A stretch of 58,123 nt of DNA, taken from Candidatus Eiseniibacteriota bacterium (GTDB lineage: Bacteria > Eisenbacteria > RBG-16-71-46 > SZUA-252). The position numbers and the translations under genes were made by a program. The stretch spans positions 1-58,123 of the forward strand of contig VBOR01000088.1 in NCBI GenBank assembly GCA_005893165.1. The letters are read 5' to 3'. This document shows, in pieces, positions 1 to 58,123 of this stretch. Below the pieces are notes generated by a model. That model did no database searches, had not been told where the DNA came from, and worked only from the letters and a program-made list of their open reading frames with translations. Numbering within the stretch: position 1 is the stretch's first letter; each line of letters starts with the position of its first letter.

Positions 1-848
1 CCCTCCATCTTCGCCGGGATCAGTCCCTGATCGTGATACATGGCGACCGTGACGCCGAACGCCTCGGCGCTTCGCGCGAAAAAGGTATCGGCCGGAAAGG
101 GACCTTCCGCTCGAATGCCCTCGGAGCGGGCCCGATCCATCGCAGGACGGATCACGCGCTCCTCCTCGTCGCCGAAGAGCCCCTCCTCGCCGGCGTGCGG
201 ATTGAGCGCGAGCACGGCGACCGGCTTCTTCGGTCCCCAACGGAAATGGCGCATGGCAAGCGCCGCGTAGCGGAGGGTGCTCGTGAGGGAATCCACCCGC
301 AGCGACTCGGACACCTGCCTCAACGCAACGTGCACGGTCGCGAGCAGGATCCGGAACCGGCCCCCGGCGAAGAGCATGTGGGTCTCCGCCGCCCCGCTCA
401 GCGCTCCGAGGAATTCGGTGTGCCCCGGGTACGGATACCCCGCGAGCTGGAGAGCCTTCTTGGAAATGGGAGCGGTCACGATGGCCGTCGCGCGTCCTTC
501 GAGGGCAACCTTCGCGGCGGCCACGATGGCGCGCGCCGCGGCGCGTCCCGTCTCCTTGGAGGGGGTGCCGGGGTCGAACGTTCCCCATGCGCCCGAGGTG
601 GACGCGAGGAGCGGGATTCCATCCTGGGCGTCCGACCTGGGATCGAAGCGGTCGGCGTCGACCGGACGGAAGCGAAGCTTCACGCGAGCGAGGCGCGCGG
701 CGCGATCGATGGTCTCGGGGTCGCCCACCGCCGCGACCCGGGCCTGCGCCCGGAGGGTTCGGAGCGCCAGGGTCCGGACGAGGATCTCCGGGCCGATGCC
801 GGCGGGATCCCCCATCGTGAAGAGGAGCGTGTGCCGACGCGGCGCCAC
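1..848 (-). CDS. pdxA: 4-hydroxythreonine-4-phosphate dehydrogenase PdxA; 3' end runs off the window
   Basis: Absent from the ORF track because there is no stop in the window. Hand translation of the minus strand from GTG (848-846) gives VAPRRHTLLFTMGDPAGIGPEIL. At the window edge it gives FGVTVAMYHDQGLIPAKMEG. Both are PdxA signature stretches. AAGGAGG (rc of 860-866) lies upstream. Plus-strand ORF 33..881 is its antisense shadow. Gene order surA-pdxA matches the classical arrangement. Confidence 0.85.
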   Translation of the reverse strand, partial: MAPRRHTLLFTMGDPAGIGPEILVRTLALRTLRAQARVAAVGDPETIDRAARLARVKLRFRPVDADRFDPRSDAQDGIPLLASTSGAWGTFDPGTPSKETGRAAARAIVAAAKVALEGRATAIVTAPISKKALQLAGYPYPGHTEFLGALSGAAETHMLFAGGRFRILLATVHVALRQVSESLRVDSLTSTLRYAALAMRHFRWGPKKPVAVLALNPHAGEEGLFGDEEERVIRPAMDRARSEGIRAEGPFPADTFFARSAEAFGVTVAMYHDQGLIPAKME

Positions 849-870
849 CGGTCCGGGAGCCTCCTTGCGC

Positions 871-2190
871 TCAGTCCTTGAACTCGATGTTCACGTTCTT
901 TCGGATCCGATCCAGCCAGCGGTCGTACGCGTCGCGAAGTTTCTGATTCAAGACGATCTGCTTCAAATCGTCGCGAATCTCATCGTAGCTGAACTCCCGT
1001 TCGGGAACGCGCCCCCGGAGCTTGAAGACATAGTACCCGGCTTCACCCTTCAGCGGGACACTCACCTCGTTCTCGCCCAATCCCGTCAGCGGCTCCTGGA
1101 AGGTCGGCGGAAGGCCCGTGACCGGCACCTCGCCGAGGTAGCCGCCGGAGTCCTTGGTCGAGGTGTCCATGGAATAGCGCTTCGCCATGGCGGCGAAGTC
1201 AGCGCCCTTGCTGAGCGAGTCGCGCACGACCAGGGCGCGTTTGCGCGCGCGCTCTTCGTCCTGGGGATTGATCTTGGCCTGGAGCAGGACGTGCCGCGCG
1301 TGGACGCGCTCGCTCGTCGAGTCGGTCTTGGAGAAATGCTGGAGCACCTGGATCAGGTGCCAGCCGTAGCGGCTTCGCACCGGCTGGCTGACCTCGTTGG
1401 GCTTGAGACCAAAGGCCACGTCCTCGAATTCTCCGACCATCTCGCCGCGCTCGAAGGTCCCCAGGTCCCCGCCGCGCTGGCCGGAGGGATCGTCGGAGAA
1501 TTTCCGGGCGACTTCCTCGAAGGGCTGCTTCTTGACGACGATGAGATTCCGAAGGCTGTCGGCGCGCGCGTGCAGGCGCTTGATTTGCAGTGAATCGGGC
1601 TCGAACCCGATCACGATGGCGGAGAGCTTGAGCTGCTCCCCCCGCTTGGCCAGCGAGTCGCGATGTGCCATGAAATAGGACTTCACCTCGGCGTCCGTGA
1701 CCGTGGTCCGGTTCTGGACTTCCTTCCCGACCAGGCGCATCACGATGAGCTGCTTCTTCACGTCGGGCTCGTACTTGCGCCGGAGCCCGTCCTCGGTGGT
1801 GTGCTCTTCCCCGAGCGCGCGCTGGAAATTCGCGGGGGACCCGAGCCGCGTCTTCACGTTTTCGACCGCCTTGGTCACCGCGGCATCCAGGTCCGCTTTG
1901 GGGATCGTGATGTTCTGCCGCTGCGCCTCCGCCAGGATCACCTGCTCGTCGACGAGCTGCCTCAGCACGTCCTTCCTCAGCTTGGCGACCGTCACGGAGT
2001 CGCTCGGATCGATGTGCAGATTCGTCATCGCCACCCGGAGCTGGTCCTCGACGTCCGACTGCAAGATAACTTCCTTGTTCACGATCGCCGCGATCCGCTC
2101 CGCTGCCAAGGCGCCGCGCGCGGCCGGGAGCGCCGTCGCGGCGAGCGCGAAGACGATCCAGGCGAGATTGCTCACGGAATAACGCCTCAT
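871..2190 (-). CDS. SurA-like periplasmic chaperone / parvulin-type peptidyl-prolyl isomerase
   Basis: ORF 871..2304 trimmed to ATG 2190-2188, which forms an ATGA overlap with the upstream stop. Signal peptide MRRYSVSNLAWIVFALAATALPAARG. SurA-N-like region followed by a parvulin motif: FSDDPSGQRGGDLGTFERGEMVGEFEDVAF...GWHLIQV. Confidence 0.8.
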   Translation of the reverse strand: MRRYSVSNLAWIVFALAATALPAARGALAAERIAAIVNKEVILQSDVEDQLRVAMTNLHIDPSDSVTVAKLRKDVLRQLVDEQVILAEAQRQNITIPKADLDAAVTKAVENVKTRLGSPANFQRALGEEHTTEDGLRRKYEPDVKKQLIVMRLVGKEVQNRTTVTDAEVKSYFMAHRDSLAKRGEQLKLSAIVIGFEPDSLQIKRLHARADSLRNLIVVKKQPFEEVARKFSDDPSGQRGGDLGTFERGEMVGEFEDVAFGLKPNEVSQPVRSRYGWHLIQVLQHFSKTDSTSERVHARHVLLQAKINPQDEERARKRALVVRDSLSKGADFAAMAKRYSMDTSTKDSGGYLGEVPVTGLPPTFQEPLTGLGENEVSVPLKGEAGYYVFKLRGRVPEREFSYDEIRDDLKQIVLNQKLRDAYDRWLDRIRKNVNIEFKD

Positions 2191-3995
2191 CAGCGTGTTC
2201 CTCCCATGTCGGAATTCATTCCAAGCCGCAACGCCTCCAGGCGCGCGGGCACCATGCGGGCCGGCGTCGCCGCCCGCAGTCGTTCGAGCTGTGCTGTGAC
2301 CCACGTGTTCTCGGCGTCTTCACGCGCGTCGACCGCCACCAGGCCTGATACCTCCTCGAAGGTATAGCCCCGAGCAGCTTCCCGCCCCGTGACGATCGCT
2401 ACAGCGTACCCATTCGGGGACGCGATCACCGGGGAGATTTGGTTCGGCTGAAGCGAGCGTGCCGCGACCGAGAGAGGATCGGAGTCCGTATCGAGGAGGG
2501 AGATCTCCCCATAGAAACGCGGCCAGAGCGACCTCGCAGAGGCCCCCTCCCGCTTCCGGAATCCCTGGACGCCGTACACCGAGTCCCGGTACGAGGCCCG
2601 GCTCCACCCCGAGGCCGCCATCCGGGCCGTGTCCTCCGAAGCGAAGACCGCGACCAGAGCGCGCCGCGCCGCGGGACGCCGGTAGCGCGATCCGTGGGAA
2701 TCGAAGTACGCGCGAATCCGGACCGAATCGAGCGGCGGGACGGCGTGCTCCACCATCGCGCGCGTCGAGACCTCCTCCCGGATCAGACGCAGCCTCCGCG
2801 CGATGTCTGGCTCCTTGTCGATGCCCCGCTCCCGGACGTCCCGCGCGATGAGCCGCGGGAGCACCGCCATGGCACAGGCCATGAGGAGCTGGCTCGAATC
2901 ATGGATGTGCACTTTTCCGTCCGGCTCGCGCGGCAGGACGTCCGGGCTCCCGATGTCGCGATAGGTGAGGGAATCCCCCTCGAGCCGTGCGATGACGCCG
3001 AGGCCGGGGCGAACCCCTTCCTTGGGCCGCCGGCCCCGCGCGTCCAGCGAGGCCAGAATGGAGTCGGCCTTCTCGGTCGCCGACGCGAAGATGACCGAGC
3101 TCACCTGGTCCGGGACGATCTGGAACTTGTATTTCTGCAGCAGGCGAACATGGTAGCGGGGCTCGAGCAAGGTCTGCCGGTCGCGGAGCATCGTTTCCCG
3201 AAGCTCCGCGTCGTCCGGCTCCTCGATCGCCTCGACCTTGTAGATCTCGTGTGCCTCCCCGTTGACGTAAGGGCCGAACACGTCGCCCGGCTTGGCGTGC
3301 TGGAGCGGCTTCCATGCCTCCTGATTCAGGGACCCGATCCGCCTCCATCCGAGCCCGCTGCCCTTGGCGGCGGAAGGATGCATGCTGTAGAGCGTGGCGA
3401 CGGAATCGAACCGGGCGCCGTTCCGGAGCTCCTCGTAAACCTTGAAGGTGGTCTGCCGGTCCGTGACCGCCAGGATGTACTGCACCTTGACGCGCCTGTA
3501 GAGACCGCCGGCGCGGGCGGTGTCGATCTCCGAAGCGGTCGGCGTTACTTCTGGAATGAGAACTCGAGCGCGGAGCGCGGCGTAGAGCAGATCGGCGTTG
3601 CTGCGCTCGATCCGCCGCATCACGCTGGGATCGTTCAGAAGCCCCGTGCGCTCCGCCTCGAGCGCGAGCAGCTCGCGATCGACGCACAGGTCGAGGAGCT
3701 TCTTCCGCCAGAGGGCGTGGTTCGTCTTGCGGAGCGGATCGCGTTCCATCACGAGAGCGGCGCGCCGGATGTCCGCTTCCTCGACGCGGCGGTCCGCGAT
3801 CAGCGCGATCGTCCCCTGTGCCGCGGACGTCGCCGACGAGATCTTCGCGGCCGAGGGAGCGGATTTCGGGCGCGGGGATGCCTTGGTACCGGGCGAAGGC
3901 TGTCTCGCACCCTTGGCAGTTCCTGGGCCGAGGGGGAGAGACAGCAGCACGGCGAGCGCGGCAAGCGCTGCGGGGATCGATCTTCTTCCTGGCAT
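2190..3995 (-). CDS. Secreted parvulin/PpiD-like chaperone (divergent)
   Basis: ORF 2190..4076. ATG 3995 gives the signal peptide MPGRRSIPAALAALAVLLSLPLG. An alternative TTG at 4076 would form a TTGA overlap with the mfd stop. Degenerate rotamase-like segments: GLGWRRIGSLNQEAWKPLQHAKPGDVFGPYVNGEAHEIYKV and ISPVIASPNGYAVAIVTG. Confidence 0.55.
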   Translation of the reverse strand: MPGRRSIPAALAALAVLLSLPLGPGTAKGARQPSPGTKASPRPKSAPSAAKISSATSAAQGTIALIADRRVEEADIRRAALVMERDPLRKTNHALWRKKLLDLCVDRELLALEAERTGLLNDPSVMRRIERSNADLLYAALRARVLIPEVTPTASEIDTARAGGLYRRVKVQYILAVTDRQTTFKVYEELRNGARFDSVATLYSMHPSAAKGSGLGWRRIGSLNQEAWKPLQHAKPGDVFGPYVNGEAHEIYKVEAIEEPDDAELRETMLRDRQTLLEPRYHVRLLQKYKFQIVPDQVSSVIFASATEKADSILASLDARGRRPKEGVRPGLGVIARLEGDSLTYRDIGSPDVLPREPDGKVHIHDSSQLLMACAMAVLPRLIARDVRERGIDKEPDIARRLRLIREEVSTRAMVEHAVPPLDSVRIRAYFDSHGSRYRRPAARRALVAVFASEDTARMAASGWSRASYRDSVYGVQGFRKREGASARSLWPRFYGEISLLDTDSDPLSVAARSLQPNQISPVIASPNGYAVAIVTGREAARGYTFEEVSGLVAVDAREDAENTWVTAQLERLRAATPARMVPARLEALRLGMNSDMGGTR

Positions 3996-4072
3996 TCGAA
4001 TCGCTGTTGTCCGGGCGGGCCTTCCAGCGCCGCACCGCTCCCCCATGAGTACCCCGAACTCCCGGTCGCGGT

Positions 4073-7000
4073 TCAACTTCCAGCAGCTGGAAGAGGCAGG
4101 TCGGTGACGCTATCAGACCCCCCGAGGACCCGCAACAGATTTGTGGCAAGGGAGATCGGCTCGGAAGGCCCCCGCACGCGAAAGGAGCCCGTACCGCCCC
4201 CCACGAACTCGATCCGCGCCTCGGTGGAGGCGACGAGGCGGAGGATCTGGTCGCGCTTCAGGGATTCCGCCAGGTCGATCTCCAGGCGATCCTTCCCGAC
4301 GCGGAGGCGCGTCGCGCCGGCGTCGCGTCCCATGAGCCGGAGACGTTTCATCTCGAAGAGATGCTCCGCCTCCTTGGGCAGGGGGCCGAATCGATCCCGG
4401 AATTCCGCCGCGATCTCCTCGAGCTCCGAGGATTCGGTCACGGCGGCGAGACGGCGGTAGGCGTCGAGCTTCTCGTCGGGGTCCTGGATGTACTCCTCGG
4501 GGATGAACGCCGCGAGATCGCTCGAGATCGCGGGCTCCGGACGCCTGTCGGCCGGCTTCCCCTGAAGCTCCTGGACCACCTCGTCCACCATGCGGCAGTA
4601 GAGGTCGAAGCCGACGCTCACCATGAAGCCGTGCTGCTCCGGCCCGAGCAGGTTCCCGGCGCCGCGGATCTCGAGATCGCGCATCGCGATCGTGAGGCCC
4701 GCCCCCAGCTCCTCATGCTCGGCGATCACGCGGAGCCTTTTCTCCGCATCCTCGTTCAGCACGGTTCCCGCCGGGACGAGGAGGTAGCAGAAGGCCTGAT
4801 GGTGGGAGCGGCCGATCCTGCCCCGGAGCTGGTAGATCTGCGCCAGCCCCAGCGCATCCGCGCGATTCATGAGCATCGTGTTCACGGTGGGGATGTCGAG
4901 GCCCGACTCGATGATGAGGGTCGTCACCAGAACGTCGGTGCGCCGCTCGAGGAAATCCAGCATCACGCGCTCCAGATCCACGTCGCGCATCTGCCCGTGC
5001 GCGACTCCGTATCGAAGCTGGGGGACGATGCTCTGGAGTAAGTGCGCGATCCGGTCGATCGACTCGACCCGGTTGTGCACGAAGAAGGATTGCCCCCCAC
5101 GGTCCGCTTCCCGGAGCAGGGCGTCCCGGATCACGTCCTTGTTCATCTCCACGATCTCGGTCTTGATCGGATAGCGCCCGCGCGGCGGGGTCTGCATGAC
5201 GGACATGTCCCGCGCCCCGAGAAGGCTCATGTGGAGGGTTCGCGGGATGGGCGTGGCGGTGAGCGTGAGGACGTCCACGTTCTCGACGAGCGTGCGGATC
5301 CTCTCTTTCTGCGCCACGCCGAAGCGCTGCTCCTCGTCGATCACCGCCAATCCCAGGTTCTTGAACTGGACGTCCTTCGAGAGAAGCCGGTGGGTCCCGA
5401 TGACGATGTCCAGCTCGCCGCGCCGGATCTTCTCCACCATCTCCTTCTGCTCCCGGGCGGACCGGAACCGGCTCAGCATGTCGATCCGGACGGGAAAATC
5501 GGCGAAGCGCTCCGTGAACGTGGTGAGGTGCTGCTGCGCGAGCACGGTCGTGGGCACGAGCACGGCCACCTGGGTTCCTTCCTGGACCGCCTTGAACGCC
5601 GCGCGGATCGCCACTTCGGTCTTGCCGTACCCCACGTCGCCGCAGACGAGCCGGTCCATGGCGCGCGGCGACTCCATGTCGCGCTTCACCTCCTCGACCG
5701 TGCGCAGCTGGTCGGGGGTCTCCTCGTAGGGGAAGGAGGATTCCAGCTCGCGCTGCCAGGGTGTGTCCGGTGAGAAGGCGCGGCCTCCGCGCGCCTTCCG
5801 GAGGGCGTAGCTCCGGAGCAGCTCCTCCGCCATCTCCTTGATCGCGCGCCGCGCCTTGGCCTTGGTTCTCTGCCAGGCCGTGCCCCCGAGCCGCGAGATG
5901 AGCGGGGTGCGCCCTTCCTCGGCCGAATACCGCTGGACCATGCCGAGCTGATCGATCGGTACGAAGAGCCGGTCGCTCTGCGCGTAGTCGATCTGGATGC
6001 ATTCCGTATCCTGGCCGTCGAGCGTGATCCGCTTCAGTCCGCGGTAGACCCCGATTCCGTGATCGAGATGAACGACGTACTGCCCGGGCTCGAGCGACAT
6101 GAGGTCCCGGATCGTGGCGCGCGAGGGAGCGGAGCGCCGACCGCGGCGCCTCCGGTAGCGCGCGAAGATCTCGTGGTCGGTGAAGACCGCGATGCGCGCG
6201 GGGGGCAGCACGAATCCCGAGGTGATCGCCCCCACGTCCACCGAGACCACTCCTTCGCCGAGGATCTCCTCGAGACGCTCCGCCTGCCCGCGGTTGTCGC
6301 ACACGATCACGCGCTCGTATCCCAGCTCCTCGAGCCGCCGGAGCTCGCCCCGCAAAAGATCGAGCTTTCTTCCGAACGAGGGCTGCGGCCGCGCGTCGAT
6401 GGAGATCGCGGGCTCGCGCTCCCCTCCCTGGAAGGTGACGCGCGACTCGAGGCGCTGGAAAGACCCGAGGCGCGCGAGCGCGCGATCGGGCGGGTCGAAG
6501 AGCTCCTCGCGGCCGGGAAGATGGGGAGAGCGTTCGCGCGCGTCCGGCTCGATCCGCTCCGACTCGCGCTCCGCGGATTCCAGCTCCCGGCCCACCGCCT
6601 CGGGCTCATCGACCCAGATGGCCGTCCCCGCGGGGAGGTACTGGAGCACGGATCCGAGGCCGATTCCGAGGTGAGGCGCGAGCCAGTCCACCCCTTCGAA
6701 ATACACGCCCTCGCGCACCAGCTCGCGCACCCGCGCTCCCTCGAGATCTCCCGAGAGTCCTCCGCGATCGAGCGCCCTGAGGCGGGCGTCGAGGTCCTCC
6801 GGGAAGAGAATCTCGCGGGCGGGCGCGATGCGCGTCCGGTCGATGGCGGCGACGGAGCGCTGGGTGGAGACGTCGAAGGTCCGGAGCGACGCGACCTGGT
6901 CGCCGTCGAATTCGATTCGCACCGGGTAGTGCATGCCCGGCCCGAATACGTCCAGGAGGCCGCCGCGGCGGCTCACCTCCCCCACTTCCCCCACCTCGCC

Positions 7001-7564
7001 CACGGATCGGTAGCCCGCCATGACCAGCCGGTGCGCCAGGATCTCGGGCGCGATCTCGGTCCCGCGCTGGAGCGAAACGGCACGGGAGCGAATCGTTCCC
7101 GGAGCGGGCGCGAGCCGGTAGAGGGAGACGGCCGGGATCACGACGATCGGCGGGTCGGGGTCGCCCAGCCGGAGCATCGCGGTCACGCGGTCGTCGCGGA
7201 CGGGGCCCGTGGCGACCTGCGAGCTCCAGGGGACCACGTCGTGCGGCGGGAGATAGACGACGCGGTCGGGTCCGAGTAAGAACTCGAGGTCGTCCCGCCA
7301 CGCTTCCGCCCGGTCGAGGTCGGGAGCGATCACGGCGAAGGGCCGCTTCACGGAACGCGCGAGCGCGGCGAGAAAGAGGGCGCCCGCGCTCCCCGCCACC
7401 CCGCGGATGGGGACGGGAGCGCCTCCGGCAGCGGGGCCGCTCCTGCTTCCTCCTCCGGGCGCGGCGCCCGCGTCCTCGACCCGCGCCTTCAGCGCTTCGA
7501 ATCCGGGATGGCGCTCCGCCCCGCGAAGAAGCTGCTCCGCCAGGGAGTCCGCCGTCCGGATCAA
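4073..7564 (-). CDS. mfd: Transcription-repair coupling factor
   Basis: 1163 aa. Helicase motifs GDVGYGKTEVA (Walker A) and VIDEEQRFG (DExx). Length and architecture are typical of Mfd. TTG start 7564 forms a TTGA overlap with the upstream stop. Confidence 0.95.
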   Translation of the reverse strand: MIRTADSLAEQLLRGAERHPGFEALKARVEDAGAAPGGGSRSGPAAGGAPVPIRGVAGSAGALFLAALARSVKRPFAVIAPDLDRAEAWRDDLEFLLGPDRVVYLPPHDVVPWSSQVATGPVRDDRVTAMLRLGDPDPPIVVIPAVSLYRLAPAPGTIRSRAVSLQRGTEIAPEILAHRLVMAGYRSVGEVGEVGEVSRRGGLLDVFGPGMHYPVRIEFDGDQVASLRTFDVSTQRSVAAIDRTRIAPAREILFPEDLDARLRALDRGGLSGDLEGARVRELVREGVYFEGVDWLAPHLGIGLGSVLQYLPAGTAIWVDEPEAVGRELESAERESERIEPDARERSPHLPGREELFDPPDRALARLGSFQRLESRVTFQGGEREPAISIDARPQPSFGRKLDLLRGELRRLEELGYERVIVCDNRGQAERLEEILGEGVVSVDVGAITSGFVLPPARIAVFTDHEIFARYRRRRGRRSAPSRATIRDLMSLEPGQYVVHLDHGIGVYRGLKRITLDGQDTECIQIDYAQSDRLFVPIDQLGMVQRYSAEEGRTPLISRLGGTAWQRTKAKARRAIKEMAEELLRSYALRKARGGRAFSPDTPWQRELESSFPYEETPDQLRTVEEVKRDMESPRAMDRLVCGDVGYGKTEVAIRAAFKAVQEGTQVAVLVPTTVLAQQHLTTFTERFADFPVRIDMLSRFRSAREQKEMVEKIRRGELDIVIGTHRLLSKDVQFKNLGLAVIDEEQRFGVAQKERIRTLVENVDVLTLTATPIPRTLHMSLLGARDMSVMQTPPRGRYPIKTEIVEMNKDVIRDALLREADRGGQSFFVHNRVESIDRIAHLLQSIVPQLRYGVAHGQMRDVDLERVMLDFLERRTDVLVTTLIIESGLDIPTVNTMLMNRADALGLAQIYQLRGRIGRSHHQAFCYLLVPAGTVLNEDAEKRLRVIAEHEELGAGLTIAMRDLEIRGAGNLLGPEQHGFMVSVGFDLYCRMVDEVVQELQGKPADRRPEPAISSDLAAFIPEEYIQDPDEKLDAYRRLAAVTESSELEEIAAEFRDRFGPLPKEAEHLFEMKRLRLMGRDAGATRLRVGKDRLEIDLAESLKRDQILRLVASTEARIEFVGGGTGSFRVRGPSEPISLATNLLRVLGGSDSVTDLPLPAAGS

Positions 7565-9669
7565 GGCGCGACGGTGCGGGCGCTGGCCAGGGCCAGCTCG
7601 CCGGCCAAAGCAACCGCCGCCAGGACGAGGAAGAGGAGCCAGAGCTCCCGCCCCTGCCGCATGTCCCGAAGATGCGTGCGGAGCGAACGCACCGTGAGGA
7701 TCGAACGCGGCGGATCGGGCGATCCCGCCTGCAGGGATTCCATCGAGACCGGTCTCAGGTCGCTTTCGATCGGATCCGGATTCACCGCGGCGACCGCCGC
7801 CTCGCGCCCGCCCGCCTCGAAGACGTAGAAGCCGGGCACGGGTGCCGGCGCATCGGCCACCGCGCGGAACCCCGATCCGTCCGAGGCCACCGTGGCCTGA
7901 GAGCGGTAGGACTCGGGACCGCGCACCACCACGGCACCCGGGGGTGCGGTGTCCAGGTGCGCCGTGGGAGGACGCCCGACGAGCGAGAGGTCGCCCGATT
8001 CCAGGGAGGCCGCCCTCGCGGCGTGATCGACCAGCCCCCGAACCAGCGGCACGAACGCCCCCGAATAGGGGAGATCCCCCCAGTCATCGGAGAAGGACCC
8101 AAGGAAGATCGAGACTTGTTGCGCTGCGACCACCACGGGAAGCCCTCCCGTCGTCGTGACGATCGCCTCCGCGCGGGAGGACGTGATCCGCCCCTTGGAG
8201 ACGGCGGTGAGCCGCGACTGGGTCAGGGGCGAGCCCACGGCGAGGGACAGACCTTCCAGGATCGGATGCGCGGGGGCGCGCGCGCGGATCTCGAATGCCT
8301 GCCCCTCCGACGCGCGCTCCGTTCCTTCGAGCGCGAGGTCCACGACGCCGGGGAAGAGCTTGTGCCCGTAGTAGTCGAGATCGGCGTGGGGGCCGAGGCC
8401 GATCACGAGCCCGCCTCCTTCGCGCAGGAAGGACCGCAGTCTCCCTTCCGCGTCGCTCGAGAGGGAAGCGATGTCTTCGAGGAGCACGACGTCGTAGCGG
8501 CTCCGGCCCAGGCCGAGGAGCGATGCCGGGGTCCCCGTCTCGACGACGTAGCCCCCGGAGCCGTCCTGCGCCGGATCCAGAGCGAGCGCCGTGAAGCGCG
8601 AGGCGGGCTCGCCCGCGCGCGACTCCACGATGCGGAGCACGCGTAGGCGCCGCGGCGCGCCGAGGACCGCGAACCGCCGGTCGTCTCCGGCCAGCGCGTC
8701 GACGTCCGATTCCACCACGACCGGGGCCTTGCCCTTGATCTCGGCCGCCGCGCCCGCACCCGCGCGCCAGTCGATGGGGAGCGAGGCCCAGCGCGATTCG
8801 TCGGCCTGAAGCGTGACGTCGCCCCCTCCGATCAAGGCGTCCCCCAGACGGGCCCGCACCGAGAGCCTCTCGCTGGGAGCGTCGGCGTGGTTCACGAGGC
8901 GCGCGCGCATCTCGAGACCCTTCCCCTGAGGTCCGGGCCGGAGGGCCGGATCGAGGTCCTCGATGGCGTGGTTGGGAACGCGGGAGGAGACGACGGGCAG
9001 CAGGACGACACGGGCGCCTGCGCGTGAGAGAAGAGCGACCTTCTCCCGCGCTCCTTTCGTGAAATTCGTCGCCTGGAAGTCGCTGATGACGTAGACCTCG
9101 TGCGCGCGAAGGGAGCTCCTTCCCAGGAAGCGCCGCGCTCGCTCGAGCGCCTGTTCCACGTTGCCCGGAAGCCAGGTCGCGCCGATCTGGCGCACCGTTC
9201 GCGTGAGGCGCACACGGTCCCCGGAGCGGTTGGCGAGAGGCGCGTCGGGACCGGTGGTCGTGGTGATCGCGATCTCGTCTCCCCCCCGCGCCGCGTCCAC
9301 GATCGCGAGCCCTCGCTCCCTGGCGCCCTCGATCCGCGGGCGCCCCTGCTCGTCCATCGCTCCCATGCTCTCCGAGTCGTCGATGACGACCGCGACGGCT
9401 GCGGCCGCGCGCGCCGCCGCGGCCTTCGGCTGGACCGAAGGCCGCGCAAAGGCGCACACGAGGAGGAGGATGGCGAGGGTGCGCAGGATGAGAAGCAGGA
9501 TCTCGCGCAGGCGGAGCCGGCGGATCTCGCGCGGCTCGAGGGCGCGCAGGAACATGACCGTCGGGAAGCGGATCTCCGGCAGCCGGCGCTTGCTCAGGAA
9601 ATGGATCAGGATCGGAATTCCGGCGAGCGGAAGCGCCCAGAGGAATCCCGGATTGAGGAACGAAAACAT
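7561..9669 (-). CDS. BatA-like membrane protein (aerotolerance-type N-terminal double-TM domain, vWA-like region)
   Basis: ORF 7561..9780 trimmed to ATG 9669, because DUF58 stops at 9683. The N-terminus MFSFLNPGFLWALPLAGIPILIHFLSKRRLPEIRFPT is the BatA_N-type motif. It lies downstream of MoxR and DUF58, as in Bat/MoxR operons. Confidence 0.7.
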   Translation of the reverse strand: MFSFLNPGFLWALPLAGIPILIHFLSKRRLPEIRFPTVMFLRALEPREIRRLRLREILLLILRTLAILLLVCAFARPSVQPKAAAARAAAAVAVVIDDSESMGAMDEQGRPRIEGARERGLAIVDAARGGDEIAITTTTGPDAPLANRSGDRVRLTRTVRQIGATWLPGNVEQALERARRFLGRSSLRAHEVYVISDFQATNFTKGAREKVALLSRAGARVVLLPVVSSRVPNHAIEDLDPALRPGPQGKGLEMRARLVNHADAPSERLSVRARLGDALIGGGDVTLQADESRWASLPIDWRAGAGAAAEIKGKAPVVVESDVDALAGDDRRFAVLGAPRRLRVLRIVESRAGEPASRFTALALDPAQDGSGGYVVETGTPASLLGLGRSRYDVVLLEDIASLSSDAEGRLRSFLREGGGLVIGLGPHADLDYYGHKLFPGVVDLALEGTERASEGQAFEIRARAPAHPILEGLSLAVGSPLTQSRLTAVSKGRITSSRAEAIVTTTGGLPVVVAAQQVSIFLGSFSDDWGDLPYSGAFVPLVRGLVDHAARAASLESGDLSLVGRPPTAHLDTAPPGAVVVRGPESYRSQATVASDGSGFRAVADAPAPVPGFYVFEAGGREAAVAAVNPDPIESDLRPVSMESLQAGSPDPPRSILTVRSLRTHLRDMRQGRELWLLFLVLAAVALAGELALASARTVAP

Positions 9670-9682
9670 CAGGGGCGCGGTC

Positions 9683-10579
9683 TCAGAGCAGCCGGGCGCG
9701 CTTGGAGAGGTATTCCAGGAGCGCGCGGTCGTACGGAGTGTCCGTGGAGACGGCCACGTAATCCGCCTGCTTCTCGACACAGAATTCCCGGATCTTATCC
9801 ATCCAGCCCTTCACGCGGCTTCGATAGTCCACGCGCAATTCCTGGGGCCGCGTCGTCACGCGATCGCCGCTCTCGAGATCGATGTAGGTTGCCTCCCGCT
9901 CGAACTGGAAGGTCGTCTCCTGAGGATCGAGCACGTGGAAGACCAGGACCTCGTGCTTGCGGTGGCGAAAATGATGGATCGCGCTCGCGATCCGTTCCGT
10001 GTCGTCGAGGAGGTCGGAGAGGATGACGATCAAGCCGCGCTGCTTGACTCGCTCCGCCAGCGCGTGGAGCGAGGAGGCGAAATCCGTTCCTCCCGCCGCT
10101 TCGAGCCGCTCGAGGAGCACGAGGAGCTGGCGGAGGTGGCTCGGGGTGGAGCGCGGCGGGATCAGCTCCCCGCGTCCGTTCGCGAACGCGTACATCCCGA
10201 CGGCGTCCTTCTGCCGCAGCATCAAGTAGGCGAGCGAGGCCGCGAGCTGGCGGGCATAGTCCAGTTTCGTGAGCCCGTGCGAGGAGTAGCTCATGGACGC
10301 GCTCGTGTCGATGAGGAGGGTCGCCCTGAGGTTCGTTTCCTCCTCGTACTGCTTGAGGTACTTGCGGTCCGACTTGGCCAGCACCTTCCAGTCGAGATGC
10401 CGCAGCGGGTCGCCGGGCATGTACTGGCGGTGCTCGGCGAACTCCACGCTGAATCCGTGATAGGGACTCTTGTGAAGACCGGTGAGAAATCCGTCGACGA
10501 CCAGCCGGGCGCGAAGGTCGAGGCGGGCGAGCTTCGAAACAAAGTGCGGGTCGAGGAGCCGCTGCGAGGTTTTCGCCAT
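9683..10579 (-). CDS. DUF58 domain protein (MoxR-associated, vWA-like)
   Basis: Carries the DUF58 hallmark SPYHGFSVEFAEHRQYMPGDPLRHLDWKVLAKSDRKYLKQYEEE. Sits immediately downstream of the MoxR ATPase. Confidence 0.9.
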   Translation of the reverse strand: MAKTSQRLLDPHFVSKLARLDLRARLVVDGFLTGLHKSPYHGFSVEFAEHRQYMPGDPLRHLDWKVLAKSDRKYLKQYEEETNLRATLLIDTSASMSYSSHGLTKLDYARQLAASLAYLMLRQKDAVGMYAFANGRGELIPPRSTPSHLRQLLVLLERLEAAGGTDFASSLHALAERVKQRGLIVILSDLLDDTERIASAIHHFRHRKHEVLVFHVLDPQETTFQFEREATYIDLESGDRVTTRPQELRVDYRSRVKGWMDKIREFCVEKQADYVAVSTDTPYDRALLEYLSKRARLL

Positions 10580-10590
10580 GGCCGCCCGGG

Positions 10591-11607
10591 CTACGAGCGC
10601 TTGCCGTCGACCGAGGGAGTGGTCTCGAGGAGCTTCTGGATGATGTCGAGGCTCGAAATCCCGTCGGCTTCCGCGTTGAAGTTGGGAATGATCCGGTGAC
10701 GCAGCACGGAGGGCGCGACGGCCTTCGCGTCCTCGGCGCCGGGTGTCGGACGTCCGTGGAGCGCCGCGCGCGCCTTCGCTCCCAGCACGATGAACTGCGC
10801 GGCGCGCGGGCCCGCGCCCCAGCTCACCCAGTCGCGCACGAAGGGGGCGCTCTCGGGCCCGGGGCGGGAAGCGCGTGCCAGCCGAACCGCGTAGCTCACC
10901 ACGTGCTCCGCGACCGGGATCCGCCGCACGAGCTTCTGCAGATCGAGGATCTGCTCGACCCCCAGCACGGTCTTGGGCTCCGCCTCGTAGGCGCTCGTGG
11001 TCGTGGCGACGATTCGCTCCTCTTCCAGTTCGCTGGGATATCCGACGGAGATGTGGAACATGAAGCGGTCCAGCTGCGCTTCGGGCAGCGGATAGGTGCC
11101 TTCGAACTCGATCGGGTTCTGCGTCGCGAGGACGAAGAAAGGGAGCGAGAGCGGATAGGTCTCGCCGCCCGCGGTGACGCGATATTCCTGCATCGCCTGG
11201 AGGAGCGCCGCCTGGGTCTTGGGCGGGGTCCGGTTGATCTCGTCGGCCAGGATCATGTTGGCGAAGATCGGGCCATGGATGAATTTGAACGCGCGCCTGC
11301 CGGTGACCGGATCGTCCTCGAGAATCTCGGTGCCCGTGATGTCGGAGGGCATGAGGTCCGGGGTGAACTGGATCCGGCTGAACTTGAGGTCGAGGATCTT
11401 CGAGAGGGTCGAAACGAGCAGCGTCTTCGCGAGTCCCGGCACACCCACGAGAAGGCAGTGGCCGTTCGCGAAAAGCACCGTCAGGAGCTGCTCGACCACC
11501 TGGTCCTGGCCGACGATGACCTTGCGCAGCTCGCCCAGGATTGCGCCGCGCGCCTCTTTCAGATCTTCCAGGAGCCTGAGGTCGTCCTTCGGGACTGCCT
11601 GCGTCAT
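10591..11607 (-). CDS. MoxR-family AAA+ ATPase
   Basis: Walker A GHCLLVGVPGLAKT and Walker B ILADEINR. ATG 11607 is preceded by GGAG at about 9 nt. The ORF-track GTG 11622 remains possible. Confidence 0.9.
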   Translation of the reverse strand: MTQAVPKDDLRLLEDLKEARGAILGELRKVIVGQDQVVEQLLTVLFANGHCLLVGVPGLAKTLLVSTLSKILDLKFSRIQFTPDLMPSDITGTEILEDDPVTGRRAFKFIHGPIFANMILADEINRTPPKTQAALLQAMQEYRVTAGGETYPLSLPFFVLATQNPIEFEGTYPLPEAQLDRFMFHISVGYPSELEEERIVATTTSAYEAEPKTVLGVEQILDLQKLVRRIPVAEHVVSYAVRLARASRPGPESAPFVRDWVSWGAGPRAAQFIVLGAKARAALHGRPTPGAEDAKAVAPSVLRHRIIPNFNAEADGISSLDIIQKLLETTPSVDGKRS

Positions 11608-11762
11608 GTTTTCGTTCTCCACGGCCGTCCCGGGAGTGGACGTCCTAGAAATGGAGCGAGGGTATGCGGCCCGCTCCCATCAATGTGCATAAGTACGCCT
11701 CGTCTCGAGCGCCCGATCGAGCAGGGCTCACCGAAGCTTCTGACGCGGTGAGCCTTACCCGG

Positions 11763-11792
11763 TTATCCACCACACCCAGCGAGTTATCCACA
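11763..11792 (+). promoter_or_regulatory. Pair of direct DnaA boxes (TTATCCACC, TTATCCACA) between parB and the MoxR gene
   Basis: 11763-11771 TTATCCACC (8/9) and 11784-11792 TTATCCACA (9/9), in the same orientation, 12 nt apart. Confidence 0.6.
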
Positions 11793-11890
11793 AACTAGGC
11801 TTTTTTCGGCTTGGTTGAGGCTACGGGTAGTGCTGCCCCGATCCCTCTTCTACTGCCGGCGGGCGTGAGCTTCGGCTTCGAGGCGCGCGA

Positions 11891-12629
11891 TTATCGCGCT
11901 TCCGCTGCCAAGGATCGAAGCACATTCACGAGGCGGTCGAGCTCCTCTTCGGAGTGGTAGTCGATGTAGATCGAACCGGTGCCCCCGCGCCGGCGCGTAA
12001 CCCGAACCCGCGTAGGCCTTCTCGCTGGTGAGCGCGAGAAGGGCTCTCGCGTGCCCGGCGCTGATGCTCCCGGTCTCGAGGAAGGCCTGGATTTCAGCTG
12101 GTAAGTTATTGAATCTAAGGATGTTGGAAACAGTAGAGCGATCCTTGCCAACCCGCTGGCCAATTTCCTCGTGAGGCAGTCCGTATTCCATTGTTAGCCG
12201 ATAATATGCACGGGCCTCGTCCATGGGATTCAGATTCTCCCTCTGGACGTTTTCGATCAGCGCGATGAGCAGTGCTTCGCGGTCGGTGAACTGCCGGACG
12301 ATCGCGGGGATCGTCTCGAGCCCCGCCTCGCGGGCGGCAAGGAACCGGCGCTCGCCGGCGACGATCTGGAACGCGCCAGCGGAGGGGCGGAGCAGTACGG
12401 GCTGAAGGACCCCGCGCTCGCGGATGGAGGTCGCGAGGTCGCGGATGGTGTTCGGGTCGAACTGCGTTCTCGGCTGGGCCGGATTCCGGACGATCTTGTC
12501 CAGCGTGACGTGCTGGATCTCACCCTGGCGAGGCTCGACCGCGCGCAGCTCGGGGGTAACCGCGACTTCCCGGTTAGCCGCCGATGGAATGAGGGACGCT
12601 AGCCCGCGTCCCAATGCCTTCCTGGCCAT
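11891..12629 (-). pseudogene. parB: Chromosome partitioning protein ParB/Spo0J, interrupted by an internal deletion plus frame change near 12007-12023
   Basis: The N-terminal frame runs from ATG 12629: MARKALGRGLASLIP...GERRFLAAREAGLETIPAIV...GHARALLALTSEK. The true C-terminus is in another frame (ORF 11891..12163): TRVRVTRRRGGTGSIYIDYHSEEELDRLVNVL. The helix-rich linker, including the usual SVRE segment, is missing. Confidence 0.85.
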
Positions 12630-13386
12630 GATTGAGCACCTCGCTCGCAAGGTTCATGTAGCTCACCGATCCGACACAGGCAGGATCGTAAACGACGACC
12701 GGCTTGCCGAAACTCGGCGCCTCGCTCAGTCGGACGTTTCGTGGGATCACCGTGTGGTAGACCCGTTCCGCGAAATACCGCCGGGTCTCGTCCATCACCT
12801 GCTGTGACAGATTCAGGCGATTGTCGTACATCGTCAGGAGGACTCCCTCGATCATGAGAGCGGGATTCAGCCCCTGCTGCACGAGGCGTATCGCGCCCAA
12901 TAGATGACTCAACCCCTCGAGCGCGTAGTACTCGCACTGCACGGGGACGAGCACCGAGTTGGCCGCGGTGAGCGCGTTGACCGTGAGGAGGCCCAGGGAG
13001 GGAGGGGCATCGATGAGGATGTACTCATAGCGATCGTCCAGGGGAGCGAGCGCGTCCTTGAGCCGGTACTCACGGCGCTCGGCGTCGACCAGCTCCACTT
13101 CCGCCCCAGCAAGGCGCTGCCCCGACGGGATGAATCCCAGGCCCGCGATGCCTGAGTCCACGATGGCCTGATCCGCCGCGAGCCCGCCGGTGAGGATTTC
13201 GTAGATCCCGCGGTTTGTGTTCTTGAGGTTTGGAAAGCCGAGGCCGCTGCCTGCGTTTCCCTGGGGGTCGAGATCGACGAGGAGGACTGTCTTGTTGTTC
13301 AGTGCCAGCGCGGCCGAGAGATTCACGGCCGTCGTGGTCTTGCCAACGCCACCCTTCTGATTCGCGATCGCCACCGTTCTGGCCAT
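12574..13386 (-). CDS. parA: Chromosome partitioning ATPase ParA/Soj
   Basis: ORF 12574..13452 trimmed to ATG 13386. MARTVAIANQKGGVGKTTT is the deviant Walker A. Overlaps the parB start by 56 nt. Confidence 0.9.
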   Translation of the reverse strand: MARTVAIANQKGGVGKTTTAVNLSAALALNNKTVLLVDLDPQGNAGSGLGFPNLKNTNRGIYEILTGGLAADQAIVDSGIAGLGFIPSGQRLAGAEVELVDAERREYRLKDALAPLDDRYEYILIDAPPSLGLLTVNALTAANSVLVPVQCEYYALEGLSHLLGAIRLVQQGLNPALMIEGVLLTMYDNRLNLSQQVMDETRRYFAERVYHTVIPRNVRLSEAPSFGKPVVVYDPACVGSVSYMNLASEVLNHGQEGIGTRASVPHSIGG

Positions 13387-13492
13387 CCACCCACTCTCCC
13401 TGACTACCCCACGAGATCGCTTGCGCCATCCCGCATCCTTGCCGGGGGCCAAGGGGCAGAATAATCAAGGAGGAAGAGAAAGGCAAAGGAAA

Positions 13493-13530
13493 ATGTTTCA
13501 CGTGAAACTTTGTGGTAAGTCCATGCAAAT
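13493..13530 (+). repeat. Left arm of a 38-nt inverted repeat (parS plus 22 nt)
   Basis: ATGTTTCACGTGAAACTTTGTGGTAAGTCCATGCAAAT. By hand alignment, 32/38 positions are identical to the reverse complement of 13949-13986. Confidence 0.75.
13494..13509. other. parS centromere site (TGTTTCACGTGAAACT, 15/16 to the palindromic consensus)
   Basis: Read directly from the sequence. About 110 nt upstream of the parA start. Confidence 0.85.
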
Positions 13531-13948
13531 GATTTACTTAACATTGCGCGTACGCGGCCGAAGGCCCCCGTCGATAGGAAGTTCTCGGATTTCGGGCGTT
13601 CGTAGCGGGGGTCATCGGGTACGAGGCATCCCGGAAGCCCACCAATAGGGCACGGGGCGCGGGCCTCGATCGCGGCTGTTCGGCGGGTACGCCGGTGATG
13701 AAGGTGGCTGCTGGGGCCCGGTGGTCAGGTCGCCTCGGCTGTGCCGTCGTCTTGCGTGTACCGAGCGTGGGCGGCCTCCACGACCCCGGCATCCTGTGCG
13801 AGAGCACAGCGGCTCGAGTCTCGGGGCAGGCACCTTGGGTTCGGTGCCGCGGACCCGATCCGCGCGTTTCGGGAATAGAAAGCAACCGGGGACGAAGCGC
13901 GATGGGCCGGTGCGGCTGGTGGGCCCTTGAATTTCGATTAACATGCGT

Positions 13949-13986
13949 ATTTGCAATGACTTAATCCAATGTTTCACGTGAAACAT
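13949..13986 (-). repeat. Right arm of the 38-nt inverted repeat (parS plus 22 nt)
   Basis: The reverse complement reads ATGTTTCACGTGAAACATTGGATTAAGTCATTGCAAAT. Confidence 0.75.
13970..13985. other. parS centromere site (TGTTTCACGTGAAACA, perfect palindrome)
   Basis: Read directly from the sequence. 60 nt downstream of the rsmG stop. Confidence 0.9.
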
Positions 13987-14044
13987 CCCATGCGGGAGCC
14001 TCGGATCAGGGTTGGGCGGGGCGTCGAACTGCTGGGACTGAAGG

Positions 14045-14761
14045 CTAGCGCTGCCTCGCGACGGCGGGACCCGGAGGGAAGTAGCCACGGAGCAACCTGC
14101 CGCCGAAAGCGCCGGGCAGGACCGATGCCCACTCGCCCGTCGGGCCCAGCTGCTCGATGAGGAGGTCGGGCGAAGTGTCCGCCCCCAGGAAGTAGATCCA
14201 CTCCGCGCCGGGGACCGCGACCCGCTCCGCCGAGCGCAGCACATCGGGCAGATCCCCCAGGGCCCTGACGTAGACGGCCCGGTGCGGCTCGGCCGTCCAG
14301 CTGCGCCCGTACTCCTCCAACCGTCCGCAGGCGACCGTCACGTTCCGGATCCCCAGCTCGCGCACCGCACGCTCCAGGAACCCTGCCTTCTTCTCTCGCG
14401 ATTCCAGAATGGTGACCCGTGTCCCGGGCCAGACGATCGCCAACGGGATCCCGGGGAATCCTCCTCCGCTGCCTATGTCCAGCGCGGAGGGCGGGGGCGG
14501 CGATTGAATGTCGAGAGGGTTCAGCGAATCGAGAATGTGGCGGGTATACAGGACCGTGCGATCCCCGCGCGCGACGAGCGAGAGTTGCGCCACCTGGGTG
14601 TACACGAGCTGGCCGAAACGCGCGAGCAGCTGCACGGCCTCGATCGAGAGCACGCCCGATTCGATCCGCTCGGCGACGCGGTCCTTGAACTCACCGAAGT
14701 CCGGCTCGAGGTCACGAGGTAGCTGGAGAGAGATCTGCACGCCTACGCTCCCGTTCCGCAT
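14045..14761 (-). CDS. rsmG: 16S rRNA (guanine527-N7)-methyltransferase
   Basis: Motifs [10 protein letters not shown] and [16 protein letters not shown] (SAM-binding). The start is uncertain: ATG 14761 overlaps the mnmG end by 50 nt, and GTG 14740 is an alternative. Confidence 0.85.
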
Positions 14762-16619
14762 AGATCACGAGGACCGCCGCATCCGCGGGCGAGACGCCGG
14801 CGACCCGAGCCGCCTGTGCGACCGTGCTCGGGCGGATCTTCCCGAGCTTCTCGCGTCCCTCTCTAGAGAGCTCGGCCAGAGGTTCGTCCCAGAGCGAATC
14901 CGCCAGATGCAGGTGCTCATATCGCGCCGTCCTCTCGACCTCGCGAAGCTGCCTTCGAATGTATCCCTCGTAGCGCACCTCGATGCAGGCCGACTCTACG
15001 GTCTCGCGAGAGAGATCCGCAAGCTCAGGGCGGTTGATGACGTCTTCGACCGAGAGGGTCCCGTTGCAGAGAAGCTGGGCGAGCGGCTCGGCCCTCGCTG
15101 TCGCGACGGCTCCTCGCTCGACGCCATAGGTCGAACCCCGGCCCTCGGTGCCCGAGTCCGGAATTGCTTCCCCCAAGACCCGAGCGCCACGCAGGCGCGT
15201 GACCGCGGTCTCCCGGTCCAGAGTCCACTTCTCGCAGGCCCCGATCTCCTCCGGACTCAGTGTCCCGAGCTCGCGGGCATGCGGAAGAAGCCGATCGATC
15301 ACGTTATCTTGCCGCAGCAGCAAGCGATACTCGGCGCTGGACGTGAACATCCGGTAGGGCTCCTCGGTTCCCTTAGTTACTAGATCGTCAATTAACACAG
15401 CAAGATACGCCTCTTCTCGTCCGAGCCGCAGCGCCCGCCGTCCCTGGATTCCCAGCGCCGCATGGATGCCGGCGTACAGTCCCTGCGCCGCCGCTTCTTC
15501 GTATCCCGACGTGCCGTTGATCTGTCCCGCCAGGTAGAGCCCCTCGATCGTGCGCGTCTCCAGCGTCGGCTTGAGCTGGTTCGGCGGGACGAAATCGTAT
15601 TCGACCGCGTAGCCGGGGCGGATCATCTCGACCTCTTCCAGTCCCGGGATCGAGCGTAAGACTGCTATCTGGATCTCCTCGGGCAGGCTCGTGGACAGAC
15701 CGTTGATGTAGTACTCGTGCGTCGTGCGCCCTTCCGGCTCGATGAAGATCTGATGGGCCGGCTTCTCCGCAAAGCGCACCACCTTGTCCTCGATCGAAGG
15801 GCAGTAGCGCGGCCCGATTCCGCGAATCTTCCCGGTGTAGAGGGGAGAGCGATCCAGATTGGCGCGGATGAGCGCGTGCGTCTCCTCGGTCGTGTGCGTG
15901 AGATGGCACAGGATCTGGTCCACCTGGAGCGCAGGCGTGAAATGGGAGAAGGGACGCGGCGGCTCGTCGCCTGGCTGCTCGAGCATGCGCGAGAAATCGA
16001 TCGTGTCGCGGTGGATCCGCGGCGGCGTGCCCGTCTTGAGCCGGAGCACGCGAAATCCAAGCTCGGCGATGCATTCCGAGAGTCCGCGCGAGGGAGCTTC
16101 GCCGACGCGACCGCCCGCCAGCGTGCGATCTCCGATGTGCATCAGGCCGTTCATGAACGTGCCGGGCGTGACCACCACGGCTTCGGCCTCGATGGCGCCG
16201 CCGTCCTTGAGCTCCACGCCGTGCACGCGTCCCTTCCGCACGAGAAATCCCACGACCTGCGCCTGGACCAGCGTCACTCCCGGCGTCCGCTCGAGGTGCG
16301 TGCGGACGATGTCGCGGTAGAGCGCCTTGTCCTCCTGCGCGCGCGGGGACCACACGGCGGGGCCTCGCGCCCGGTTCAGCATCTTGAACTGGATGCCGGC
16401 GCGGTCCGCCATCCTCGCCATGATGCCGCCGAGAACGTCGATCTCCCGGACCAGATGTCCCTTCGCGAGTCCGCCGATCGCGGGGTTGCAGGACATCTGC
16501 GCGATGGCGTCGAGGCTCATGGTGACGAGTGCTACCTCGACGCCCATGGCCGCCGCGATGCACGCGGCTTCGCATCCTGCGTGTCCGGCGCCGACGACGA
16601 CGAGCGGGTAGCGGCTCAT
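14712..16619 (-). CDS. mnmG: tRNA uridine 5-carboxymethylaminomethyl modification enzyme
   Basis: ORF 14712..17060 trimmed to ATG 16619, which forms an ATGA overlap with the mnmE stop. [19 protein letters not shown] is the FAD-binding fold. Also LKTGTPPRI and [16 protein letters not shown]. The 147-codon extension in the ORF track is Arg-rich junk overlapping mnmE. Confidence 0.95.
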
Positions 16620-18052
16620 TTGCCGATGCAGAACTGGGAGAAGATCGCGCCGACCACGTCCTGGTCGACGCCGCGGCCCACGATCTCGCCCAGCGCGCGC
16701 CGCGCCTCCGTGAGGTCGACGGCCACGAGATCGTAGGGAGCGTCGGCACGAAGCGAGCGCTCGGCGCGGTCGAGCTCCTCGAGGATCTCTGACAGGAGCG
16801 ATTCCTGCCTGAGGCTCGTGGTGGGCAGCTCCTCGCCGGGGGCGGACCCGGAAAGCCGCCTCAACGAAGCCCGCAGGGCCTCGCGCAGCGCCTCGGCGCC
16901 CCCGGAGCGAACCGCGACGGTCGCGACCTCTCCGAGGAGCTGCGTCCGCGGGACCTCGAGGGCCGGAAGAACCGCGATTTCCGCAGCGGCGGGCCTCGTC
17001 GCGACCCCGCCACCGTTCCCCGCAGAGCCCGAAGCCTCCACGAGGTCGGCCTTGTTCCATGCCACCACCACGGGCCGGTCCCCGATCATCGCGAGCGCGG
17101 CCCGATCTTCCTCCTCACGCGGATCGGACCGGTCCAGGACCAGGATCGCGAGGTCCGCGCGCCTCACCGCGTCCCTCGTGCGGTCGAGCCCCAGACGCTC
17201 CACCCGCTCCTCGGGCTGACGCACCCCTGCCGCGTCGCACAGCCGGCATTCCACGCCGTCCAGCCAGATCGATTCCTCGACCGTGTCGCGGGTCGTGCCC
17301 GGAACCTCGCTCACGATGGCGCGCTCGAATCCCACGAGTGCGTTCAGGAGGCTCGACTTCCCCACGTTGGGGCGGCCGACGAACGCGACGCGGACTCCCT
17401 GCTCCCGCCTCCGGGAGGCCGGAAGCGCCGCGACCCACTCGCGCACCGGCCCCGCAACCTCTGCGCACCGGTCCGCCAACACAGCGCAGTCCAGCGCCTC
17501 CTCCACATCGTTCGGGAAATCGATCCGCGCCTCGACCTCGGCCAGGAGCTCCACGAGCTGCCGGTCCAGCTCTGTCACGCGGCGCGACAGAGCGCCCCCC
17601 AGCGCCGAATGCGCCGCGCGCGCGGCGCGATCGGACCTCGACTTCACCAGCGCCGCGACCGCTTCGGCCTGCGCGAGATCGATCTTTCCGTTCCGGTACG
17701 CGCGCTCCGTGAACTCGCCCGGACGCGCGGGCCGCGCGCCCGCCTCCACCAAGGAAGCCAGGATCGCGACGGGAATCACCGCGCCGCCGTGCGAGGAAAT
17801 CTCGACCACGTCTTCGCCGGTGTAGGAATGGGGCGCGCGAAAGACCGAGATCAGAACGGTATCGAGGGGTGAATCGTCGGAGGCGAGAAAGGTGCCGAAG
17901 AGGATCCGGTGGGAGCCGCTATCGCGCGGCGATCGCGTCCCCCGGAATCGCCGCGACGCGAGGTCCAGAGCCCTGGGTCCGCTCACGCGGACCACGGCGA
18001 TGGCGGATTCTCCTGGGGCCGTGGCCTGCGCCACGATGGTTTCGTTTTCCAC
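16616..18052 (-). CDS. mnmE: tRNA modification GTPase
   Basis: G1 motif [15 protein letters not shown]4 motif WNKADL, and the C-terminal FCIGK motif. GTG start. Confidence 0.95.
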
Positions 18053-18069
18053 CCTCGCCCATGCCTCGG

Positions 18070-18882
18070 CTACGCGCGGGAGCCGCGCTCCTCATCGCGC
18101 CGGATGATCACGCGCTTGAAGAGGCCGTCCCCGATGCTCACGCTCGTGAAGGCGTCCGCCTCCGCGACTTCCAGGTGAACGATGCGGCGCTCGATCGCGG
18201 AGAGGGGCTCGGTCGAGGCCTCGTGCCCGGTCTCGCGCACCTCGTCGATCAATTGACGCGCCAGCTCGCGGAGGCTCTCCACGCGGCGGTCGCGGAACCC
18301 CGCGACGTCCACCTCGACCCGCGGGATCGCCTGCTCGGGAGCCCGGGCGCGAAGCATCCGCGCGACGAGGTGCTGGAGCGCGGCAAGCGTCTCGCCCTCG
18401 CGCCCGATGAGGAACTGGTCCTTGTCCCCCGCCTTCACCCCCACCCGGATTCCATCGCGGGTCTTCTCCGCCGTGACGTCGGAGGGGAATCCCATTTCCA
18501 TCACGATCCCGGCGGCGACCTCGCGCACGTTCTCCACGAGCTCCGGCGTGATGAGGGACGCGTCCAGCGGAGGAGGCGGCGGGCCGTAGGCCTCCATGGA
18601 AACTCCGCGGCGGCCCCCGCGTCGTTCCTCCCCCACCGCGGAGCTTTGCCGGCGCACCGCGCTCGCGGGAATACGCCCCGCGCCGTCGGGAGGCGACGTA
18701 GGATCGCGCCGCCAGGCGCGAAGCTTCACCGGTCGGAATCCGCCGAGCGAGTTCGCCGAGCGACCCGGATCCACGACTTCCACCGCGAGGTCCTTGGGGC
18801 TGATCCCGAGCCGGTCCGCCGCCTGGTGGACGGCGTCTCCGTAGCTCGCGGCTTCGACCTGTATGGATTCGTTCGTTTCCAT
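18070..18882 (-). CDS. jag: Jag/KhpB-type RNA-binding protein (Jag_N, KH, R3H)
   Basis: ORF 18070..18939 trimmed to ATG 18882 (METNESIQVEAASYGDAV). The KH/R3H-like C-terminus includes FLIGREGETLAALQHLV and EPLSAIERRIVH. Conserved position after yidC. Confidence 0.8.
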   Translation of the reverse strand: METNESIQVEAASYGDAVHQAADRLGISPKDLAVEVVDPGRSANSLGGFRPVKLRAWRRDPTSPPDGAGRIPASAVRRQSSAVGEERRGGRRGVSMEAYGPPPPPLDASLITPELVENVREVAAGIVMEMGFPSDVTAEKTRDGIRVGVKAGDKDQFLIGREGETLAALQHLVARMLRARAPEQAIPRVEVDVAGFRDRRVESLRELARQLIDEVRETGHEASTEPLSAIERRIVHLEVAEADAFTSVSIGDGLFKRVIIRRDEERGSRA

Positions 18883-18904
18883 TGCGCGATCTCGGTGGCC
18901 TGGC

Positions 18905-20458
18905 TCAGCCCTGTGCGGAGAGCCTTCGATCCTCGGCAAGGTTGACCATGTACTGCTGGAGCGCGGATAGCAGGTTATTCACGGTCCAGTACAGGACCAC
19001 ACCGGACGGAAAACTATACATGAAGAACAGCATGAAGAGGGGCATGACGTACATCATCCCCTTCTGGGCCGGAGCCACCGGCGTCTGCGATTGGAGCACG
19101 TAGGTGCTCGCGGTCATGATCATCGGCATGAGGTGCACCGGGAATCCGCCGACCGTCATGAGCACGTCGGGAGCCGAGAGGTCCCGGATGTATCCCACGA
19201 AGCCCGACGCGCGGAGCTCGATCGAGTAGAGGAGGATGTTGTAGAGCCCGATGAACACGGGCACTTGCAGGAGCATGGGCAGGCACCCCGACATGGGGTT
19301 TACCTTGTTCTCCTTGTAGAGCGCCATCATCGCCTGGTTCAGCTTCATCGGATCGTTCTTGTACTTCTCCTGCATCTCTTTGATCTGGGGCTGCAGGTGG
19401 TGCATGATTTTCATCGAGCGGAGGCTCGACTGCGTGAGCGGAGAGAAGAGGAGCTTGGTCCCCGCGGCCAGAACGATGATCGCCACGCCGTAGTTCGGAA
19501 TGACCTTGTAGAGCAGATTCAGGCACTTGAGGAGGAGGACGCTGACCCCCCGCAGCCACCTCCAGCCCAGGTTCGCGACCTCATCCAGCCCCGCCCCGAT
19601 CGCCGCCAGCGTTTCATAGTGAATGGGCCCGGCGTAGACGCGGGCGTGACGCGTGACCTCGGCGCCCGGTGAGGCGGTCCCGAGGAGCCAGGCCGTCGTC
19701 AGCCCCGCTCCCTCGTTCCGGAACGCCACCTCCGACACGGTTCCCGAATCCGGAAGGACCGCGGCGATGAAGTACTTGCTGCGGCTCGCGACCCAGCGGA
19801 CGTTCCCCGAAACGACCCGTTCCGGCGCGGCCACCTTCGATCCGGCGACGTGCTCCAGCTTCGTTCCCAGGAGCGCCACGGCCTGGAGCTGATTCGGCTG
19901 CGTCGAGGGCTCGGTGATCGGAAGGGGTGTTCCCCACCCGAGGCGGTAGCGGACCGGGCCCAGCTCCGGGGGCGCCGAGACGCGGATCTCCGTGTCGAGG
20001 AGGCGCCGGTCGTTCCCGATGCGGTAGCTCCTCACGACGCGGATCCCGCTCGCATCGCGAGCCTCGAAGCTCAGGACCCCTTGCGCCGCGTGGTCCTCCA
20101 CGATCCGAAACGGAGCCTGGGAGAAATCGAGCGCGCGGCCGCCCGCCTCCACGATGACCCCGTAGGCGCGGGTGCCCTGCGGAACGAGATCGACGGGGCG
20201 GTTCCGGACTTCATCCTTGTAGCCGGGAAGGACCCAGTCGGCGATCGCGGCGCCGTCGCTCGTGATCGTCACCTGGAAGTGCTCCGTGCTCAGATCGCGC
20301 ACCTCGGCGGGGGCCGCGGACCCGCCCGGCTGCGATCCGCTTCCCTGCTGCAACGGGACCGGCTTGGGCTTGGGCCGCCAGAAGCGTGGCGAGATCGCCT
20401 GGTCGAGGAACAGCACGGCCATGATCATCACCATGGCGAGGAGGACTTTGCGATCCAT
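18905..20458 (-). CDS. yidC: Membrane protein insertase YidC (with a large periplasmic domain)
   Basis: 517 aa. Motifs PMSGCLPMLLQVPVFIGLY and PSGVVLYWTVNNLLSALQQ. Confidence 0.95.
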   Translation of the reverse strand: MDRKVLLAMVMIMAVLFLDQAISPRFWRPKPKPVPLQQGSGSQPGGSAAPAEVRDLSTEHFQVTITSDGAAIADWVLPGYKDEVRNRPVDLVPQGTRAYGVIVEAGGRALDFSQAPFRIVEDHAAQGVLSFEARDASGIRVVRSYRIGNDRRLLDTEIRVSAPPELGPVRYRLGWGTPLPITEPSTQPNQLQAVALLGTKLEHVAGSKVAAPERVVSGNVRWVASRSKYFIAAVLPDSGTVSEVAFRNEGAGLTTAWLLGTASPGAEVTRHARVYAGPIHYETLAAIGAGLDEVANLGWRWLRGVSVLLLKCLNLLYKVIPNYGVAIIVLAAGTKLLFSPLTQSSLRSMKIMHHLQPQIKEMQEKYKNDPMKLNQAMMALYKENKVNPMSGCLPMLLQVPVFIGLYNILLYSIELRASGFVGYIRDLSAPDVLMTVGGFPVHLMPMIMTASTYVLQSQTPVAPAQKGMMYVMPLFMLFFMYSFPSGVVLYWTVNNLLSALQQYMVNLAEDRRLSAQG

Positions 20459-20473
20459 GACGCGCGCCGACCC

Positions 20474-20719
20474 TCAGGGGACCGGGTCGAATCCTCCCGG
20501 ATGGAACGGATGGCACTTCGAAATGCGGCCAAGGATGAGTCCAAGGGCGCGGCCGAGAGATTTCGTGGCGACCGCCTCCTCCGCGTACGCGGCGCAGCTC
20601 GGCACGAAGCGGCACGCGCGCGGCAAGGTGGGCGAGATCGCGGCGCGGTACACGCGAATCATGAAGAGGAGAATCCAGCGCGGCCCCAGGGGCGCCGCGG
20701 CGCGGAGCACGCGGCTCAC
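20474..20719 (-). CDS. yidD: Membrane protein insertion efficiency factor YidD
   Basis: 81 aa from GTG 20719, which forms a GTGA overlap with the rnpA stop. Motifs ISPTLPRACRFVPSCAAYAEEAV and KCHPFHPGGFDPVP. Confidence 0.8.
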   Translation of the reverse strand: MSRVLRAAAPLGPRWILLFMIRVYRAAISPTLPRACRFVPSCAAYAEEAVATKSLGRALGLILGRISKCHPFHPGGFDPVP

Positions 20720-21060
20720 TCCGGTTCCCTCGCCAGGAGCGACTTCATCTCGGCGCTTACCTCCACCAGTGCCGCCGTGGCGCAGGCGCTCCGCGCGATC
20801 CAGATGCGCCAGCATTCCCGATCCCGCACGCCAGGGCTCTGACTCCGGAACGACTCGCGCAGTAGACGCTTGGCTCGATTCCGCCGGACCGCCGGACCGA
20901 CCTTGCGGCTGGCGACGAACCCCACGCGCCCGTGGTCCCGGCGCGGCAAGCACACGAGCGTCATCAAGCTGCCGTGAAAGGATTTCCCTGATTGGTACAC
21001 TTCGCGGAATTGCCAGCCCTGGTGCAGGCGGCGATCGCGCGGCCGGACCGCGCCGGGCAT
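20716..21060 (-). CDS. rnpA: Ribonuclease P protein component
   Basis: ORF 20716..21117 trimmed to ATG 21060, 25 nt after the rpmH stop. VGFVASRKVGPAVRRNRAKRLLRE is the RNR motif. Confidence 0.8.
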   Translation of the reverse strand: MPGAVRPRDRRLHQGWQFREVYQSGKSFHGSLMTLVCLPRRDHGRVGFVASRKVGPAVRRNRAKRLLRESFRSQSPGVRDRECWRIWIARSACATAALVEVSAEMKSLLAREPE

Positions 21061-21085
21061 CTTGGCCTCCCGCCCCGTGCCGGCG

Positions 21086-21220
21086 CTATACCGTGAGGCG
21101 TTTGCGGCCTCGCTCACGGCGGCGCTTGAGAACGGCTCGTCCGCCCCGCGTGCTCATGCGTTCGCGGAAGCCGTGCACCTTTTTCCGGCGGCGATTGTGC
21201 GGCTGAAACGTGCGCTTCAC
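21086..21220 (-). CDS. rpmH: 50S ribosomal protein L34
   Basis: Below the ORF-track size cut-off. Hand translation from GTG 21220 gives [44 protein letters not shown] followed by a stop. GAGG lies 9 nt upstream. Confidence 0.9.
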
Positions 21221-21269
21221 GTGGAATGACCTCGAGAAAGAGAAAACAAGGGTGGAACACGAGCGCCGG

Positions 21270-21299
21270 ATTCTAGCGGACTTGGCCGGTCCGGGTCAA
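21270..21299 (-). promoter_or_regulatory. Sigma70-like promoter for the rpmH operon (TTGACC, 18-nt spacer, TAGAAT)
   Basis: On the minus strand, TTGACC is the rc of 21294-21299 and TAGAAT is the rc of 21270-21275. It lies about 50 nt upstream of the rpmH GTG. Confidence 0.55.
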
Positions 21300-21521
21300 T
21301 CCGAAAGGGCTTCGTAACACGGCGGTTCGAAGATCGAAAGATTTTCGTTGCGCGCGTTCGAACCACCGATGCTACATTGCGCGCGTCGCGATGGCTCTGA
21401 ACGTAAACGCGAACCGTTCACGCTCCGAGTCCTCGCAGTTCGGTCTCCCTCGCGCGGAACCCGCGCCCTCTCGAATCGGACAAGACCCGTTGTGAGGAAA
21501 CTCAAAGCCGATAGCCCGTTT

Positions 21522-21562
21522 CCGGGGCGTAACGGATCAGGATGATGCCCGTTACGCCCCGG
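21522..21562. repeat. Perfect 14-bp inverted repeat / stem-loop (CCGGGGCGTAACGG, 13-nt loop, CCGTTACGCCCCGG)
   Basis: Arms at 21522-21535 and 21549-21562, read directly. It ends 6 nt before the first DnaA box upstream of dnaA. Confidence 0.8.
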
Positions 21563-21568
21563 TTCGTT

Positions 21569-21589
21569 TGTGGATAATTGTGTGGATAA
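21569..21589 (-). promoter_or_regulatory. Two consensus DnaA boxes upstream of dnaA
   Basis: TGTGGATAA at 21569-21577 and at 21581-21589, each 9/9 as the rc of TTATCCACA. They lie about 35-55 nt before the dnaA ATG. Confidence 0.8.
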
Positions 21590-21622
21590 CCGGTGGACAC
21601 ACTGTGCGGGGATGGGGATGAC

Positions 21623-22960
21623 ATGACAACGATGACGGAATCCATGGTGGCGGGTGATGTGTGGCAGGGGGCGCTCGAGAAGATCCAGTCCCATATCTCG
21701 AGCCAGACGTTCGAAACCTGGTTCCGTTCGCTCGGGCCGCTCGACTCCGATGGGGCGGCGATGGTGCTCGAGGTCCCGAGCCAGTTCTACGTCGATTGGC
21801 TCGATCACCACTACCGAGGGTTGATCGAGTCCTCCCTCGCCGCCGTGGCGGGACACCCGGTGATCCTCACCTTCCAGGTGCGCGCGGTGGAACCGCCCGT
21901 GTTCGAGGAGCGGCCTCGCGGGCCGCTGCCCAGCCGGCACGAATGCATCCTTCACCCCAACAACACATTCGAGACGTTCATCGTGGGGAGCGGGAACCAG
22001 CTGGCTCACGCCACGGCTATGGCGGTGTCGAAGGAGCCCGGCACGCGCTACAACCCGCTCTTTCTGTACGGGGGCGTGGGGCTGGGCAAGACCCACCTCA
22101 TGCACGCCATCGGGCACAACGTCCGTGCCATCCGGCCCAGCGCTCGGATCTTCTTCGTGAGCGCCGAGAAATTCATGAACGAGATGATCTATGCCATCCA
22201 GCACGCCACGACGCTCGAGTTCAAGAGCCGTTACCGGACGGCCGACGTGCTCCTGCTCGACGACGTCCAGTTCCTGGCGGGCAAGGAGAGCACGCAGGAA
22301 GAGTTCTTCCACACGTTCAATACGCTTCATGACGCGCGCAAGCAGATCGTGCTCACGAGCGACGCTCCTCCGAACCAGATGCCCGGGATCGAGGAGCGCC
22401 TCGTTTCCCGGTTCGCCTGGGGAATGCCGGTGGATCTCAAGGCGCCGGATCTCGAGACCCGGGTCGCCATCGTGAAGAAGAAGGCGGAGCTCCAGAATCG
22501 GAGCGTCCCGAACGAGGTCTGCCTGCTCCTTGCGAGCAGCATCAAGACGAACATCCGCGATCTGGAAGGCTCCCTCTCGAGGCTCCTCGCCTTCGCCGAT
22601 CTCATGAATCACGACCTGACGGTGGACTTCGCGCAGGAGGTGCTGCGCGACCAGATCAAGCCGGACATGGCGCGCGTCGACGTCTCCGACATCCAGCGGC
22701 TCGTGGCGAGGCACTTCAACGTATCCGAGGAATCGCTCCGCGGAAAGCGCCGCACCGACGTGATCGCCTTTCCCCGTCAGGTCGGCATGTACATCGCGCG
22801 CTCGACGACCGATCTCTCGCTCGCCGATATCGGAGGAAAATTCGGAGGACGCGATCATTCCACCGTGCTCCACGCCTGCAGCAAGATCGAAGCGCTCATG
22901 GCCTCCGACCGCGAGCTTCGAACCACCGTCGAAGACCTCATCTCCAGCATCAGCACCTAA
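21623..22960 (+). CDS. dnaA: Chromosomal replication initiator protein DnaA
   Basis: ORF 21593..22960 trimmed to ATG 21623. Motifs NPLFLYGGVGLGKTHLMHAIG (Walker A), LLLDDVQFL, and the domain IV stretch FPRQVGMYIAR...GGRDHSTVLHA. Confidence 0.95.
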   Translation: MTTMTESMVAGDVWQGALEKIQSHISSQTFETWFRSLGPLDSDGAAMVLEVPSQFYVDWLDHHYRGLIESSLAAVAGHPVILTFQVRAVEPPVFEERPRGPLPSRHECILHPNNTFETFIVGSGNQLAHATAMAVSKEPGTRYNPLFLYGGVGLGKTHLMHAIGHNVRAIRPSARIFFVSAEKFMNEMIYAIQHATTLEFKSRYRTADVLLLDDVQFLAGKESTQEEFFHTFNTLHDARKQIVLTSDAPPNQMPGIEERLVSRFAWGMPVDLKAPDLETRVAIVKKKAELQNRSVPNEVCLLLASSIKTNIRDLEGSLSRLLAFADLMNHDLTVDFAQEVLRDQIKPDMARVDVSDIQRLVARHFNVSEESLRGKRRTDVIAFPRQVGMYIARSTTDLSLADIGGKFGGRDHSTVLHACSKIEALMASDRELRTTVEDLISSIST

Positions 22961-23411
22961 TTGAAATCAAACGGGCGACCCCCGCGGGTCCCCGGGATTC
23001 ACCGACTCAAAGCCGGTGAGTTCCGTGTGGACAACGCGGGGGGCTCGTCCGTTTTGTGGATTTCGGGGCATAACTTCGGGCTTATCCACAGCGGTTCACG
23101 GCTTTCGGCAGCGCGCCACCACCTTGTAATTTACTGGTGTACAATCACTTGGAGGACTCACCCCATGCGCGATCCACACAATCCACAGCCCCTATCACTA
23201 CTGCTTCTATTCATGGAACCTGATCTTCGTAGCTCCTCTGAAAACAGACCCAGAAGAGCTCCAAAAATGAGGGCTTTTCTGTTGTGAAAAAGGCACTCCG
23301 AAACTATAATTTTCAAGGATCTGAGACCCTTCCCGACGCCACCTGCAAACCCTAATCCGACAAAAGATTAGCGGGGGATCAACGGAGATGATCACAGCAC
23401 AGGAAGTGGCC
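22961..23411. other. oriC candidate (DnaA-box cluster plus A+T-rich unwinding region) in the dnaA-dnaN spacer
   Basis: Boxes: 23026-23034 TGTGGACAA (8/9), 23055-23063 TGTGGATTT (7/9), 23082-23090 TTATCCACA (9/9). Abutting boxes 23170-23178 and 23179-23187 (nnATCCACA, 7/9 each). The least G+C-rich stretch of the left half follows at about 23192-23320. Confidence 0.75.
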
Positions 23412-24545
23412 ATGAAGTTCTCGATTGCCCAGACCGAATTTCTCGACGCTTTGCAGGTGGTTTCGAGCGCGGTTCCGAGCCGGACGACGCTTCCGGTCCT
23501 CTCGAACATCCTCCTGGAAGTTTCCGAGGACAAAGTGGAGATGCGGGCGACCGATCTGGACCTCGCGATCGCGACGAAAGCGCGCGCGAACGTCAAAGAT
23601 CCGGGAACGCTGACGGTGCCCGCGAAGAAGCTGTTCGAGCTCGTGCGAAAGCTTCCCAAGGAGGAGCTCAAGATCGAGGCGAAGGACCTCACGTTGAACG
23701 TCGGGAGCAAGAGCGGCCGCTACAAATTCCTCTGCATCCGTCCCGAGGAATTCCCCGTGCTTCCCAAGGTGGAAGCGGACGTCGAGGTCTCCCTCGAGCC
23801 CGATCTCCTCGAGCGGCTGATCCGGCGCACCATCTACTCTGTCTCCACGGACGAGACGCGGCCGGCCCTGAATGGAGCTCTGTTCCAGATTCGAGACGAT
23901 GAGCTGCGCGTCGTGGCGACGGACGGTCACCGCCTCTCCAAGGCCTCGTGCAAGCCCCAGGGTGGGATCCCGACGCCCCCGAAGGGGGATGTGATCGTGC
24001 CGCTCAAGGCGCTGAATCAAGTGCAGCGGCTCCTGGCCCTGGCGGCGGGCCCCGTGAGCGTCGGAATCTCGAAAAATCACGCCCGGTTCACGATCGGGGA
24101 TACGACCCTCACGACCAAGCTCATCGAGGGCCCGTTCCCGAACTACGAACAGGTGCTTCCCAAGCAGAACAACAAGCATCTGAAAGTGAAACGGGAAGAT
24201 CTGGCCCAGGCGCTGGAGCGCGTTTCCGTGTTCTCGGACAGCCTCACGCGCCAGGTGAAACTTTCGCTGCGCCCGAATCGCCTGACCCTGATCGTGCAGA
24301 CGCCCGACCAGGGGGACGCGACCGAGGAGCTGGACGCGCAGTACGGCTCCGACGACCTCGACATCGGGTACAACGCGGCCTACCTGCTCGACATCCTTCG
24401 CACCATCGACAGCGAAGACGTCGACATTCGTCTCAATACGCCGGTGACGGCCGGACTCATCGCGCCCACCGCGCAAACGGACAAGGGAGGCGCCTCGAAA
24501 GAGGATCTCCTCTGTCTCGTGATGCCCCTTCGCCTGGCGAGCTGA
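23412..24545 (+). CDS. dnaN: DNA polymerase III beta sliding clamp
   Basis: MKFSIAQTEFLDALQVVSSAVPSRTTLPVLSNILLE is a typical N-terminus. AGGAAG lies 6 nt before ATG 23412. The ORF-track ATG 23388 remains possible. Confidence 0.95.
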   Translation: MKFSIAQTEFLDALQVVSSAVPSRTTLPVLSNILLEVSEDKVEMRATDLDLAIATKARANVKDPGTLTVPAKKLFELVRKLPKEELKIEAKDLTLNVGSKSGRYKFLCIRPEEFPVLPKVEADVEVSLEPDLLERLIRRTIYSVSTDETRPALNGALFQIRDDELRVVATDGHRLSKASCKPQGGIPTPPKGDVIVPLKALNQVQRLLALAAGPVSVGISKNHARFTIGDTTLTTKLIEGPFPNYEQVLPKQNNKHLKVKREDLAQALERVSVFSDSLTRQVKLSLRPNRLTLIVQTPDQGDATEELDAQYGSDDLDIGYNAAYLLDILRTIDSEDVDIRLNTPVTAGLIAPTAQTDKGGASKEDLLCLVMPLRLAS

Positions 24546-24557
24546 GCTCTAGAACGC

Positions 24558-27981
<3,424 letters not shown>

Positions 27982-28021
27982 GCGGATGAGATCCCGATCG
28001 CATCGCAAGGAGATTTGACCG

Positions 28022-30306
28022 ATGGCCACGCGTGAGAAAGTTGTTCCGATCTACGTCGAAGACGAGATGCGGAACTCCTACATCGACTATTCGATGTCGG
28101 TCATCGTCTCGCGCGCCCTGCCCGACGTCCGGGACGGCCTGAAGCCGGTCCACCGGCGCGTCCTGGTGGCCATGCGGGAGCTGAACCTCCTCCACGACCG
28201 CCCCTTCCGGAAATCCGCCAAGATCACGGGCGACGTGACGGGCAACTATCACCCGCACGGCACCGCGGCGGTGTACGAGACGATGGTGCGCATGGCGCAG
28301 ACCTTCTCGATGCGCTACCCCCTCGTGGACGGGCAGGGGAACTTCGGATCCGTGGACGGGGACGCCCCCGCGGCGGAGCGGTACACCGAGGCCCGGCTCA
28401 CCGAATTCGCGGAGGAGATGCTCCGCGACATCGAGCGCGACACGGTCAACATGCGGCCCAACTACGACGAGTCGCGCGAGGAGCCGGTGGTCCTGCCGTC
28501 GGCGGTGCCGAACCTCCTCGTGAACGGATCCTCCGGCATCGCGGTCGGGATGGCGACCAACGTCCCGCCCCACAATCTGACATCACCGTGCGCTCGAAAA
28601 CCGACGTCGAGGAGATCCGGAAGGACCGCGAGGCGATCATCGTCACCGAGATCCCCTACATGGTCAGCAAGGCCGCGCTGCTCGAGAAGATCGCCGATCT
28701 CGTGAAGGACGGACCCCTGGACGGGATCTCCGACCTCCGCGACGAATCGGACCGCGACGGGATGCGTATCGTGATCGAGCTGAAGCGCGACGCCCAGCCC
28801 AAGGTGGTCCTGAACCAGCTCTTCAAGCACACCCAGATGCAGACCACCTTCGGCGCGAACATGCTGGCGCTCGTCGGGAACCGCCCGCTCACGCTCACGC
28901 TGAAGGAGATGATCGAGCACTACATCGCGCACCGGCAGGACGTGGTCGTGCGGCGCACGAAGTTCGACCTGGCGGAGGCGGAGAAGCGCGCCCACATCCT
29001 CGAGGGGCTGAAGATCGCCCTCGATCACATCGACGAGATCGTGAAGCTGATCCGCGCGGCCGCCGATACCGAGGCCGCCCGCACCGGGCTCATGGGCCGC
29101 TTCGGCCTGAGCGAGATCCAGGCGAACGCCATCCTCGAGATGCGCCTCTCGCGGCTCACCGGCCTCGAGCGGAAGAAGGTCGAGGACGAATATCTGGAAG
29201 TGATCCAGCTCATCGAGAGCCTGAAGGCCATCCTGGCCTCGCCGGCCAAGGTGCTCGCGATCATCAAGGACGAGCTCGTGGGCGTGAAGGAGCGCTTCGG
29301 CGACGAGCGCCGCACGGAGATCGTGGCGGGCTCGGGCGAGTTCGAGGCGGAGGATCTGATCGCCGAGGAGGACATGGTGATCACGATCTCCCACGCGGGC
29401 TACATCAAGCGGCTCCCGGTCACGACCTACCGCAGCCAGCGGCGCGGGGGACGGGGGGTCACGGGCGCGGGCACGCGCGAAGAGGACTTCATCGAGCACC
29501 TCTTCATCGCCTCGACCCACAGCTACATTCTCGTCTTCACGGACCGCGGCCGCGTCTACTGGCTCAAGGTCCACGAGGTGCCGCAGGGGGGCCGTACCGC
29601 GAAGGGGAAGGCGATCGTGAACATGGTCGAGATGTCGCAGCAGGAGCGCGTCGCGGCCGTGCTTCCCGTGAAGGAATTCGACGACACACACTTCATCATG
29701 ATGGTGACGAAGAACGGCACCGCCAAGAAGACGCCGCTCTCCGCCTATTCCAATCCGCGCCGCGGGGGCATCGTCGCGATCGGGGTGGACGAGAACGACG
29801 CCCTGATAGACGCGGTGCTCACCGACGGGACCCAGGAGATCGTCCTCCAGAAGCGGAACGGCAAGGCGATCCGGTTCAACGAGGGGGATGTCCGTCCCAT
29901 GGGACGCACGGCCTACGGCGTGCGCGGCGTGACGCTCGAGGAGGATGACGCGGTGGTCGGCATGATCGCCGTGAAGCGCGAGGCCTCGCTCCTGGTCGCG
30001 ACCGAGAACGGATACGGCAAGCGCTCTCCCATCTCCGAGTACCGGATCACGGGACGCGGAGGCAAGGGGATCATCTCGATCCAGGCCACCGAGCGGAACG
30101 GACGCGTGGTCGCGGCCCTCGAAGTCGTCCCGACCGATCAGGTGATGCTCATCACCCGCGGCGGGATCGTGATCCGCACCAAGGTCTCGGAGATCTCCGA
30201 GATCGGCCGGAACACCCAGGGCGTCCGGCTCATCAACCTGGAAGAGGGCGACCAGCTGATCGACGTCGCCAGGGTCGAGGAGAAGGACGAGGGCGAGGAG
30301 GAGTAG
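28022..30306 (+). pseudogene. gyrA: DNA gyrase subunit A, interrupted by an internal deletion plus frame change at about 28577-28582
   Basis: The N-terminal frame (ORF 28022..28705) is good GyrA up to [15 protein letters not shown] and includes the catalytic [10 protein letters not shown]. The C-terminal frame (ORF 28588..30306) resumes at [27 protein letters not shown] and runs to the acidic tail. Confidence 0.9.
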
Positions 30307-30960
30307 CTGGACCCTCGGATCTCGACCTCGACGGTCCGCCGCCTCTCCGATTATTACCGGGTCCTGGAAGAGCTGGAGCTGGAAGGGGTCCGCACCATCT
30401 CCTCGCAGGGCCTGGCTCACCTGAGCGGCGTCACCTCCGCACAGGTCCGGAAGGACCTTTCCTACTTCGGCAATTTCGGCAAGCGCGGCCTGGGGTACCT
30501 CGTCGCGCGCCTCAAGAAAGAGATCCGTCTCATCCTGGGCCTGAACCGCCGGTGGAAGGTCGCCCTGGTGGGCGCGGGGAACATCGGCTCGGCGCTCTTC
30601 TCGTACAAGGAATTCCGTCGCCAGGGATTCGATTTCGCCGCGGTGTTCGACGTGAGCCCCGAGCGGATCGACCAGAAGTGGCGCGATCTCCACATCCTCC
30701 ACGTGGACGCGCTGCAAGAGGAGACCGAGCGGCTGGGGCTCGAGATCGGGGTCATCGCGGTTCCCGCGCGCGCGGCGCAAGCCGTGGCCGACCGCATGGT
30801 GATGGCGGGGATGCGCGGAATCCTGAACTTCGCCCACCGGAAGCTCTTCGTGCCTCCTCAAGTGGCGCTTCGAAACGTGAACCTCGCGGTGGAGCTGGAA
30901 AGCCTCTCCTTCTCGATCAAGGCCCTCACCGCCCGCCCCACGCGACGGCCGCGCCGCTGA
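30307..30960 (+). CDS. rex: Redox-sensing transcriptional repressor Rex; start codon non-canonical or unresolved
   Basis: The ORF track reports only the Rossmann half (30568..30960). Hand translation of the same frame from 30307 gives the winged-helix half: LDPRISTSTVRRLSDYYRVLEELELEGVRTISSQGLAHLSGVTSAQVRKDLSYFGNFGKRGLGYLV. There is no ATG, GTG or TTG before 30568. Confidence 0.8.
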   Translation: MDPRISTSTVRRLSDYYRVLEELELEGVRTISSQGLAHLSGVTSAQVRKDLSYFGNFGKRGLGYLVARLKKEIRLILGLNRRWKVALVGAGNIGSALFSYKEFRRQGFDFAAVFDVSPERIDQKWRDLHILHVDALQEETERLGLEIGVIAVPARAAQAVADRMVMAGMRGILNFAHRKLFVPPQVALRNVNLAVELESLSFSIKALTARPTRRPRR

Positions 30961-31823
30961 TGCGCGGCGGCGATTCGAGCCGGGTCGCCGAGGGCACGCT
31001 TCTCCTCATCACCGCGATCTGGGGGACGACGTTCCCGCTCCTCAGCGTCACGCTCCACCTCGTCGATGCCTACACGATCGTGGCGATCCGGTTCTCCGTC
31101 GCGGCCGTCGTGCTCGTGGCCCTCTACGGGCGCCGGCTCGCGCGCATGAGCCGCGTCGAGGTATGGGACGGGGTCCGCACGGGGCTCCTTCTCGTCGCGG
31201 GCTACCTCACGCAGGCCATCGGGCTCACGACCACCAGCGTGCCCCGATCCGCGTTCCTGACGGGAACCGCGGTCGTCTTCATGCCGTTCGTTTCCTTCCT
31301 GGTATTGCGCTCGCGGGTGCAGATCGGGGAGACACTGGGCGTGGCGCTGGTGTTCGCGGGACTCCTGATCTTCTACGCGGACGCGGGGCTGAGCCTGCGC
31401 GCGGGGGACGTCTGGACCCTGGCCTGCGCGGTCCTCTTCGCGTGCCAGGTCGTGTACACCAGCGTGGCCGCCCGGCGAAGCGATCCCTACGCGGTCTCGG
31501 CGATGCAGGCCCTGGTCTCGGGCGCGGTGGGATGGCTCTTCATCGGCGCGCGCGGGAAGCTCTCGGTCCCCGCCGAGGCCTGGGGAACGCTCCTCTATCT
31601 CGGCGTCGTCGCAAGCGCGCTCATCCTCGTGCTCCAGACCTGGGCGCTGGGAAAGACGAACCCGGTGCGCGCCGGCGTGATCTATTCCCTGGAGCCGGTG
31701 TTCGCCTCGATCTTCGCGATGTGGTTCTTCGGCGCGCACATGTCCCTGCTGGAGGTCGCGGGGAGTGCCGCGATCCTGGCGGGGGTGCTGGTGGCCGAGC
31801 TGAAGAAAGTCAGCGCGGACTAG
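30960..31823 (+). CDS. EamA/DMT-family transporter
   Basis: It is the C-terminal part of ORF 30552..31823, starting at ATG 30960, which shares one base with the rex TGA (TGATG). About ten hydrophobic spans and a duplicated EamA-like organisation. Confidence 0.85.
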   Translation: MRGGDSSRVAEGTLLLITAIWGTTFPLLSVTLHLVDAYTIVAIRFSVAAVVLVALYGRRLARMSRVEVWDGVRTGLLLVAGYLTQAIGLTTTSVPRSAFLTGTAVVFMPFVSFLVLRSRVQIGETLGVALVFAGLLIFYADAGLSLRAGDVWTLACAVLFACQVVYTSVAARRSDPYAVSAMQALVSGAVGWLFIGARGKLSVPAEAWGTLLYLGVVASALILVLQTWALGKTNPVRAGVIYSLEPVFASIFAMWFFGAHMSLLEVAGSAAILAGVLVAELKKVSAD

Positions 31824-31871
31824 GGCAGGCGAGCGCCGCGGCGGTACGAGGGGCGAGCGCCCCGCGCGAGA

Positions 31872-32720
31872 TCAGCGGCGCGCGCCGGGTGAAGGAGGGG
31901 CGCCCGCGGGCAAGGGTGCTCCCGGCAGCGTCCGCGCGAAATTTCGAAACGCCTCCTCGACCGCCTGCGCCAGCTCGGGGGGAGGCGGATACCCGCTGTC
32001 CTCCGGAGGCGCGGCGCTTCCAACCTCCACCGTCGCGCCGGGACCCCTGGCCGGACCGGCGGGCGACAGCACCGGCCTCGAGTTCTCGCTCGATCCGTCG
32101 AGCCGCGCGAGCGCGGCCAGCGTCCGTTTCGAGAGATCGTAGAGATGGACGGCTACCCGCGCGTCCCGCCCCGTGATTCCCATGGCGTAGCCGACCCGCG
32201 CCGCCCCCGTGTCGCTCTCGGCCACTCCGCGCGCCGAGCTTCTCGTGTGATCCTTCTCGACCCGCGCGAGGAGGAGAAACCGCGCGGCGCCGCGGAGGGA
32301 GTCCGAGATCTCGCCAAGCGCCTGGCCGTCGAGGTTGCCCTGATATTCGTAGCCGAGGAGGAGCTTGCGGTAGCGCTCCCCTCCGAGCAGGTGCTGGACG
32401 CTGTCGGCCGGAATGATCCCAAGGTCCGGGCGCTCCTCGTGAAGGGTCCGTTCCAGCGTGGCAATGAGCGGCGGACGGACCTGGTCGGGCTCCTGATATT
32501 TCACGACGCCCAGGACCGCGATCTTCCCCTGGCGAAGCTCGATCTCGTTCAGGGAGGGATCGAGCCGCTTCAGCTCCGATTCGGCGGCGCACCCGAGGAG
32601 CGAGGCGCAGCAAAGGAGGAGTGCCGCGCCGGCCAGAAGCAGGATCACCCGGCGCGTGCCCTCCGGGTTCACCCGAAAGCGCTTGCCAGTCGGGTCGGGG
32701 CGGTGGCACGGTCCCGCCAT
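31872..32720 (-). CDS. Hypothetical lipoprotein
   Basis: ORF 31872..33026 trimmed to ATG 32720, with 32756 as an alternative. Signal peptide with the lipobox ASLLGC. I recognise no family. Confidence 0.5.
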   Translation of the reverse strand: MAGPCHRPDPTGKRFRVNPEGTRRVILLLAGAALLLCCASLLGCAAESELKRLDPSLNEIELRQGKIAVLGVVKYQEPDQVRPPLIATLERTLHEERPDLGIIPADSVQHLLGGERYRKLLLGYEYQGNLDGQALGEISDSLRGAARFLLLARVEKDHTRSSARGVAESDTGAARVGYAMGITGRDARVAVHLYDLSKRTLAALARLDGSSENSRPVLSPAGPARGPGATVEVGSAAPPEDSGYPPPPELAQAVEEAFRNFARTLPGAPLPAGAPPSPGARR

Positions 32721-32836
32721 GCTGCGCTGGCTCCTGATCGGCGGATTCGGATTCATAGGCACGATTGTAAGGTATGCGGTCCAGGGCGGGGTCCAGCGCC
32801 TGCCGCTCCTGGATGAGATGGTGGTGGACGGAATGG

Positions 32837-34129
32837 TCACCCTCGAGAAGGTCCAGGTGGTGACGTATCGCGCATCACCGCGTCCAAAGACTCCCTGATC
32901 CCGATCGCGATCTGGGGGAAGTGGTGGGTGTCCGACACGAGGGGCGGTCCGACCAGGAGATGATCGCCGAGATTCCCGTCGTGGGAGCCTGAGCCCGAGA
33001 ACACCAGGAGCCCCCGATCGCGGCATGCCGCTTCCACGCGCTCGGCGATCCGGAGCTCGCGCGGGAAGGGCTCTCCTGTGCGCCGGTCCTTCCGCAGCAG
33101 AACCCCCCAGAGGAAGCCGAGACCCCGGACGTCGAGCACGTGAGGATGGGCGGAGAGGGCGCTCAGGGCTTCGCGAAGTGCCTTCTCCTTCTCGCGCACC
33201 CGCGATTCGATGTTCTCCTCGCGCATCACGGCGAGCACGTGCCTTCCCACGGCGCAGGCGATCGCGTGCCCTCCGTAGGTCTGGGCGTGGGAGAAGGCGC
33301 CACCCGGCGCCGAATCGAGAACCGAGGCGACGCGCTCAGCGAAGAGGACTCCTCCGATCGGGGCGTACCCGCCGCCGGCGCCTTTGCCGAAGGCGATGAT
33401 GTCGGGTCTCGCTCCCCGATCCTCTCCGCGCTCCGTCAGCCGTTTCCAGGCGAAGAGCGACCCCACGCGGCCGAACCCGGTCAGCACCTCGTCGGCAATC
33501 CAGAGCGCGTCCCGCGCGTCGCATGCGCGGCGGATCTCCGCGAGAAATCCCGGCCGGGGCACGGGCGCGCCCAGCCCCGCCGCGGGAATCGTCTCCGCGA
33601 GGAGCGCTCCCGAGTCCCCCATCGCCTCCTCGAGCGGCCCCGCTTCCGGATCGATCGGGGGAGGCGCCCCTCCGAGCAGCAGCTCGTAGGGGGCGCGGCG
33701 GGCGCGAACGTCGGTCACGCGCAAGGCTCCGAGGGTCGCGCCGTGGAAGTGCCCGCGCAGATGCGCCACCCCCGTTCGCCCGGGATGTCCCCGCGCGCTC
33801 TGATACCGGTACGCCGCCTTCAGCGCGGCGTCCACGGCTTCGCTTCCGGAGGTGGTGAAGATCGCTCGCGTGTAGGGCGGGCCCGCGGCGAGGAGGATCT
33901 CTTCCGCGTAGGCCTCGGACTCCTCGCTCTCGAACCGCGAGGGGCGCGCGTACGCGAGACGGGAAGCGGCTTCCGTCAGCGCGCGGGCTAGATCGGCGCG
34001 ACCGTAGCCCAGCTGGACTGAGAACGATCCCGAGATCGCGTCGAGATAGCGCCGCCCATCCCGGTCCCAGACGTGGACGCCCTCGCCCCGGACGAGGGTG
34101 GGCCGAAGCGAAGGAGCTGGGGAGGACAC
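32837..34129 (-). CDS. Class-III PLP-dependent aminotransferase
   Basis: Motifs FTTSGSEAVDAALKAA, ADEVLTGFGRVG and IIAFGKGAGGGYAPIGG (Schiff-base Lys context). GTG start. Confidence 0.8.
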   Translation of the reverse strand: MSSPAPSLRPTLVRGEGVHVWDRDGRRYLDAISGSFSVQLGYGRADLARALTEAASRLAYARPSRFESEESEAYAEEILLAAGPPYTRAIFTTSGSEAVDAALKAAYRYQSARGHPGRTGVAHLRGHFHGATLGALRVTDVRARRAPYELLLGGAPPPIDPEAGPLEEAMGDSGALLAETIPAAGLGAPVPRPGFLAEIRRACDARDALWIADEVLTGFGRVGSLFAWKRLTERGEDRGARPDIIAFGKGAGGGYAPIGGVLFAERVASVLDSAPGGAFSHAQTYGGHAIACAVGRHVLAVMREENIESRVREKEKALREALSALSAHPHVLDVRGLGFLWGVLLRKDRRTGEPFPRELRIAERVEAACRDRGLLVFSGSGSHDGNLGDHLLVGPPLVSDTHHFPQIAIGIRESLDAVMRDTSPPGPSRG

Positions 34130-34162
34130 GGAGGCGACAATGCCAGCGCCGCCCCGGGAAGG

Positions 34163-35665
34163 CTAGCCCGTCTTCGCGGCGCGCGTGGCCGCGCGCTCCA
34201 GGGCCGAGAGGTTGGCGGAGCCGATGCGGAGGGCGGACGCGATCAGAAGGCACACCTCGGCGCGCGAGAGCTTCTCTTTCGATTGCGCGAGCGAGTCGAA
34301 TCCGGGGTCGAGCATCGGCACGGGCTTGACGGCTTCGACCTTCGACCGTTTCCGGGGCGGAGGAGCCCCGCGCTCACGGGCGGCTTTCGCGCGGCGCTCG
34401 TCCCGGGCCGCCGCGTCCCGCCGGAGCTCCACGGTCTCCGCGGCCGCGAGCCTGCGCGATTCCTGCTCCGCCTCGTTCGCCGCGTCCCGCCCCGCGAACT
34501 CCATGTTGAAGTCGCGGGCGAGCTGATCGCCGGTGATGCGGCTCATGCTGAGGGCCCGGGCCGCGCCGCGGTCGAGGCATCGCAGCACCAGCTCCAGCGC
34601 GTCCGCGCGGTCGATGGGATCCCGTGCGTCCTGATGCCGCGCGGAGCTGTCCAGGATCCCCGTATCGATCAGGGCGTCCAGCTGCGACTCGAACCGGTTT
34701 TTGGTGAAGGGAGTCGCCAGGTGGAAGGAGGTCACGAGCGCCGCATAGAAGTCGGCGCGCGTCACGTCCTCGTTCGGATCGAAGCGCCCCCGGTCGCAGC
34801 TCATGAGGCCGTCCTTCACGGCGGCCAGCGCGTAGCGGGTCTGCCAGCTTCCGGGCTCCAGGTCCTCGAACTTGAGCACGTGGTCCACCAGGAAGGCGAG
34901 CGGGTCCACCGTGTGCGGCAGCTCGGTCTCGGGCCGCTCCGCCACCTCTCCCTCGTCGCTGGATTCGGAATCGTCGGGGTCGGAGATCTCGGTGGACTCG
35001 TCGATCCGCGTGGTTCGGATCTCGAGATGGAGATGGGGCGCCGTGGCGTGCCCGGTCCTCCCCACCTTGGCGATGGGCTGTCCCGCCGAGACGTGGTCTC
35101 CCACATGGACCAGAACCGATCGCGACATGAGATGGGCGTAGAGGGAATAGACCACCTGTCCGTCGGGCAGCGTGTGCCGGATCACGACGCGGTTCCCCCA
35201 TCCCGTGCGCCACTTCCACGCCGACCGGTACCGGACCCCCCATGCGTAGATGCGCTTTCCGTCCACCACCGTGGGCAGCTTGACCCTCTGGGGGCTCCGG
35301 ACCTTGATCAGCGCATTGGCATCGCTCACGTCCACCACGCCGGCCGCGATCGCGCGCACCGTGAGCCCGCCCGCGCTCCCGGAGAGATCCACGCCGTAAT
35401 GGACGCGCTGCCTCCCGTGCTTTCGCCCCTTCCGGACTTTGAGATAGGGATCGGTTACGTGGAAGCCGTTCGGCTCGCCGGGTGCGGGCTTCTTGAAATC
35501 GAGCTCGTCCCCGACCGGAAACACGAAGGCTCCGGCGATGGGTGGAGGCTCATCGGCCGCGACCGGCGCGGGAAGCAGGGAAAGGGCGGGGAAGAGAGAA
35601 GCGAATACGAGGGCGGCGTTGAGCCCGAAGGGTCTGAAACCGGCGATCGTGCCGGGGGCCCGCAC
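34163..35665 (-). CDS. M23/LytM-family peptidoglycan metalloendopeptidase with a C-terminal extension
   Basis: Motifs VHYGVDLSG and YSLYAHLMS...GQPIAKVGRTGHATAPHLHLEIR. Signal peptide present. GTG start. Confidence 0.8.
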   Translation of the reverse strand: MRAPGTIAGFRPFGLNAALVFASLFPALSLLPAPVAADEPPPIAGAFVFPVGDELDFKKPAPGEPNGFHVTDPYLKVRKGRKHGRQRVHYGVDLSGSAGGLTVRAIAAGVVDVSDANALIKVRSPQRVKLPTVVDGKRIYAWGVRYRSAWKWRTGWGNRVVIRHTLPDGQVVYSLYAHLMSRSVLVHVGDHVSAGQPIAKVGRTGHATAPHLHLEIRTTRIDESTEISDPDDSESSDEGEVAERPETELPHTVDPLAFLVDHVLKFEDLEPGSWQTRYALAAVKDGLMSCDRGRFDPNEDVTRADFYAALVTSFHLATPFTKNRFESQLDALIDTGILDSSARHQDARDPIDRADALELVLRCLDRGAARALSMSRITGDQLARDFNMEFAGRDAANEAEQESRRLAAAETVELRRDAAARDERRAKAARERGAPPPRKRSKVEAVKPVPMLDPGFDSLAQSKEKLSRAEVCLLIASALRIGSANLSALERAATRAAKTG

Positions 35666-35668
35666 GCG

Positions 35669-36700
35669 CTATTCGCCGCCATTCGCCGCAGCAGCCTGCG
35701 GCAGACCGAAGCGGAAGGTCCAGTCGAGCATCCTTCTCGCCTCCGCGAAGCGGAGACGATTGCTGGGAGCGCCGAGCAGGACCGCGGTCACTTCCGTGCC
35801 TGACGGGGTCTCGACCATCGTCGCGAAGCAGTAGCCCGATTCGCTGATGAACCCCGTCTTCCCTCCCGTGATGCGCCACTTGCTCTTGAGCAGCCGGTTG
35901 GTGTTCACGAGCCGGTGGAGCTTCCGGTTCGAAGCAAAGGTATAGGTCTGCTTCTGCATGATCGAGCCGACGACCGGATTGCTGGCCGCGATCCGGAGAA
36001 GTGTCGCGATGGCCTGGGCGGTCGCCACGTTCTGCTCGTCCAGCCCGGTGGGCTCGACGAAGTGGGTCCCGGTCAAGCTCAAGGAATCCGCGAGCGCGTT
36101 CATCCTCCTCACGAACTCCTCGCGCGGCAAGCCGCACGACCGGACGAGCGCTTTCGTGGCGACGTTGTCCGAGGCCATGAGCGAGGCGTGGAGGAGGTCC
36201 CGCACGGTGATGTCCTCGCGCGGGCGGATGTGCGACCTGCTGGAATGCCGCACGTCTTCGGGCGCGATCTCGACCACCGAATCGAATTGCGGATTCGTCT
36301 GGAAGTAGACGAGGGCGGTCATGAGCTTCGTGAGGCTCGCGATGGGGTAGAGCTGCTCCGGGTTTTTCTGGAACAGGATCTTGTTGCTGGTGGCGTCCAC
36401 CACGAGCGCCGCCTTCGCGTGGAGGCGGGGGATCCCGTAGGGGGTGACCTGGGGCAGGGAGAAGGTGGCCTGCCGGCGGAGTCTCCGCGTCCGGCGATGC
36501 CGGCGGCGTGGCCGGGTCTGTCTGCTCCTGGCGCGAGAGCTGGAAGCGGACGCGAGCTTCGTCGGCTCGGAGGTGCCGGTCGGCTCGGAGATGCCCGACC
36601 GTGCAGATTGCTGTCCGAAGGCTTCCGGAACGTGCACCGAAAGCGCCAGGGTTACAAGAAGGCCATATGCTATGGGAGCGATCGATCTTCGATAAGCCAT
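35669..36700 (-). CDS. D-alanyl-D-alanine carboxypeptidase (S11, PBP5/6-like)
   Basis: ORF 35669..36811 trimmed to ATG 36700. SxxK (ASLTKLMT), SxN (MASDN) and KTG (GGKTGFI). Confidence 0.85.
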   Translation of the reverse strand: MAYRRSIAPIAYGLLVTLALSVHVPEAFGQQSARSGISEPTGTSEPTKLASASSSRARSRQTRPRRRHRRTRRLRRQATFSLPQVTPYGIPRLHAKAALVVDATSNKILFQKNPEQLYPIASLTKLMTALVYFQTNPQFDSVVEIAPEDVRHSSRSHIRPREDITVRDLLHASLMASDNVATKALVRSCGLPREEFVRRMNALADSLSLTGTHFVEPTGLDEQNVATAQAIATLLRIAASNPVVGSIMQKQTYTFASNRKLHRLVNTNRLLKSKWRITGGKTGFISESGYCFATMVETPSGTEVTAVLLGAPSNRLRFAEARRMLDWTFRFGLPQAAAANGGE

Positions 36701-36907
36701 AGTTTTCCCAGCCCTCATCCGTGTGGGGCACTGAGACTTGCGCGAAGGAGAGACGGGGATGCCTCTCCCAGGCTTATCGGACTGGGCACTCCGATATGTA
36801 GCAAAAAGCATACGCGGCGCAGCTTGGAGACGCCGAGCGCCCGCATGCTACCCACGGGAGCCGCGACGGTCCAGTCTTTTTGATTGGTCGTCCTGCGAAT
36901 AGGGAGG

Positions 36908-36969
36908 GGCGGGTGGGCTTGAACGGTTCTCGATGGGCTAGAACCGCGCAATGGAAACACCCACCCGCC
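36908..36969. terminator. Nested stem-loop just downstream of the PDZ-protein gene stop
   Basis: GGCGGGTGGG (36908-36917) pairs with CCCACCCGCC (36960-36969). They enclose the hairpin GGTTCT...AGAACC. There is no clear U-tract. Confidence 0.35.
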
Positions 36970-36989
36970 GGACTGCGTCTACTCAGGAG

Positions 36990-37862
36990 CTAGTCGCTGT
37001 CGTTGCTGCGATCCTGATTTCCGCGATCCTTCTCGCGGTTGTTCTGGTCGCGGTCGCGATCGCCTCGGTCGCGGTCTTGGCCATCGCGGTCCCGACGCTC
37101 CAGCGCGCCGCCACGCTGTAGCTCGGAGCGAAGCTCCTGGATCTCCCGCTCCAGGCGGGCAAGATCCACGTCGCGCAGCTTGGAAAGCATCTCGTGGATG
37201 TCGCGGAGCTGCCGCTGGAGGTCCTCCGAGTTGCGCCGGAAGACCTGCATCCGCGCACGATCCGGCATGTCCCGCATATCCGGCATGTCGCGCCCCTCGG
37301 GCATGCCGCGCATGTCCGGCCCCTGGCCGGGCATCCCGGGTGCGTCCATACCGGGCATCCGGGGCGGAGCGTCCGCTCCCGCCGGACGCGTGCCTACCTT
37401 GAGGTTCAGGGTGCGGGTGACGCCTTCGCGCCAGATCTGCACCGGAACTTTGCGGCCGGGCTCGAGGTCATGCACGATCCGGACGAGGTCGGTCGGATTC
37501 GGCGTGGCCTCCCGATTCACTTCGAGAATCACATCTCCCCGCTTGATGCCGCCGTCGTCGGCGGGACTCTGGTCCTCGACGTTGTTCACGAGCGTGCCTT
37601 CGGTCGACTCGGGAATCCCCTTCGCGCGGCGAAGCGATGCGCTCAGCCGCTGCACCTGGACCCCCAGATAGCCGGAGGACCTGGACACGCGATCGCTGTC
37701 TCGATCGGAGTCCTGGTCCTCCTGCGCGATGCGGATGAGATTCCGTTCACTCTTCCCCGAGCTCTCGTCATCCGCGCGGGCGGGGGAGGGGGCGACCGAT
37801 GAGAGGCCCAGGCACAGCGTGAAAAGAGCTGGGCCGATCGGCATCATCCTGAACACCTTCAT
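36990..37862 (-). CDS. Secreted PDZ-domain protein with a Met/Pro-rich repeat and an Arg/Asp-rich tail
   Basis: Signal peptide. PDZ stretch GYLGVQVQRLS...GTLVNNVEDQSPADDGGIKRGDVILEVN. Repeat region RMPGMDAPGMPGQGPDMRGMPEGRDMPDMRDMPDRARM. Tail RDRDGQDRDRGDRDRDQNNREKDRGNQDRSNDSD. AAGGAGG precedes the ATG. Confidence 0.75.
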   Translation of the reverse strand: MKVFRMMPIGPALFTLCLGLSSVAPSPARADDESSGKSERNLIRIAQEDQDSDRDSDRVSRSSGYLGVQVQRLSASLRRAKGIPESTEGTLVNNVEDQSPADDGGIKRGDVILEVNREATPNPTDLVRIVHDLEPGRKVPVQIWREGVTRTLNLKVGTRPAGADAPPRMPGMDAPGMPGQGPDMRGMPEGRDMPDMRDMPDRARMQVFRRNSEDLQRQLRDIHEMLSKLRDVDLARLEREIQELRSELQRGGALERRDRDGQDRDRGDRDRDQNNREKDRGNQDRSNDSD

Positions 37863-37973
37863 TCATGACCTCCTTGCGGGACAAACAGTTACGCGGCCAC
37901 CAAAGCCTCAGGAAGCACTACCGCCCGAAGCCCCCTAAAGTTCCCGGCAGAAGGAGCCATGCGTGGGCGCCGG

Positions 37974-39272
37974 TCAGTGGCTGGGGAGGACCCGGAAGGA
38001 AGTGCACCCTTTCCCCAGCGCGCCGATCGGTCCGCAAGGAGCGATGAGCACGGGGCTCAGATCGCGGACGCGGAAGTTTTCGTTCTCCGCGTCGCAGAAG
38101 GACGGGCTCGCGAGGATGGTGTTCGCGGCCGGGAGCCTGGCCGATCCGTCGAGCGCATACACGAGATTGCAGTCGTATTTGGGCACCGCTCGCATATCGA
38201 GCACCGCCTGATTTTTCTCGGTACTGTCCACGACGAAGATGTTGCGGACGATCTCGGGGGCCACTTCGATGGCGAAGACGGCGGCGCCGTCGGGAGCCGT
38301 GACCCCGTTTCGATAGAAGGTATTGCTGTAGACCAGCGGGTTCACCCCGGCGACGCGCCGGCCCACGATCTGGAGCGCGGAACCCGCCGTCGTGGACCGA
38401 TTCTTGGTGAAGATCGAAGAAGTGACCTCGAGCGAGGAGCGGTCCGTGAGCAAGGCGCCCCCGGTCGAGGAATGGTTCGCGGCGAAGAACGTGCCCCGGA
38501 TCCGGACGTCCGAGCTGTCCCTGCCGGCGATCCCACCGCCGCCCGCCGCGGCGCTGTTCCCGCGAAACGTGCAGTTCATGGTCCGGATCTGGGAGCCCTC
38601 GCCGTAGACTCCGCCGCCGGTGCCGTCGCCGGCCCGATTTCCCTCGAAGAGGCAATCGCGCGCGAGCAGCTCCGCCGAGACGAGCGACACTCCGCCCCCG
38701 GACGAGCTCTCGTTGCCGCGCAGATTCACATGTACGAGCTGGACGTGCGAATCGCTCGCCGTCACGCCGCTCCCCTTGTTTTCGGAGATCTCGGAGTCGG
38801 AGATCTGGAGCGGGCTGCATTGCCAGGACGCGACCCCGGCCTCCCAGTTGTTCCGTATCTTGCAGCTCGCGATCATGAGCGCCGTGTCGCGCAGGCAATA
38901 GATCCCGCTGCCGCCGGGGGCCTTTCCGTTCTGGATGCTGAATCCGAGGATGGATGCGCGCCCGACTCCTTCCACGTGGAGCACGCGCTCGCTGCCCCGG
39001 CCGTCGAGGATCGTCGAGTCCGGACCGCCGTCGCCGAAAAGGACCAGGCGCTTCTTGAGGACGAAGGGCCCGTAGTAGGTGCCCGCCGCGACCCAGACCG
39101 TATCGCCCGCATGAGCGGCGTCGATGGCGGCCTGCAAGGACTTGTATTGGCGCGGCACGAAGACGCGCTTGGCTTGCGCCGTCCCGGGCCCCCACGTGCC
39201 GCCGAGGACGATCCATGCCAGGACCAAGAGCGCGAGACGCGGGTACCGGGGTCGAGGCGGGAAAGCGATCAC
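37974..39272 (-). CDS. Right-handed parallel beta-helix repeat protein (secreted)
   Basis: Signal peptide, then AGDTVWVAAGTYYGPF, then repeated G/N/S-rich coils (NKGSGVTASDS...GNESSSGGGVSL...GNRAGDGTGGGVYG...GNSAAAGGGGIAG). GTG 39272 forms a GTGA overlap. Confidence 0.7.
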   Translation of the reverse strand: MIAFPPRPRYPRLALLVLAWIVLGGTWGPGTAQAKRVFVPRQYKSLQAAIDAAHAGDTVWVAAGTYYGPFVLKKRLVLFGDGGPDSTILDGRGSERVLHVEGVGRASILGFSIQNGKAPGGSGIYCLRDTALMIASCKIRNNWEAGVASWQCSPLQISDSEISENKGSGVTASDSHVQLVHVNLRGNESSSGGGVSLVSAELLARDCLFEGNRAGDGTGGGVYGEGSQIRTMNCTFRGNSAAAGGGGIAGRDSSDVRIRGTFFAANHSSTGGALLTDRSSLEVTSSIFTKNRSTTAGSALQIVGRRVAGVNPLVYSNTFYRNGVTAPDGAAVFAIEVAPEIVRNIFVVDSTEKNQAVLDMRAVPKYDCNLVYALDGSARLPAANTILASPSFCDAENENFRVRDLSPVLIAPCGPIGALGKGCTSFRVLPSH

Positions 39273-40615
39273 GCGCCTCCCCTGGGGTAGCTTCCCGCCA
39301 TCGCCAGGACGTGCGCCTTGAGATCGAGGTGCTTCCGTGACGCCGCGCGCACGTCCTCGACCCGGACCCCGCGCACGATCTCGGGATAGCGCGAGATGTA
39401 GTCCATGCCCAATCCGTAGAGCTCCGCCCCCAGAAGCTGCGAGGCGACGCCAGCGTTCGTCTCCAGGCGCACCGGGAAGACTCCGGTGAGATAGCTCACC
39501 GCCTCCTCCAGCTCCACTTCGGTCGGGCCCTCCTCGTGCATCCGCTCGATCTCCGAGAGCATCGCGTCCGCGGTGCGCTCAGCGTTTGCAGGATTCGTCC
39601 CCGCGCGGACATGGATCGGCCCCGCCCCGATGCCCGCGTTCAGGTTCGAATAGACTCCGTACACGAGGCCCATCTTGTCGCGCAGCTGGTCCATGAGGCG
39701 GCTCGAGAGCGAGCCCCCGCCCAGCACGTAATTCATGAGCATCGCCGCGTAGTATTCCGGATCGGTCCTCCCGATCCCGGGAAGAGCGCACACCACGTCC
39801 ACCTGGGATTTTCCTTTCATCGAAACGACGAGGCGTTTCGGCCCGTCCACCGGCGCCGCGCGGGGCACGGAGAAGGGGGGAGTGATGTCGGGCTTCCTCC
39901 AGTCCGAAAACGCGCGCTTCACCGGCTCCAGGGTGGCCTCCGGATCGACGTCTCCCACGAGGACCAGCACGACCGTGCCGGGACCGTAGTGCGACGCGTG
40001 GAACGCCTCGAGATCCTTCCGGGCGATGGCCCGGAGCGAGGGCTCGGTCCCGATGGGCGGCCAGTGGTAGGGATGATCGGGGGGATAGAGCAGCTCGTTC
40101 GCGGTTTTCGCCGCCACGTACGCGGTGTTCTCGTTCGAGACCTTCACGCGCACGATCATCTCGTCCCGCGCCTTCTCGATCTGATCGGGCGTGAAGGAGG
40201 GATTGCGGAGCGCGTCTGCCAGGACCTCGAGGACCGTTCCCGTATCTTCGGAGAGCATGTTCGCGGAGATCGCGATCGTCTCGATCCCGGCGTCGAAATG
40301 GAGGCTGGCCCCCAGGCTCTCCAGGGCTTCGGCCTGCTGGAACGTCGTGCGTTTCGTCGTGCCCCGGTCGAGCATCGCCGAGACGAATCTCGAAAGGCCC
40401 GTCTTCGGCGGGGGATCGGAGATCGCCCCCGCTTTCACGAGCCCCTGGATCGCCACGGTGGGATTGGCGTGGTTCTCCTGGAAGATGACGACGAGACCGC
40501 TCTTGAGCTCGACCCGCACGGGGCGCGCGGTCCGCGACGAGGGCGTTGCCGTGGCGGCGCCGGAGGAGGGCCGTGCCAGAGCGGCGCCGGGTTCGCTATT
40601 CGGGAATCGGTTCAT
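39269..40615 (-). CDS. M16-family peptidase, non-catalytic-type subunit
   Basis: Pitrilysin fold with the HxxEH position degenerated (GLSRFVSAMLDRGT). Overlaps the upstream M16 gene by 20 nt. Confidence 0.8.
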   Translation of the reverse strand: MNRFPNSEPGAALARPSSGAATATPSSRTARPVRVELKSGLVVIFQENHANPTVAIQGLVKAGAISDPPPKTGLSRFVSAMLDRGTTKRTTFQQAEALESLGASLHFDAGIETIAISANMLSEDTGTVLEVLADALRNPSFTPDQIEKARDEMIVRVKVSNENTAYVAAKTANELLYPPDHPYHWPPIGTEPSLRAIARKDLEAFHASHYGPGTVVLVLVGDVDPEATLEPVKRAFSDWRKPDITPPFSVPRAAPVDGPKRLVVSMKGKSQVDVVCALPGIGRTDPEYYAAMLMNYVLGGGSLSSRLMDQLRDKMGLVYGVYSNLNAGIGAGPIHVRAGTNPANAERTADAMLSEIERMHEEGPTEVELEEAVSYLTGVFPVRLETNAGVASQLLGAELYGLGMDYISRYPEIVRGVRVEDVRAASRKHLDLKAHVLAMAGSYPRGGA

Positions 40616-41930
40616 AGTGGCCGACCGTGCGCGTGTCCTCTCCCAGGTAGGCGCGCGCCACCCGGGAAACGTCCTCCGGGCTCACGCCGGCGATCCGTTC
40701 CAGATAGGTGTCGAGGTATCGGTAGGACCCCACGGCCTCGTAGTACCCCAATTGCTGCGCCAGGCTCCGGATGGAGTCCCTCGAATAGATGAAGGAGGCC
40801 TGGATCTGCTTCTTCGCGCGGCCCAGCTCCAGAGGAGAAGGAGGCTCCGATTTCAGGCGGTCCGCCTGACCGAGCAAGGACTCCTCGAGATCCTCGAGCT
40901 GGATCCCCGGAGCCGCGGTGGCCTGAGCGACGAAGAGGAAGGGATCGCGCGCCGTTTCGTTCTGGGCTTCCGCCTCCGTCGCAAGCTTCCCCTCCACGAG
41001 GGATTGGTACAGCCTCGAGGTCTTCCCGTTACCCAGGATGATCCCCAGAACGTCCAGCGCATAGTTGTCCGGATGGACGAGCTCGGGGATGCGGTACGCC
41101 ACCATGAGGTAGCGCGTATCTCCGGGCTTCCGGATCTTGAAGCGGCGCTCCCCCAGCTGAGGGGGCTCCACGGTGACGACCGGCGGCGGAAGGGGGCCCG
41201 GCGCGATGCGGCCGAAGTGTTCCTCCACCATCGCGAGGGTCCGCTCGCGGTCCAGGTCTCCCACCACGACGGCCACCGCGTTGTTCGGCATGTAGTGGGT
41301 CTTGTAGTGGTGCCGGATCTGCTCGGTGCGGATGGCCTCGACGTCGTTTCGCCACCCGATGGTCGGCCAGTGGTAGGGGTGTGCCTGGAAGGCCTGCGCG
41401 AACATCTCCTGATAGAGCGCCCGGTGGGGGTTGTCCTCGTTCCGCTCCAGCTCCGAGCGCACGACCGTCATCTCCAGCCGGTGCTCCTCCTCTGGAATGA
41501 GCGCGTGGGCCATGCGGTCGGACTCGATCTCCATCGCCAGCTCCAGCCGGTCGGCGGCCAGGACCTCGTAATAGTTCGTGTAGTCGAGGGAGGTGCCCGC
41601 GTTGAACGAAGCTCCGTTCCGCTGCAGGAGCCTCGCGATCTCGCCCTTCCCGTATCGCGGCGTCCCCTTGAACATCATGTGCTCGAGGAGGTGCGAGATT
41701 CCGGTCTGGCCCGTGCTCTCGTTCCTCGAGCCCACCTTGTACCAGACCATGAAGGACACGACGGGCGCGACGCGCACTTCCTGGATCAGCACCTTGAGCC
41801 CGTTCCCCAGCACCGTCTCGAACACGTCGCTCGTGCGCACGGGGGCTGGCGCGCTCGCGGCCAGCTCCTGGGCGCGAACCTGCGCGCGGGCTCGCGCCCG
41901 CACGCCTTCCGGCCGCATCCCGCCCCTCAC
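40596..41930 (-). CDS. M16-family zinc peptidase (HxxEH present)
   Basis: Zinc motif GISHLLEHMMFKGT. GTG 41930 forms a GTGA overlap with the upstream stop. ATG 41918 is an alternative. Confidence 0.85.
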   Translation of the reverse strand: MRGGMRPEGVRARARAQVRAQELAASAPAPVRTSDVFETVLGNGLKVLIQEVRVAPVVSFMVWYKVGSRNESTGQTGISHLLEHMMFKGTPRYGKGEIARLLQRNGASFNAGTSLDYTNYYEVLAADRLELAMEIESDRMAHALIPEEEHRLEMTVVRSELERNEDNPHRALYQEMFAQAFQAHPYHWPTIGWRNDVEAIRTEQIRHHYKTHYMPNNAVAVVVGDLDRERTLAMVEEHFGRIAPGPLPPPVVTVEPPQLGERRFKIRKPGDTRYLMVAYRIPELVHPDNYALDVLGIILGNGKTSRLYQSLVEGKLATEAEAQNETARDPFLFVAQATAAPGIQLEDLEESLLGQADRLKSEPPSPLELGRAKKQIQASFIYSRDSIRSLAQQLGYYEAVGSYRYLDTYLERIAGVSPEDVSRVARAYLGEDTRTVGHYEPIPE

Positions 41931-43223
41931 GCGATCCTACGGAGCGCCGCCACGCACTCGATGTGGGGGGTGTGCGGGAACATGTCCACGGGCTGGATCC
42001 ACTCGGTCGCGTAGCGCCGCTCGCAGAGGAGCCCCAGGTCGCGCCCCAGCGTGCTCGGGTTGCAGGAGATGTAGACGAGCTTGGGGGCTCCCAGCTCCAC
42101 GAGACTCCGGATCACGCCGGGGTGAAGGCCCGCGCGCGGCGGGTCCACGAGCACGGCGTCGAAGGAGGGGCTGACGCTCGCGTCAGCATCTCCGGCCCCT
42201 GGCGAGCCCACGTGCAGTCGCTCGCGCATCACCTCCAGGGCCTCTCCGGTCCAGAACCGCGCGTTCCGGATTTCATTTCTCGCCGCGTTCCTCTCGGCGT
42301 CGCGGACGGCGATCGCCGAAGATTCGATTCCGATCGCCTCGGCCGCGCGCTTCGCGAGCGGGAGCGTGAACGTTCCGGTGCCCGAATAGACGTCCAGCAC
42401 GCGCTCCGAGCCGCCGAGCGCCAAGGCCTCGAGCGCCGTTTCGAGAAGCCGTTCCGCCTGCTTCGTGTTGGTCTGGAAGAAGGAATTCGAAGAGATCTCG
42501 AACGTGAGGCCGCCCAGCACTTCGGAGATCGTGGCCTTGCCCGCGAGGAGGCGCTCCTCCTCTCCCACGGCGACCTGGGCTTTCCGGCGCGTCAGGTTCA
42601 GAACCACGCTCTGGACCGATGGAAAGCGCCCGCGAAGCTCCGCCGCGAGCCGCTCGAGGGCGGGATGCGATTCGCCGGCCACGAGGTTCACCATGACCTC
42701 GCCCGTACGGATTCCCTCCCGTACCACGAGGAACCGCAGAAGTCCCGTGTGCCGCCTCAAATCGTAGGGCTGGAGATTCTCGCGACGGGCGAAATCGCGG
42801 GTGAAGGCCACGATCTCGCTCGAGACCGGGGTTGCGATGAAGCAGCGCTCGAGGTCGAAGGGCTTGTCGTAGAACCCGCGGCGGTGAAGGCCCAGCGTGA
42901 GCGCGCCCTTCTCGTCCCGGCCGAAGCTGTACTCCATCTTGTTCCGGTAGTGGAACCGCTCGTCCGCGGCCAGGACCGGCCGGATGGCGGCCCGCACCCT
43001 CCCCAGGTGCTCGAGGCACCCTTCCACCTGCCGCTGCTTGTGCCGGAGCTGGCCGGCGCCTCCGGTAAATCGTGGCGATCACGCGATCTCCGGGGAGCGC
43101 ATTCTCGACGAACATCACGAGTCCGTTCACCTTGGAAAGCGCGTTCCCGCCGAACGCCAGATCGGTGACTTGAAGCTCCAGGGTGGCTCCACGGCGAAGG
43201 TGGACGGTGGGATCCGAAGGCAT
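41927..43223 (-). pseudogene. RlmD/RumA-type 23S rRNA (uracil-C5)-methyltransferase, interrupted by an internal deletion plus frame change at about 43050-43068
   Basis: The TRAM domain is in one frame: MPSDPTVHLRRGATLELQVTDLAFGGNALSKVNGLVMFVENALPGDRVIATIY. The rest is in another (ORF 41927..43027 and upstream): GGAGQLRHKQRQVEGCLEHLG...YRNKMEYSF...VLDVYSGTGTFTLPLA...DPPRAGL...DMFPHTPHIECV. Confidence 0.8.
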
Positions 43224-43380
43224 ACCAAGGGACTGCGGCCTCGGCGTCAGTGCAGGGGGGTTCAGCTCAGGCGTTTCCATCCACGGAGTCTACACCATCG
43301 ATTCCGCTCAGGATGAGCCCCTCGAATACCGAAACTGTATGCGACACGGCAGATTGCCGTGGTGACCCGAGGGACTGTCG

Positions 43381-44610
43381 ATGGGCTCCAGGCGGGATTT
43401 CGTTCAGGGAAGAACGACCGTTCGCCTTGCCGGCGCGATGCTCGTGCTCGCGGGTCTCCTTGGCGTCCCGGCGCGCGGCGCGTGCTCCTCGGCCGGGCCG
43501 GTCAACTTCTCGGGCAATCTCGACCTCGTCTATGTCACGCGTCCGAACGAGACGGGCATCAACTTCAATATGTACGGGGAGAACCCCTTCCACTCCGCGC
43601 GCATTCGCCTCTTTGCCGATGCCCCCATCCAGGACCACGTCCACGTCTTCACCGAGTTCTTCTACGACGACGATGCGATGTTCGCGCGCCTCTTCGGCGG
43701 CTTCGTCCGGCTCTCGGATCCGAAAGGGAGGGACCTCCACCTGGAGGCCGGGAAGATACCGCTCCACGTCGGCGCCTTTCCCAACCGTTCCTACGCGCAC
43801 AAGAACAACCTCATCGGGTCGCCACTCATGTACCAGTACAAGACGGACGTCCGGAACGATCAGGTCCCGACGACCGCGGAGGACATCGTGGCGAACCGCG
43901 GCCTGGGGTACAGGACGAGCTTCCTCACGCCGGGGCTCACGGGCGTGGGATACGACGGGGGGAGCGCCACGCCGGTCATGTACGAGAACTGCTGGGATTT
44001 CGGTCTCGTGGCTCTGGGCACGGTGGCGCCGTTCGAGTTCGCGGCCGGGGTGACGAACGGCACGGTCGGCGCACCGGTCATGAGCGACGACAACGACGGC
44101 AAGCAGATCCTGGGCAGGATCGGATTCGTGCCCGCGCCCTGGCTCCGCGCGGGCATCTCCGGAGCGCGCGGGCCCTATCTGCAGAGCGGCCTGAACGAAG
44201 ACCTCCCGCCCGGACACACGGTGGACGAATACATGCAGGTCTTGCTGGGCTCCGACCTCGAGCTCTCCTACAGCCATGGCGTCCTCTATTCGGAATATGT
44301 CCGGAACCGCTTCGAGTCTCCCTTCGTCGGAAATCTCAACATGCAAGCCTGGTACGTCGAGGGCAAGTGGACGGTCCTTCCGGGTTGGTATGTCGCGGGG
44401 CGATACGACCGGATGGTCTTCGACGATCTCAAGCTCGCCGCCGGTGGCGTCGCTGCCTGGGACGCGGACGTCTGGAAGCGGGAGATCGGAATCGGATTCA
44501 AGCCTTCGGGGAGCCTGGTCGCCAAGCTCGTGCATCAGCAGTCCCAGGTCAACGTCGCTCCGGCCCGGGTCCGCTCGTTCGCGGCGGCACAGCTCTCGGT
44601 GGCGTTCTGA
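43381..44610 (+). CDS. Outer-membrane beta-barrel (porin-like) protein
   Basis: Signal peptide, alternating amphipathic strands, Tyr/Gly/Asn-rich composition, and the C-terminal OMP signature ...AAAQLSVAF. Confidence 0.6.
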   Translation: MGSRRDFVQGRTTVRLAGAMLVLAGLLGVPARGACSSAGPVNFSGNLDLVYVTRPNETGINFNMYGENPFHSARIRLFADAPIQDHVHVFTEFFYDDDAMFARLFGGFVRLSDPKGRDLHLEAGKIPLHVGAFPNRSYAHKNNLIGSPLMYQYKTDVRNDQVPTTAEDIVANRGLGYRTSFLTPGLTGVGYDGGSATPVMYENCWDFGLVALGTVAPFEFAAGVTNGTVGAPVMSDDNDGKQILGRIGFVPAPWLRAGISGARGPYLQSGLNEDLPPGHTVDEYMQVLLGSDLELSYSHGVLYSEYVRNRFESPFVGNLNMQAWYVEGKWTVLPGWYVAGRYDRMVFDDLKLAAGGVAAWDADVWKREIGIGFKPSGSLVAKLVHQQSQVNVAPARVRSFAAAQLSVAF

Positions 44611-45287
44611 TGCGGACCGCACTCTTCGTTCTCGTGGCGATGCTGCTCGCGGTCGCGCTCGTCGCGGCCGAGCCCGCCCTCGCGGGGGTGATCGAAGGAT
44701 CGGTCGCGCTCACGCCCGCCGACCTCGCGATCCATGACAACTCCAGGCCGAACCCGTACGTGGGGCAGCTCAGCGCCTCGGCCAGCGTCGCGGCCGCGGC
44801 GGCCGCGGTGGACACGGTGTATGGCATCGCCTGGGTCGCGGACCTCCCGCCGGAAGCCGGAGTGGCGCGCCCGCCCGCCCGGATGGATCAGCTGGGGCAG
44901 CGCTTCGTTCCGCGCGTTCTCGTGATCGTCGCGGGGCAGGAGGTCGAGTTCCACAACAGCGACAACGTCTTTCACAACATCTTCTCCTACTCGCCCCCCA
45001 AGAAGTTCGACCTGGGACGTTACCCGAAGGGCAGATCGCGCAGCGTGACCTTCGTGAAGCCGGGAGCCGTGCAGGTCTACTGCGACATTCATTCCGATAT
45101 GCGGGGCGACATCATCGTGGCTCCCACGCGGCGATTCGCGCGGATCGGCCCCGGGGGCTCGTTCCGGATCGAGGACGTTCCACCCGGAGACCACACGGTC
45201 AAGGTCTGGCTCAGCTCGGGCACGCGCTCGACCGCGGTCCAAGTACCCGAGCGAGGAACCGCGACCCTCTCCACCCTGATGCCATGA
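44610..45287 (+). CDS. Periplasmic cupredoxin-like (blue-copper ligand set) protein with a CarboxypepD_reg-like domain
   Basis: It is the C-terminal part of ORF 43359..45287, starting at ATG 44610 (one base shared with the upstream TGA). Signal peptide MRTALFVLVAMLLAVALVAAEPALA. Ligand-like residues EFHNSD and YCDIHSDM, giving a His ... Cys-x2-His-x2-Met pattern. Tail FRIEDVPPGDHTVKVW. Confidence 0.6.
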   Translation: MRTALFVLVAMLLAVALVAAEPALAGVIEGSVALTPADLAIHDNSRPNPYVGQLSASASVAAAAAAVDTVYGIAWVADLPPEAGVARPPARMDQLGQRFVPRVLVIVAGQEVEFHNSDNVFHNIFSYSPPKKFDLGRYPKGRSRSVTFVKPGAVQVYCDIHSDMRGDIIVAPTRRFARIGPGGSFRIEDVPPGDHTVKVWLSSGTRSTAVQVPERGTATLSTLMP

Positions 45288-47203
45288 CGCCGCTGCGGCT
45301 GCCCAGGCCGAGCGTCTCTCTCGCCGTCAAGATCGCGGCGACCACCTCCCTCCCGATCCTCGCCGTGCTCGTCACGGCGCTTCTCGCCGTGAACTCCCGC
45401 GTCGCCGCGCAGCAGAACCGCACCGTGACCGCGGACCTCGCGCGCGCGGCCCTCTCCTTCGAGAAGCAGATGGCACGTCAGGGAGAGGACCTGAAGCGGA
45501 TCGGAACGGTCGTGACGCGGGATCCCAAGTTCTTCGCGATGTTCACGCTGCCCAAGTCGGACCGGGGCTCGGAGGATTATCAGCAGACCCTGGCCGGCGT
45601 GGCCGCCGACTTCCAGCACGACACCGAGGCGCCGATCTTCGACGTGACGGACGACGCGGGCGTCATCCTCGCGCGAGCCGGACGCCCCGGTCAGTACGGC
45701 ATCGACATCTCGCGATCGAGCCTCATCCGCGAGGCGCTCGCGAGGCGCCCGGCCAGCGGGTACGTCATGGAGGGGCGGAGTGCGTACCGGGTCGCCGTCC
45801 TCCCGATCGTGGTGGGCGGGTCGCTCGTGGGCACGCTGACTCTGGGGAAGAGCGTCGATCTGGCGCTGGCCCAGGCCCTGAAGGAGACGACGCGGAGCGA
45901 GGTCGTGTTCACGGTGGACGGCGAGATCATTTCCAGCACGGTCCCCGAATCGCCCCTGCGCGCGATTCTGCGAGAGAAGGCGCGCGAGTGGCGCGATCGG
46001 GAAGCGAAGCGCGGGATCCTTCCTCTGGGCGCCACGCTCGAGGTGGTGCCTTCCCCGAACGAGCGGTTCCTGGCGCTCCGCGGCGAGGTGTCCGGCCTCG
46101 AGATGGGCGGGAGTCTGAGCTACGTCCTGCTTCGCTCCCTCGATCAGGAGACGGCGATGGTGAGACGGATCGGCGCCGATCTTCTGTGGGTGGGCGCCGC
46201 CGCGGCGGTCCTCGCCCTTCTGCTCGGCCTCGGAATCGCGGCCGGAGTCACGCGGCCGATCCGGCGCCTCGTCCAGGCCGCGAACGAGATGCGGGTCGGA
46301 AACTACGATTTCCCGCTGGACGTGCGCTCGAGGGACGAGATGGGGCGGCTCGCCGAGGATTTCGAGGCGATGCGCGCGTCGCAGCGGAGCGAGATCCAGA
46401 GGCTGGGGGAGATCGACCGGATGAAATCCAACTTCATCGCGATCGCGTCCCACGAGATCGTCACGCCGGTCACGATGATCAAGGCCTATGCGGAGATGAT
46501 CGGGGGCGGCGCGCTGGGCCCGGTGACCGAGAACCAACGCGAGGGTCTTGCCGCGATCGGCCGCGGTACGGCGACCCTGACGCGCCTGGCCCGCGATCTG
46601 ACCGACATGTCGCTCCTGGACCGGGATCAGCTGCCCGCGAACTTCGAGCCTTCGGACCTCGGCGAGATCCTCGAGGAGATCGCCGTGCAGGTTTCCCCCT
46701 TCGTCACCCAGCGGAATCAGCAGCTTTCGATCAGCGTGGAAACCGGGCTCGTCCATCCGCGCATCGACCGCGACTATCTGGGTCAGGCGATCCTGAACGT
46801 CGTGATGAACGCGGTTCGCTTCACCGCCGACGGCGGGGCCGTCGACCTCTCGACGAAGCGCGTGCCTGACGGGGCGGAGATCGCGGTCACGGACACCGGG
46901 ATCGGGATCCCCAAGGAGGACCAGGAGAAGATCTTCGCGAGGCTGGTCGAGCTGAAGGACATCAACCTCCATTCCTCCGGAACCGCGGAATTCAACTCGT
47001 CGGGCCTCGGGCTGGGCCTCTCGATCGCCCGCGGCATCGTCGAGGCGCACGGAGGAACGATCCGAGTCGAGAGCGAGGTGGGGAAGGGCAGCACCTTCCG
47101 GATCCTGCTTCCGTTCATGCCAGAGAGCACGGCCCCCGGGAAGGGGACCGGCGCTTCGGGAGACTCCGCGAGACAACTCCGCCAGACATCTTCAGTCAAT
47201 TAA
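45284..47203 (+). CDS. Sensor histidine kinase (two TM segments, periplasmic domain, HAMP, HisKA, HATPase_c)
   Basis: ATGA overlap with the upstream gene. HAMP RPIRRLVQAANEMRVGNYDF, H-box SNFIAIASHEIVTPV, N-box LNVVMNAVRFT, G-boxes DTGIGIP and GLGLSIARGIVEAHGG. Confidence 0.9.
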   Translation: MTPLRLPRPSVSLAVKIAATTSLPILAVLVTALLAVNSRVAAQQNRTVTADLARAALSFEKQMARQGEDLKRIGTVVTRDPKFFAMFTLPKSDRGSEDYQQTLAGVAADFQHDTEAPIFDVTDDAGVILARAGRPGQYGIDISRSSLIREALARRPASGYVMEGRSAYRVAVLPIVVGGSLVGTLTLGKSVDLALAQALKETTRSEVVFTVDGEIISSTVPESPLRAILREKAREWRDREAKRGILPLGATLEVVPSPNERFLALRGEVSGLEMGGSLSYVLLRSLDQETAMVRRIGADLLWVGAAAAVLALLLGLGIAAGVTRPIRRLVQAANEMRVGNYDFPLDVRSRDEMGRLAEDFEAMRASQRSEIQRLGEIDRMKSNFIAIASHEIVTPVTMIKAYAEMIGGGALGPVTENQREGLAAIGRGTATLTRLARDLTDMSLLDRDQLPANFEPSDLGEILEEIAVQVSPFVTQRNQQLSISVETGLVHPRIDRDYLGQAILNVVMNAVRFTADGGAVDLSTKRVPDGAEIAVTDTGIGIPKEDQEKIFARLVELKDINLHSSGTAEFNSSGLGLGLSIARGIVEAHGGTIRVESEVGKGSTFRILLPFMPESTAPGKGTGASGDSARQLRQTSSVN

Positions 47204-47455
47204 CCGCGACACACTCAATCGCCGCACATACAGCGACTTAAGACATCAGCCCCAAAGGCGTCCTCGATAATTGTCTGTTTAGCGTTTCACCGAGCTACAC
47301 CGGACCGCATTTCGCACTGCCCCTATGCTGCTGTAAGACAAACACCTACGGGCCAAGTTTTGCCGCTCATTGCAAATGGCACGGCGGCTGCTCTTACGTC
47401 CGGGCGTAGGCAGGCAGGAAGGTCGGAAGGAAACCCAAAAGAAGCGAGGTGAGTG

Positions 47456-47536
47456 ATGGCACTTCTTCTCCCGATTCTCGTGATCATCGCGTTCGCAGGC
47501 ACCGTTCCTCCGCCTCCGGGCAAGGCTGGCTGGTAA
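47456..47536 (+). CDS. Small ORF A, 26 aa: MALLLPILVIIAFAGTVPPPPGKAGW
   Basis: Below the ORF-track cut-off and hand translated. GAGGTG lies 4 nt upstream of the ATG. Its paralogue at 47623 differs almost only at synonymous sites. Confidence 0.6.
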   Translation: MALLLPILVIIAFAGTVPPPPGKAGW

Positions 47537-47622
47537 GCGAAAGCACGGAAGCACCGAACACCGAACACCGGATTCGAAGACGGACCGAAGCAAGAGAAGC
47601 ACACGAAGGGGGGTGAAGACAG

Positions 47623-47703
47623 ATGGCGCTGCTACTTCCGATTCTCGTGATCATCGCGTTCGCAGGTACCGCTCCACCGCCGCCCGGCAAGGCCGGCTGG
47701 TAG
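47623..47703 (+). CDS. Small ORF B, 26 aa: MALLLPILVIIAFAGTAPPPPGKAGW
   Basis: Hand translated. A G-rich SD (AAGGGGGG) lies about 9 nt upstream. Against ORF A there are 9 synonymous third-position differences and 1 V/A difference. Confidence 0.6.
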   Translation: MALLLPILVIIAFAGTAPPPPGKAGW

Positions 47704-47936
47704 GAGGCAAGATCCGGCGCCTTCGAGCCGGAGCAGTACCGGGCGCAGGTAGGGCGAACTCCTGCGATTTCCGGAATAGGCTAAAAGATCGATGGGCCAT
47801 CAGTAGGCTTCCCCTGGTGGCCTTTCGATTTTGGGGGCGTAACGGGGGGGCGAACTGGCCAGCGGGCGGGAAGCTGTGATACCGTGGGCCTTCGTCCCCT
47901 CGCCCTTTTCCTTCCCCGTGGAAAGGATCGCCCCGG

Positions 47937-50474
47937 ATGAGCAAGCGACCGATGTCCGAGATCGGCCGGATGCTCGAATGCGACATACCCTCGGTGATGC
48001 CGGTGCTCCCTCTCATGAGCACCGTCGTGTTTCCCCTGGGGGTTACATCGATCCAGATCCGCCTGGAGCAATCGAAGGCCCTTCTTCGCGACCACTCCGA
48101 GCCCGACCGGCTCATCGCCCTCGTCTATAGCCCGGCCAAGCGGGAAGGGGACCTGAACCCCGACCAGCTCAGCAAGATCGGCCTGGCCGCGCGCATCATC
48201 CGAATCCTCAACATGCCCAGCGGCAACGTCCAGGTCACCCTGGAGGGGCTGCGCCGCATCGGGGTCGAGGAGATCGTGCGCTCCGAGCCCTATCTCGAGG
48301 CCCGGGTTTCCTGTCCACCGGAGCCCACGGTCGACCCGGCCCGCGTGAGCGTCCTCGCGACCCGAATCCTGGCGTTGCTCAGGACCATCTCGCAGCTGGA
48401 CCACTTCTACCCCTCCGAGATGGAAAACGTGTTCAGCATGAACCTTGGGGATCCCGGGCTCTTCGCGGACACGGTCGCCTCCATCGTGCGGCTCCCCGTC
48501 GAGACGAAGCAGCGCGTGATCGAGACCCTGGACGTCGGCGAGCGTCTCCTCCTCGTGGCGGAGGCCGTCGAAAGCGAGGTGGGGCGTCTCAGCGTCGCCG
48601 AGGACGTGGTGCGGCGCACCTCGGCGAACGTGGAGAAGAACCAGCGCGAGTTCTTCCTCCGCCAGCAGCTCACGGAGATCCGCCGCCAGCTCGGGGACGA
48701 GGATCCTCAAGAATTGCTGGTGCGGCAGATCCTGGACCGGGCCGACGGACTGAATCTGCCTCCCCATGTCCATTCCGTCGTGTACGAGGAGGCGAACCGC
48801 CTTCGGTACCTGGCGCCGACCACGCAGGAGGCGGGCGTCATCCGCAACTACATCGAATGGCTGCTGTCGCTGCCCTGGAGCCGGCCGGTGCGCAAGCCGA
48901 TCGACCTCGAGGAGGTCACGAAGAGCCTCAACGCGGAGCACTTCGGTCTCGACAAGGTGAAGGAACGGATCCTCGAATACCTGGCGGTGCTCAAGCTGAA
49001 GAACGATTCCAGGGGACCGATCCTCTGCTTCGCCGGGCCGCCGGGCACCGGGAAGACCTCGCTGGGGAGCTCCATCGCCCGGGCGTTGGGGCGGGACTTC
49101 GTGCGCATGAGCGTGGGCGGCGTTCGGGACGAGGCGGAGATCCGGGGGCACCGCCGCACCTACATCGGCTCCCGCCCCGGCAAGATCATCCGCAGCCTCC
49201 GCGACATCCACAGCAGCAACCCCGTGTTCATGATCGACGAGATCGACAAGCTGGGGCACGACTCCCAGGGGGATCCGGCCTCGGCGCTCCTCGAGGTGCT
49301 GGACCACGAGCAGAACGCCCATTTCGTGGACCACTACATCGAGATCCCGTTCGATCTCTCGGAAGTGCTCTTCATCACCACCGCGAACGTGCTCGACTTC
49401 ATTCCCACGCCCCTCCTCGACCGAATGGAAGTGATCCAGATCCCCGGCTACATGGACGCGGAGAAGATCGAGATCGCGAAACGGCATCTCATTCCGCGCG
49501 CCGCGCGGGAGCACGGCCTGAACGAAGGGGACATCACCTTCGATGACGCGGCCATCGTCAAGATGATCCGCGAGTACTCGCGCGAGGCGGGAGTCCGCCA
49601 GCTGGAGCGCGCCATCGAGACCGTGTGCCGGAAGTGCGCGCGCCAGAGGACCACGGGGTACACGGGTACCTGGTCCTTCGACGAGGCCGACGTCGAGAAG
49701 CTCCTCGGGCCCCCGTACGTGCTTCCGGAGATGGCGGAGGGTCACGCCGAGGTGGGCGTGGCGACCGGGCTCGCGTGGACGACGACCGGAGGGGATCTTC
49801 TCCTCATCGAATCCTTGAAGATGCGCGGCGCCGGCCGCGTGATCGTCACGGGACAGCTGGGGGACGTCATGAAGGAGTCGGTGCAGGCGGCGCACAGCTA
49901 CGTGCGGGCCCGGGCCGAGCTGCTCGGGATCGACCCCGAGGTGTTCGACGACTACGACCTCCACATCCATTTCCCCGAAGGCGCCGTGCCCAAGGACGGG
50001 CCCTCCGCGGGGATCACGATCGTGATGGCCATCGCCTCCGCCCTGGCCGAGGCGCCGATCCGGAACGACGTGGCCATGACGGGAGAGGTGACCTTGCGCG
50101 GTAAGGTCATCGCGGTCGGGGGGCTGAAAGAAAAGATCATGGCGGCGTACCGTGCCGGCATCAAGACGGTCGTGTTTCCCGCGGACAACCAGAAGGACAT
50201 CGTGGAGGTCCCCGAGTCGGTGCAATCCAACATGACCCTCGTCCCCGTGAGCGCGGTGGACGAGGTCTTTCGCTATGCCTTCGTCGGAGTGGCGGAGCGC
50301 ATTGCCGAGCTCGAGGCGCGCAAGGCCGCCGGCGGGAAAGCTTCGGCCAAGGCGAAGAAGAAGCGGAAGCACAAGCGCATCAATTCGAAGAAGAAGAACC
50401 GGCGTCCGGAGCCCGTGCTTCGCCAGAAGGCGGCGAGGGAGCGCTCCCCCCGGAACCACCGGGGAGGGCGCTAG
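47937..50474 (+). CDS. lon: ATP-dependent Lon protease
   Basis: 845 aa. LON N-domain, Walker A GPPGTGKTS, Walker B VFMIDEIDK, catalytic Ser context PKDGPSAGIT, and a Lys-rich C-terminal tail. Confidence 0.95.
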   Translation: MSKRPMSEIGRMLECDIPSVMPVLPLMSTVVFPLGVTSIQIRLEQSKALLRDHSEPDRLIALVYSPAKREGDLNPDQLSKIGLAARIIRILNMPSGNVQVTLEGLRRIGVEEIVRSEPYLEARVSCPPEPTVDPARVSVLATRILALLRTISQLDHFYPSEMENVFSMNLGDPGLFADTVASIVRLPVETKQRVIETLDVGERLLLVAEAVESEVGRLSVAEDVVRRTSANVEKNQREFFLRQQLTEIRRQLGDEDPQELLVRQILDRADGLNLPPHVHSVVYEEANRLRYLAPTTQEAGVIRNYIEWLLSLPWSRPVRKPIDLEEVTKSLNAEHFGLDKVKERILEYLAVLKLKNDSRGPILCFAGPPGTGKTSLGSSIARALGRDFVRMSVGGVRDEAEIRGHRRTYIGSRPGKIIRSLRDIHSSNPVFMIDEIDKLGHDSQGDPASALLEVLDHEQNAHFVDHYIEIPFDLSEVLFITTANVLDFIPTPLLDRMEVIQIPGYMDAEKIEIAKRHLIPRAAREHGLNEGDITFDDAAIVKMIREYSREAGVRQLERAIETVCRKCARQRTTGYTGTWSFDEADVEKLLGPPYVLPEMAEGHAEVGVATGLAWTTTGGDLLLIESLKMRGAGRVIVTGQLGDVMKESVQAAHSYVRARAELLGIDPEVFDDYDLHIHFPEGAVPKDGPSAGITIVMAIASALAEAPIRNDVAMTGEVTLRGKVIAVGGLKEKIMAAYRAGIKTVVFPADNQKDIVEVPESVQSNMTLVPVSAVDEVFRYAFVGVAERIAELEARKAAGGKASAKAKKKRKHKRINSKKKNRRPEPVLRQKAARERSPRNHRGGR

Positions 50475-50491
50475 TCCTCGCTTCGTTCCAT

Positions 50492-50860
50492 CTACCTCCT
50501 CGCACGGTTCAGCATCGAATCCGCGAGACTCCACGCCGCCAGGATCAGTACCGGCCAGGTCACGTCGAAGAAGCTCCGCCGGTCGAAGAACACCCACGCC
50601 ATCCCGACGAGAATGATCAGGAACCAGAGCGCGCGATAGATCACCCCCGGCAGGATTCCCCGAGGGCCGAACAGGGAAGGGATCATCCCGGTCGTGGCGT
50701 GGGCCGACGATACCGTGCGCGTGAACCCCACGAAGTACATGGCCATCCCCGCGAGGATCCCCTGGGTGAGATCGGGAGACCACCTCGGAGGAAAGAGCGC
50801 GAAGGCCGCGCAGCCGATTCCGATGAGCGCCACGAATACCGGGATCCAGGAAGGTCGCAT
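50492..50860 (-). CDS. Hypothetical integral membrane protein (about 4 TM segments)
   Basis: 122 aa with four hydrophobic spans. I recognise no family. Its start lies 7 nt after the upstream lipoprotein stop. Confidence 0.55.
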   Translation of the reverse strand: MRPSWIPVFVALIGIGCAAFALFPPRWSPDLTQGILAGMAMYFVGFTRTVSSAHATTGMIPSLFGPRGILPGVIYRALWFLIILVGMAWVFFDRRSFFDVTWPVLILAAWSLADSMLNRARR

Positions 50861-50867
50861 GGCCCTC

Positions 50868-51590
50868 TCAGCTCCACGCCATGATTCCGCAATAGGCGGC
50901 GGCGCCCGCGAGCCCCACGGCGCTGCCGATCGAGCGGCAACCGGGCCAATCCCCCATCGCGGAGCAGCCTGCGTTCACCGCGCCGAGGACCCGGTCCCCC
51001 ACCACGGAGAAGCAAAGCCCGAACTTCGCCCAGTTGAGCCGCTCGGGGGCCTGGTGGCCTGATCCGGACGCCGGCTGGACGTACGTCGACCCGGGCCGGA
51101 TCCACAACCCGTTCGCCGCGCCGTTCACAGGCAGGAATCCCTCTTCTCCCGCCCGCGGTCTCCGCCGGAGCAGGTCGAAGGTCTCCACGCGCGTACGGCC
51201 GTTCAATTCATTCAGAACGAAGTAGCGCGCATGGTCGGGATCGGACCGGAACTGGTACGGGATCATCGTGATCCGGATGCGGTCGCCGCTCTGCGTGGAG
51301 CCCGTGACCCCGACGACTCCGCTCGTGTGCTTCTCGACCTCCGGGTCGGCGGCCTCCAACTGGACCGCTCGAGCCATGAGCGGACTCTTCCCCGCGAGCG
51401 CCGTGAGGCCCCGCAGCTCTTCGGCCGACGTGATCCAATGAGCTTCGCGGATCATGGAGGGATCCGGGCCGGGCCTCGGCGAGGGCCCGGTCGTATGGCG
51501 CCCGGCTTCCCTGGAACATCCGGAGAGCACGAGCCCCAGCGCGGAGACTGCGAAAGCGGAAACAACGAGGCACATCCTGAGACGGTCCAT
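50868..51590 (-). CDS. Hypothetical lipoprotein with a Cys/Gly-rich C-terminus
   Basis: ORF 50868..51698 trimmed to ATG 51590. MDRLRMCLVVSAFAVSALGLVLSGC carries the lipobox. C-terminus: GLCFSVVGDRVLGAVNAGCSAMGDWPGCRSIGSAVGLAGAAAYCGIMAWS. Confidence 0.55.
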   Translation of the reverse strand: MDRLRMCLVVSAFAVSALGLVLSGCSREAGRHTTGPSPRPGPDPSMIREAHWITSAEELRGLTALAGKSPLMARAVQLEAADPEVEKHTSGVVGVTGSTQSGDRIRITMIPYQFRSDPDHARYFVLNELNGRTRVETFDLLRRRPRAGEEGFLPVNGAANGLWIRPGSTYVQPASGSGHQAPERLNWAKFGLCFSVVGDRVLGAVNAGCSAMGDWPGCRSIGSAVGLAGAAAYCGIMAWS

Positions 51591-51782
51591 TTCGGCACCC
51601 CTTTCGATTCGCGCGGCGATGCCGCGCCGTGGGCGCCGAGGAGCGAGGGCGATGTGCTCCTGAGCACGATCCGTTCCAGCACGGAGCGAGCGAGGCAAAC
51701 AAGCGGGTCCGCGGAAACGCGGATGGAATCGAGGGATGGATGGATTGGGCGCGCGTGCGCTCGCGCCTGCCGCGGGGAGAAA

Positions 51783-51802
51783 GGCGTCGGCGCTCCGACG
51801 CT
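51783..51802 (-). terminator. Putative intrinsic terminator after the 931-aa gene
   Basis: On the minus strand, directly after the TAG stop: GCGTCGG-AGCG-CCGACGC followed by CTTTCTCCCC. Confidence 0.4.
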
Positions 51803-51803
51803 G

Positions 51804-54599
51804 CTACATGCCGCCGATACGGAACCGCTGTCCGATGGTGAGCTGCACCGATTCGTCGAGCCGGACGGTCGTGGTCGCGGTCTGCCGCAGACGATCGATT
51901 CTCCCCTCCAGCGCCACCGCGTTCTCCCCCAGACCGGGGACGCGGAGGAACGCGAGCTGGAGATGCCCCGAGTACCGCTCGTCCCGGTAGCCCTGGAGGT
52001 CGTAGGTCCGCGAAGCCCCCGAAACGAACGGCGTGACGAGCACCCGTCCCGGTATCGCTTCCCAGCGCGCTTCGAAGGAGCCCTGGAAGGTCATGTCGGT
52101 CAGGTCGAGCTCGCGCGACCGGTTCTGCTCGACGCCCAGGGTCACGGTGCTCAGCACCCTACCGGGGTGGCGGCGCGTGGAGACCAGGGAGCCCGACACG
52201 ATCCGCCGATTCGTCCCGGTCCGCATCGGGTCCTTGAGGAAGGTGAGGTCGAACCGGGCGGTCGTTCTTCCCCCCAGCGGCTCGGCCGCGGTGTACTCGG
52301 TGGCGATCCGGTCCTCGGTGAGCTCGGTGTTCGCCCCGCGGTGGGTCACGCGCACGAAGGACGGAGTGACCCAGCTGTCCGGATTCATCATGAGCCTCGC
52401 TCCGATCGTTCCCGTCTGCACGCGCACGACCGGGACCAGTCCTTCGCGGGAGGCGGGCTCCTCGGAACGGAAGCTTCCGAAGAGGTTCCATTTCCAGAGG
52501 GCGCGATCCAGTCTGGCGTATCCGCCCCGGCGGTCGGAGAGCGCGTAGGGATTGAGGGCGGTCTCGAGCGAGGGTTGATAGGAAAAAACCTGCGCCTGAG
52601 CCTTGATGCCGGCCTCCACGCCCTGGAGCTCTCCGCGCCACGCGGTCCGGGAGCGTCCCTCCTCGACCCCGGCCGTGGTGCGATGCCGCACCGTGGCGCC
52701 GTCCGCGAGCAGCGTCCAGGCGCCCGGAAGATCGAATCGTCCCGTCGCTCCGTAGGTGACGCTCCGGTGGACCACGCCGCTGTCGCCGGCGCTGAGGGGA
52801 TACGTGGCGGGCCCGCGCTTCTCGTGCGTGTATCCGGCGTAGAGCGTCGTGCGCACCTTCTCGCCCAGCCAGGAGCGCGCGAGTCGCGCCGCATAGAGAT
52901 CCGATCCGGATCCCCGGATGGGGCCCGCGGCCGAAATGGGATGGGACGCGAGCGCCAGGTAGCCTTCGAGCTCGCCGAGCGGCGTGCGGTGCAGCGCGGC
53001 CTGAGCGCTCCTGCGTGGAACGGGGCTCATGAGGAGCGGACTCTCTGTCGCGCCCACGGGGGGCGCGTCGCTCCATTCCAGGGATCCGCGCGGATCGGTG
53101 TAGCGCAGCTTCAGATGCTGGGGCTTCCCGCTGCCGTTCCTCGTCTCGTCGAAGCGAAGTCGCATCGAGACCGACGCCTGGAGCTGGCGCGTCGAGGTCA
53201 CATCATAGACGCCGTCCCAGGATCCCCAGCCCACCGCCGATCCCTGTTCGCCCCGGAATGACGATCGGCCCTCGGCCAGCCACGTCAGCGAGCTCCGGAG
53301 CGGCCGGTATGGGACGACCTCCGGCGTGGATGTGGGCGGCTTCATGAAGGGCGCCTTCAGGGGAGACACCCCATTCGGCGGAGGCGCGCAGACGAAGGAG
53401 ACCGGATTGGCGGAGAAGGGCTGCGGAGCCTCGACCTGGAACTGGAGCCGGTGCTCTCCCAGCCGCCGGGTCGGAAGCGGCCCGCGCATCGCGACCGTCA
53501 CGGGACGGCCTGCCTCCATGTAGCCCTCCTCGATCGAGATCAAATCCCCATCCATGTAGAAGCCGGCGCGGAAGGGGCCCGTGCCGTTCCCCACGACGAC
53601 CGCCCGCGGAACGATCGTGTCTCCGGCGGCGATCACGGCGCCGTGCACCGGCCATTCGAGGACAGCGGAGCGAACGAGGACGTCGGTGGCCATCGCGGGG
53701 AGCACCGTCGCCTGGTGGCAGAGGACACTCGTCGGCTCCACGCGGAAGCACGCGTCCACGACGACCGGAGTGGAGACCTCGTCGGCTCCGGTGAACGTGA
53801 GCCGCACCCCGAGCATTCCTTGCGGAATCGTTCGCGCGACCGATGCCGGGATGAGGACCGGAACCGTGAGGCCCGTGGCGCCGAGCCGGGGCAGGAAGCC
53901 CCCGAACGGCAGCGTGTATTCGTAGAGGGGCGTGACCGAGAGATCGAGAGGCACCGACCCATCGTTCGTGATGAAGGGGGACGGGAGAAGCTGCACGCGC
54001 GCCGACGTGAACGTGACGGCGGTCCCCGCCGTCTCGCGCACGGGGATCGTGGCGGGAAGGGGGACGTCGGGGGTCAGGGAAAGGTTCACGTTCCCCTGGG
54101 CCTGCACTCGCTCCACGACCGCCCGCGAGATCACCCGGAACGTGTAGACCTCGTCGTAGTAGGAGGGATTGTTGTAAACCGCCCCGGTGGTGTCCTGAAG
54201 GGTGTTCAGCTTGAAGGAATAGCTGTGGCCGAACGCCAGCGGCTGGAACGGAGTGATCGTGAGTGTGTCCCCCCGCGGCGACCAGGTGTCGGGCCCCGTG
54301 CCGGTCAGCCCCCCGGTCGACGTATCGGGAGCGATCGAATAGAAGGCCGTCTTTCCCGTCGGCCTGTCGAAGATGAACTTGATCCGGACGTCGGGGAGCA
54401 CGTGCGTCGCGTTGTTCTCCGGGTAGGTACCGAGGACGCGCGGAGCCTGCTGCGCGGAGCAGGGATTCGCGAGCAGAAGAAATGCCGCGAAGATGCCGAA
54501 GAAAGGAGGAAGAGACCCTCGCGATCTCACCCCGCGCGGGCTCGGGCTCCATCCGGAGGGGGAATGGGATTGCGGAGGGCGACAGCGCGACCGTATCAT
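51804..54599 (-). CDS. Large secreted/outer-membrane protein: N-terminal Ig-like (Big_5/SbsA-type) domain plus a probable beta-barrel half
   Basis: 931 aa. Signal peptide FGIFAAFLLLANPCSAQQ. Ig-like segment APRVLGTYPENNATHVLPDVRIKFIFDRP...LTITPFQPLAFGHSYSFKL. The C-terminal half has an alternating strand pattern rich in Arg, Tyr and Gly. Confidence 0.6.
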   Translation of the reverse strand: MIRSRCRPPQSHSPSGWSPSPRGVRSRGSLPPFFGIFAAFLLLANPCSAQQAPRVLGTYPENNATHVLPDVRIKFIFDRPTGKTAFYSIAPDTSTGGLTGTGPDTWSPRGDTLTITPFQPLAFGHSYSFKLNTLQDTTGAVYNNPSYYDEVYTFRVISRAVVERVQAQGNVNLSLTPDVPLPATIPVRETAGTAVTFTSARVQLLPSPFITNDGSVPLDLSVTPLYEYTLPFGGFLPRLGATGLTVPVLIPASVARTIPQGMLGVRLTFTGADEVSTPVVVDACFRVEPTSVLCHQATVLPAMATDVLVRSAVLEWPVHGAVIAAGDTIVPRAVVVGNGTGPFRAGFYMDGDLISIEEGYMEAGRPVTVAMRGPLPTRRLGEHRLQFQVEAPQPFSANPVSFVCAPPPNGVSPLKAPFMKPPTSTPEVVPYRPLRSSLTWLAEGRSSFRGEQGSAVGWGSWDGVYDVTSTRQLQASVSMRLRFDETRNGSGKPQHLKLRYTDPRGSLEWSDAPPVGATESPLLMSPVPRRSAQAALHRTPLGELEGYLALASHPISAAGPIRGSGSDLYAARLARSWLGEKVRTTLYAGYTHEKRGPATYPLSAGDSGVVHRSVTYGATGRFDLPGAWTLLADGATVRHRTTAGVEEGRSRTAWRGELQGVEAGIKAQAQVFSYQPSLETALNPYALSDRRGGYARLDRALWKWNLFGSFRSEEPASREGLVPVVRVQTGTIGARLMMNPDSWVTPSFVRVTHRGANTELTEDRIATEYTAAEPLGGRTTARFDLTFLKDPMRTGTNRRIVSGSLVSTRRHPGRVLSTVTLGVEQNRSRELDLTDMTFQGSFEARWEAIPGRVLVTPFVSGASRTYDLQGYRDERYSGHLQLAFLRVPGLGENAVALEGRIDRLRQTATTTVRLDESVQLTIGQRFRIGGM

Positions 54600-54608
54600 G
54601 AGCGGCCA

Positions 54609-55593
54609 ATGCTAGCAAAATCGCGGGCCTCCGTAACGCCTTCCCGGCGTCCCAAGTCGTTGAACGGCCGCGCTCCGACGCCGGTCGGGGTCCTCGGGGC
54701 CACCGGCACGGTGGGGCAGCGCTTCATCCAGCTGCTCGAGAATCACCCCTGGTTCTACGTGGACGAGGTGATGGCCTCCGACCAGAGCGCCGGGAAACCC
54801 TATGCCGAGGCGGTCGGGGCGCGCTGGAAGCTCACGACGCGGATTCCCGAAGGGGTCGCCCGGCTCAAGGTGCGCGGTCCGGCGGAGAAGCTACGCTCGC
54901 CGGTTCTTTTTTCCGCGCTGGATGCCTCGGTGGCGGGGGAGCTGGAGGAGCAGTACGCGCGCGCGGGGCATCTGGTCTCCTCGAATTCCAGGAACCACCG
55001 GCTCGATCCCCTGGTGCCGCTCGTGATCCCCGAGGTGAACCGTGACCACATCGAGCTCCTGGAGCGGCAGAAATTCTCGAACGGCCCGAACGGCAGGGGC
55101 GGCATCCTCACCAATCCGAATTGCTCCGCCATCGTGCTGGTCATGGCTTTGGCGCCCCTCCATCGCGCCTTCGGCGTGGAATCGGTCATCGTGACCACGT
55201 TTCAGGCCACGAGCGGCGCCGGGTACCCGGGCGTTCCCTCCCTCGATATCCTCGGGAACGTCGTGCCGTACATTCCCGGGGAGGAGCCCAAGATGGAATC
55301 CGAGACCAACAAGATCCTGGGCACCCTCGGCGCGCGTGGCCTTCCGCCCGCTGGATCGCATGGCCCTTCCGTCCGCGCCGGCCGAGCCGATCCACGTGCG
55401 TGAGGAGGACGACCGGCCGCAGCCGCGCCTGGACGTGGACCGCTCCTCGGGCATGGGCGTGACCCTCGGCAGGCTTCGCCCCTGCCCCGTGCTCGACTGG
55501 AAGTTCGATGCGCTCGGACACAACACCATCCGCGGCGCCGCGGGAGCCGCGATCCTGAACGCCGAGCTCCTCGCGCATGCCGGCCGGATCTAG
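54609..55593 (+). pseudogene. asd: Aspartate-semialdehyde dehydrogenase, interrupted by an internal deletion plus frame change at about 55329-55340
   Basis: N-terminal frame: VGVLGATGTVGQRF...NPNCSAIVLVMALAPL...[12 protein letters not shown]...[17 protein letters not shown]. The C-terminus is in another frame (ORF 55336..55593): [33 protein letters not shown]...[19 protein letters not shown]. The true start is probably TTG 54660 rather than ATG 54609, which lies only 9 nt from a divergent gene. Confidence 0.85.
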
Positions 55594-56191
55594 CTTGGCC
55601 CCGGCGACGGCGACGCGCGATTTCATCTTCGTGCGTCACGGCGAGACGGATTGGAATCGCGAAAAACGAATCCAGGGCTCGAAGGGCGCACCGATGAATC
55701 CCGCGGGGCACGAGCAGTCGAAGGGCCTCGCGCGCTCCCTCTGGGAGGTGCCGATCCAGGCGGTCTATTCGAGCGCGATGCCGCGGGCGGTCGAGACCGC
55801 GTCCTACGTGGCGGGCCCGCACCGCGTGAACGTGGCGATCGACCCGAGACTCAACGAGATCCATCACGGAGAATGGGAAGGGCTCGCCGAATCGGACCTG
55901 CCCGATCTGGCGCTCTATCGGAAATGGCGCGAGGACCCGACCGCGGTGACGCTTCCCGGCGCGGAGCCGCTCGCCGCCGTGCACGAGCGCGCGCTCGCGG
56001 CGATGCGCGACATCGCCGCGAAGCATCCCGCATCGGAGGGACTGGTCGCGGTCGTGTCGCATCAGATCGTGCTGGCGCTGCTCAAGTGCCATGTTCTCGA
56101 TCGTCCCTGGAGCCAGATCCGCCGTCTTGCGCTCGGGGTCGCTTCGTACGAAGTTCTGACCACAGGCGAGGGATTTGCGCCCCGGCCGTAG
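55577..56191 (+). CDS. Histidine phosphatase (phosphoglycerate mutase-like) family protein
   Basis: [12 protein letters not shown] is the RHG catalytic motif, followed by [11 protein letters not shown] 55595 is an alternative start. Confidence 0.8.
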
Positions 56192-56264
56192 GGGCCCCGC
56201 CGTCGCATCGTCGGGCCCGCGCCAAGCGGAACCTGCCGGCTCACCTTGGGGTAGAGGAACGCTA

Positions 56265-57335
56265 ATGGGAATGCGCCTTTTCGGGGAACATCCGTGGCTG
56301 ATTCCGGCCGCCATCTTCCTCGGGTTCGGGGTCTTGTCCTCCTCGGACGCCGCGGCCACGACGTTCAAGGAGGTCGCGGCGGACACGAGCCGCGAGACCG
56401 ATCCCGCGCCTTCTCCGGATGGAAAGTGGATCGCGTTCACCTCCGATCGCGGAGGGCACGGCTCGAGCCAGATCTACATCATGCCCGCCGAAGGGGGGGA
56501 GCCGCGCCAGCTCACGGACGAGCCGGACAGCGTGCGCGCGGGGACTCCGAGCTGGGCGCCCGACGGGAAATCGATCCTCTTCGTCTCCACGCGCGGGAAG
56601 CGGTACAACGTGTACTCGATTCCCCTCGAGGGAGGGGAGGCGAAGCAGCTCACGCACGCGCCGGGCAGCCACCGCTTCGGCACCTACTCGGCCGACGGAA
56701 AGAGGATCGCGTTCTATTCGAACCGCGTTCGCCCCGGGGAGCTCTACGGATTCAACATCTTCGTGATGGGCGCCGAGGGCGAGACCGAGGACGACCTGGC
56801 CCAGCAGGTGACCGACAGCAAGGGGAGCCCCGGCCATCCCACCTGGTCTCCGGACGGAACGTGGATCGCCTTCGTCGCGAAGGAATACGATTCGACCCGC
56901 CAGCAGACCATGGAAGGGAACATCCTCTTCACCAAGTACCAGCTCTACAAGGTGCCCTCGCGGGGCGGGAAGGAGATCCGCCTCACGAAGGGACTCATCA
57001 ACGGCCAGCCGTTCGAGGACACCTGGCCCTCGTGGTCACCGGACGGAAAATGGATCGCGTTCGGACGCCAGCTGGGGCCGAAGCGCGACGTGTGGATCAT
57101 GGAGGTGTCGTCGGGAAAGACGTTCCCGCTCACGACGACGGGCAATTGCATCAAGCCGACCTGGGCGTGGGACTCGAAATCCATCTACTACTCCCTGGTG
57201 AACGAGAAGAACGAAGACATCTGGGTCGCCAACGATCTGACCCTGAAGCCTCCGGCCACCGATCCCACGCGACCGAGGAGGTCGCGAGCGGGGTCGCCGG
57301 TCCGAAAATCCGCGGCGCGTAGAACGCAGAGATAG
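56265..57335 (+). CDS. TolB-like PD40/WD40 beta-propeller protein (secreted)
   Basis: ORF 56175..57335 trimmed to ATG 56265, with GAGGAA upstream. Repeated blades: SPDGKWIAF, APDGKSILF, SADGKRIAF, SPDGTWIAF, SPDGKWIAF. Confidence 0.8.
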   Translation: MGMRLFGEHPWLIPAAIFLGFGVLSSSDAAATTFKEVAADTSRETDPAPSPDGKWIAFTSDRGGHGSSQIYIMPAEGGEPRQLTDEPDSVRAGTPSWAPDGKSILFVSTRGKRYNVYSIPLEGGEAKQLTHAPGSHRFGTYSADGKRIAFYSNRVRPGELYGFNIFVMGAEGETEDDLAQQVTDSKGSPGHPTWSPDGTWIAFVAKEYDSTRQQTMEGNILFTKYQLYKVPSRGGKEIRLTKGLINGQPFEDTWPSWSPDGKWIAFGRQLGPKRDVWIMEVSSGKTFPLTTTGNCIKPTWAWDSKSIYYSLVNEKNEDIWVANDLTLKPPATDPTRPRRSRAGSPVRKSAARRTQR

Positions 57336-57344
57336 GAGGGCGCC

Positions 57345-58123
57345 ACGACTCGCGTCAGAGCCGCGCTCCTGGGTTCGGTCCTGTTCGCGGTGGTTGCCGC
57401 GGCGGCGCCGACCACTCCATCCAAGCCCGGGGTCGTTCCACAGATCGTCTTCGACGGGCTGGGGCCGCTCGCGTGGAACGCCACCGTGAGTCGGAACAAA
57501 TCCACCGGCGTCGGGCTGCCCGGCTGGGCGGCGCTACGCGTGCTCGGTCCGCTCGGGGCGGAATCTCTCTTCGTGTTCCCCGCGCGTTCCCCAGCCTATC
57601 TCGTCGCTTCGTGGCCGCGTCAGGATCTCGGGTCCCACACGGTGCACATCTTCCCCGGATTTCGATGGATCGTGGTCGAGACACCGGCCGAGTCCGCGGC
57701 GGTCACCACGGCCGCGCTCATCAAGGATCCTGGCGCCAGGGCACAGCGCCGCTCCGTCTTCTACGGCCCGGACGGGGAAGTGGACTGGGAATCGAAGGAC
57801 CTCCTCTCTCCCGCGCCGATCGGAAGAGACTTGGTGCTCGCCCGCCGCGCCGCGGACTCCACGCCGCGCCTGAGCGTGCTGCAGCTCCCGAGCGGGAAGC
57901 AGGTCGCGACCTGGCCCGGCGCGATGGGATGGGGAGCGTCCTCGCCCCTGGGCAATTTCCTCGCGGTGAACTCGATCGGAAACTTCGATTCCACGCAGGG
58001 TCTCCGGCAGGACGAGCTGCGCTTGATCGACCTCGAGGGAACGATCGTGTGGGCCCGGACGCTGACGGCGGATCCGCGCGAGTTCGCGGTGAGCAACTTC
58101 GGGGACGTGGCGATCGCTCGCGA
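57345..58123 (+). CDS. Hypothetical secreted protein; 3' end runs off the window and the start codon is non-canonical or unresolved
   Basis: Absent from the ORF track. The frame is open from 57336 to the window end and has strongly G/C-biased third positions. Translation: (EGA)TTRVRAALLGSVLFAVVAAAAPTTPSKPGVVPQIVFDG...LRLIDLEGTIVWARTL. AGGAGG at 57334-57339 precedes ACG 57345. The first canonical start lies inside the signal-peptide-like helix. Confidence 0.55.

Follow-up and report, generated by a model that had tools for sequence, protein, structure and literature searches.

Leader peptides such as TnaC, SecM, MifM and ilvL/leuL are encoded by tiny ORFs that lie upstream of a larger gene on the same strand, with a terminator between, an arrangement that recurs at the locus described here. 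Stress induction is common among the small membrane proteins and type I toxins of bacteria, some of which are tandemly duplicated, and streptococci make short peptides that are hydrophobic and active through their C-termini. GAIN/ZU5 domains cleave themselves at an H-x-S/T motif, after which the final strand can separate as a peptide of its own. Small proteins can also control proteolysis. LarA activates Lon via a 5-residue C-terminal degron (PMC10665427), and Lon activators of this type combine a short C-terminal tail, an aromatic or hydrophobic end and a hydrophobic surface nearby (PMC11882793).

The locus lies in a 58,123-nt stretch of DNA from Candidatus Eisenbacteria, an uncultured soil phylum; we refer to this whole stretch as the window. 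A first-pass annotation had described two 26-codon ORFs in an A+T-richer gap of ~730 nt, and both are present in the sequence. The gap spans 733 nt (47204-47936; 60% G+C versus 67% in the window). ORF1 (47456-47536, + strand) encodes MALLLPILVIIAFAGTVPPPPGKAGW and ends in TAA, while ORF2 (47623-47703, + strand) encodes MALLLPILVIIAFAGTAPPPPGKAGW and ends in TAG. The two differ at 10 of 78 sense nucleotides, nine of the differences being synonymous third-position changes and one V17A; at most one amino-acid change would arise from 10 random substitutions with P = 3.5e-5. Identity is 88% over 81 nt at a spacing of 167 nt. As that annotation also noted, the likeness is limited to the 81-nt ORFs, with flanks that are unalignable, and each ORF is preceded by a purine-rich Shine-Dalgarno sequence. 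The one for ORF1, GAGGTG (47446-47451, + strand), ends 4 nt 5' of ATG1, and cGAGGTG-N4-ATG is kept family-wide. That of ORF2, AAGGGGGGTGA (47606-47616, + strand; core GGGGGGTGA at 47608-47616), ends 6 nt 5' of ATG2, and its counterparts in relatives, GGAGGTGA/GGGGGTGA, are conserved 5-8 nt 5' of ORF2. The 5' leader of ORF1 is A/G-rich and T-poor (8% T versus 16% across the window), and the spacer between the ORFs is T-depleted (3% T). An in-frame GTG at 47453 could serve as an alternative start, giving a 27-aa product, but the start conserved in relatives is ATG. The motif of the two ORFs occurs nowhere else in the window. The first-pass annotation recognized no named family in the peptides, and Pfam and NCBIfam searches with them gave no match at E <= 10. 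Against Rfam, no part of the window reached the gathering score, and the gap produced just chance-level microRNA matches.

Orthologues of ORF1 are found at every related locus. We collected ~70 Candidatus Eisenbacteria loci (32 genome loci and 39 metagenome loci), each with two tandem ORFs of 18-28 codons. All genome loci have the second copy, as do 38 of the 39 metagenome loci; the remaining one is truncated by a contig end. Five of five Lon relatives fetched with their DNA (78-95% identity) carry the pair; in the Binatia outgroup, the gap upstream of lon is just 106 nt. Two of the contigs (L001 and L002) are identical, both ending just upstream of the module, and contribute no comparative information. 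Each peptide begins with a hydrophobic segment, continues through a Gly/Pro/Asp linker that is variable (0-8 residues) and closes with an invariant GKAGW followed directly by the stop codon. The hydrophobic, helix-prone part comprises 11-19 residues, with no Arg and essentially no Lys (GRAVY 1.2-2.1; longest uncharged run 11-19 residues), and Leu, Ile, Val and Ala are abundant. In some members the hydrophobic stretch is ~11 residues, not long enough to cross a bilayer, and membrane topology is not predictable for the family. One caveat here is that retrieval by DNA pattern forced KAGW, and hence the invariance of GKAGW rests on the 12 of 12 ORFs obtained without that bias and on the 38 of 38 second copies at metagenome loci with sequence.

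Several lines of evidence bear on selection. Despite lengths that range over 17-28 codons, a frameshift or internal stop was seen in 0 of 154 family ORFs. The ratio pN/pS came to 0.23 among 29 paralogue pairs and to 0.33 over a set of 186 pairs, and synonymous versus non-synonymous codon differences within individual paralogue pairs were 8/0, 9/1 and 3/0. Third positions in the GKAGW codons vary (GGC/GGA/GGG/GGT and GCT/GCC/GCG/GCA), which argues that selection acts at the level of the peptide rather than the RNA. TAA serves as the stop in 9 of 12 unbiased family ORFs, compared to 3 of 32 long ORFs of the window. The purifying selection on a peptide that was originally proposed from two copies thus extends, with the frame kept, to ~70 loci, and the fallback suggestion of a duplicated small membrane protein is consistent with the data. 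On this comparative evidence, ORF1 and ORF2 are genuine protein-coding genes, and their predicted products are paralogous microproteins of an undescribed, Eisenbacteria-wide family. Literature searches on GKAGW, or on a small protein together with lon and sigma-54, found nothing relevant, and those on lonD/HsfA found only unrelated papers.

The pair is preceded by a predicted sigma-54 promoter (TGGCACGGCGGCTGCT, 47377-47392, + strand), in which the -24 GG and -12 GC elements stand at exact spacing. It is an exact match to TGGCACG-N4-YTGCW, the single one in the window. In relatives, both position and sequence of this element are invariant (TGCAAATGGCACGrCGrCTGCT), and it is kept in ~65 loci, with 130-162 nt separating it from the ORF1 K codon. 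Across 1.08 Mb of fetched loci the extended motif occurs 64 times, each time ahead of a GKAGW ORF, and a distantly related locus (L039) carries TGGCATATTGCATGCA with the spacing right for sigma-54. Farther upstream, candidate activator (enhancer) boxes GACAT ... TTGTC (47242-47275, + strand) lie ~105-135 nt from the -24 element; across 64 unique upstream regions, TTGTC/TTGAC (~-110) and GACAT/GTCAA (~-170 to -190) are found at fixed positions. A further conserved box, CGCATTTCGCA (47306-47316, + strand), lies ~65 nt upstream of the promoter, and the corresponding CGCA-N4/5-GCA is present at the same distance in 47 of the 64 regions; we infer that it is an activator or IHF-type site. A Sigma54_activat protein is encoded at one Eisenbacterial locus (L166), and none within the 58-kb window. 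A scan for E. coli-type promoters (sigma-70-type consensus only) gave no site on either strand. In the subclade of the window, the upstream neighbour of the module is a dCache-type sensor kinase.

Downstream of ORF2 are two hairpins. A stem-loop, CGCAGG-TAGGGCGAACT-CCTGCG (47744-47766, + strand), contains an invariant GGGCGAA and is seen at most of the related loci, with modest support for its helix (6 pairs, 1 compensatory; the outer arms co-vary by eye). It is followed by a predicted intrinsic terminator (47788-47832, + strand; stem ATCGA-GGGCCATCAG / CTGGTGGCC-TCGAT, then a U tract). A hairpin of -20 to -30 kcal/mol with a T-rich tail is present at every locus, including those without lon downstream, and the consensus has 13 pairs, 5 of them with compensatory double changes, so that hairpin, U tract and covariation all point to an intrinsic terminator. 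The distance from the ORF2 stop to the terminator varies (~55-105 nt), with lineage-specific inserts. In the module, only the ORFs with their Shine-Dalgarno sites, the promoter and the hairpins at the 3' side are conserved, all on the + strand, and the whole transcript is not more structured than its shuffles (z = +0.35). The order of elements is therefore predicted to be sigma-54 promoter, A/G-rich leader, ORF1, spacer, ORF2, stem-loop and terminator, and the microprotein unit appears to be a self-contained transcript of ~430 nt.

The gene lon (47937-50474, + strand; 845 aa; Pfam LON_substr_bdg/AAA/Lon_C; homologues in Candidatus Eisenbacteria) does follow directly 3' of the pair on the same strand, as had been described. 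Among loci with enough sequence, lon starts 198-321 nt downstream in 31 of the 35 from genomes and 29 of the 32 from metagenomes. Synteny with lon holds for most loci and breaks down in three lineages, where other genes are inserted beside the module or no lon is there. Genes downstream of lon are as conserved as the module, and the adjacency may simply be inherited synteny. Between terminator and lon lies a putative promoter (47855-47885, + strand), consisting of a -35-like CTGGCC/TGGCCA and an extended -10, TGA-TACCGT. The sequence TG-N-TACCGT (N = A, G or T) is conserved at loci with lon downstream and absent from two loci without it (L015/L023). Hence lon looks like it has its own extended -10 promoter 3' of the terminator, although this element was recognized from conservation and is missed by the E. 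coli-consensus scan. Taken together, these predictions make lon a transcription unit separate from the microprotein pair.

GKAGW also ends two further Eisenbacterial families, a small acidic ORF and a group of lipoproteins. The first (family B) is a single acidic ORF of 16-19 aa elsewhere in the genome, not near lon. An HD-GYP gene and one for a sigma-54 activator lie nearby, the ORF sits in a structured RNA that precedes another gene on the same strand, and its peptides are acidic and amphipathic, without export or anchor features. The lipoproteins (~200 aa, 64 clusters, some of whose members are named Eisenbacteria) have the C-terminus HFSxY(x0-7)GKAGW. Their H-F-S motif is invariant, 5-15 residues before the C-terminus, and GKAGW is terminal in ~46 of 64 members; some run ~10 residues past it, making the motif internal. 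A structural model (pLDDT 84) places GKAGW in a confidently modelled terminal strand and finds its best structural match in the GAIN domains of adhesion GPCRs and in ZU5 domains. A GAIN/ZU5-like fold is thus predicted from a marginal match (E ~2e-3, TM ~0.4). We found no sequence relatives of the lipoprotein in the PDB and, on comparing gene neighbourhoods, no shared neighbours. A profile-profile alignment of small ORFs and lipoproteins reaches past the pentapeptide (F-[S/A]...GGKAGW, probability 75%). That exported lipoproteins end in GKAGW speaks for a partner, or a structural role, beyond the cytoplasm, and this weighs against Lon as the partner of the small ORF products, as does the location of family B away from lon. 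We considered a sigma-54 regulon shared with the lipoproteins or family B and rejected it, as neither has such a promoter.

How might the pair act? The first-pass annotation proposed a leader of lon that stalls ribosomes at PPPPG in an EF-P-dependent manner. Of 127 unique peptides, 4 contain PPPP and 63 lack proline altogether, and hence the stall idea fails: at this position relatives have PPP, PP, Y/F, GGGG or no linker, polyproline is lineage-specific, and only GKAGW-stop is invariant. The analogy drawn to MifM and SecM is physically implausible. A chain of about 18-28 aa stays inside the ribosome exit tunnel, which holds ~30-40 residues, and no export or insertion signal would emerge from peptides shorter than the tunnel. 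A cis-acting leader could still work if ribosomes paused or arrested at KAGW-stop, or slowed at Leu/Ile/Val codons as in ilvL/leuL, and thereby set read-through of the terminator into lon. The layout fits, with promoter, short ORFs, terminator and gene on one strand and a nearly constant distance from ORF2 to lon; so do the invariant last five codons before a TAA or TAG stop, the richness in Leu, Ile, Val and Ala (the E. coli ilvL leader is of similar composition) and the comparable setting of the family B ORF. In three loci (L004, L005, L035), moreover, masking the middle of ORF2 makes the predicted terminator weaker. Yet the median pairing probability of the terminator across 35 loci is 0.92-0.97 whichever upstream segment is free, so it is predicted to fold at any ribosome position, and masking of segments at these loci revealed no conserved antiterminator or alternative pairing. 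Stem-loop and terminator do not overlap, as the mutually exclusive hairpins of an attenuator would, and classical attenuation was rejected on the ground that the terminator folds regardless of which upstream RNA is masked. The GKAGW codons were likewise dismissed as an antiterminator arm: on reading they show no complementarity to the terminator arm, and they vary synonymously, which favours selection on the peptide over selection on the RNA. The variable stop-to-terminator distance, the variable linker and the lack of excess structure in the transcript also speak against a leader, as do the sigma-54 promoter and covariation-supported terminator of the pair, the promoter-like element of lon 3' of that terminator, the persistence of the module in lineages without adjacent lon, and the occurrence of GKAGW in non-leader proteins, some of which are read ~10 residues beyond it. 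We regard a cis-acting leader as improbable.

The remaining alternatives also concern the peptides themselves. They could face the periplasm, with the helix as anchor and the C-terminus outside, where GKAGW would engage the same partner or fold as the lipoprotein tail; a PDZ-type protease or a sensor kinase might be that partner, or the tail might complement a strand of the lipoprotein. The shared lipoprotein C-terminus, the GAIN/ZU5-like model and the profile alignment lend support, as do the neutral or acidic tails, compatible with translocation, and the sensor kinase gene upstream. However, the lipoprotein genes have neither common neighbours nor a sigma-54 promoter, their GKAGW may be just part of a fold whose match is itself marginal, and the acidic family B peptides lack any means of export or anchoring, leaving this possibility quite unlikely. 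Membrane-perturbing peptides of the type I toxin kind (Ibs, TisB), silenced by a tightly off sigma-54 promoter, would account for the size (~18-28 aa), the very hydrophobic N-part, the aromatic last residue, the predicted inducible promoter and the tandem duplication, which is comparable to that of ibs/ldr toxin loci. But the opposite strand shows no conserved sequence, sigma-70-type promoter or terminator, and the spacers are unconserved, so neither the consensus scan nor conservation gives a sign of an antisense or overlapping small RNA. Moreover, toxin mRNAs are usually built in the opposite way to these unstructured A-rich leaders with strong, exposed Shine-Dalgarno sequences; for a toxin, a pentapeptide that never varies and a single phylum-wide locus passed on vertically would be atypical, and family B is acidic and amphipathic. 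A toxin is improbable. Least probable is a precursor of a modified or exported peptide, either a RiPP with a Lys-Trp type crosslink or an SHP/ComS-like pheromone, with GKAGW as core. Size and a conserved C-terminal core containing Lys and Trp would suit it, and M16 peptidase genes are present 5-8 kb upstream in the window. Against it, no radical-SAM enzyme, other maturase or transporter is encoded beside the loci of the tandem pair, of family B or at L039; the 'leader' would comprise just ~12-20 poorly conserved residues; and a core kept identical throughout a phylum does not resemble a signal that confers specificity.

The sigma-54 promoter and terminator of the pair suggest that it probably specifies stress-induced mini-proteins rather than a proline-stalling lon leader, and we lean toward microproteins that act in trans, as proteins, over any cis-acting leader. 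An enhancer-binding protein would fire the promoter and produce a burst of microproteins, whose hydrophobic part would enter or coat the membrane, or present a hydrophobic patch, while the C-terminal Trp tail (GKAGW with its free carboxyl) would dock into a conserved partner. The leading candidate is the adjacent Lon protease, which the peptides might activate, tether or titrate under stress by way of a LarA-like pocket in its N-domain. As a whole, this account (a self-contained unit, trans-acting microproteins, a docking Trp tail and Lon as first candidate) is our best explanation, put forward tentatively. That Lon in particular is the partner is doubtful. In its favour, GKAGW-COOH preceded by a hydrophobic helix has the makings of a LarA-type tail. 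Caulobacter Lon Arg29, which binds the substrate carboxylate, aligns with Leu/Val/Ile in Eisenbacterial Lon, and hence a canonical LarA-type pocket is not demonstrated; by alignment to the Caulobacter N-domain (9jwa_B), the position corresponds to Leu43 of the Lon in the window, one residue after an Arg42 that is invariant in Eisenbacterial Lon. Searches of Pfam and NCBIfam gave no match to LarA/HspQ at E <= 10, and length and composition are unrelated.

A broader and unlikely reading is that GKAGW, usually with a free C-terminus, is a phylum-specific recognition tag on three unrelated products, namely the sigma-54-induced tandem microproteins, the family B microprotein and the GAIN/ZU5-like lipoproteins, where HF|S cleavage would release a GKAGW peptide of 10-16 residues. 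If so, GKAGW tails would have a reader yet to be discovered, which could be the Lon N-domain, a PDZ-type protease or a sensor, and bacteria would have a counterpart of tethered-peptide ('Stachel') signalling; a partner common to microproteins and lipoproteins would imply a system of peptide-tag recognition or signalling undescribed in bacteria. Should the tails dock on Lon, the peptides would be the smallest known protease regulators, linked to the membrane, and the LarA/N-domain mechanism would reach a distant phylum with a defined five-residue ligand. Gene callers and family databases miss the GKAGW genes entirely, even though these are among the most constrained sequences of the region throughout the candidate phylum. 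The locus also offers a caution, in that a striking polyproline 'stall motif' of one genome can be a lineage-specific linker without a conserved role.

Among known systems, LarA of Caulobacter, HspQ and the sul20-type degron activators of Lon share with GKAGW a short C-terminal tail with an aromatic or hydrophobic end and a free carboxylate (PMC10665427, PMC11882793). They likewise need a hydrophobic surface, are stress-inducible and use the Lon N-domain pocket, which for GKAGW is a proposed target (PMC10665427, PMC11882793). LarA, though, is a folded protein of 89 aa whose last residue is His and which is under sigma-32 heat-shock control, whereas the GKAGW peptides are ~18-28 aa, probably membrane-associated and under predicted sigma-54 control, and there is no sequence or fold relationship between them. 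With TnaC, SecM, MifM and ilvL/leuL, the GKAGW ORFs have in common conserved C-terminal residues and a high content of Leu/Ile/Val. Unlike leader peptides, the module has no RNA structure coupling ribosome position to the terminator, its motif is common to non-leader proteins, lon has a putative promoter of its own and the module exists without lon; unlike force-sensing arrest peptides, the chain is too short. AcrZ, MgtS, MgrB, IbsC and TisB are of similar length, form one hydrophobic helix and are missed by annotation, as are the GKAGW peptides, which differ in having no homology to them, an invariant soluble C-terminal pentapeptide, a predicted sigma-54 promoter, no sign of an antisense RNA and a location outside any membrane-complex operon. 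The comparison with GAIN/ZU5 domains (adhesion GPCRs, UNC5, PIDD and ankyrin ZU5, with the tethered 'Stachel' strand) applies to the GKAGW lipoproteins, not to the small ORFs, and is a weak match (TM ~0.4). It rests on a predicted beta-sandwich, and the bacterial lipoproteins differ in stopping right after the putative cleaved strand.

The gap upstream of lon is 733 nt long, with 60% G+C compared to 67% window-wide, and holds two tandem ORFs on the forward strand, each preceded by a Shine-Dalgarno (SD) sequence: ORF1 (47456–47536; product MALLLPILVIIAFAGTVPPPPGKAGW, stop TAA) and ORF2 (47623–47703; product MALLLPILVIIAFAGTAPPPPGKAGW, stop TAG). A repeat finder detected them as two 81-nt copies, 88% identical and 167 nt apart, with no alignable sequence outside the copies. 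Their sense codons differ at 10 positions: nine of the changes are at third positions and synonymous, and the tenth exchanges Val and Ala; for ten random substitutions, P = 3.5e-5 for one or fewer amino-acid changes. The first-pass annotation had described this pair, with the same count of differences, diverged spacers and an A+T-rich gap of about 730 nt, and all of this held when coordinates, stops and SD sites were re-read, the differences recounted and the repeat found to end at the ORF borders.

The gene 3' of the pair encodes a canonical Lon, 845 aa long, with homologues in MAGs that mostly bear the name Candidatus Eisenbacteria (candidate phylum Eiseniibacteriota in the NCBI taxonomy). 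Among these, identity falls from 100% to 71%; the series then breaks, the next homologues lying at about 50% in other phyla. We compared five Lon relatives with DNA (95, 90, 89, 82 and 78% identity), each of which has a tandem pair of short ORFs immediately 5' of lon and in its orientation: MAALLPILVIIAFVGTIPPPGKAGW / MALILLLIAAATIIPPPGGKAGW; MDLLILFVIAAATTLPPPGGKAGW, in two similar copies; MAAFILLVVAFTTIVPPGKAGW / MHALLLLIVAFATIVPPGKAGW; MTALLFAVAFTMIAYGKAGW / MATALLVAVAFKLIMFGKAGW; and MEALALILIVLSFAGGGGGKAGW, in two identical copies. A Binatia lon (49% identity) has an upstream gap of only 106 nt, which lacks the module, that is, promoter, ORF pair, stem-loop and terminator. Relatives of the peptide, which the first-pass annotation had proposed to seek, were recovered as tandem pairs across Eisenbacterial genomes and metagenomes. 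Scanning species-representative genomes for two KAGW-stop motifs 120–150 nt apart gave 36 loci, 32 of them true family members, nearly all labelled Eisenbacteria. A metagenome scan for one SD site plus GKAGW-stop gave at least 119 loci; 39 of the 119 matches listed belong to the family, and 38 of these have two ORF copies, the 39th ending at a contig edge. Two contigs are identical to the window from 47408 (L001) and 47295 (L002) onward, being independent assemblies of one strain that each break just 5' of the module; they contributed nothing to the comparison. The metagenome pattern also matched by chance a nearly identical non-coding stretch of soil contigs (5158–5251 of locus L054), present in about 25 other metagenome loci among the matches listed (L063, L073, L089, L091, L110, L126 and others), absent from Rfam and unrelated to the microproteins.

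Among 154 family ORFs of 17–28 codons, no frameshift or internal stop was found, defects that the first-pass annotation had named as refuting coding. Within genomes, 29 pairs gave a pN/pS of 0.23, and a set of 186 pairs gave 0.33; in several genomes the two copies encode the same peptide despite 3–9 synonymous differences. Even within GKAGW, wobble positions vary (Gly GGC/GGA/GGG/GGT; Ala GCT/GCC/GCG/GCA), and hence selection acts on the peptide rather than on an RNA or DNA site, as had been claimed. Stop codons in the unbiased Lon-anchored set are TAA (9), TAG (3) and TGA (0), versus TGA (15), TAG (14) and TAA (3) for the 32 long ORFs of the window. A strong SD site precedes each family ORF, and the 5' leader and inter-ORF spacer are A-rich and strongly T-depleted (8% and 3% T), features that would favour efficient translation.

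The peptides begin with M-[A/E], followed by a hydrophobic run of 11–19 residues (L/A/I/V/F; no Arg, almost no Lys), frequently [S/A/T]-[F/Y/L]-[G/A], a linker of 0–8 residues rich in G, P, D, N and T, and an invariant GKAGW-stop. Polyproline is a subclade feature: of 127 unique peptides, 4 contain PPPP, 27 contain PPP and 63 have no proline. The EF-P-dependent arrest leader proposed earlier, a model driven by the PPPPG motif, thus falls for the family; the first-pass observation itself stands.

A sigma-54 –24/–12 promoter with exact spacing, the sole exact match in the window, lies at 47377–47392 (+). Its extended form, TGCAAATGGCACGrCGrCTGCT, is found 130–162 nt 5' of the Lys codon of the ORF1 GKAGW wherever a locus extends far enough, and each of its 64 occurrences in the 1.08 Mb of fetched loci lies ahead of a GKAGW ORF. 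Boxes kept at about –65, –110 and –170 to –190 are candidate activator sites; the window itself encodes no sigma-54 activator gene. Beyond ORF2 come a stem-loop with invariant GGGCGAA (47744–47766, +) and an intrinsic terminator (47788–47832, +). Every locus has such a hairpin (–20 to –30 kcal/mol) and T-rich tail, and five of the 13 consensus pairs in the helix show compensatory double changes. Rfam gave no match in the ORF-pair region, and predicted folding of the transcript revealed nothing unusual. Where lon follows, a –35-like element and TG-N-TACCGT are conserved, and this element is absent from loci without lon downstream. N can be A, G or T, a pattern that would suit an extended –10 promoter. 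We infer that the element is probably lon's own promoter. The sequence GGGCGAACT occurs twice in the window, 98 nt apart, in the loop of the stem-loop (47750–47760) and immediately before the –35 element proposed for lon (47848–47856); limited to the window's subclade, it may be a protein-binding site. By these comparative criteria, the data show a conserved, evidently translated microprotein pair under purifying selection, in a predicted sigma-54-driven, self-terminated unit.

The lon start lies 198–321 nt after ORF2 in 31/35 genome loci and, among the metagenome matches listed, in 29/32 loci with enough sequence. In one lineage (loci L015, L023, L088, L127) secreted-protein genes are inserted after the module, with lon 6 kb off in L015. 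No lon occurs in the sequence available for the L020/L107 lineage or within 5.7 kb downstream in the divergent locus L039, which keeps a sigma-54-type promoter, two ORFs and terminator. In the Lon-relative loci, synteny 3' of lon is conserved equally, so adjacency alone is weak evidence of functional coupling. On the other side of the module, a three-gene block at 43381–47203 (encoding an uncharacterised 409-aa protein, a cupredoxin-like protein of 226 aa and a dCache_3-HAMP histidine kinase) forms an insertion behind a TRAM methyltransferase gene; it occurs only in the window's subclade, and loci L006 and L007 are without it. Further away, 16616–30306 is a replication-origin neighbourhood (mnmE, yidC, dnaA, dnaN, recF, gyrB, gyrA), in which gyrA (28022–30306) is split into overlapping ORFs in different frames (28022–28705, 28588–30306), in what looks like a frameshift or MAG assembly error.

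Two further GKAGW families, of other kinds of protein, came from the metagenome scan. Family B is a single 16–19-codon ORF with an acidic amphipathic N-terminal part (e.g. MDFEMILELIDLLGKAGW, MDIIEILVELLGKAGW), found at 5888–5938 of locus L166, where it stops with TGA, and in L050, L056, L058, L074, L084, L092, L106, L115, L146 and L149. It lies between a conserved hypothetical gene (271–294 aa) and a MASE9/HD-GYP gene, followed by purM and a Sigma54_activat gene, the activator thus two genes beyond MASE9/HD-GYP; a 12–15-bp long-range inverted repeat (GAGACCGACATC ... GATGTCGGTCTC) flanks the ORF on both sides. Homologues of the flanking gene are named Eisenbacteria, and the locus has neither lon nor a sigma-54 promoter.

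The third group comprises lipoproteins of about 200 aa in 64 clusters (P0121–P0182; loci L047, L071, L087, L163–L165), covered by no Pfam or NCBIfam family; in the fetched loci their genes share no neighbours and lack a sigma-54 promoter. They carry HFSxY(x0-7)GKAGW, with H, F, S, Y, K, G and W invariant and the remaining two motif residues at least 90% conserved, at the extreme C-terminus in about 46 clusters and with about 10 residues beyond in about 14. Profile–profile comparison aligned F-[S/A]...GGKAGW of lipoproteins and microproteins over 11 columns (probability 75%). An AlphaFold model (pLDDT 84) places the tail in the last β-strand and best matches, in the PDB, GAIN domains of adhesion GPCRs and ZU5 domains (E about 2e-3). 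Such folds carry a self-cleaving H-x-S/T motif. The match suggests that the lipoproteins may likewise self-cleave within their HFS motif, at HF|S, which would free a 10–16-residue GKAGW peptide.

How might the microproteins act? A cis leader or attenuator, as first envisaged for lon, would need the ORFs to govern the terminator. In folding predictions for 35 loci, however, the terminator stays paired (median probability 0.92–0.97) with mid-ORF2 or its stop masked in a ribosome-like manner, and no conserved antiterminator was found, so we consider such a role unlikely. With their hydrophobic run the peptides could be toxin-like, for which we see slightly less chance, and their being a RiPP or pheromone strikes us as highly improbable. 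We lean towards products that act in trans, whatever the partner, the invariant, flexibly tethered C-terminal tail docking onto a conserved partner. That this would be an extracytoplasmic partner common to microproteins and lipoproteins is doubtful, on a par with the cis reading.

Among candidate partners of trans-acting microproteins Lon is the most concrete, and we put it forward tentatively, as a possibility well short of probable. Family B's distance from lon and the extracytoplasmic lipoprotein tails both count against it. Caulobacter LarA is a heat-shock protein that activates Lon via its last five residues (PMC10665427). In a crystal structure, the Lon N-domain binds a terminal aromatic/hydrophobic residue and carboxylate, and the authors proposed this site as a dock for degron peptides that carry hydrophobic patches (PMC11882793). 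The microproteins fit this type of ligand in their hydrophobic helix, ...GKAGW-COOH end and gene adjoining lon. However, the carboxylate-binding Arg29 of Caulobacter Lon aligns with Leu/Val/Ile in Eisenbacterial Lon, an invariant Arg lying one position earlier, which also argues against Lon. We found no family model, Rfam family or published paper for these ORFs. They are a new family among the small hydrophobic proteins of bacteria and may be degron-like modulators of proteases; they are unusual in their sigma-54 control, their obligate tandem pairing and a pentapeptide common to two other protein families.
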